A stretch of DNA of 32,000 bases from Ferroglobus placidus DSM 10642. GTDB lineage: Archaea > Halobacteriota > Archaeoglobi > Archaeoglobales > Archaeoglobaceae. Where the stretch lies: the NCBI RefSeq assembly GCF_000025505.1, contig NC_013849.1:1020001-1052000 (forward strand), read 5' to 3'. Of this stretch, positions 1 to 32,000 are shown one piece after another. Below the pieces are notes generated by a model, which was given only the letters and a program-made list of their open reading frames with translations, made no database searches and had not been told where the DNA came from. The translations under genes were made by a program, and so were the position numbers. The stretch's first letter is position 1, and each line of letters starts with the position of its first letter.

Positions 1-1
1 G

Positions 2-475
2 TTCATAGACGAAACTCATCTGATGGACATAGAGCTCTTCTCCTTCATGAACAGAGCGATGGAGTCCGAGATGGCTCCGATAATAATTCTCGCTTCGAAC
101 AGGGGGTTTGCGAAGATAAGAGGAACCGACGTAGTAGCACCGCACGGAATTCCTCTGGACTTGCTGGACAGGCTGCTGATAATAACTACCGAGCCCTACA
201 ACGAAAAAGAGATAGAAGCAATAATAAGAATCAGAGCTTCGGAGATGGGTGTGGAGCTGAGTGACGATGCTTTGAGAAAGTTGACAGAGTTAGGTGTCAA
301 GTTCAGTTTAAGATACGCTGTTCAACTACTTGCTCCAGCCAACGAGTTCGCCAAGTTAAGAAATTCAGGCAAGATAGGAGTGGAAGATGTTGAGAGGGCT
401 GCGGAGCTATTCGTAGACGTTAGTACGAGCTCTTCGTATCTGAAGAAGTGGGAAGAAAAGATGTTAACTTCCTGA
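2..475 (+). CDS. TIP49/RuvB-like AAA+ ATPase, C-terminal part (5' end outside window)
   Basis: The reading frame is open to the window edge (FIDETHLMDIELFSFMNRAMES...), which resembles the TIP49 'FIDEVHMLD' block. The ORF track gives 23..475. Confidence 0.7.
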   Translation, partial: FIDETHLMDIELFSFMNRAMESEMAPIIILASNRGFAKIRGTDVVAPHGIPLDLLDRLLIITTEPYNEKEIEAIIRIRASEMGVELSDDALRKLTELGVKFSLRYAVQLLAPANEFAKLRNSGKIGVEDVERAAELFVDVSTSSSYLKKWEEKMLTS

Positions 476-528
476 TTTTACAAAACTTTTTTATCAGAGA
501 ATTTGTAAATAATTAAGTAGGTGGTAAT

Positions 529-993
529 ATGGCGTTGGATGCGAACAAACTCGTTATTCGCCCGTTGCGACAGGAGGATTTTGAGGAGGTTGTGAGAATA
601 GATGCAGAGTACACCGGAGAAAGGAGAGAGGAGTACTACAGAAGGCTTTTCAACGAGATTCTTAATGCCGAGCACGCTATAATAACGTCTCTTGCAGCTG
701 AATACGACGGCAAACTCGTTGGATTTATAGCCGGAACAGTTTTCTCGGGAGAATTTGGAATTCCAGAGAATACTGCATACATAACAACGATGGGCGTTGA
801 TAAGAATTTCGTGAGAATGGGGATAGGAAAGGAGCTTTTTAAAGAGTTCGTGAGAAACGTTAGAGCTGCGGGAGTGACGAGGATTTACACAATCGTCGAT
901 TGGGAAGAGAATTGGGACTTGCTCAGCTTTTTCAGAAAAGCCGGATTCAAGCCGTCGGCAACGAAAATTTACTTGGAAATGGAGGTTCCCTAA
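529..993 (+). CDS. GNAT-family N-acetyltransferase
   Basis: 154 aa. It has an acetyl-CoA-binding-like motif (VDKNFVRMGIGKELFKEF) and GNAT-like beta/alpha spacing. An AGGTGGT RBS lies upstream. Confidence 0.8.
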   Translation: MALDANKLVIRPLRQEDFEEVVRIDAEYTGERREEYYRRLFNEILNAEHAIITSLAAEYDGKLVGFIAGTVFSGEFGIPENTAYITTMGVDKNFVRMGIGKELFKEFVRNVRAAGVTRIYTIVDWEENWDLLSFFRKAGFKPSATKIYLEMEVP

Positions 994-1053
994 TTTATTA
1001 TTCCTAATAGCGTTAATGAACTGCAAAAATCCGAAAAATCGTTAATTTTAAAA

Positions 1054-1097
1054 TTTACAATGTAACAAGAAAAACCTTTTAAACTTTACATTGTAAA
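1054..1097. promoter_or_regulatory. Two copies of a palindromic TTACAnTGTAA operator-like site between a TATA-like box and the ferredoxin start
   Basis: tttacaatgtaa (1054-1065) and tttacattgtaaa (1085-1097) are reverse complements of each other, and each is itself a palindrome. An AT-rich TATA-like ttaattttaaaa lies at about 1043-1054. Confidence 0.35.
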
Positions 1098-1105
1098 GTT
1101 CGTTT

Positions 1106-1417
1106 ATGATTGCTCAGTACGGCTATAGGGATGGGTCCGGCACGTATTACATAAGCATAGACACGGACAAATGCGACGGCTGCGTTGATTACGAAGTGGC
1201 TAAGTGCGTTGAAGTTTGTCCAGCGGGAGTTTTCGAGGTCGTCGACGAAGATCCGAACGATCCTCTAAGGGAGGAACCGGTTGCGATAGTTAAGGAGGAG
1301 CACAGAAACAAGCTAAGATTCAGCTGCGCCCAATGCAAGCCGGCAAGCGGCTACAGAATAGAAGATCTGCCCTGCGTTAAAGCCTGTCCGAATGGAGCTA
1401 TATCCCACAGCTGGTAG
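1106..1417 (+). CDS. 4Fe-4S ferredoxin-domain protein
   Basis: 103 aa with Cys clusters CDGC...C(x3)CP and CAQC...C(x3)CP. Confidence 0.7.
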   Translation: MIAQYGYRDGSGTYYISIDTDKCDGCVDYEVAKCVEVCPAGVFEVVDEDPNDPLREEPVAIVKEEHRNKLRFSCAQCKPASGYRIEDLPCVKACPNGAISHSW

Positions 1418-1419
1418 CC

Positions 1420-1632
1420 ATGTGGAAGCGAGCTTTCACGATTGAAAGGGAGAGGGCGAAGGAATACGTAGAGCTCTACGAATCCATGGGTTACGAAGTG
1501 AAAGTAGTTGATGCCAAGAGCTGTGACAGGGAGTGCGGGGTTTGCTATCTCGGCGGAGACTACGTGGAAATCTGGATAAGGAAAAAAGACGAAGGAGAAG
1601 GAGAACTTAACGAAGATTTATACGAAGATTAG
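1420..1632 (+). CDS. Small hypothetical protein, translationally coupled to the ferredoxin
   Basis: 70 aa. The start lies 2 nt after the upstream stop. It has a CDRECGVC motif and an acidic tail. Confidence 0.45.
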   Translation: MWKRAFTIERERAKEYVELYESMGYEVKVVDAKSCDRECGVCYLGGDYVEIWIRKKDEGEGELNEDLYED

Positions 1633-2468
1633 CCGAGATAAACGAGCGTCGCTCCGAAAACTGTTAAAACTACTCCAAAAATAGTTTTCAACGCTATTTT
1701 TTCGAGAGATTGAATGAAGAGTAGAGAGAAGAGCGTGGTAAATATCGGGTAGAGATTCGAGAGGGGAACAGCGATAATTACTGGTGTCGTGCTTAAAGAT
1801 AGGAAGTAAAAGTACGTTCCGACGAAAAGAGCCGTTCCAGAGAGGAAGAGGTAGGGAGATATTTTTTCCGGCTTCACCTTTCTCTTGTAAGCGGAGAAAA
1901 GGAAAAGAGCAGAAACACCAGAGAGGAGAGAAATCAAGTTGCTTAAAGATACGCTCTCCTCAATTATTCCCTTCTTCACGAAAATAGCCGCAAGCCCGTA
2001 CATGAAGCCTGCCGCTAAAGACAGAGCTAAACCTTCCCTTCTTATATCTTCCGTTGTGAATATGTAAAGTCCGAAAATCATTAGCGCGCTGCCAAAAGCG
2101 ACCAAAAAAGTTGGTTTTTCTCCGAGAACGATTATTCCGAGAATCGCCGAGAAAAATATTCTCGTCGACGTTCCGGTGTAAGCCCTTGAGGAGCCGATGT
2201 AATGAACGGAAAAGTAAGTCATCGTTCTACCCATAAACTGCTGTATCAGTCCAGCTAAAGCTAAGAAGATAACGTTTTCGAAGCCGATCGTAAGATTTTT
2301 CGATAGAGATCCGTCGGCAATTACGAGAAAAACGAGCCAGAGGGTGTTGATGGATAGAATAAACAAAGTTCCCGAAAGAGGATTTACGTCCTGAAGAGCT
2401 TTTCTTACAAATACCCCGTTCAATCCCCAGAAAATCGAAGACAGTAGAGCGAAGATTTCTCCCAACAC
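1629..2468 (-). CDS. EamA/DMT-superfamily transporter
   Basis: 279 aa with about 10 hydrophobic segments and a duplicated EamA-like architecture. GTG start at 2466-2468. Confidence 0.8.
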   Translation of the reverse strand: MLGEIFALLSSIFWGLNGVFVRKALQDVNPLSGTLFILSINTLWLVFLVIADGSLSKNLTIGFENVIFLALAGLIQQFMGRTMTYFSVHYIGSSRAYTGTSTRIFFSAILGIIVLGEKPTFLVAFGSALMIFGLYIFTTEDIRREGLALSLAAGFMYGLAAIFVKKGIIEESVSLSNLISLLSGVSALFLFSAYKRKVKPEKISPYLFLSGTALFVGTYFYFLSLSTTPVIIAVPLSNLYPIFTTLFSLLFIQSLEKIALKTIFGVVLTVFGATLVYLG

Positions 2469-2487
2469 TGTTCGAAATCATTCGGAC

Positions 2488-2499
2488 GTATTTAAATAC
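2488..2499. promoter_or_regulatory. Perfect 12-bp palindromic TATA element GTATTTAAATAC, placed as the promoter of the divergent transporter gene
   Basis: The palindrome was read directly. Its centre is about 26 nt from the GTG start at 2468, which is leaderless-type spacing. A second TATA, ttatatat (2520-2527), lies about 25 nt before ATG 2549. Confidence 0.4.
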
Positions 2500-2548
2500 G
2501 TTTCTTTACACCATCACGCTTATATATCAATAAAGCTTGACAGAATTC

Positions 2549-3082
2549 ATGGACTTTGATCTGAGAACGCCGATAGTCAAACTCGACAAGACGAGGAAAG
2601 CGATTTTAAGGGAAAAAATAGCAGATCCAAGCATAACGACAAGGAAGCTTAGCGAGGTTTTAAAGGAAAAGTACGACATAAGCCTGAGTCATGCGAGAGT
2701 TGCGGAGATAATAAAAGAGATGAAGGAGCAGGAAATTTTCAGGGAGACTGTGATCCCGAATGAGAACTACTTCATCTTTGCTTTCATGGAGATGAGTTTC
2801 AACAATGAAAACTTCGCTGAACACTGGAGGAGAACGTACGAATACCTCATTTCCTCTCCAAACGTAGTTTTGTTCTTCACGACCGACGGGATCATGAGGT
2901 GGAAAACGTTAATGGTTTTCAGAAGTTTTCAGGAAGTTTCGAGATGGGTGCATCACTTTCTTAAAGAATACGGAGTTTTAATTCAAGATCTCGACCTGCA
3001 GATAATCTACAGAATTTTGAAGTTCCGCTTCGACGAGTCGTTGCTTGATGATGTCATATCCGAATCTTCTGATACAATGTAA
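2549..3082 (+). CDS. Lrp/AsnC-like HTH transcriptional regulator
   Basis: An N-terminal HTH (LDKTRKAILREKIADPSITTRKLSEVL...) is followed by a C-terminal RAM/ACT-like domain. The ORF track starts at TTG 2537. ATG 2549 is preferred because of TATA spacing. Confidence 0.55.
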   Translation: MDFDLRTPIVKLDKTRKAILREKIADPSITTRKLSEVLKEKYDISLSHARVAEIIKEMKEQEIFRETVIPNENYFIFAFMEMSFNNENFAEHWRRTYEYLISSPNVVLFFTTDGIMRWKTLMVFRSFQEVSRWVHHFLKEYGVLIQDLDLQIIYRILKFRFDESLLDDVISESSDTM

Positions 3083-3191
3083 AATCTAACAGCTTATTTT
3101 TCCACCATTATCCAGAAAACTTTAAATACATGTTTTACAACATTAGGTTAAATAGCGGTAAAAGTTGACACTAACGGATCGGGGGGATAGA

Positions 3192-4373
3192 ATGGGAGAA
3201 AACGTGGAAAACTTACCTGAGATTAGGCAATTCAAGGAATGGTTCGAAAAGAGGCACGAGTATGCGAAGAAATGGAAGGAGAAAACCGGAGGAAAAGTAG
3301 TAGGATATTACTGCACCTACGTGCCGGAAGAGATTCTCTACGCAGCCGGAATACTGCCAGTGAGAATTCTCGGAAGTCACGAGCCGGAGAGCATTACAAG
3401 ACCGTATCTGCATGATATGTACTGCCCCTTCTGCCACGACACATTGGCTCAGGGGTTGCAGGGAAGGTATAATTACCTCGACGGAGTTACCATCGCTCAA
3501 TCCTGCTTGCACATGAGGCAGTCCTATTTCAGCTTTGCCGACAGAGTCGAGAACATAGAGTGGAGCTACTACTTACCATTCCCTCACGGCGTAAACAATC
3601 CATACGCTGCAGATTACGCGAAGCACGAATTCGAGAAATTCAAAGCGGCCGTGGAAGAGTGGACCGGCACGACTATCTCGGACAAAGACCTTGAAGAGGC
3701 TATTCAGGTTTACAACAAAAACCGCGAGCTTATGATGAAGGTTTTCGAATTCAGGAAGGCTGAAGATCCAAAGATAACGGGGTTGCATGCAATGTACATG
3801 GTCGTTTCGTCTCAAGTAGTGGACAAAGCCGAGCACAACGAAGTTCTCGAAAGCTTGGTCGAAAAGCTTCCGGAAACGGAAAGCGATAGAGAAGTTGGAA
3901 CGAGATTCATGCTAATCGGAAGTGAAGATTACGACGAGGAGTTGTTCAAGCTAATCGAATACGGGATGAATTATCCAGCCACCTTCGTGTTTGAAGAGAA
4001 TTGCACCGGCTCAAGATACTTCTGGGGAACCGTTGAAGATGCCGACGACAAGCTGATGGCCTTAGCGAAGAGGTACGTCTACAGAGTTCCGTGTCCGGCT
4101 AAGGATTGGGCGAGGGGAGATTTCTTCGGAAGGAGGAGGTTCCAGTTTATAGAGAAGGTGATAAGAGAGTGGAACGTCGAAGCAGTTATTATAGCTCAGA
4201 TGAAGTTCTGCGATCCTCATGAGCTTGACATTCCTTCGCTGAGAGACATGCTCGACAAAATGGGAGTTCCGCATCTTCACTTAGAGCTTGACTTAACGCA
4301 GCCCGTCGGTCAGTTCAGAACGAGAGTTGAGGCTTTAATCGAATCGATGGGTGAGGAGGATCTTTACATCTGA
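3192..4373 (+). CDS. bzdN: Benzoyl-CoA reductase / 2-hydroxyacyl-CoA dehydratase family subunit (BzdN/BcrC-like)
   Basis: HgdB/BcrBC-family pattern with conserved Cys (YCTYVPEE, CPFC, KFCD). A GGGGGGA RBS precedes ATG 3192; the track start is TTG 3165. It is the first of four BCR-type genes. Confidence 0.7.
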   Translation: MGENVENLPEIRQFKEWFEKRHEYAKKWKEKTGGKVVGYYCTYVPEEILYAAGILPVRILGSHEPESITRPYLHDMYCPFCHDTLAQGLQGRYNYLDGVTIAQSCLHMRQSYFSFADRVENIEWSYYLPFPHGVNNPYAADYAKHEFEKFKAAVEEWTGTTISDKDLEEAIQVYNKNRELMMKVFEFRKAEDPKITGLHAMYMVVSSQVVDKAEHNEVLESLVEKLPETESDREVGTRFMLIGSEDYDEELFKLIEYGMNYPATFVFEENCTGSRYFWGTVEDADDKLMALAKRYVYRVPCPAKDWARGDFFGRRRFQFIEKVIREWNVEAVIIAQMKFCDPHELDIPSLRDMLDKMGVPHLHLELDLTQPVGQFRTRVEALIESMGEEDLYI

Positions 4374-4383
4374 GGTGATAAAC

Positions 4384-5718
4384 GTGACGGAAGTTAAGGT
4401 TAGACCGTTTGAATGTTGGGACGATTTCAAGAAGTATAGGATGGAGTACTACAAGAACTACCTCGAAGCTAAGGAGAAGGGAGGAATTAGGTGGGCTGGT
4501 TCAGCCTGGGCTTTCGATCCAGTTCCGGCTGGATTGGGAGAAGATGTTTATCCGCTAACCGGAGAACCTTACGGAGCTACTTGCGCTTTCTTCAGAGACT
4601 TCTCCTACAGAGCCCTCGAGGCTATAGAGAGGAAGGGTGTCGCAAGGGATCTATGCGGATACATGAGGAACTACTGGGGAAGCATAGTGCTGGACAAGTA
4701 CCTCCTCGCAGACGGAACTGAGGTAGAGCCTTTCCCCAAGCCCGACTTCAACTTCACGATACACATCTGCTGCACCCACGCGAAGTGGTATCACTACGCC
4801 GCCGAGCTCGAAGGAGGAGTGCCAACTTATGCGGTAGACATCTCAGTTGGTCCTGGCTACTTGCTGGACGACAAAAAGATCGAATACGTTGTTAGACAGC
4901 TCGAAGATGCAATTCAGTGGATGGAAAAAGTTACGGGAAGAGAATACGACGACGAGCTTTTGATAAAGGCTGTTGAAAACGAAGCCAAGTCGATGACCCT
5001 CTGGGCTAAGATCTGCAAGCTCAACCAAGCCACTCCTGCTCCGATGGAAGAGAAGAGCATGTTCTCCTTCTACGTCCTAACGCTGCTAAAAAGGAGTGAT
5101 GAGAAAGTAGTGAAGCTCTACGAAAAGCTGTACAAGGAAGTTGAGAGCAGAGTGAAGAGGGGAATTGGGGCTTTAACCTACGAGCAGTTCAGATTTGTGA
5201 CAGACAACCCACCGCCATGGCCCTTCCTGAAAGTTTACAGGTATTTAGAGCAGACGTACGGAGCGGTTTCTGTTGGAAGCATTTATACCTTCGGATTGGG
5301 AGGAGCTTGGAAGTGCATGGATGAAAAGGGAGAGAAGTGGGTCTGGGAACCAGCACCAACGCCAGAGGAGGTTGGATACGAGATCCACGACAGAAGGAGT
5401 GCTCTGTGGTGGACCGCAATGTTCAACCTCAAATACAGAGCTTCCTGGCAGCACGAGTATTCCCACCGGATAAGAAAGCTCGAAACGTACCAGATGATAA
5501 AGGACTGGAAAGTCGATGCAATAATAATGCACCTCAACAGAGGTTGCGAGCTCTGGAACATGTCAACTCTTGAGGTGAGGGACTACTTAGTCAAGCAAGG
5601 AGTTCCAGTGGCGACCTACGAAGGAAACATGGCAGACCCGAGGGAATTCGATGAGGCGAGGACTTTCAACGTCATAGATTCGTTCATGCAGAGTTTGGGT
5701 GTTGAAAAGCTTGCGTGA
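4384..5718 (+). CDS. bzdO: Benzoyl-CoA reductase family subunit (BzdO/BcrB-like)
   Basis: About 444 aa and a paralogue of the previous gene family. GAGGTGAT RBS at 4373-4380, then GTG 4384 (track start 4351). Confidence 0.7.
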   Translation: MTEVKVRPFECWDDFKKYRMEYYKNYLEAKEKGGIRWAGSAWAFDPVPAGLGEDVYPLTGEPYGATCAFFRDFSYRALEAIERKGVARDLCGYMRNYWGSIVLDKYLLADGTEVEPFPKPDFNFTIHICCTHAKWYHYAAELEGGVPTYAVDISVGPGYLLDDKKIEYVVRQLEDAIQWMEKVTGREYDDELLIKAVENEAKSMTLWAKICKLNQATPAPMEEKSMFSFYVLTLLKRSDEKVVKLYEKLYKEVESRVKRGIGALTYEQFRFVTDNPPPWPFLKVYRYLEQTYGAVSVGSIYTFGLGGAWKCMDEKGEKWVWEPAPTPEEVGYEIHDRRSALWWTAMFNLKYRASWQHEYSHRIRKLETYQMIKDWKVDAIIMHLNRGCELWNMSTLEVRDYLVKQGVPVATYEGNMADPREFDEARTFNVIDSFMQSLGVEKLA

Positions 5719-5727
5719 GGTGGTGTT

Positions 5728-6510
5728 ATGTTTGTTGGAGTAGATGTTGGCTCGAAGTATACGAAAGTTGTCGTGATGAACGAGAACAAAGAAGTCCTCT
5801 CATACGTTGTTACGAGAACCGGGACGGATTTGAAGAAGACGTCAACCTCAGCTTTAGAAGAAGCCGTGGAAAAAGCTGGAATTAGCTTGGAAAACGTAAA
5901 AAGGATCGTCGCTACTGGTTTTGGAAAGATTGCCGCTCCGTTTGCAGATGACGAAACGACTCAGGTTATCGCAGCAGCAAAAGGAGCTTACTACGTGAGA
6001 CCGTCCACAAGAACGGTAATCGAAGTTGGAGCTGAGGAGAGCAGAGCGATAAGCTTGGACGACAACGGAAACGTTAAAGATTTTGCTTTAGCCGACAAGT
6101 GTGCCGCTGGAGCTGGATCGTTCGTTGACGCTATGGTTCGCTACTTGGAAGTTACTCCAGAAGAGTTCGGCAGGCTTGCGTTGCAGGCGACGAAAAGCAT
6201 TCCGATGAACGCCCAGTGCGTCATATTCGCTGAATCTGAAGTTGTTTCACTTCTGCACGCCAACGTTCCGAAGGCTGAGATTTCGAGGGCTATTCACGAC
6301 GCTATAGCAGACAGAGTGGCTTCTATTGCCAGAAGACTTGAGATAAGAGACGACGTTCTTTTAATAGGAGGATTAGCCAACGACGTTGGATTCATCGATG
6401 CGATGAAGAGGGAGCTTGAAAGGGAAGTTTACGTGCCAGAGAATTATCCGCCAGAGGTCGTTCCGGCTATAGGAGCGGCAATCGTTGCTTTGGAAACTTA
6501 CAAAGGGTAG
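5728..6510 (+). CDS. bzdP: BcrAD/BadFG/HgdC-type ATPase subunit (BzdP/BcrD-like)
   Basis: 260 aa. It has an ASKHA-fold phosphate-1 motif (VGVDVGSKYTKVVV) and DKCAAGAGSF with a cluster-bridging Cys. Confidence 0.78.
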   Translation: MFVGVDVGSKYTKVVVMNENKEVLSYVVTRTGTDLKKTSTSALEEAVEKAGISLENVKRIVATGFGKIAAPFADDETTQVIAAAKGAYYVRPSTRTVIEVGAEESRAISLDDNGNVKDFALADKCAAGAGSFVDAMVRYLEVTPEEFGRLALQATKSIPMNAQCVIFAESEVVSLLHANVPKAEISRAIHDAIADRVASIARRLEIRDDVLLIGGLANDVGFIDAMKRELEREVYVPENYPPEVVPAIGAAIVALETYKG

Positions 6511-7428
6511 GTGGTGAGTATGGTTTCCGTACAGGAGAGCGAATACTGGAAGTGGCCAGAACAGATCTGGGTTGATGAGAGCAAAAACTGGAAGGATGCC
6601 GAAGTTATAAGCTGCGGAATAGATCTCGGCTCTGTAAGTACTCAAGCGGTGATAATGCTCGATGGTGAACTTTACGCTTACGCAAACATGAGAACTGGAA
6701 CTGGAAGCGTGGCAAGCGCTGAAAGAGCTTTGAATGCTGTGTTGAAGAAGATCGAAGTCACAACTGGCGAGCCTATTAGCAGAGAGAACATCCATTACAT
6801 AGTCGCCACCGGCTACGGAAGAGTTTCCGTTCCCTTCGCGAATAAATCCATAACCGAAATAGCCTGCCACGGGAGAGGGGCAGTTTACATCTACGGAGAT
6901 ACCGTAAGAACGGTTTTGGACATGGGTGGGCAGGATTTGAAAGCGATAAAGGTTGATAGTAAAGGTAAAGTCGTGAACTTCCTGATGAACGACAAGTGCG
7001 CTGCAGGAACGGGAAGAGGAATAGAAGTCGTCTGCGATTTACTGGCTGTGCCTATAACAGAGGCTGGAGAGCTTTCGCTGAAAGTCGACGAGGAGCCAGA
7101 GCCTGTATCGACGACATGCGTCGTTTTCGCGAAATCGGAGATCCTTGGACTGATAAGGAAGGGTTGGAGCAAGGAGAAGATTTTAGCAGCTTTCTTCAAC
7201 GCGGTAGCGAGCAGAGTCGTTGAGCTACTGGAAAGAGTTGGAGTCGAGCCGGACTTTGCCATAACCGGAGGAATTTCGAAGAACATCGGAGTCGTAAAGA
7301 GAATTGAAGACAAGCTCGGTATCAAAGCCCTAAAGCCAAAAGAGGGATTAGATCCGCAATTAGCCGGAGCGATTGGTGCTGCGTTGTTTGCGAGAGCCCT
7401 CTACTTGAAGGAGCAGAAGAAAAAGTAA
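6511..7428 (+). CDS. bzdQ: Second, distinct BcrAD/HgdC-type ATPase subunit (BzdQ/BcrA-like)
   Basis: 305 aa with CGIDLGSVSTQAVI and NDKCAAGTGRG motifs. ATG 6520 is an alternative start. Confidence 0.78.
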   Translation: MVSMVSVQESEYWKWPEQIWVDESKNWKDAEVISCGIDLGSVSTQAVIMLDGELYAYANMRTGTGSVASAERALNAVLKKIEVTTGEPISRENIHYIVATGYGRVSVPFANKSITEIACHGRGAVYIYGDTVRTVLDMGGQDLKAIKVDSKGKVVNFLMNDKCAAGTGRGIEVVCDLLAVPITEAGELSLKVDEEPEPVSTTCVVFAKSEILGLIRKGWSKEKILAAFFNAVASRVVELLERVGVEPDFAITGGISKNIGVVKRIEDKLGIKALKPKEGLDPQLAGAIGAALFARALYLKEQKKK

Positions 7429-7469
7429 CTTTTAATTATTTTTAACTCCTTTTTCGGGTGGGGTGGAAA

Positions 7470-8546
7470 TTGAAGATAGTTGTGGATGGAAAGGAGATGG
7501 AAGTAGAGAACGGCAGATTGGTTGACGTTCTCGTGAACAATGGAATTTACGTTCCCAATCTATGCCATCATCCAAACGTTAGCCCGGCAAGCAAAGCAAA
7601 AGGGAGGGAGGCTGTTTTCAGGGGTAAGGAGAAAATAGAAGGTGTGGCGGGAAATTACGACGGTTGCGGACTTTGCTACGTAAAAGTAGATGGAAGTCTC
7701 GTAAAAGCCTGCGAAGTTGACGTAAAAGAGGGGATGAGCGTCACAACAAAAGACGAGGAGATAGAAAGAATAAGGAAAGAGAACCTCGCGAAGATTTTAG
7801 CGAACCACCCCCACGTGTGCATAACTTGTCCCTACAGAGAGGGGTGCGACAGAATAAGCTGCACGTTCGGTTATCCTAAGGAAGAGAGGTGCTGCGATTT
7901 ATTTCCGAAATGCGAACTTCGTTTCGTAGCTGAATTTATAGGAGTTCCCGATAACACGCCGAAGTACACTTTCAAAAATTTGCCGGTTGTTGAAGAAAAG
8001 CTCTACCGATGGGATTGGAACTACTGCATAAACTGCACGAGGTGCGTGAGAGGTTGTAACGAGGTGAGGGGAGCAGAAGCTTTGAGCTTCACCGTCGTAA
8101 ACGGTGGAATCGTCGTGGGAAGGACTGCGGAAGATGAAATAAAATCCGGATGTAAGTTCTGCGGAGTTTGCGTTGAAATCTGTCCTACAGGAGTCGTAAG
8201 GGACAAGAAAAAGCACACCAACAAGTGGAGGGAATCGATAGTAAAGAAGGTTCTTCCCCAGCTTAAGAAGGTTTTCGAGTTGAACGAGGAGAACGTTAAG
8301 AATGTTCCCGAATCACCAGGAGTTTTCAGGTTGTACGACGAAAACATGGAAATCGTTTACATAAAAGGTGTTCCGAATTTGAGAGAAGCTTTAAGGGAGG
8401 AGCTCGGAAGAGCGAAGTTTTTCGATTTTGAGGAACACGAGATGTTCACGATGAGGGAGAGCGAACTTATTCAAGAATTTTTGCAGAAGCACGGCAGAAT
8501 GCCGAAGCTCAACGACGAGTTGGAGGATCTTTTTGACGATTTGTGA
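7470..8546 (+). CDS. Fe-S electron-transfer protein: NuoG-like 2Fe-2S plus 4Fe-4S domains with a C-terminal GIY-YIG-like domain
   Basis: The MKIVVDGKEMEV... N-terminus is typical of 2Fe-2S Fer2_4. Other motifs are HPHVCITCPYREGC, CINCTRCVRGC and CKFCGVCVEICP. The C-terminal ~90 aa carry GIY-YIG-type motifs. Start is TTG 7470 after a GGGTGGGGTGGA RBS (track start GTG 7458). Confidence 0.7.
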   Translation: MKIVVDGKEMEVENGRLVDVLVNNGIYVPNLCHHPNVSPASKAKGREAVFRGKEKIEGVAGNYDGCGLCYVKVDGSLVKACEVDVKEGMSVTTKDEEIERIRKENLAKILANHPHVCITCPYREGCDRISCTFGYPKEERCCDLFPKCELRFVAEFIGVPDNTPKYTFKNLPVVEEKLYRWDWNYCINCTRCVRGCNEVRGAEALSFTVVNGGIVVGRTAEDEIKSGCKFCGVCVEICPTGVVRDKKKHTNKWRESIVKKVLPQLKKVFELNEENVKNVPESPGVFRLYDENMEIVYIKGVPNLREALREELGRAKFFDFEEHEMFTMRESELIQEFLQKHGRMPKLNDELEDLFDDL

Positions 8547-8555
8547 GGTGATTTT

Positions 8556-9722
8556 ATGAGGGTAGGAATTATAGGTGTGGGTTGTTCGAAGTTCGGAGTT
8601 AGAGACGATGTAACTTTGCAAGAACTGGCTTTTGAGGCTGTTAAAGAGGCTATAGAAGATGCTGGAATAAGTAAGGAAGACATCGAGATGAGCGTCGTAG
8701 GAACTGCCGGAACGAGAAGCTACGAATTAATGCCGGCCGTGCCAATAAACGAATACTGCGGATTTACCGGAAAAGGTCCGATTAGAGTTGAGGCTGCCTG
8801 CGCAACCGGAAGCGCAGCAGTTTACACAGCCTACTCAACGATAAAGAGCGGAATAGCTGACGTTGTGATAGCGATAGGTGTAGAGAAGATGAACGAAGTT
8901 GATACTCCAACTTCTCTGGCTGTAGGAGGGAGAAGCGGAAGCTACCTCTGGGAGTTCCACCAGTACGGCACCACCTTCCCCGGCTATTACGCGATGCACG
9001 CCTCAGCCCACATGGCGAGGTACGGCACAACTGAGAAGCAGCTGGCTATGGTGGCTGTAAAGAACCATAGAAATGCCGCCAAGAACCCAAAAGCCCAGTT
9101 CCAGAAAGAGATAACCCTCGAAAAGGCTTTATCTTCAAGATACGTCGCTTATCCTCTCAGACTCTTCGACTGCTCAGCCATAACAGACGGGTCGGCAGCA
9201 GCTATTTTGGCGAGCGAGGAGAAGATAAAGGAGCTGGGATTGAAAGATCAGGCAGTCTGGATAGAAGGAATAGGATACAGCAGCGACACTGCAAACCTTT
9301 CGAAGAGGATCGATTACGTGGGATTGAAAGCAACAGTGGAAGCTTCGAGAATGGCTTACAAGATGGCGAAGATTGATGACCCGGTGAAGCAGCTCGACGT
9401 GGCAGCATTGCACGACTGCTTCACCATAGCCGAGATCATGGCCTACGAGGATCTCGGCTTCTGCAAGAAGGGGGAGGGAGGGAAGTTCATAGAAAACGGC
9501 GACTCCGACTTCGGAGGAAAGATTCCGGTGAACACTTTCGGCGGACTTAAAGCGAAAGGTCATCCTCTCGGAGCTACCGGAGTAGGAATGGTTTACGAGA
9601 TCGTGAAGCAGCTAAGAGGAGAAGCTGGAGAGCTGCAGGTTGATTTGAAGAACTACAAAGGACTGACTCACAACATAGGAGGGACTGGACACTTCGGCTG
9701 GGTTTTCATTCTGGGGGTGTGA
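8556..9722 (+). CDS. Thiolase-superfamily acyl-CoA acetyltransferase (archaeal/SCP-x type)
   Basis: 388 aa. The active-site Cys context is VEAACATGSAA, with C-terminal GHPLGATG and NIGGTG motifs. Confidence 0.85.
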   Translation: MRVGIIGVGCSKFGVRDDVTLQELAFEAVKEAIEDAGISKEDIEMSVVGTAGTRSYELMPAVPINEYCGFTGKGPIRVEAACATGSAAVYTAYSTIKSGIADVVIAIGVEKMNEVDTPTSLAVGGRSGSYLWEFHQYGTTFPGYYAMHASAHMARYGTTEKQLAMVAVKNHRNAAKNPKAQFQKEITLEKALSSRYVAYPLRLFDCSAITDGSAAAILASEEKIKELGLKDQAVWIEGIGYSSDTANLSKRIDYVGLKATVEASRMAYKMAKIDDPVKQLDVAALHDCFTIAEIMAYEDLGFCKKGEGGKFIENGDSDFGGKIPVNTFGGLKAKGHPLGATGVGMVYEIVKQLRGEAGELQVDLKNYKGLTHNIGGTGHFGWVFILGV

Positions 9723-9725
9723 TTT

Positions 9726-10151
9726 ATGGAGAGCAGAACGTTTATTTTGAAGCACAAGCTTCCGATAGCGAGAGTTGAGAAGTACTGGAAAGGTTTGGAG
9801 GAAGGGAAGGTTTACGGAACCGTGTGCAAAATCTGCGGAGCGAAATACTATCCTCCCCAAGTAGATTGCAGCAAATGCTACAACAGCGAAGTTGAGTGGG
9901 TCGAGATAAGTGGGGAAGGGACGATAGAATGCTTCACCCAGCTTCACAGCTTTCCCCAGGGTTTCGAATTCGTGGGAAGACCATATACTATAGCTATTGC
10001 AAAGTTCGGCGACTTCAAAGTTATGGGGTGGTACGAAGGAGATATCCCGAAGGTTGGGGAGAAGGTCAAAATAAAAACCGGAAAAGACGAAACCGGAGTT
10101 TGGAAGGTTTATTTTGAGCCCTGGGGTGAGTTGAATGAACATAGACTTTGA
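9726..10151 (+). CDS. DUF35 Zn-ribbon/OB-fold protein (thiolase partner)
   Basis: 141 aa. A CKICG...CSKC rubredoxin-like ribbon is followed by an OB-fold-like region. It sits immediately after the thiolase, as in archaeal thiolase/DUF35 pairs. Confidence 0.8.
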   Translation: MESRTFILKHKLPIARVEKYWKGLEEGKVYGTVCKICGAKYYPPQVDCSKCYNSEVEWVEISGEGTIECFTQLHSFPQGFEFVGRPYTIAIAKFGDFKVMGWYEGDIPKVGEKVKIKTGKDETGVWKVYFEPWGELNEHRL

Positions 10152-11199
10152 AAAAGTAAAGTTTGGTGTTGAAGGACCGAACGCTCCTTGGGAGACGATA
10201 AAAGAAATTGCGGTTTACTGCGAAAAACTCGGCTTTGATAGCTACTGGATGCCCGACCACTTGGTAGCTACCGGAGTGAAGAGGTGGGACGCTATAGAGG
10301 CTTGGGGAGCTTTGGGGGCTTTGGCTGTTTTGACCGAGAAGATAATGATAGCCACCGGAGTCAGCGACACCTACAGAGTTCATCCAGCTGTTTTGGCTCA
10401 GAAAGCCACGACGATAGACATAATTTCCAACGGAAGAGCGATTCTCGGAATAGGTATTGGAGAGGCTATGAACCTCGTTCCTTTCGGAATAGAGTACGAC
10501 AAGCCAGTGGGAAGGACGATTGAAGCTCTCGAAGTTATAAGGAGGTTGCTGAACGAAGACTTCGTAGATTTCGAAGGGAAATATTACAAGCTGAAGCAGG
10601 CATTCATAGCTCCAAAGCCGGTGCAAAAGCCCCATTATCCCATCTACGTGGCGGGAGCTTCTCCGAGAACGATAAGAATGGCTGGGAAATACGGAGACGG
10701 GTGGCTTCCAGCCAATTTAACCGTCGAAAAGTACAAAGAAGGAAGAGAGACGGTGATGAAGGCTGCGAAGGAAGTTGGAAAGGATCCGGAGAAGATAGAC
10801 ATGGCACACTTCATGTACGGAGTTATAGCGAAGACGAAGGATGAGGCGAGGGAAAGAGTTATGCTTCCCGCAAAGCTCCTCCTGCTTACGAGACCGAGAA
10901 TTCTCGAAGCTATTGGCTACGAGCCACCGACGTACGACTTCGAAATGACCTTCAAACTCGTATTTCCGAGAGACGCTCAAAGGTGGCTCGAAGAGGCTAA
11001 AAAACTTCCCGACGAGGTCGTTGAGAAATCTCCGATAGTTTACGGAACGGTCGACGACTTCATAGAAAGGTTCGAGCAGTACTACAAAGTCGGTTGCAGG
11101 CACTTCGTCATGAACTTCCAGGTTTCGCCGAAGTATCTGAAAGATTGCCTAGATCTTTACAAGCAGGTTGCCGAGTACTTTAGAGAGCAGGAGAAATAA
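10135..11199 (+). CDS. Luciferase-like (LLM) F420-dependent-type oxidoreductase
   Basis: 354 aa with LLM/Mer-family motifs (FDSYWMPDHL, ILGIGIGE, YVAGASPRTIRMAGKYGDGWLP). It overlaps the DUF35 gene by 17 nt. Confidence 0.8.
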   Translation: MNIDFEKVKFGVEGPNAPWETIKEIAVYCEKLGFDSYWMPDHLVATGVKRWDAIEAWGALGALAVLTEKIMIATGVSDTYRVHPAVLAQKATTIDIISNGRAILGIGIGEAMNLVPFGIEYDKPVGRTIEALEVIRRLLNEDFVDFEGKYYKLKQAFIAPKPVQKPHYPIYVAGASPRTIRMAGKYGDGWLPANLTVEKYKEGRETVMKAAKEVGKDPEKIDMAHFMYGVIAKTKDEARERVMLPAKLLLLTRPRILEAIGYEPPTYDFEMTFKLVFPRDAQRWLEEAKKLPDEVVEKSPIVYGTVDDFIERFEQYYKVGCRHFVMNFQVSPKYLKDCLDLYKQVAEYFREQEK

Positions 11200-11214
11200 A
11201 ATAAAAAATTTAAA

Positions 11215-11228
11215 TTTTTCTTTTTCTT
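11215..11228 (+). terminator. T-run terminator candidate after the long operon
   Basis: The sequence tttttctttttctt lies directly after the stop at 11199. Confidence 0.35.
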
Positions 11229-11234
11229 AAAATT

Positions 11235-11291
11235 ACGGCTGAGACTATGGGGGTTCGCCATGGTGACGAAAATCCTCGCCATGGCGAAGTG
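11235..11291 (+). repeat. Left inverted repeat: degenerate copy of the 3' end of the octaheme cytochrome gene, with an internal 21-nt duplication
   Basis: acggct-gagactat-gggggttcgccatgg-[21 nt]-cgaagtg matches the reverse complement of 15406-15444 (acggct-ttagctatagt-gggggttcgccgtgg-cgaagtg). It also contains a 10-bp hairpin, ttcgccatgg/ccatggcgaa. Confidence 0.6.
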
Positions 11292-11399
11292 GTGTTTTAA
11301 CTTTCTTAACAAGAAATATATTAAAATTCCGAGATTAAAAATCAGAAAGATATATAAAGTTTACAATATACTAGCAATACACAACGATAAGTAGTAATC

Positions 11400-12095
11400 A
11401 TGGAGTTAGGTGATGATTATATGCATGAGAACTTAGATGAGGAAACTAAGATTAAGTTTAGAGAATTAAGACTCTCGTGGGTATTTGGGTATATCCTTGA
11501 AACATTTGACTTAAGAGATTTGATAGAGTCCTTCTCTAGAAGGGGTTACACTACTCCCACGAGAGAAGAGGTTCCGTTAGTACCTATCCGTGCTAGATTA
11601 GGTGGAGCTGGGATTATAGCTCGTAAAGGCGAATTTGATGTGTATGTCGATACAAGTCGTCAGATTATAGGAGTTAGATGTAGTGCTGACTTCAGTAAAC
11701 TTCGTCCTTTTTACCAAGAAGTTAGGGATATTTTGATAGAAGATTTTGAATTAGATTTTACTCGGGATGTACGATATTGCGAACTTTCATCAGAAATAAG
11801 GGTGAAAGGTAAGAAGGTCATTGATAAAATTAGAAATATTCCCATAAAGCAAATACCTGAACTGGAGAGTATCGTAGGTAAATATGCCTTGGTTGGCTTC
11901 CGCATAGGGAGTAAAGAGGGATATCCCACTATGAGTAATTGGTTTGAAATAGAAATACACCCCGTGTGGACTAAACCTAGGAACTATTACGAAGTGTGGG
12001 TAGTTTATCGTAACGAATCAGAGGAAAAAGTGTTATTCTTTGCTGAGAACTTAGAGAGCGTCGTATCCTCTGCAATTAAAATAGTGGAGGGTTAG
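11400..12095 (+). CDS. Hypothetical protein (island orphan)
   Basis: 231-aa ORF with AT-rich codon usage. ATG 11421 is an alternative start, preceded by AGGTGAT at 11407-11413. No motif recognised. Confidence 0.5.
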   Translation: MELGDDYMHENLDEETKIKFRELRLSWVFGYILETFDLRDLIESFSRRGYTTPTREEVPLVPIRARLGGAGIIARKGEFDVYVDTSRQIIGVRCSADFSKLRPFYQEVRDILIEDFELDFTRDVRYCELSSEIRVKGKKVIDKIRNIPIKQIPELESIVGKYALVGFRIGSKEGYPTMSNWFEIEIHPVWTKPRNYYEVWVVYRNESEEKVLFFAENLESVVSSAIKIVEG

Positions 12096-12096
12096 T

Positions 12097-12926
12097 ATGA
12101 GCCAAACAGCTCTAAGCATTTTTGAAGAGGGAGAAGAAAGATTAGAGTTCGAAGAAAGAAGGGGGATGAAAACCCTACTTTCACGAAGACCAACAGCTCC
12201 AAGCATAGTAAAGCCAGATTTAGAAGATTTACTTAAAATGAATGCCCTTCTTCTTACAATACTCCCCGAAGAAACTCTTATAATCTCTGGTATGCATGGT
12301 GTGGGAACTTGGGGGGCACAGTTTGCATTGCTTTCAGAGGTACAAAAAAGTGTTGTAACACCACATTATGAGGAGAAAACACTTGATCAAATTATGACTT
12401 CCATTCCGCACACGCTCAGAATAATGCCTAAAGAAGCTCCAAGAGCATATATATATATTACTTCACGGATGAACTCTATAGACGTGAGGATTCCAAGTAT
12501 AGATTGCTTGACGATACTCTTACTCTACTTGGACGCCATCGAAAGGATGTAGAAATCATAATAATAGACAGGGATCGTGTGCCAGGAACATTTTGGGATG
12601 TGATTACAAAGGGTTTAGGAATAAAGAAGTATCCAGCTCTTATTGTTTCCTCTTCCTCCTTGAATATTGAAGATATGAAAATCTCTGATATTGAATATGT
12701 TCCTCCTCCTATTTCATTTGCGAAATGGGAAAGAGGTATGATAGCTGATGTCATCCTCGAGGATAGAGATGAGTTATCAACTTTTCTAGACGAATTAATT
12801 GATGCAGCAAAAGAGGGTATAAATCAAATGACATTACAAAAGAAAGTTATCCTTAAAGCCTTAGAAAAGGTGAAGAAGGATATAAAAGATGTGTTAGTAG
12901 TTATTTCTCGAAAAGGGTCTAGCTAA
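12097..12926 (+). pseudogene. Hypothetical protein with a Cys-less thioredoxin-fold-like C-terminal half, split by a frameshift at an (AT)6 tract
   Basis: ORFs 12097..12552 and 12504..12926 overlap. The second frame opens at 12432, just before (AT)6 at 12447-12458. Removing one AT unit gives a continuous ...PKEAPRAYIYYFTDELYRREDSKYRLLDDTLTLLGRHRKDVEIIIIDRDRVPGTFWDVITKGLGIKKYPALIV... The start is coupled to the upstream gene. Confidence 0.45.
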
Positions 12927-14193
12927 AAGCTGTTGGATTTACCTTAGCCAACCCCTCAGAGACTCCGTTTTCAACCCTCGTCAATGCAACGAAGAGCAAT
13001 GTAACCAAGAACTGCCTTCCATAGAATTCAATGGCTTCAAACCCCTTTACATTAAGGTTTTCATCGAATAGCAGTTGTTCTTTCAGTATTGAATGTAAAT
13101 TCTCTGAAACGTTCCTTCTGTGGTAAATCCTCTCGTATTCCTCAGGATTCTCTTGTTTAACTTTAAGCCATTGATTTCTGAAGTAGGCTCCAACTTCCTC
13201 GTAGTATCCATGCTCAAATAGAACTTTAAGCATCTCGTTGAAGCTAACATCGTAAGGCAAACCTTTCTCATAAGCTATTCCATTATAGACTTTCTCTATC
13301 CACTCTTTCGTTCCCTTCTTATTGAACTTAGCGTTTTCAGGGAGCTGGAAATAACATTCCGGTCCATACTTCATCGAACAAATAGCCCAGTTCTCAATCG
13401 TTCCGTAATGTGCATCTCCGTAGATTTCTTCTGGCTCAATTCCAAGCTCTCTTAATTTCTCAAGCATTGGAATCAGGTAATGTCCGTCATAAGCGTTTGC
13501 ATCCGTGACAATTAGTTCAAGTGGGATGTTTGTGTCAACGCAAGTTGCAAAGTGAACCTTTACCATCTTGCCAATGTTGTACTTCTGGAAGTAGTATGCG
13601 TTGTATTTGCCACATTCGTCGTTTTTAAGGGTTGGTAGCGGTGTTGAATCAATGCTTATCCTTCTTCCAAGCTTCATACCCTTCTCAGCCAATGCATTTT
13701 GCAGTCTCTCGATAAACGATTTCTGAATTTTTCTCAGGTTTTCGTTGCCCAACCTTTCATTGACAAATCGATTTATCGACCTCTCTGCTGGAGTTAGTAC
13801 CTCTCCTTCTTTTTCTACAAATCCTAAATCCTTAGCAATCTCTTCATCCCTTATCTTAGCCTCCAAGGTCGTGTAGAACTTTATCCTTGAAAGTCTCTGG
13901 AAGAACAACAGCCTGAGCATAGCTTCGACAGGATACATGAAGTGTTTTTCTGGTTTCTTGTAGCTGTTCAAGAGGATTTTAGCTTCTCTGCTTAGGTCAA
14001 TCAATCCGCAGAATTTAGACACCTTCATTGGAATTATTGATGGGTCGATGAAGTTCTGCCCCTCTATCTCTTCACTCTCGGGTTTTGTTATAGCTTCTAC
14101 TCTTTCTCTAATCTCCTTCAGCAAACTCTCCCAATCGAAACCTTTTTCTATATTTCCGATCACCAATATTAGGGGTTTGGTGGCGACGCCCAT
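12919..14193 (-). CDS. DDE transposase, IS4/IS5-superfamily type
   Basis: 424 aa. The candidate DDE triad sits in ISIDSTPL, IYGDAHYG and HRRNVSENLHSILKEQL (Y-x2-R-x3-E-like). Confidence 0.8.
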   Translation of the reverse strand: MGVATKPLILVIGNIEKGFDWESLLKEIRERVEAITKPESEEIEGQNFIDPSIIPMKVSKFCGLIDLSREAKILLNSYKKPEKHFMYPVEAMLRLLFFQRLSRIKFYTTLEAKIRDEEIAKDLGFVEKEGEVLTPAERSINRFVNERLGNENLRKIQKSFIERLQNALAEKGMKLGRRISIDSTPLPTLKNDECGKYNAYYFQKYNIGKMVKVHFATCVDTNIPLELIVTDANAYDGHYLIPMLEKLRELGIEPEEIYGDAHYGTIENWAICSMKYGPECYFQLPENAKFNKKGTKEWIEKVYNGIAYEKGLPYDVSFNEMLKVLFEHGYYEEVGAYFRNQWLKVKQENPEEYERIYHRRNVSENLHSILKEQLLFDENLNVKGFEAIEFYGRQFLVTLLFVALTRVENGVSEGLAKVNPTAFS

Positions 14194-14208
14194 GCTATCA
14201 AACCCCCC

Positions 14209-14248
14209 TGCTGGGGGAGTGGCTGTTTAAGGGGGTGCTCCCCCAGCA
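14209..14248. repeat. Perfect 11-bp inverted repeat (tgctgggggag / ctcccccagca) with an 18-nt loop
   Basis: Read directly. It lies between the transposase start and the 3' end of the tRNA. Confidence 0.6.
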
Positions 14249-14253
14249 CCTTA

Positions 14254-14326
14254 CGCCCCCGTGGGGATTTGAACCCCAGTCAGGCGGTGCGAACCCACCT
14301 ATGCTATCCACCTACACCACGGGGGC
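14254..14326 (-). tRNA. tRNA, anticodon UCG (Arg) by cloverleaf folding; anticodon loop atypical
   Basis: Reverse complement: GCCCCCG-UG-GUGU-AGGUGGAUA-GCAU-A-GGUGG-GUUCGCA-CCGCC-UGAC-UGGGG-UUCAAAU-CCCCA-CGGGGGC-G (73 nt). It has a 7-bp acceptor stem and a canonical T-loop. CCA is not encoded. G32 and C37 are unusual. Confidence 0.65.
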
Positions 14327-14471
14327 ACCACTTATACTATTTCGACTACGATACTGTATTTAAAGTTTGTGGTATACTACAAGTGTATCACTTGAATGAC
14401 TTAAAAGAACCACCATAGTTTTAGCGATAAATTTAAATATAGTAGACCACTACTATTTGTGGTGATGCAGT

Positions 14472-15182
14472 ATGGGTAAGATTGGGGATTACGAGTATCC
14501 AGAGTTCACGTTCACAGAATGCAGGAAAATAGTAGAGAGAATTTACAAAGAAGGAATTACTCGTGGAGATGTTCTTGCACCAAAATTAGGTCATAAATCT
14601 CCAGAATCTGGTACCTTTAGAAATAAAATTACATCCTTACAGAGGTTTGGATTAATAGAAGGTGACTGGAAAGAGTTTAAACTAACCGAACTCGGTGAAA
14701 AAATTGCAAAACCTCTAAACGAAGAAGAGTTCAAAAAGGCAGCTATTGAGTCTATCAAGAGAGTTAATCTACTAAAAGAACTATGGAAAAAAGTAGGCAC
14801 TAATATACCAGAGGATGGTTTGTGGGGCGTTTTAGTACAAATCACAGGCGTTAGTAGGTCTGTAGCAGAAAAGCAGGAAGCTAAAATCCGAAAACTTTAT
14901 ATGGACGCAGTACAATATCTTAAAGAGGAAAAGGAGGTGTCTGGGATGAAAAAAGTTCAACCAGAGATTGTTCAACCACAGCAATCTACAGATATTCAGC
15001 AAATCTCTCAACCAGTGGCACAACTGATACAAACTTTACCAAATGAAGCTATAGGACGAGTTATCGTAAAAAACATAGGATATATTGACATTGTAGATGA
15101 AATGAGTTACAATATTGCTAAAGAGTATCTAAAACTTCTTGCCAAGAAGCTTGGGTTAGAATCAGAAGGGGGAGGGACATGA
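14472..15182 (+). CDS. Hypothetical protein, possible N-terminal winged-helix domain
   Basis: 236-aa ORF with a GGTGATG RBS upstream. The N-terminal ~90 aa look helix-turn-helix-like (weak evidence), followed by a Q-rich linker. Confidence 0.5.
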   Translation: MGKIGDYEYPEFTFTECRKIVERIYKEGITRGDVLAPKLGHKSPESGTFRNKITSLQRFGLIEGDWKEFKLTELGEKIAKPLNEEEFKKAAIESIKRVNLLKELWKKVGTNIPEDGLWGVLVQITGVSRSVAEKQEAKIRKLYMDAVQYLKEEKEVSGMKKVQPEIVQPQQSTDIQQISQPVAQLIQTLPNEAIGRVIVKNIGYIDIVDEMSYNIAKEYLKLLAKKLGLESEGGGT

Positions 15183-15313
15183 TGAGGAAAGATGCTTGTC
15201 CATTCTGCATTCAGGAAGGAGCAGCAAAACCATCGATTAAGTACTGCAAAAGACACAAATGGAAATATCAGCACTGGTTTGAACCTTGGAGAAGAGCTTT
15301 TAAAAGCTCATAA
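15179..15313 (+). CDS. Small (44 aa) Cys/His zinc-ribbon-like protein, translationally coupled
   Basis: ATGA overlap with the upstream stop. Sequence MMRKDACPFCIQEGAAKPSIKYCKRHKWKYQHWFEPWRRAFKSS. It is below the ORF-track size cutoff. Confidence 0.35.
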   Translation: MMRKDACPFCIQEGAAKPSIKYCKRHKWKYQHWFEPWRRAFKSS

Positions 15314-15314
15314 A

Positions 15315-15350
15315 TTTTTTTGTTTGGCATTATTCTAAATTTTTATTTTT
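15315..15350. terminator. T/A-rich convergent terminator region
   Basis: A T7 run and ttttattttt lie between the convergent genes ending at 15313 (+) and 15391 (-). Confidence 0.35.
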
Positions 15351-15390
15351 ATAGAGTTATGTATGCTATCAACTTTATAAATTCTCATTG

Positions 15391-16971
15391 CTAATGGCGA
15401 ACTAACACTTCGCCACGGCGAACCCCCACTATAGCTAAAGCCGTTAAAGCCGCTCCGACGAACGGACTTTTCTTAGCCTCCGGAGTTTTCACTTCTTCAG
15501 CTTTAGCAGTTTCTTTCTTCGAAGCTTCGAGGAATCCTAAATAATCTCTCATCTCCTGCAAGTTCCTCGTTATCTGATACCACCCGAGCTTAAAGGTTGA
15601 GTAGTCCGGACCTCCCATTGCCGAGCCGTGCCTTAAACTCGTGCCGTAGAACAGCCAGTTCTCGACCCAAAGTCTCTCTATGTACTCGTCGAAGAGGTTG
15701 CTGTTGTTAGCCAACCCTTTTTCGTAAGCGTATAGAAGGAGCTTCGTCGCTTGTAAAGTGGCTTTGTTGCTCTCTTCAACCGTTTTTTCGAACTTTTCGA
15801 AGTGTCCTTCCACGAAGTCAGAGGAGTGGCAGGCTTTGCATATTTTCATCATAGCTTCCTTCCTACTCTTCATCTCCTGCTCATCTATCAAGTAATCTTT
15901 AGCTGGCTCACCCGTAAGTGAGGTTGGCAAAGGCAAGCCTTGATCGTTCTTTATCTTCCAAGTGGCTCCGTCTTTAGGCTGTGGATGCGCGTAGATTCCG
16001 AATATTCTTATGTATATTCTCGAATCGAAGTTGTGGGTTCTCTCAGCTATTACATCGCCGTTCTTATCGACAACAAGAGAAGCGTGGCAGACAGCACAAG
16101 CAGGTGCTTTGAAGTCTACTCCGATCTTCCACGGCACGGCAGACATGTTGTACTTCTTGTATTCACTCAAAAATATGTTCCCGTGCTTGCTTTCTTTCCA
16201 TACGTTAAAAGCAGCCACGTCAGGCTCAAGATGGCATTGGGCACAGGTGTACGGACTTCTCGCGACTTCTATGGAAAAGCCGTGTCTCGGATGGCATGCC
16301 GTGCACGCTCCCTTGCTTCCGTCAGGGTTTATTCTTCCTACCCCCTGATTAGGCCAGCCCTCTAAGTCTGGCACTTCCACTCCGTTCTTAATCACCGTGC
16401 CTTTTACAGTAACCTTCGTTCCGTGGCAGTAGTAACAAGTTTCGTTTTGTGCATTGAGAGAACTTCCTTTTTCTACGAGAGTTCCGTTTTCGAAGCTGTA
16501 GCTCATTGTAGACGTTTCAACGAGCTTGTGGTAAACCGGATTTTTGTCGAGGTTTTCAACAGCGTGAGCTTTAACACTCTTCATGTACTCCTCAAATTCC
16601 TCCTCATGGCACTCGGAGCAATCTTTCGGAGAGACGATCACGTTTATCACGAAGCCCATGTGGTTGAAGCTGTCTTCGTGATTTTCAGTGTTTAAAGAGT
16701 GGCACTCGTAGCAGCCGACGACGACGTTCATCAAATCTTCATTCGGAGCTGAGCTTATTCTTCTCTCGATCTTTGGTTTTTTCAAAGCTTCAGCGGGAGT
16801 TGTTTTCGCGTGTCTGCTTCTCTTCCAGTCTTCAACGATTCCCGGCGTAATTTTTTCGTGACAGCTTATACAAGCTTTGGTCTCGTCGCTTATTTCTTCT
16901 GCCATCGCTGCAGAATTTAGAAGAAGAAGTGCCGTTAAAAACGCTAATAACGTTCGAATTACTGCCCACAT
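15391..16971 (-). CDS. Octaheme c-type cytochrome, hydroxylamine-oxidoreductase (HAO)-like family, with signal peptide and C-terminal hydrophobic anchor
   Basis: Eight CxxCH motifs: CISCH, CYECH, CSECH, CYYCH, CTACH, CAQCH, CAVCH, CKACH. N-terminal signal is LLLLNSAAMA-EE. The C-terminus is PFVGAALTALAIVGVRRG. Confidence 0.85.
   Translation of the reverse strand: MWAVIRTLLAFLTALLLLNSAAMAEEISDETKACISCHEKITPGIVEDWKRSRHAKTTPAEALKKPKIERRISSAPNEDLMNVVVGCYECHSLNTENHEDSFNHMGFVINVIVSPKDCSECHEEEFEEYMKSVKAHAVENLDKNPVYHKLVETSTMSYSFENGTLVEKGSSLNAQNETCYYCHGTKVTVKGTVIKNGVEVPDLEGWPNQGVGRINPDGSKGACTACHPRHGFSIEVARSPYTCAQCHLEPDVAAFNVWKESKHGNIFLSEYKKYNMSAVPWKIGVDFKAPACAVCHASLVVDKNGDVIAERTHNFDSRIYIRIFGIYAHPQPKDGATWKIKNDQGLPLPTSLTGEPAKDYLIDEQEMKSRKEAMMKICKACHSSDFVEGHFEKFEKTVEESNKATLQATKLLLYAYEKGLANNSNLFDEYIERLWVENWLFYGTSLRHGSAMGGPDYSTFKLGWYQITRNLQEMRDYLGFLEASKKETAKAEEVKTPEAKKSPFVGAALTALAIVGVRRGEVLVRH
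15406..15444 (-). repeat. Right inverted repeat, which is the authentic 3' coding end of the cytochrome gene
   Basis: See 11235-11291. Here it encodes ...LTALAIVGVRRGEV. Confidence 0.6.
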
Positions 16972-16997
16972 ATTTAAATTTTTGAAATTACAAATTT

Positions 16998-17033
16998 TTA
17001 AATTTTACTAAATTTTTTAAATTTTACTAAATT
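16998..17033. repeat. 17-nt perfect direct repeat (ttaaattttactaaatt) x2, 19-nt period, in a divergent promoter region
   Basis: Copies at 16998-17014 and 17017-17033, between the cytochrome start (16971) and the aminotransferase start (17106). Confidence 0.6.
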
Positions 17034-17105
17034 ACTGCTCGTTATAAACCAATCGAGACAGTTACTTTCGCAAGTTTTTTAACTCTCTATTTTCGATTTT
17101 CTCCG

Positions 17106-18239
17106 ATGCCAAGAGTAGCTAATAGAATAGCGGAAATAGACACGAGCGGAATTAGAAGAATGTTTGAAATAGTAAACGAGGCTAAAAAGAAGGGTTTAGA
17201 AGTGATAAACCTGTCCATAGGAGAGCCAGACTTCGACACCCACGAGGAGATAATAAAGCGAGCCTGCGAAGCTATGAGGAACGGATTTACTCATTACACT
17301 TCAAACTTCGGCATAGATGAGCTGAGAGAAGCCATAGCGGAAAGGTACAAGGAAAAGGGAGTAAACGTTTCAGCGGAAAACGTGATGGTTACCGTCGGAG
17401 CTTGTGAAGCTTTGATAAACGCGAGCTTCGCATTCATTGAGAGGGGAAGCAAAGTTGTTATTCCTTCTCCCTCCTTCTTAGCCTATTTCTCCTACGCGAA
17501 GATGTGCGAGGCTAAGCTCGTGACGGTAAAAACTCACGAGGACGGATTTATCCTTGATGCAGACAAGCTCAACGAAGTGATGGACAAAGAGGTGAGTGCA
17601 GTTTTCGTAAACTATCCCAACAACCCCACAGGAGCAGTGATGGATCAGAGGGAGCTAAAAGCTGTTTACGAAGTTGCCTCAGATTACGGAGCGGTGGTCA
17701 TAAGCGACGAGGTCTACGATTCGATTTACTACGACAAAAAGCCGGGAACTCTTGCCGGAGAGGAGAACGCTATAGTTGTGAACGGCTTTTCGAAGAGCTT
17801 GGCTATGACCGGCTGGAGACTCGGCTACGTTGTTGCGAGCGAAGAGCTCCTCGAGAAAATGCTGAGGCTTCACCAGATTAACGGAGTCTGCGCTCCAGCT
17901 TTCGCTCAGAAGGCGGTTGCGGAAGTTATGGCTGAGGGAATCGATAAAAAGATTACCGGAGAAATGGTGGCTGAGTTTAGAAAGAGAAGGGACTTCGTCT
18001 ATTCTCGCCTGAAAGAACTCGGATTCGAAGTCGTTAAGCCGGAAGGAGCTTTCTACTTCTTCCCGAGATACGAAAACGCTACTGAGTTCGTTCAGAGGCT
18101 CGTGAGCGAGAAGGGAGTTGCATTAACTCCCGGCACTCCCTTCGGAGACGGAAACGAGAACTACTTCAGAATAAGCTACGCAACCTCGATGGAGAATTTA
18201 AAGAAGGCTTTCGAGAAAATTGAGGAGTTTTTATCTTAA
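17106..18239 (+). CDS. Class I/II PLP-dependent (aspartate-type) aminotransferase
   Basis: 377 aa. The PLP-lysine motif is NGFSKSLAMTGWRLGY. Other family motifs are NPTG and LSIGEPDF. Confidence 0.85.
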   Translation: MPRVANRIAEIDTSGIRRMFEIVNEAKKKGLEVINLSIGEPDFDTHEEIIKRACEAMRNGFTHYTSNFGIDELREAIAERYKEKGVNVSAENVMVTVGACEALINASFAFIERGSKVVIPSPSFLAYFSYAKMCEAKLVTVKTHEDGFILDADKLNEVMDKEVSAVFVNYPNNPTGAVMDQRELKAVYEVASDYGAVVISDEVYDSIYYDKKPGTLAGEENAIVVNGFSKSLAMTGWRLGYVVASEELLEKMLRLHQINGVCAPAFAQKAVAEVMAEGIDKKITGEMVAEFRKRRDFVYSRLKELGFEVVKPEGAFYFFPRYENATEFVQRLVSEKGVALTPGTPFGDGNENYFRISYATSMENLKKAFEKIEEFLS

Positions 18240-18240
18240 A

Positions 18241-18264
18241 TTTTATTTTTCAAGTTGTCTTTTT
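18241..18264 (+). terminator. T-run terminator candidate
   Basis: The sequence ttttatttttcaagttgtcttttt starts right after the stop at 18239. Confidence 0.35.
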
Positions 18265-18324
18265 ACCGCAAAGGATTCGAGAAAGTTTAAAAACAACCTG
18301 CGGGAATCGCCGAACAGATTGCCG

Positions 18325-18975
18325 CTAATCCTTAAGCTTGTACTTGTCCCTCTCTTTGTGCACCATATTCAGTTTTTTCAACTCACATATGTGGTACTGG
18401 ACGGTTTTAACGCTTAAATTCAGCTTTTCGGCTATTTGTTTTGCGGTCAAACACTTATGCTCTTTCAGTAACTCTATAATCTCCTTCTTTCGACCTTTAA
18501 CAGCGATTGTCGGGTTAAAGTCATCAAAGCTTAGAAGCAAGTGCCTGCTTTTGCCGTTCTTAACAGTTTTTATCCAGCCATCTTCTTCCAGCTTGTTTAG
18601 ATGGTATCTGAGTGTGCTTCTGTTCTCTCCCGTAATCTTTTCGAGATCGGTTATGCTTATTCCCGGGTTTTCCATTATTGTCTTCAGAATTCTCCGTCTC
18701 TTTGCGTTTTCAATTGCCGATCTGATTTTGGTTACTACGATTGGCAGCAGCTTCCACGCAGCAAGAATTCCTGCTATTACCGTTACGATATGGTGGATTT
18801 TTATCCACAAAGGCAGATCCCAGAAGGAGACTTTAACCTCTGTTGTTGGATCGTTTTTGATTCTCTCCATCAGCTCCTCGTCGCTGACGTTGGCTGGCTT
18901 AACTTCAAATGCGTGAGCTAACGTTAACAGAAAGATTAGGAGTAAGAGACCCGAAAGCGCGTAATTCCACCTCAT
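18325..18975 (-). CDS. Membrane-anchored transcriptional regulator with two tandem winged-HTH (ArsR-like) domains
   Basis: Order along the protein: signal/TM1 (LSGLLLLIFLLTLAHA), a ~40-aa external loop, TM2 (IVTVIAGILAAWKLLPIVV), HTH-1 (RRRILKTIMENPGISITDLEKITGENRSTLRYHLNKLEEDGWI), then HTH-2 (KKEIIELLKEHKCLTAKQIAEKLNLSVKTVQYHICELKK). Confidence 0.7.
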   Translation of the reverse strand: MRWNYALSGLLLLIFLLTLAHAFEVKPANVSDEELMERIKNDPTTEVKVSFWDLPLWIKIHHIVTVIAGILAAWKLLPIVVTKIRSAIENAKRRRILKTIMENPGISITDLEKITGENRSTLRYHLNKLEEDGWIKTVKNGKSRHLLLSFDDFNPTIAVKGRKKEIIELLKEHKCLTAKQIAEKLNLSVKTVQYHICELKKLNMVHKERDKYKLKD

Positions 18976-19002
18976 GTCATTAGGCTTCCATCACATTGCA
19001 AA

Positions 19003-19368
19003 TCAAACTACTGTCAGAGAGTAGTGCTGAACTCCACTCACCTTTTCGCCGTATACCTTGAAGTACCAGAGACCAGTCTGAGCGTTACTTATGGTTAAGA
19101 GAATCTTTCTATCCACCCTTCCATCGGACGAGTCGCGGAATGTTTGATAGGTACCGTCTGGAGAATATACCGTTAAGGTAAGGCTGTTGGACGGATTGTT
19201 CCATACCAAATAAACGTCGAAGGAAGAGGAGGATATGTATTCGTAGAACCAGTCCGCTTCTCCCTGCCTTACCGAATCGTAGACCGTATTGATTTCAATC
19301 TCTTTAGCATTTGCCGGTAAAAGCAATACTAACGCCGCCACCGCCAGCAAAATCTTAAATTCTCTCAT
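19003..19368 (-). CDS. Small secreted protein consisting of a PPC (pre-peptidase C-terminal)-like beta-domain
   Basis: Start at MREFKILLAVAALVLLLPANA (ATG 19366-19368). A longer track ORF running to 19509 would read through the promoter cassette. PPC-like pattern: DWFYEY...LTLTVYSPDG...GLWYFKVYG...YSLTV. Confidence 0.6.
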   Translation of the reverse strand: MREFKILLAVAALVLLLPANAKEIEINTVYDSVRQGEADWFYEYISSSSFDVYLVWNNPSNSLTLTVYSPDGTYQTFRDSSDGRVDRKILLTISNAQTGLWYFKVYGEKVSGVQHYSLTVV

Positions 19369-19391
19369 GAGTCGTTTACATAACCATTTAC

Positions 19392-19466
19392 TATATATGT
19401 TTTCTGACCATGTTTTGAGAGTATAAAAATATATAGATATTTTACTATCGAAGACGTCAGAATTGG
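19392..19466. promoter_or_regulatory. Palindromic double-TATA cassette, copy 0 (right arm degenerate)
   Basis: Left arm tatatatgttttctgaccat at 19392-19411. The TATA centre is about 27 nt from ATG 19368 of the minus-strand gene. The right-arm remnant is gacgtcagaattgg. Confidence 0.55.
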
Positions 19467-19584
19467 AAGAGGTGAATAACTGAGATGCAACCCATGCCAC
19501 TCTCCCCACCAGCTTTTGTAGGAAATCAAGGCTGCGAGCTTAGAAAAAAAGTAACGATGAGGGAGAGTCTACAATTTAATATTG

Positions 19585-19663
19585 GAATTTCTGGTATATA
19601 AATTTTCTGAACATGTTTTAGGAATATTAAATTAGAAAAATAATTCTAAAGATATGTTTAAAA
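19585..19663. promoter_or_regulatory. Palindromic double-TATA cassette, copy 1
   Basis: Arms are tatataaattttctgaacat (19585-19604) and atgtttaaaattgttatata (19644-19663). The right TATA lies about 50 nt before GTG 19713, with GGAGGTGA in between. Confidence 0.65.
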
Positions 19664-19712
19664 TTGTTATATAGCAGTAAATGTATGTTGAGTAAGAAAT
19701 GGAGGTGATATT

Positions 19713-20618
19713 GTGAGAACAGCCAAAGTAGGATTGGTAGTGTTGCTGGCTTTGGTTATGCTGGGAAGTGTTGTAAGTCCAGTGGTGGGAAAACAGATAA
19801 AGTATTTAGATGAGAAAGAATATATAAGACAAATAAACGAATTAGCCAGTGAAGTGAAAAAAATAAGGGAAAAAGCAAAAAATGGCGAATTGACGCCTGA
19901 CGAGGCTAAAAGAAAAATTCTGTCACTCATAGATGACCCAAAATACAATCAAGTAAAGTTAATGAAAGAGATCGTTGAAAGTAAGCGGACTTACGAATTA
20001 GAGCATGAAAAACCCAAGAGGCATCCACAAAGTATGAATACTAAAAATATGGGAAATACTGCTACTGTGCCACTTTCCTCAACCTATTACTACTATGGTG
20101 TCGATGATATGTCTGCTTACAAAGGAGGGTGGGGCATAGGACATAACATAGCCAACACATATCCTTCAGATCAATACGTAAGAATAGCCGCAAGAGCGGA
20201 AATTGTGGGATCCTATTACGCAGACGGGTATATGTACAAGTACTTCTATGCGCCAAAAACAGGCAATGCAATCGTCAGTGTCTTCTTTGATTGGAGTGGT
20301 GGTAGTTTATATCCAGCTGATTGTAGCATAGATTTTGTGCTGTGGAAATACGAAGATGGTATCGGATGGGTGAAAGTTGCCAGTGAGAAAGATGTGGTCA
20401 GTCTTACGGGATATACACCAACACAAGGTCCAAACAACGAAAGTGCTTCGGTTTCTGTTTACTTGACAGCCGGAGATTACTATTCTCTCCAGCTGCAAAT
20501 CCACACAAAAGGAGATGCCACAGGGGAACATGCTGTATCCAGTGGAGATTTTGGGTTTGATGCGTGGCCACATGCGTCAAATGTACACTGGCAATACGCC
20601 AGAGTTATATATCAGTGA
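19713..20618 (+). CDS. Secreted protein, orphan family A (signal peptide, K/E-rich helical region, beta-rich C-terminal domain)
   Basis: GTG start after GGAGGTGAT. Signal peptide is [25 protein letters not shown]. It is a paralogue of 21303..22199. Confidence 0.7.
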
Positions 20619-20632
20619 GGTCGTGAAGTGGT

Positions 20633-21112
20633 ATGAATATCGGTGTTAGTGAGATTCTTTTGGCTGCCCAATTTTTTATTCTTTTAGTAATTATTTATTT
20701 GTTTATAAGAATTTACAAGAAAATAAAAGAATTCTGAATAAATATGAATTCGACGCAGATATTCGGTAGAATTGAGAATAATGTTAGTATAAGCAGCTAT
20801 AAGCAAAACTCGCTGAAATTTTTAGTGGTGGCAATACAGCTCATAAAAATAGACCTAAATAAATGGATTCCTGTCTTATCTAAACATTGTTTAAATTTCT
20901 CGAATGATTTTGTAGGTTTTATAGAGTTAGAGACATTAGAGTAGTTGTAAACCAGCTTTCTGGCAGAAAATGGGAGTTTGATCGTATTCTGCAGCCGTGA
21001 AAATGAGATGATAGCTGTATTGAAGGTTGAAAAGAAGGAGCTGGATGCTCTGAAAACTTTAGTCCCAGACGGTGGGTTGTTCAATGACATACGCGCTGCT
21101 GGTTTTGATTAG
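20633..21112 (+). pseudogene. Decayed paralogue of membrane protein 26195..26914 (TM helix plus C-terminal domain) with three in-frame stops
   Basis: A single frame runs throughout, interrupted by TGA 20735-20737, TAG 20942-20944 and TAA 20948-20950. The C-terminal SFLAENGSLIVFCSRENEMIAVLKVEKKELDALK matches SFLAENESLVVFCSRERELIAVVKVDKTELELLK of 26195..26914. Confidence 0.6.
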
Positions 21113-21181
21113 TTTTTAGGGTTGCGAATGTGCAACACTTATTCAGGTGAGTTCAAATTATTGAGCATTCATGTTAATTAG

Positions 21182-21259
21182 TATATAAACTTTATGACCA
21201 TAATTTGAGAACATAAAATTAGTTTAATATTCTAAAGTTATGGTCAGAATTGTTATATA
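21182..21259. promoter_or_regulatory. Palindromic double-TATA cassette, copy 2
   Basis: Arms are tatataaactttatgaccat (21182-21201) and atggtcagaattgttatata (21240-21259). Confidence 0.65.
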
Positions 21260-21302
21260 GCAATAGATAATGTAATATTGTGTAAATAAAAGAGGTGATG
21301 TG

Positions 21303-22199
21303 GTGAGAGTAGCTAAAGTAGGATTGGCGGTGTTACTGGTTTTGGTGATGTGGAGTAGCGTGGTGAGTCCAGTGATGGGGAAACAGACAAAAACGGTAAC
21401 AACTCTGGACACAAAGAACCTTTCACCAAACGATTTAATTGACACGGAAGAGATATACAGATACCTTCAGAACACATCGAAAGAAGAGGTCAGAAAGAAA
21501 TACGAAGAAGCTGTAATCATTGCCAAAGAGCAGTATAGGAAGGCAATCGAAAAACAGGATAAGGTTGTCAAAGAGATAGTGAAAAACAGAACGGGATTCA
21601 AGGATGATGAAATCAATACATTTATCAAAAGCGGGTATTACCACTCTGACCCAACTGCCGATGGTGGGACTGCGGATAGCGGAGGGTCTGGTATCGGATT
21701 CTCCAAAGCGTATACAAATGGTAATGAAATTCACGTATTCTCAAGGGCATGGGCTGCAGGTTCGTACTGGGCTACAGCCAGAGTTTGGGATGAGTTCACA
21801 TACACTGCATCTGATCACTGGAATAAGATTACTGTCAATTATTACTTGAGGGGTTTGCTTTTTGGAACCTTCCTACCTCCGTACACTGGGAGCTTCAGCA
21901 CTAAAATCGATATATACCTTCGTGTTTATGATCACACTGAAAATAAGGAAGTTGTTAAGCAGAAAATTTTCTCAGATGAAGTTTCAGTAATTCCTGGAAG
22001 TAAATGGCATGACGAAAGCAGAAGTGGATACGTTTACGCATACCTTAAGAACGGACATACGTATACAGTAGAACTGATCGGAGAAGTAAGTTCGCAGGCA
22101 GTTTTAGAGGCTGTTTGCTACTCTGATTTCAGCGACCAACAGTTCAACGGGGAATGGAGGTTAGTTAATTGGGAAAGTGACGTAGTCGAATGGATATAA
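21303..22199 (+). CDS. Secreted protein, orphan family A paralogue
   Basis: GAGGTGAT-gtg-GTG-AGA start context (track start 21300). Signal peptide is [25 protein letters not shown]. The C-terminal beta-rich domain aligns with 19713..20618. Confidence 0.7.
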   Translation: MRVAKVGLAVLLVLVMWSSVVSPVMGKQTKTVTTLDTKNLSPNDLIDTEEIYRYLQNTSKEEVRKKYEEAVIIAKEQYRKAIEKQDKVVKEIVKNRTGFKDDEINTFIKSGYYHSDPTADGGTADSGGSGIGFSKAYTNGNEIHVFSRAWAAGSYWATARVWDEFTYTASDHWNKITVNYYLRGLLFGTFLPPYTGSFSTKIDIYLRVYDHTENKEVVKQKIFSDEVSVIPGSKWHDESRSGYVYAYLKNGHTYTVELIGEVSSQAVLEAVCYSDFSDQQFNGEWRLVNWESDVVEWI

Positions 22200-22241
22200 T
22201 CCTACAACACTTTTATTTATTTTATCTGTGGGGATAATGTT

Positions 22242-22502
22242 ATGGTAGAGTGGATAAGCATTTTTGTATCATTTCTGATGATACTGATAGCACTTTATTT
22301 TTACTGGAGAATTTCGAAAAGAGTAAGAAGTCCTGCGAAAGAGAGAATCAGAGATGTTGGAATAGTAGGGATTATAATTTATTCGTGCGGTGTATTTTTT
22401 CAGAACTACGAACTCGCTGTTGCTGGCTCACTCATCTGGGCTTACGGAATGTTATTGCTCTTGGTTGAAGAATATCGAAAGGGAAAGGAGGAATCAAAAT
22501 GA
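22242..22502 (+). CDS. Small membrane protein (about 3 TM)
   Basis: 86 aa with hydrophobic segments and a K/E-rich C-terminus. Confidence 0.5.
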   Translation: MVEWISIFVSFLMILIALYFYWRISKRVRSPAKERIRDVGIVGIIIYSCGVFFQNYELAVAGSLIWAYGMLLLLVEEYRKGKEESK

Positions 22503-22548
22503 AATCATAAAGAAAATTAAAGAAAAGATTTAAATTGAGTTGGTTTAT

Positions 22549-23508
22549 ATGAACTCAGAAACTCTGCTGTTAGTGGTCGGTTATAGCCTGTACATTCTAT
22601 TCTTCGCACTGATCGTAAAAAGCACTCTCACGCTGAAAAGAGAAGAACCGACTGAGCTCGTTCCTTGGTGGGGTCAAAACAGACACAGTTGGGTGATTGG
22701 TGATGTGCCTGTTCCAGGATACGATAATTATGGACCGGATTCTTTGGAGTTGTATTTAAATAAGGCGAGAAACCAGTTTGAGCAGGGTGATGTAGAAGGG
22801 GCATATATTTACATTGGAAAGGCTTTGCATTACATCGAAGATTTGGGCAATCCATTCCACACATCGTCGGTTTATGGCCAAGCCCACCATATAGAGTACG
22901 AAAGTTGGGTCAGCAATCATTGGAGCGAGTTAAAGTCAGCGATGTACGTTAACGAATACTATATCATCACAGATCCAAGCGAAGATGCAAAAAACCTTGC
23001 AACCTTCTCACATCAATACTTGCAACAAATCTGCGACATAATGAACACGCCGGGATGGGAAAACAACCAGCAATTAAATGAACAATTGAAGAGCATTACG
23101 AGAACGCTAATAAGTGAAACCATGAAATATACAATGGGTATGATCGTTTACGCTACCAAGTTTGAATCGCCAGATACTGCAGGCTCCAATTATGTTCCAA
23201 TCTACGATCATCAGACTTCCTACGTCAACATAAACGATATTGCGTGCAGCAATCAGGTTTTGGCAATTGTGGAGATAGATCACACATATCCAGCAGATTT
23301 GGAGATATGGATAGGCTACAAGAGAACATACCAGAACACTTATACGGAGACAAAAGTGTGGGATCATGACTGGAGTAGCAACAACCACATAACAATCCAG
23401 CACTACTTCTGGCTGACTCCATCGAATTACGACTGGAGACTAAGAGTTTACGATGCTTGGAGCGGAGATCACGGCAAAATAACAGACTTTTACGTGCTGA
23501 TAGGGTGA
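22549..23508 (+). CDS. Zinc-dependent phospholipase C / P1-nuclease-fold protein fused to a proprotein-convertase P-domain
   Basis: An N-terminal hydrophobic signal/anchor is followed by WWGQNRHSW. GKALHYIEDLGNPFH and HHIEYESW match Zn-PLC zinc-ligand blocks (compare LSLHYLGDVNQPMH and FHSKYENF of Bacillus PC-PLC). The C-terminal VEIDHTYPADLEIWIGY...WRLRVYDAWSGDHGKITDFYVLIG is a P-domain signature. Track start is TTG 22540. Confidence 0.7.
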   Translation: MNSETLLLVVGYSLYILFFALIVKSTLTLKREEPTELVPWWGQNRHSWVIGDVPVPGYDNYGPDSLELYLNKARNQFEQGDVEGAYIYIGKALHYIEDLGNPFHTSSVYGQAHHIEYESWVSNHWSELKSAMYVNEYYIITDPSEDAKNLATFSHQYLQQICDIMNTPGWENNQQLNEQLKSITRTLISETMKYTMGMIVYATKFESPDTAGSNYVPIYDHQTSYVNINDIACSNQVLAIVEIDHTYPADLEIWIGYKRTYQNTYTETKVWDHDWSSNNHITIQHYFWLTPSNYDWRLRVYDAWSGDHGKITDFYVLIG

Positions 23509-23512
23509 TCCT

Positions 23513-24076
23513 ATGCCAAAAATAACTCTCAAATTTTTTAAAATTCTTATTTCATCGTTTTTAACTTCAATAGTGTTTATGAACATTCCGATCTACATGG
23601 TATTCCCAAAAATGTCTTCCTATGAATTCGGAGGTTTTCTTGCAGTAATTTCACTAATCGGTTTGATTTTTCTGAGTATGGAGGTGGAAAATAAGAAATC
23701 TGCCATACCTTTTGCAGTTTCTCTCTTGGCCTATGTATTTTTGATATTGACCTACAGAATATATCCGGACATTTTCCCAAATCACGACAGCTTTGCTTTG
23801 ATAGAATACACTCTGTTATCGGGTTTAATGATCTGCGCCTCGATTTTTCTTTACAGCAATATCGAGGATGGAAAAAGGGCTGTTACTGGATTTTTAGTTT
23901 TTGTAGTGCTCTACTCCGCCCTAACACTGATACCCTCAGCTTATGACGTGCTTTTCACTGAGCACCATTTAATCAGAGAGAGCCTGCTCTTATTTTACGG
24001 ATTGTTTCAATTAATAGCTACAATTTTTGGATTGTTTTATGTGACTTTGATGGTTATGAACAATGAACGTTTTTAA
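23513..24076 (+). CDS. Polytopic membrane protein (about 6 TM), immediately downstream of the PLC-like gene
   Basis: 187 aa and highly hydrophobic. There is a 4-nt gap after the upstream stop. Confidence 0.6.
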   Translation: MPKITLKFFKILISSFLTSIVFMNIPIYMVFPKMSSYEFGGFLAVISLIGLIFLSMEVENKKSAIPFAVSLLAYVFLILTYRIYPDIFPNHDSFALIEYTLLSGLMICASIFLYSNIEDGKRAVTGFLVFVVLYSALTLIPSAYDVLFTEHHLIRESLLLFYGLFQLIATIFGLFYVTLMVMNNERF

Positions 24077-24185
24077 ATGTTAGTGTCTCGACGCTTTCGA
24101 GATAGTAAGCCATGTATTCAAATGTCCAGGATCAAGAAAGTCTATTTCTTTCCATTGTTTTTGATTCTCACAGCGAATTAACTAC

Positions 24186-24263
24186 TATATAAACTTTATG
24201 ACCATAAGTTGAGAACATAAAATTAGTTTAATATTCTAAACATATGGTAAGAATTATTATATA
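24186..24263. promoter_or_regulatory. Palindromic double-TATA cassette, copy 3
   Basis: Arms are tatataaactttatgaccat (24186-24205) and atggtaagaattattatata (24244-24263). The right TATA is about 40 nt before ATG 24302. Confidence 0.65.
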
Positions 24264-24301
24264 TCAGTAAGTGTTAAGTAAGTAAAGAAAGAGGTGTTGC
24301 G

Positions 24302-25315
24302 ATGAGAAAAGCTGTATTGGTGTTGCTGCTTTTTGTGATTGCATGTAACGGAACCGTGGCGGGAAAAGAGTTCTCGGACGAGGTATCCGAAATCGTCGAA
24401 AGGATCTTAAACGAAGATGTCAAAGTGAACGTTCAGCCGGGCAAACTTCCGTCGAAAGCCGAGATAGAACAGCTGAACACCTATGTAAATCCGGTAACCA
24501 AGATCGTTAAAGCCTTAAAAGCTCGTGGGCTGGATAACAAGGAGATAGTTGAAATTCTAAAGAGGTACAATCTGGGTTGGGATCCAAGAACCGGAGCGGC
24601 ATGGAGGGAGTTTAAAAAGCCATCTGAAAAGGAGTTGTCATACCTGAAAACTCTTAAGCCACTAAGTAAAAATAATAATGATGTAAGTATAAACCAGATT
24701 TCTGGGCAGGCAAATCAGGTTATGGAGGTTATCCCAGACGATATTTATCGAGGGATAAATACAAATTTGAAACCCAGTGAGATGAGGCTTGAATCAGATG
24801 GAACGGTTCAACACGTTATAACTACTCACGTTGGAAGAACTCTCGTCAATGAGAGTTGCTGGACAGAAGCTGGTGTAGTTAGGTGGTTGGTTGATGGTGA
24901 ACCGTCAGATATCTGGATATTCACTTTCGATAACGATGAGGGACAGTGGAAATGGCATGGTACGACGAATTCTTCTACATTCACGAATTACATAATTTAC
25001 GTGACTGACCAAGTAGATGCCTGGGGATACATATACCACATCTGGATTAACGAAGAGTGGGTTAGAAGTGGGCACTTGTGGTACAGAGAGAACAATGTCG
25101 ATCAAGCTAACGAGGTGTGGACGGATACTGGAAGCTATACAGATGATTACGGCGTTGCAAAGCATGACGATCCGTTCCTGTATATTCAGGATTACGCTGT
25201 GTGGTGGGACGACAACGTAAGAACCGAGTGGTGGCATTCTCCAACAAATCAGTGCCCGGTGAAGGAATATCACGAGCTGGAGGGTAGCTCATGGGCTTAC
25301 TGGACGTGGATCTAA
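24302..25315 (+). CDS. Secreted protein with a Trp-rich C-terminal domain (unknown function)
   Basis: Signal peptide is MRKAVLVLLLFVIACNGTVAG. The C-terminal ~170 aa are unusually rich in W, Y and D. Confidence 0.65.
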   Translation: MRKAVLVLLLFVIACNGTVAGKEFSDEVSEIVERILNEDVKVNVQPGKLPSKAEIEQLNTYVNPVTKIVKALKARGLDNKEIVEILKRYNLGWDPRTGAAWREFKKPSEKELSYLKTLKPLSKNNNDVSINQISGQANQVMEVIPDDIYRGINTNLKPSEMRLESDGTVQHVITTHVGRTLVNESCWTEAGVVRWLVDGEPSDIWIFTFDNDEGQWKWHGTTNSSTFTNYIIYVTDQVDAWGYIYHIWINEEWVRSGHLWYRENNVDQANEVWTDTGSYTDDYGVAKHDDPFLYIQDYAVWWDDNVRTEWWHSPTNQCPVKEYHELEGSSWAYWTWI

Positions 25316-26175
25316 CAAAAATCTTTCTCATCTTTATTGTTGTATTCTCCTTAATTATCTCCGGTTGTTCCGATAAAGATGAGAACAAGTCTAACGAAGG
25401 TGAAGAAATTAACGTCAGCCAGAAAGCTCTCCAAATAGCTTTAAACGACAGCAAGGTCAGGAGGGTAATCGGTACGAACTACAAGATCATCGAAGTGTCG
25501 AAATCCCACCTGGAGATAATAGGCAACGGAACGAGGATTTCAAGAGATTATCCGGTAGTAGTTATCGAAACGAAAAGCTCAATTGAGTACATCTTCGTGG
25601 ATGTTCAAAATGAAACGGTCGTGCACATAGGGAGGATTTATAAAAGATCTCCCCTCCCAACAGAAGAACCAAAGCAAACGTCCATGCCTCCAGTAAGCGT
25701 TAATATAACTTTCATCGAGAACACAATCCTAAAAAAAGATGAAATAAAATCCGTTATTGGAGAAGAGTTTGAAGTAATTAGCTATGAATTTACGAACAAC
25801 TCCACAATAATAAAGGTGTTTGTTCAAACGCCATGTGCCGATTATTCCATAAAGTATGGTCTTGCTAACAACACGGTAATTTCAATCGATAACGTTTATC
25901 CCTGGAAGAAGACAATAAAAGAGGAGCCTGTAAGCGAGGAAGAAAAACAGAGATTTCTTGCCATAGCCCTAAACGATTCGAGAATTAAAGAAGTGCTGAA
26001 GGGGAGAGATTTTAATGTTAGCATGGTCAAGTACGTCATGTATATGGCCTGCCAGAAAGCAAGGGACCCCGATTCTGTACACATAACGTTCAAACTTGAT
26101 TCAGAGATTTACAGGGTTGTTTTACTCCCATACAACGGTGAACTGAGAGTTGTAAGGGTTGAAAGGATGGTATGA
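25291..26175 (+). CDS. Lipoprotein-like secreted protein with repeated PepSY-like modules
   Basis: A GGAGGG RBS precedes the start. The sequence has a lipobox-like LIISGC. Internal repeats are QKALQIALNDSKVRRVIG... and QRFLAIALNDSRIKEVLKG... Confidence 0.6.
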   Translation: MGLLDVDLTKIFLIFIVVFSLIISGCSDKDENKSNEGEEINVSQKALQIALNDSKVRRVIGTNYKIIEVSKSHLEIIGNGTRISRDYPVVVIETKSSIEYIFVDVQNETVVHIGRIYKRSPLPTEEPKQTSMPPVSVNITFIENTILKKDEIKSVIGEEFEVISYEFTNNSTIIKVFVQTPCADYSIKYGLANNTVISIDNVYPWKKTIKEEPVSEEEKQRFLAIALNDSRIKEVLKGRDFNVSMVKYVMYMACQKARDPDSVHITFKLDSEIYRVVLLPYNGELRVVRVERMV

Positions 26176-26194
26176 GAATATTTCAGTGTTTTTT

Positions 26195-26914
26195 ATGAAG
26201 CGAGAGGTCTTAATCTCGGTTCTCCTTGGGTTCTTCACCGGATCCCTCTTCATTCTGACAGCAATAGCCCTCGATGTGGCCGGCTTAAAATTTGATGTGT
26301 GGCTTCCAGTTGTGCTATCTCTCGCCATCGCCTCCGCACTTCTTATCTATGCACTTAGAGATGCAGGCAAAAAGAAGCTTGGAGTGGCCGTAGCCCTCTT
26401 TATAATTTCCTCAACATACAGCGTGAGCTTTTTCTACGATTTCACATCAATCGGCCCCACTCCAGAACAGCAGGCGTATATGCATTTGCTTTCAAAGATT
26501 CGGGATGTGAATGGAAAAATAGACCCGAACTGGAGAGATTCAAGCTGGAACTTTTTGAGCCCGAAGTGCTATTCAGCATCAGTGGCAAGAAAGTATGGTA
26601 ATACATCTCTTGAAATGGCGGTCTTTTCCTACAGATATTCGAAAACCCAGTACGATCCCAACAGACCCATAAAAATCCTTTTCACGAAGCTCTTCTGCGG
26701 CTATGCCGATTCAAAAACTGCTTATGAGAAATACAAAAGAGCTTTATTGAATAATGGATTTAAACTGGAGGAAAATAACGGCAGCTTTTTAGCAGAAAAC
26801 GAAAGTTTAGTTGTATTTTGCAGTCGTGAAAGAGAGCTGATTGCTGTGGTAAAGGTGGATAAGACGGAGCTGGAATTACTTAAAGCTGAAATCCATGATG
26901 TGGAAGTGATGTGA
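26195..26914 (+). CDS. Membrane protein (3 TM) with a C-terminal soluble domain
   Basis: Start chosen at MKREVLISVLLGFF (track start 26159). Its C-terminal domain is homologous to pseudogene 20633..21112. Confidence 0.6.
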   Translation: MKREVLISVLLGFFTGSLFILTAIALDVAGLKFDVWLPVVLSLAIASALLIYALRDAGKKKLGVAVALFIISSTYSVSFFYDFTSIGPTPEQQAYMHLLSKIRDVNGKIDPNWRDSSWNFLSPKCYSASVARKYGNTSLEMAVFSYRYSKTQYDPNRPIKILFTKLFCGYADSKTAYEKYKRALLNNGFKLEENNGSFLAENESLVVFCSRERELIAVVKVDKTELELLKAEIHDVEVM

Positions 26915-27934
26915 TGAAAGCAGCCAAAGTAGGATTGGTTTTGCTGATAGGTTTTGTTAATATCCATAGCAACTGCTGCAAATTTAAACAGCAAGCCTGA
27001 AGGCGCCATTGAAATTGGAAAAACAAACAACAAGAAAGTAGAAACTTTGCTTGGAGAAGTTTTAAAAGACAATAAACTTACACCCGAAGAACTAAAAACA
27101 CTATATGATGCTAGAGCCAAGATACTTGTCGCAGAGAATGAGATGGCAGCAAATCATTTAAAAAAGTTGCATGAAGACTACGATTTAATAGTGCCAGGAT
27201 ATATGGCCTCTGAATTAGATAAATTGATAGCTGAAGAATACGTCAAAAGGCATGGATATCATCCTGAAGAACTGGGAGTTAAACAGATAGAACCTGTAAA
27301 TGAAAAGTTGGACGATATGATAAGAGAAGGGGATGTTAGCATTCAGGGATGTGAATCCCCTGGCAATCCAAACGATCCGCCATATGCAGACTCTAATGGA
27401 GTAATTTATGTCGTTTCGTATCCAGCAAGTGATTCGGCCCATACACCAGCGGATGGAACGAACTGGGATGATATAATGGCAGGAACAGCTCCATTTGAAG
27501 ATGAGTTTGGAGTAGATGTAATTTTAGGTGGTTGTTATAACTGCTGGGATGCCAGTGATGTTGATGACGATGCCTATAACCTAATAAATGATCTTGAAGA
27601 AGATGTAGATCATAAGACAGAGAATACAGTAATTGTTGGGTGGGTGGATGATGCAACTCTTAACGGAATTGGGGTGCTGAGTGGACATTACTCTGTCTGT
27701 GCCGAAGCACCAGTGTGGTGGGTAGGAAAAGTTAATTGGCCCGATGATAGCGTCGTACAGCATGAATTATCGCACAATTTCGATGCGCAGGATCAAGATG
27801 AATCGGGAACAAACTGCACAGGTTAATGCATAATGAATTACTATTGGGCATGGAACTGGGGTGCAGGAACTGACAAATGGTGCTCTTATCATTACAGCAT
27901 TGTGGAAAACGGCGTTTGGGGGGCGAATGGTTAA
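26914..27934 (+). pseudogene. Secreted metzincin/reprolysin-like zinc metalloprotease, disrupted twice
   Basis: An ATG overlapping the upstream TGA encodes MKAAKVGLVLLIG, then the frame is lost at the T4 run 26952-26955. One T fewer gives MKAAKVGLVLLIGLLISIATAANL. The HELSHNFDAQD zinc site is followed by an in-frame TAA (27824-27826), then a Met-turn-like CIMNYYW. The frame continues to the stop at 27932-27934. Confidence 0.6.
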
Positions 27935-27959
27935 CTGTCTCCCTTTTATTTTGGGAGTG

Positions 27960-28363
27960 ATGGGGATGAGAAGGGGTGTAAAAATTCTAATCATCTTGCT
28001 GCCAATTTTTGCGGTCGTAGTGTATTTTGTTATAGTATTTATAAACAGCTTTATTATCTCCCCTCCAGCTAAACCCCTCAGCTTCCATATTCTCAATATA
28101 AGGATAACGCTACACACTACATCGCCATCAAAATCATAAATAGATCTGGGGAAGTAATTTTTGCAGAGGAGTATGAAATAAATCCATCGGAGAAAATAGT
28201 GACCCCAATCATTACTAAGACTAAGGGAAGGTATTTAATTAGAGTGACTATGGACGGAACAATCGTAAAAGAAAACTATGTTTCCGTTGCAAGCGGACAT
28301 GGTGCGTTCAGCATAACTATACTTCCAAAAGAGAGAATTAGCATAGATCAAGCAGTTATATGA
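27960..28363 (+). pseudogene. Membrane-anchored small beta-domain protein, frameshifted at a C4 run
   Basis: MGMRRGVKILIILLPIFAVVVYFVIVF...SPPAKP is in frame 0. A 95-codon ORF with no start codon (28073-28363, ...HYIAIKIINRSGEVIFAEEYEINPSEK...) continues in frame 2. One extra C at 28074-28077 joins the two. Confidence 0.5.
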
Positions 28364-28469
28364 TTTAACATTTTATGAGGATCCCGTGAGACGGAGCCAC
28401 TGCAGTTTGAGGGATGAAACGATTGACTCTGTATGAATAAAATACGTAAGAATGAAGTGTGAAAGGAAA

Positions 28470-28631
28470 ATGAACCTGATCGCAGTCTCTACGTTTAGTT
28501 TCCTCATCTGTCTCCCAATTCCGGCCTACTGCATTTACTGTACTCACAAGGCGATTAAAAGGTGCACTGGTAATGACTACCGGATTTGTTGTGCAAATAG
28601 CTGCAAATTTGCTGTTTCCAGTTTTTACTGA
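28470..28631 (+). CDS. Candidate small (53 aa) Cys-rich secreted peptide
   Basis: Sequence MNLIAVSTFSFLICLPIPAYCIYCTHKAIKRCTGNDYRICCANSCKFAVSSFY, with a hydrophobic N-terminus and 8 Cys. It is below the ORF-track cutoff and the RBS (GAAAGGA) is weak. Confidence 0.25.
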   Translation: MNLIAVSTFSFLICLPIPAYCIYCTHKAIKRCTGNDYRICCANSCKFAVSSFY

Positions 28632-28747
28632 CAGCTTCACTCAGGATACCTTGCTTACTCTCTTTACGGTTTTTACAGCTCGTATTGGTGATGACGTGTA
28701 ATATGCCAGATCGTTTAAGCATATGGAGCTTAGTAATTGTACACCTG

Positions 28748-28826
28748 TATATAAACTTTATGACCATGTTTTGAGAAAATAAAATTAGAAAAATAATTCT
28801 TAAGATATGGTCAGAATCGTTATATG
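28748..28826. promoter_or_regulatory. Palindromic double-TATA cassette, copy 4
   Basis: Arms are tatataaactttatgaccat (28748-28767) and atggtcagaatcgttatatg (28807-28826). Confidence 0.65.
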
Positions 28827-28906
28827 TCTGGAACGTGTTAATACTAATTAGGCGGGAGGTGACGACTTGTGAAAGCCGTAAAGTCAAGTAAAATTGAGGT
28901 GAGAGA

Positions 28907-29644
28907 ATGGCAAAAAGAATAAGAAAGCTATGGATTGCAATTTTGCTGGTGTTGATGACCGCAGCGTTCGCCTATGCCAATTACAGCACTCCCCCGGAAG
29001 CGCTTCCACCGCCGCCTGAGCAGCATGATTCCACAACTCCTCCAGTAAAACCCAAACTCGTCTCAACTCCAGACATCCAGCCAGAGAACTTGAGAATCGT
29101 GACAGAAACGGAAAAGGCGAAAGTCGTGGAGATAATAAAAGGCGATGAAAGGATAAAAAAGATGTTAGGCAATGCTAAATGGAAGCTTTTGCACATTAGC
29201 TCATACATATCTACCGATGGCAAGGTTAGAGCAGTCATCGGGCTTGATTCACCAACCTGGGTTGAGACTGAGGTTTACATCAAAAAATTCGATGAAATGG
29301 CACTGGCAAAGCTCTGGACCGAGAGCATAAACGTAAAGGTCAACCTTACCAGTGGAAAAGTTGCGAGCATATATCCAAACCTCGGAAGAGGGGAAGGAGA
29401 TGTATTTACTGATGAGAAAGTGGAGGCGGGCAGAAAAGCGGCTCTGCAATATGCGGCCAACTTTGGCAAAGTCAATAACTCTTACCTGAATGCCGTCTAT
29501 TACATCCCAAACCACTACCCAGAGGGCATAGCGTTTTTCAGAGTTTTTGCTGAAGGTAAAGAGTTCATGGTTGCTGTTGACCTCTCAAGTATGGAGGTTG
29601 TGGAAGAATTCACCGGAGAGGTGAAAGAAATTCAACATGGGTGA
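28907..29644 (+). CDS. Secreted/anchored protein with a Pro-rich linker and PepSY-like modules
   Basis: GAGGTGAGA RBS. N-terminus is MAKRIRKLWIAILLVLMTAAFAYA, followed by PPEALPPPPEQHDSTTPPVKP. EKAKVVEIIKGDERIKKMLG resembles the repeats in 25291..26175. Confidence 0.6.
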   Translation: MAKRIRKLWIAILLVLMTAAFAYANYSTPPEALPPPPEQHDSTTPPVKPKLVSTPDIQPENLRIVTETEKAKVVEIIKGDERIKKMLGNAKWKLLHISSYISTDGKVRAVIGLDSPTWVETEVYIKKFDEMALAKLWTESINVKVNLTSGKVASIYPNLGRGEGDVFTDEKVEAGRKAALQYAANFGKVNNSYLNAVYYIPNHYPEGIAFFRVFAEGKEFMVAVDLSSMEVVEEFTGEVKEIQHG

Positions 29645-29648
29645 GATC

Positions 29649-30287
29649 ATGAAGAGGGGGATTTACCTGAGCATTTTATTAGTGGTCTCATCTGTGCTCG
29701 TGGTGGATGCTGCCACAACATCTAATTTGGCGATACTGGGAGTATACGAAGATAGATTTGCAAACTACGACCTCGACTCAAAAGAATACTCGCCGAACAA
29801 CGTAGACTGGCCAGTAACAATGGTTTTTTGGAAGAACGCAGATGTAAACAAAGTCAAAAGCATATTCTTTGGTCAGACAATACTTGCGTGGTCCAAATAC
29901 GGCAGGCTTAACGATAGTGACGGATGGATATGGGATGAAGACCGTGGAACTAAGGGTGGTCCTTATAACGTCAACATCAACGGCACAAATTTTACCGTAT
30001 ACTTGCATATGAGGGTCTACGCTCCAAACCCTCCGGACTACATGAACAACAGCGGGTGGGGCAGATACGTTCTGGCTACAACACATTATGATGAATATCC
30101 ATGGGAAGGCTGGAGTGGATACAGCGAACTTGCAGAAAAAGACTTTGCAGATATTGCAGCATCAAAAGGCTACACCGTTGCAAGAGACTGGGCTTATTTT
30201 TACAATTACGAACCTTACGACGATACAAGGAATCCAGACCATATTTGGCTCAACAACGGATATGCCACAGCTGTGATGGTTGAATAA
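29649..30287 (+). CDS. Secreted hypothetical protein
   Basis: Start chosen at MKRGIYLSILLVVSSVLVVDA (track start 29637). The protein is rich in W, Y, N and D. No family recognised. Confidence 0.55.
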   Translation: MKRGIYLSILLVVSSVLVVDAATTSNLAILGVYEDRFANYDLDSKEYSPNNVDWPVTMVFWKNADVNKVKSIFFGQTILAWSKYGRLNDSDGWIWDEDRGTKGGPYNVNINGTNFTVYLHMRVYAPNPPDYMNNSGWGRYVLATTHYDEYPWEGWSGYSELAEKDFADIAASKGYTVARDWAYFYNYEPYDDTRNPDHIWLNNGYATAVMVE

Positions 30288-30314
30288 TACTGTTATGTGA
30301 AAAGAGGTGATGTG

Positions 30315-31454
30315 ATGAGAAGAGCAGTGGCGGTGTTGCTGGTTCTGGTGATGTTAGGGAGTGTGGTGAGTCCAGCTATGGGTGCAACCACAGCAAAGAT
30401 GAAACCAATTCCAACTACAGAGAGGATGGAGCTACATAAGAACATAAACATCATAAAAATTGACCCAGCTCTTGAAAATGCAACACCCTACTGGATAATC
30501 ATCGCCGCTGGAAGCATGGAAAAAGGAAGAGCTGTAACCTTCAAGTACATAGATAGCAGCACGAGTTTGACGAAAGAAGAGAAAATTGAGCTGAAAAAGT
30601 TCGTTAAAGAACTGTGGAAGAAATATCGTGTGAAAACCATTAAAGACGGCAATATAACCTTGATCACTTTGAACTCAAAAGTAGAGATAAACCTTACACA
30701 AGAGGAGGAGGCTATGCTGGATAAGGTTGTTCAGGCTGTAAACGAGTACTTCAGAACAAAGTATGGTGGAGTCATAGGAATCCTCTGGAATGTTGATACT
30801 CATCAGAGCATAATCTACATCTCATGCAAGAAGTGGGGCGAGAGCGATTACTATTGTGGAGTTGCAAGGGATCATGCCGACGATCCAGACTACTGGACGC
30901 AAGTTCCTCCTCCACCTAGGTATCCTAACTGGCTATGGGATTTCATAATGCAGGTCGTTCATTCATGGACGCATTACTACAATCCAGACTGGGGCATAGG
31001 TTCAGCTCCAAGTGAAACTAAATACTACGCAGATACAGCCAAGAACAAATATTCAAGCGGGTACAAGTATTCTGCTTTCCAGAATCTCGGATATGCAAGC
31101 CACTTCATGACAGATGTCGGAAATCCTTTACACACCGGCTTGGAGAGCTGGCAAGCAGTTTTTAAAGACATTCATTACGCTTACGAGGATTACGTTTCCA
31201 GCAATTGGGAGAGCGGTTACAATTTCAAATCTGTAATCGAGAACAACTGGTACTACTATGCAATCAACGATCCGGAACAGGCAACCAAGGATTTAGCCAG
31301 TTATTCTCATCAGTACGACGATACAATATTCTGGACGATTTATTGGAACCCAGACACTTGGCAGAGCAATTCAAATATAAAAGATGCCACAGAAAACAGC
31401 CTGCTTGAAACAGCAAAGTACACCCTTGGCTTAGTAAAATACGTTAGGGGTTGA
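30315..31454 (+). CDS. Secreted zinc-dependent phospholipase C-like protein (second copy, no P-domain)
   Basis: GAGGTGAT-gtg-ATG-AGA start context. Signal peptide is [26 protein letters not shown] blocks are [25 protein letters not shown] and IHYAYEDYV. Track start is 30297. Confidence 0.7.
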
Positions 31455-31455
31455 A

Positions 31456-31809
31456 ATGAGAGCCGAAGATGTACTTTTTATTTTATTTGTTTTTTTAATA
31501 CCGGCAATGATAGCAAGTTACGTCTTCATAAAGATGACCAAGGTCAAAAAAGTTTACTTCCCTGTTTTGCTCATTATTGGCTTTGTAATCACTTTTGTTG
31601 AAGGCTTCATCCTGTTCCTCGTAAATTTCGGAGCTATCCATACAGGTGGTTTTGCTATCCAGCCCGTGCCAGATATAATTATGCAAAATCCAAATCCACT
31701 AATACGTTTCTATGGAACGTTAACCCTTCTGTGTTTTCTGAATGCATCAGTACTGACTGTATTGTATGTAATGGTTGCGAAAATTGGGATTATAAAAGGT
31801 GAGAGGTGA
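31456..31809 (+). CDS. Polytopic membrane protein (about 4 TM) directly after the PLC-like gene
   Basis: 117 aa and hydrophobic. There is a 1-nt gap after the upstream stop. Confidence 0.6.
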
Positions 31810-31813
31810 TGCT

Positions 31814-32000
31814 GTGAGAAGAGCCATGGCGGTGTTGCTGATTTTAGTGATGCTGGGAAGTGTAGTGACTCCAGTGATGGCTGTAAAAACGTTAGAACCT
31901 CCCGTACATCCACCAAAATTCAAAGTAAAGATACCAGAGCCTTCACAACCTCTAAATGAATCCGAACTTTCGCACATAGTGATCCCCCTTCATTGGCTTT
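31814..32000 (+). CDS. Secreted protein, 5' part (continues beyond window)
   Basis: GAGGTGAT-gct-GTG-AGA start context. Signal peptide is [22 protein letters not shown]. The frame is open to the window end. Confidence 0.55.
   Translation, partial: MRRAMAVLLILVMLGSVVTPVMAVKTLEPPVHPPKFKVKIPEPSQPLNESELSHIVIPLHWL

Follow-up and report, generated by a model that had tools for sequence, protein, structure and literature searches.

Linked genes for a zinc phospholipase C-family enzyme and diverse membrane proteins in Ferroglobus placidus and other archaea: a possible enzyme–immunity module

The locus described here raises the question of why genes resembling those of secreted zinc phospholipases C are directly followed by genes of small membrane proteins in a heat-loving archaeon, and whether the two products could be an attacking enzyme and its protector. 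We analysed a 32,000-nucleotide stretch of Ferroglobus placidus DSM 10642 (NC_013849.1, positions 1,020,001 to 1,052,000), which is referred to below as the window and whose numbering is used throughout. The locus lies in an AT-rich island with many secreted proteins and pseudogenes. The original prediction saw in it two secreted enzymes of the phospholipase C/P1 nuclease type, each coupled to an unrelated membrane protein. Both enzyme ORFs are present in the ORF list, as are the downstream ORFs, which begin 4 nt (23513) and 1 nt (31456) past the enzyme stops. As we read it, a two-gene module conserved in archaea would be present twice in the window: an intact 30315/31456 pair, and a 22540/23513 pair in which the enzyme is predicted to be inactive and the partner is intact.

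The intact enzyme gene, PLC2 (30315..31454, forward strand), was assigned by its ligands, profile and fold as that of an exported pro-enzyme of the zinc phospholipase C family. It encodes 379 aa from the ATG at 30315, with an alternative GTG at 30297. In the numbering from this GTG, a signal peptide (residues ~7–29) is followed by a conserved N-terminal domain (N-domain, ~50–160) and by a catalytic domain that starts with W164; signal peptides are evident in the sequences of the enzyme family. The zinc-ligand blocks predicted for this gene are all there, and the nine ligands (W164, H169, D198, H226, H269, D273, H279, H293 and E297) are conserved without exception in 32 relatives. The last six were matched by HMMER alignment to ligands of PC-PLC, whose full set we take to be W1, H14, D55, H69, H118, D122, H128, H142 and E146. 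The family profile matched Bacillus cereus PC-PLC (1ah7/2fgn) in the PDB with an E value of 1.6e-13, which at the sequence level establishes that the PLC2 family is homologous to PC-PLC. Both window genes scored below the gathering threshold of PF00882 (12.4 and 14.7 bits versus 26.8 bits), so that they were placed in the family on the strength of profile and fold; a precomputed PF00882 match exists for 3 of 65 relatives. The AlphaFold (AF2) model of PLC2 has a pLDDT of 86, and its best Foldseek matches in the PDB were 2ffz, 1ah7 and 8cqm (E 3e-5 to 1e-4, target TM-score 0.60–0.68). The predicted superfamily fold was therefore right, with PC-PLC and PlcB as the closest structures.

Could such enzymes act on nucleic acids, in the manner of S1/P1 nucleases, or on other phosphodiester polymers, beside neighbours unrelated to lipid protection? 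The superfamily of tri-zinc phosphodiesterases includes nucleases, and the spacing W-x4-H, with which the catalytic domain starts, is presumably closer to that of P1 nuclease than to that of PC-PLC. However, the PDB entries matched by the profile with E values up to 0.01 were phospholipases C alone, with no nuclease among them. In the Foldseek comparison, the P1-type nuclease 3w52 was matched weakly (E 0.13, TM-score 0.22–0.30), as opposed to 3e-5 for PC-PLC. Moreover, the PLC1-type clade described below combines a helical domain with a beta-sandwich, which is the layout of the membrane-binding clostridial phospholipases C, and the steady linkage of these genes to those of membrane proteins points to a membrane context. 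A nuclease function is thus improbable. As to formal membership in the S1/P1 nuclease family (PF02265), it was rejected on the same profile search and 3w52 comparison.

PLC2 has in common with B. cereus PC-PLC (1ah7, 2ffz) and Listeria monocytogenes PlcB (8cqm), both of PF00882, the all-alpha tri-zinc fold, Sec export and the full set of nine metal ligands, one of which is the Trp at the head of the catalytic domain. Like PlcB, it appears to be made with an N-terminal extension that would have to be removed to free this Trp. By analogy with PC-PLC and PlcB, the invariant Trp would become the N-terminus once the ~110-residue N-domain is cleaved off. In contrast to the bacterial enzymes, with which the archaeal family shares only 17–19% identity, its Pfam score being short of the gathering threshold, the archaeal extension is a folded, conserved ~110-residue domain found on other surface proteins too. 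Since it also heads unrelated surface proteins, among them PGF-CTERM proteins, it may be a docking module and not a pro-peptide. Two further differences concern the setting: the archaeal host has ether lipids built on glycerol-1-phosphate, and the archaeal enzyme genes have a dedicated membrane-protein gene downstream, whereas none is known beside the bacterial genes.

The other enzyme gene, PLC1 (22540..23508, forward strand; 322 aa), belongs to a sister clade of PLC2 with a C-terminal beta-sandwich similar to a P domain or carbohydrate-binding module (CBM). The catalytic domains of PLC1 and PLC2 are paralogous (E 1e-18, 37% identity; profile–profile E 1.4e-36). As judged by tblastn, alignment and the model of a relative, PLC1 is truncated at its 5' end. 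Its full-length relatives, up to 93% identical, have 453–461 aa, a signal peptide, the N-domain and three extra zinc ligands; all nine ligands are found in P0066, L021 and L053. In a tblastn search with P0066, residues 165–453 matched nt 22639..23508 at 93% identity, and residues 1–164 had no match at the PLC1 locus, where nt 22540..22638 encode a hydrophobic N-terminus unrelated to the full-length relatives. Because of this truncation, PLC1 is deprived of the W, H and D ligands of the N-terminal third and retains six of nine; its product is, to judge from the sequence, probably neither secreted nor catalytic. Relative to intact copies, its dN/dS is 0.04–0.07.

The window therefore holds one intact secreted phospholipase C-like gene and one truncated copy, not two secreted enzymes as had been thought. 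The supposed N-terminal W..H block of the truncated gene, 'WWGQNRH', had been mis-assigned: between the equivalents of D162 and H228, the family has no invariant His other than the one in this motif, which is aligned to the HSW(T)HYYNP block of PLC2 and thereby takes the SHFYDP-type ligand position. Accordingly, it is not the SHFYDP region that the gene lacks, but the whole 5' third, with the signal peptide, the N-domain and the W/H/D ligands.

The C-terminal P domain attributed to PLC1 could be upheld at the level of fold, but not as a Pfam family. With the model of the 93%-identical full-length P0066, Foldseek placed two-domain clostridial phospholipases C on top (E 4e-10), and the C-terminal sandwich matched the furin P domain (E 3e-5) and various CBMs (E 4e-4 to 1e-3). 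The model thus supports a jelly-roll beta-sandwich as a fold class, and not membership in PF01483, which PLC1 matched with an E value of 0.054, below the cut-off. Clostridial alpha-toxin-type phospholipases C (1ca1, 1olp) likewise join a helical zinc domain to a C-terminal beta-sandwich. However, as the sandwich of the PLC1 type looks like the P domain of proprotein convertases or like a jelly roll that binds carbohydrates, this likeness is probably one of analogy. The window copy of PLC1 differs from these toxins also in being truncated and three ligands short.

Both enzyme genes are embedded in operons headed by AT-rich, promoter-like cassettes of ~79 bp, with a putative promoter role. The cassette at 28747..28825 (forward strand; repeat families D1 and D6) precedes the genes at 28907 and 29637, PLC2, the 117-aa partner and the next secreted gene. 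Further copies of the island cassette lie at 19392, 19595, 21182 and 24186; one copy, at 21174..21265 (forward strand; repeat families D1 and D5), heads the operon of 21300, 22242, truncated PLC1 and the 187-aa partner. As originally described, ORF 21300..22199 is followed here by an 86-aa ORF with two TM segments (22242..22502, forward strand). The latter resembles L001:6710-7006 (E 1e-5), a weak relative that comes after a phospholipase C module on another Archaeoglobaceae contig. Upstream, 20633..21112 is decayed, as had been noted; it contains three in-frame stops and is a copy of the membrane-protein gene 26159..26914. At the other end, the gene starting at 31799 (31799..32000 in the window, forward strand; repeat families D2 and D3, a shared 5' module) overlaps the end of the 117-aa gene and shares the conserved signal-peptide module. 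Shortly after the window end, a frameshift seems to interrupt this gene, as ORFs 300..542 and 530..1153 of L052 are in different frames.

The two membrane partners are polytopic, as predicted, with about six and three hydrophobic segments, and dissimilar to each other (hhalign probability below 1%). The PLC2 partner (31456..31809, forward strand; 117 aa, family C) has three such segments and a conserved loop, NFGxIHTxG..IQ..P...PxPLIRxYGT (residues ~57–88), that is predicted to face outward; residues 26–34 form a K-rich loop, which the positive-inside rule would place inside. A C-type gene also stands behind PLC2 orthologues in G171, G206, G112 and G248, and in a set of 1.8 billion representative proteins there are no more than three true relatives of the protein. 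The PLC1 partner (23513..24076, forward strand; 187 aa, family D) contains about six TM segments, and its invariant loop, YDVLFTEHHLIRESLLL, is likewise predicted to be outward. Behind full-length PLC1-type genes, in L021 (G022) and L053, the same 4-nt layout recurs. The D partner has 17 relatives; the named ones are from Archaeoglobus and Geoglobus, and genome matches fall within Archaeoglobaceae.

If the island is a secretome region that moves and decays, small membrane genes in its packed operons might merely ride along with the enzyme genes. The genes of these operons are indeed a few nt apart or overlapping throughout, and the 1–4 nt between enzyme and partner are therefore not special in themselves; several other small membrane proteins and pseudogenes are found in the island too. 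We disfavour this explanation and give it very little weight, since the survey of gene neighbourhoods revealed co-conservation. A polytopic ORF (at least three TM segments, start at −4 to +103 nt) was located directly downstream of the enzyme in ~23 of 37 intact family loci, from Archaeoglobaceae, Methanomicrobiales and Methanosarcinales. By the same criterion, this was the case for 24 of 889 ORFs of at least 300 aa in the F. placidus genome (2.7%), an enrichment of roughly 20-fold. Moreover, the pairing recurs outside islands (in L053, between metabolic genes) and across classes of archaea. In about one third of the loci, the neighbour is a single-pass protein of 220–300 aa, or there is none. 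The enzyme family itself is patchily distributed (67 of 401 sampled genomes of the phylum, about one in six), and a membrane partner of its own accompanies it nearly always.

The partners fall into at least eight families without mutual similarity by phmmer or hhalign. Partner type mostly follows the enzyme clade on the tree, and an E-type pair is common to three methanogen families. Tandem or fused partner duplicates occur (L049, L072, L071), and in L003 two different partners are stacked. The linkage, the variety of partners, the orphans and the duplicates are in keeping with the toxin–immunity-like logic that had been proposed. However, PLC2 orthologues that are 70–85% identical are accompanied by non-homologous partners (C, A, or F plus A), a poor fit to specific neutralisation. 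Specific toxin–immunity pairs usually co-vary.

The toleration of different partners by closely related enzymes is what one might expect if the polytopic or single-pass protein were an accessory for docking, orientation, maturation or regulation of the exported enzyme at the surface of the producer. Rather than in antagonism, the enzyme would then serve to scavenge nutrients or phosphate from environmental lipids or to remodel the envelope of its own cell. The conserved linkage, with a partner type inherited along with the enzyme clade, would agree with that, and the N-domain shared with PGF-CTERM proteins hints at surface association. Of the other genes in the operon of PLC2, some encode further secreted proteins, and none could be recognised as a conflict gene. 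Nevertheless, at least eight unrelated families are ill-suited to one defined biochemical role, and tandem duplication would be unexpected for a chaperone or an anchor, as would purifying selection after deletion of the enzyme. Taken together, an accessory or docking role is the chief rival of the immunity reading, if somewhat unlikely.

Selection on the D partner bears directly on this point. Its dN/dS is 0.12–0.26 with enzyme-deleted loci included, and it is intact, with a dN/dS of 0.12–0.21, where the enzyme is reduced to 15 codons (L055/L056) or a 5' scrap (L057); by this sequence measure, purifying selection still acts on it in loci that have lost the enzyme. The partner has decayed as well in G020 and G182, and the retention of orphans is thus not universal. 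An intact D partner beside truncated PLC1 is what would be predicted for a retained 'orphan' protector. Identity to the G022 counterparts is 93% for PLC1 and 84% for the D partner, but 62% for an aminotransferase; by this measure, the modules are closer between genera than the housekeeping gene.

The best reading, which we hold tentatively and with slightly less than even confidence, is that of a secreted lipid phosphodiesterase pro-enzyme and a cognate immunity-like membrane protein. Outside the cell, the mature enzyme would cut the glycerol-phosphate diester of membrane phospholipids, and the small polytopic protein at the surface of the producer's own membrane would neutralise or exclude it. 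The conserved loops of this small protein that are predicted to face outward contain many His and Glu residues and might contact the zinc site of the enzyme. The arrangement recalls the small polytopic immunity proteins of membrane-acting bacteriocins, such as pore-forming colicins, and the lipase effector–immunity pairs Tle–Tli. There too, the gene of a secreted protein that attacks membranes has a small gene directly behind it, the partners vary widely and include tandem copies and apparent orphans, and distribution is patchy and transfer-prone. Contrary to those systems, to which the archaeal partners have no relation in sequence or fold, here the enzyme is conserved and the partners switch, the system is Sec-dependent and lacks a dedicated delivery apparatus, and any protection is putative.

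Another archaeal secreted phospholipase of patchy distribution and proposed use as a weapon is Cinquedea, a bactericidal alpha/beta-hydrolase of Haloferax (bioRxiv 10.64898/2026.06.10.730825). Archaea with ether lipids were argued to be naturally resistant to it, and the text of that paper makes no mention of immunity (bioRxiv 10.64898/2026.06.10.730825). Cinquedea differs from the enzymes described here in its fold and in attacking the acyl ester bond. A phosphodiester cut of the phospholipase C type could, in principle, also strike archaeal lipids, which would explain a need for self-protection. For a secreted lipase aimed at bacteria, self-protection would not be needed, which counts against an immunity function.

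To our knowledge, almost nothing has been reported on fighting, or defence against neighbours, in non-halophilic archaea, and we know of no enzymes that attack archaeal membrane lipids from outside. Database entries of the family are unnamed ('hypothetical protein'), and the family was not found in full-text searches of the literature on archaeal zinc phospholipases C and archaeal toxin–immunity phospholipases; the enzyme-plus-self-protection module may thus be undescribed. On a wider scale, and with more doubt, one may envisage a widespread form of archaeal antagonism, in which phospholipase C zymogens cut headgroup phosphodiesters of lipids, including archaeal ether lipids, are paired with polytopic or single-pass immunity proteins of fast turnover, and are exchanged horizontally among archaeoglobi, ANME relatives and methanogens, leaving orphan immunity genes behind. 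If antagonism is their function, they would be the first case, outside haloarchaea, of an 'archaeocin' that attacks lipids enzymatically and comes with cognate immunity. They would offer a two-protein system in which to ask whether glycerol-1-phosphate ether lipids can be hydrolysed in the phospholipase C manner, how a producer protects itself, and whether there is lipid-based warfare among thermophilic anaerobes and methanogens. If, on the other hand, the partner is a docking factor, the pair would exemplify a novel means by which archaea keep exo-enzymes at their surface.

The enzyme gene at 30315..31454 (PLC2) is intact, and its product belongs to the zinc phospholipase C family. PLC2 alone matched PF00882 below the cut-off (E 0.16), and a single-sequence phmmer search with it reached Listeria PlcB (E 2e-3). 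A profile of 32 relatives matched B. cereus PC-PLC with the ligand blocks in register (E 1.6e-13), and W164, H169, D198, H226, H269, D273, H279, H293 and E297 (numbered from the alternative GTG start at 30297) were among the residues invariant in the alignment; the nine make up the full ligand set of the PC-PLC tri-zinc site. The best PDB neighbours of the AlphaFold2 model of PLC2 (pLDDT 86.4, pTM 0.84) were PC-PLC and PlcB (E 3e-5; target TM-score 0.60–0.68), followed by clostridial two-domain PLCs. The original prediction had proposed a comparison with both PC-PLC and P1 nuclease; the likeness to PC-PLC and PlcB and the completeness of the PLC2 zinc-ligand set stood, while membership of the P1 nucleases was rejected from the fold and profile comparisons, the P1-type structure 3w52 being matched with an E of only 0.13. 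Zhang et al. 2012 (PMC3482391) connect Het-C, a toxin domain found in polymorphic toxin systems, with PLC as well as with S1-P1 nucleases. A non-lipid substrate for the enzyme is improbable. PLC2 has a typical signal peptide, ending at AMG/A. Its 65 relatives, nearly all annotated as 'hypothetical', come from Archaeoglobaceae, Methanomicrobiales, Methanoperedens, Methanolobus and Methanoregula, and the family turned up in no paper in full-text searches on zinc phospholipase C and on toxin-immunity phospholipases of archaea.

A conserved alpha/beta domain (window 30450-30790, residues ~50-160, motif ATPYW...LWxKYPV...LTxEE) lies ahead of the invariant Trp of PLC2. Because mature PC-PLC begins with the corresponding Trp, whose amino group is a zinc ligand, the simplest reading is that PLC2 would be made as a zymogen, and that cleavage before W164 would be required. 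The same domain heads beta-propeller-like proteins of ~550 aa with a PGF-CTERM-like tail in methanogen genomes (L058:808-2496, minus strand, and L060:537-2195, plus strand, both extracted contigs), so that it is a mobile module; it might equally be a surface-docking domain, not a pro-peptide.

The other enzyme gene, PLC1 (22540..23508), is a truncated member of a sister clade of the PLC2 family. The two families aligned from the W-x4-H to the HxxYE blocks in a profile–profile comparison (E 1.4e-36), and full-length PLC1-type proteins, mostly of 430–500 aa, carry a signal peptide, an N-domain, the W-x4-H and WADD blocks, and then NRHSW, HYIEDLGxPFH and HxxYE. The closest relative, P0066 (453 aa), was 93% identical to the window copy over residues 165–453 only, and its residues 1–164 had no tblastn match anywhere in the window, ruling out that the N-terminal third of PLC1 lies elsewhere in it. 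The window copy has 33 unrelated hydrophobic residues, followed by family similarity from just past the Asp ligand, so that only six of the nine ligands remain and the export signal is gone. The original prediction had read 'WWGQNRH' as the W..H block of the N-terminus, with the SHFYDP-type block missing; the motif is in fact NRHSW, its His fills the SHFYDP-type position, and what has been lost is the N-terminal third. Instead of two secreted PLC-like enzymes, there are thus one intact enzyme and one truncated copy without an export signal. The P-domain assigned to the PLC1 C-terminus holds at fold level, but not exclusively: the P0066 model (pLDDT 85) matched clostridial two-domain PLCs across both domains (E 4e-10), and its beta-sandwich alone matched carbohydrate-binding modules as well as the furin P domain (E 3e-5). 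No relaxed selection was seen on truncated PLC1 (dN/dS 0.04–0.07 against intact copies, dS 0.5–0.9), so either the gene was truncated recently or its remnant still serves some purpose.

Each enzyme gene is followed by a gene for a membrane protein. The PLC2 partner (31456..31809, family C) starts 1 nt past the enzyme stop and has 117 aa with three hydrophobic segments; the PLC1 partner (23513..24076, family D) starts 4 nt past the stop and has 187 aa with about six. We surveyed loci from 40 relatives and 400 genomes spread over the phylum, plus several metagenomic contigs; the enzyme family was present in 67 of 401 genomes and 29 of 121 genera. The next same-strand ORF was counted as a partner if it had three or more hydrophobic segments. 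Of the 37 loci whose enzyme gene is intact (a count that includes near-identical loci, not all of them independent), about 23 had such a polytopic ORF starting −4 to +103 nt from the stop and encoding 115–261 aa, or 428 aa if two units were fused. At three more loci such an ORF lay one gene further on, or upstream. Counted in the same crude way, the background in this genome was 2.7% (24 of the 889 ORFs that reach 300 aa). The pairing is real and conserved, and mere co-location of the two genes is very improbable. At about one third of the loci the neighbour is a single-pass protein of 220–300 aa from one or two related families. Decayed fragments of the single-pass family occur just beyond the window end, where two short ORFs (L052:1395-1928, ~window 32894-33427) resemble pieces of the 'NVT..IPxxY...ETEYGKM' family. 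Elsewhere in the Archaeoglobaceae (L009, L016) this family sits after PLC genes, as a related one does in methanogens.

No Pfam or NCBIfam family matched any of the partner proteins, which fell into at least eight families: A, B, C (117 aa), D (187 aa), E/G, F, H and I. All-against-all phmmer and profile–profile hhalign comparisons joined none of them except E with G, apart from a weak A–F signal; C and D were unrelated, in agreement with the dissimilarity of the two window partners noted originally. With at least eight unconnected families, the association arose, or diverged past recognition, many times. Matches of the 117-aa partner to proteins of 2,700–4,900 aa in an exhaustive HMMER search were an artefact of summed weak matches to Calx-beta-like repeats. 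Partners also occur in multiples: tandem paralogues in L049 and L072, a fused double unit with 12 segments in L071, and two different partner families in a row in L003. Methanosarcina-type contigs have yet another 6-TM family (MRIKIAL...ITYRNPEN) directly behind the PLC1-type gene, either as a tandem pair (L072:3937-5468) or as one 428-aa two-unit fusion (L071:3994-5280). The positive-inside rule predicts that the best-conserved stretches of C (NFGxIHT...PLIRxYGT) and of D (YDVLFTEHHLIRES) face outward, on the side where the exported enzyme would lie.

In the maximum-likelihood enzyme tree, partner type mostly tracked enzyme clade: D went with PLC1-type enzymes, while B and E belonged to two clades of methanogens; three families share the E pair. 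Inside the tight PLC2 clade of the Archaeoglobaceae, partners of types C, A and F were interleaved. Non-homologous partners on enzymes 70–85% identical, and the common single-pass partner type, count against an immunity function. An accessory or docking role of the partner is a lesser possibility, although not a negligible one.

Family D has 17 relatives (68–97% identity), the named ones from Archaeoglobus or Geoglobus. It follows a full-length PLC1-type gene with an identical 4-nt gap in G022, a genome of another genus, and in one Archaeoglobus contig, where the flanks are ordinary metabolic genes. In one further contig (L055/L056) the enzyme gene is reduced to its last 15 codons and in another (L057) to a short 5' scrap, and the D gene is intact in both; dN/dS of D was 0.12–0.26 in every comparison, including these orphan loci. 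In G020 and G182, D itself is broken. The same-genus genome G001 has an intact D (80% identity) and no detected PLC match; since its contig ends ~125 nt upstream of the gene, this D was left out of the orphans. Compared with G022, PLC1 was 93% and D 84% identical, against 62% for a neighbouring aminotransferase, and the G171 orthologue of PLC2 was 85% identical, against 71%, the aminotransferase being the single yardstick gene. Together with the G001 D gene, this greater likeness across genera suggests that the PLC1/D module was recently exchanged horizontally.

The window (positions 1,020,001–1,052,000 of a genome that forms one contig of 2,196,266 bp, family Archaeoglobaceae) has a G+C content of 38–42% in the AT-rich stretch holding both pairs, against 45–50% upstream. 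Copies of a ~79-bp AT-rich cassette, found by repeat analysis at 19392, 19595, 21182, 24186 and 28748, each head an operon; many island genes share, at their start, a near-identical module of ribosome site plus signal peptide (repeat families D2–D4), and genes are separated by few-nt gaps or overlap. The gene following the 117-aa partner (31799-32000, continued in L052:300-1153) keeps this module, but just beyond the window end its coding sequence passes into a second frame, and a frameshift has probably made it a pseudogene. The island has an intact copy (26159-26914) and a decayed one with three in-frame stops (20633..21112) of the gene for a three-TM protein whose soluble C-terminal half is conserved. 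Its 44%-identical homologue (L001:5766-6479) lies directly 3' of a PLC–partner pair in another Archaeoglobaceae contig, so the conserved neighbourhood exceeds two genes. At the left island edge (18325-19509, minus strand), a protein with a membrane anchor and two winged-helix (ArsR/MarR-type) domains adjoins a PPC-domain secreted protein; similar genes, compared by eye at their N-termini, adjoin the PLC2 orthologue of G020 (L003), which makes the two a candidate regulator pair for the PLC module. Upstream of the island, another low-G+C stretch (11–15 kb) carries, at 12919-14327, a DDE transposase gene (PF01609, E 2e-13) beside a tRNA-Arg(TCG) gene.

That a secreted membrane-attacking enzyme is paired here with a cognate self-protection membrane protein seems to us to fall a little short of an even chance. 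The exported enzyme would attack membranes, and the partner would shield the producer's own. The tight, ancient linkage, the many unrelated lineage-restricted and sometimes duplicated partners, the partner genes outliving the enzyme, and the patchy, transfer-prone distribution in an island of secreted proteins follow the logic of immunity. The antagonism proposed in the original prediction therefore gains from conserved pairing, partner diversity and retention, and loses from near-identical enzymes with non-homologous partners and from the common single-pass type; its two-pair observation stands for the pairing and for PLC2, and not for PLC1. Membrane-acting bacteriocins have small polytopic immunity proteins, to which the partners offer a functional analogy without homology. 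Unlike the action of phospholipase A, the phosphodiester cut of a PLC-type enzyme is independent of ester-linked chains, and an archaeal producer could thus be vulnerable to its own enzyme. In contrast, ether lipids have been argued to render the producer immune to the Haloferax alpha/beta-hydrolase phospholipase 'cinquedea' (bioRxiv 10.64898/2026.06.10.730825). According to a 2026 preprint, archaeal phospholipases that kill bacteria are just beginning to emerge. Zinc phospholipases C were already known; what is new here is a family of them in archaea whose membrane partner is conserved, diversifying and so far undescribed.
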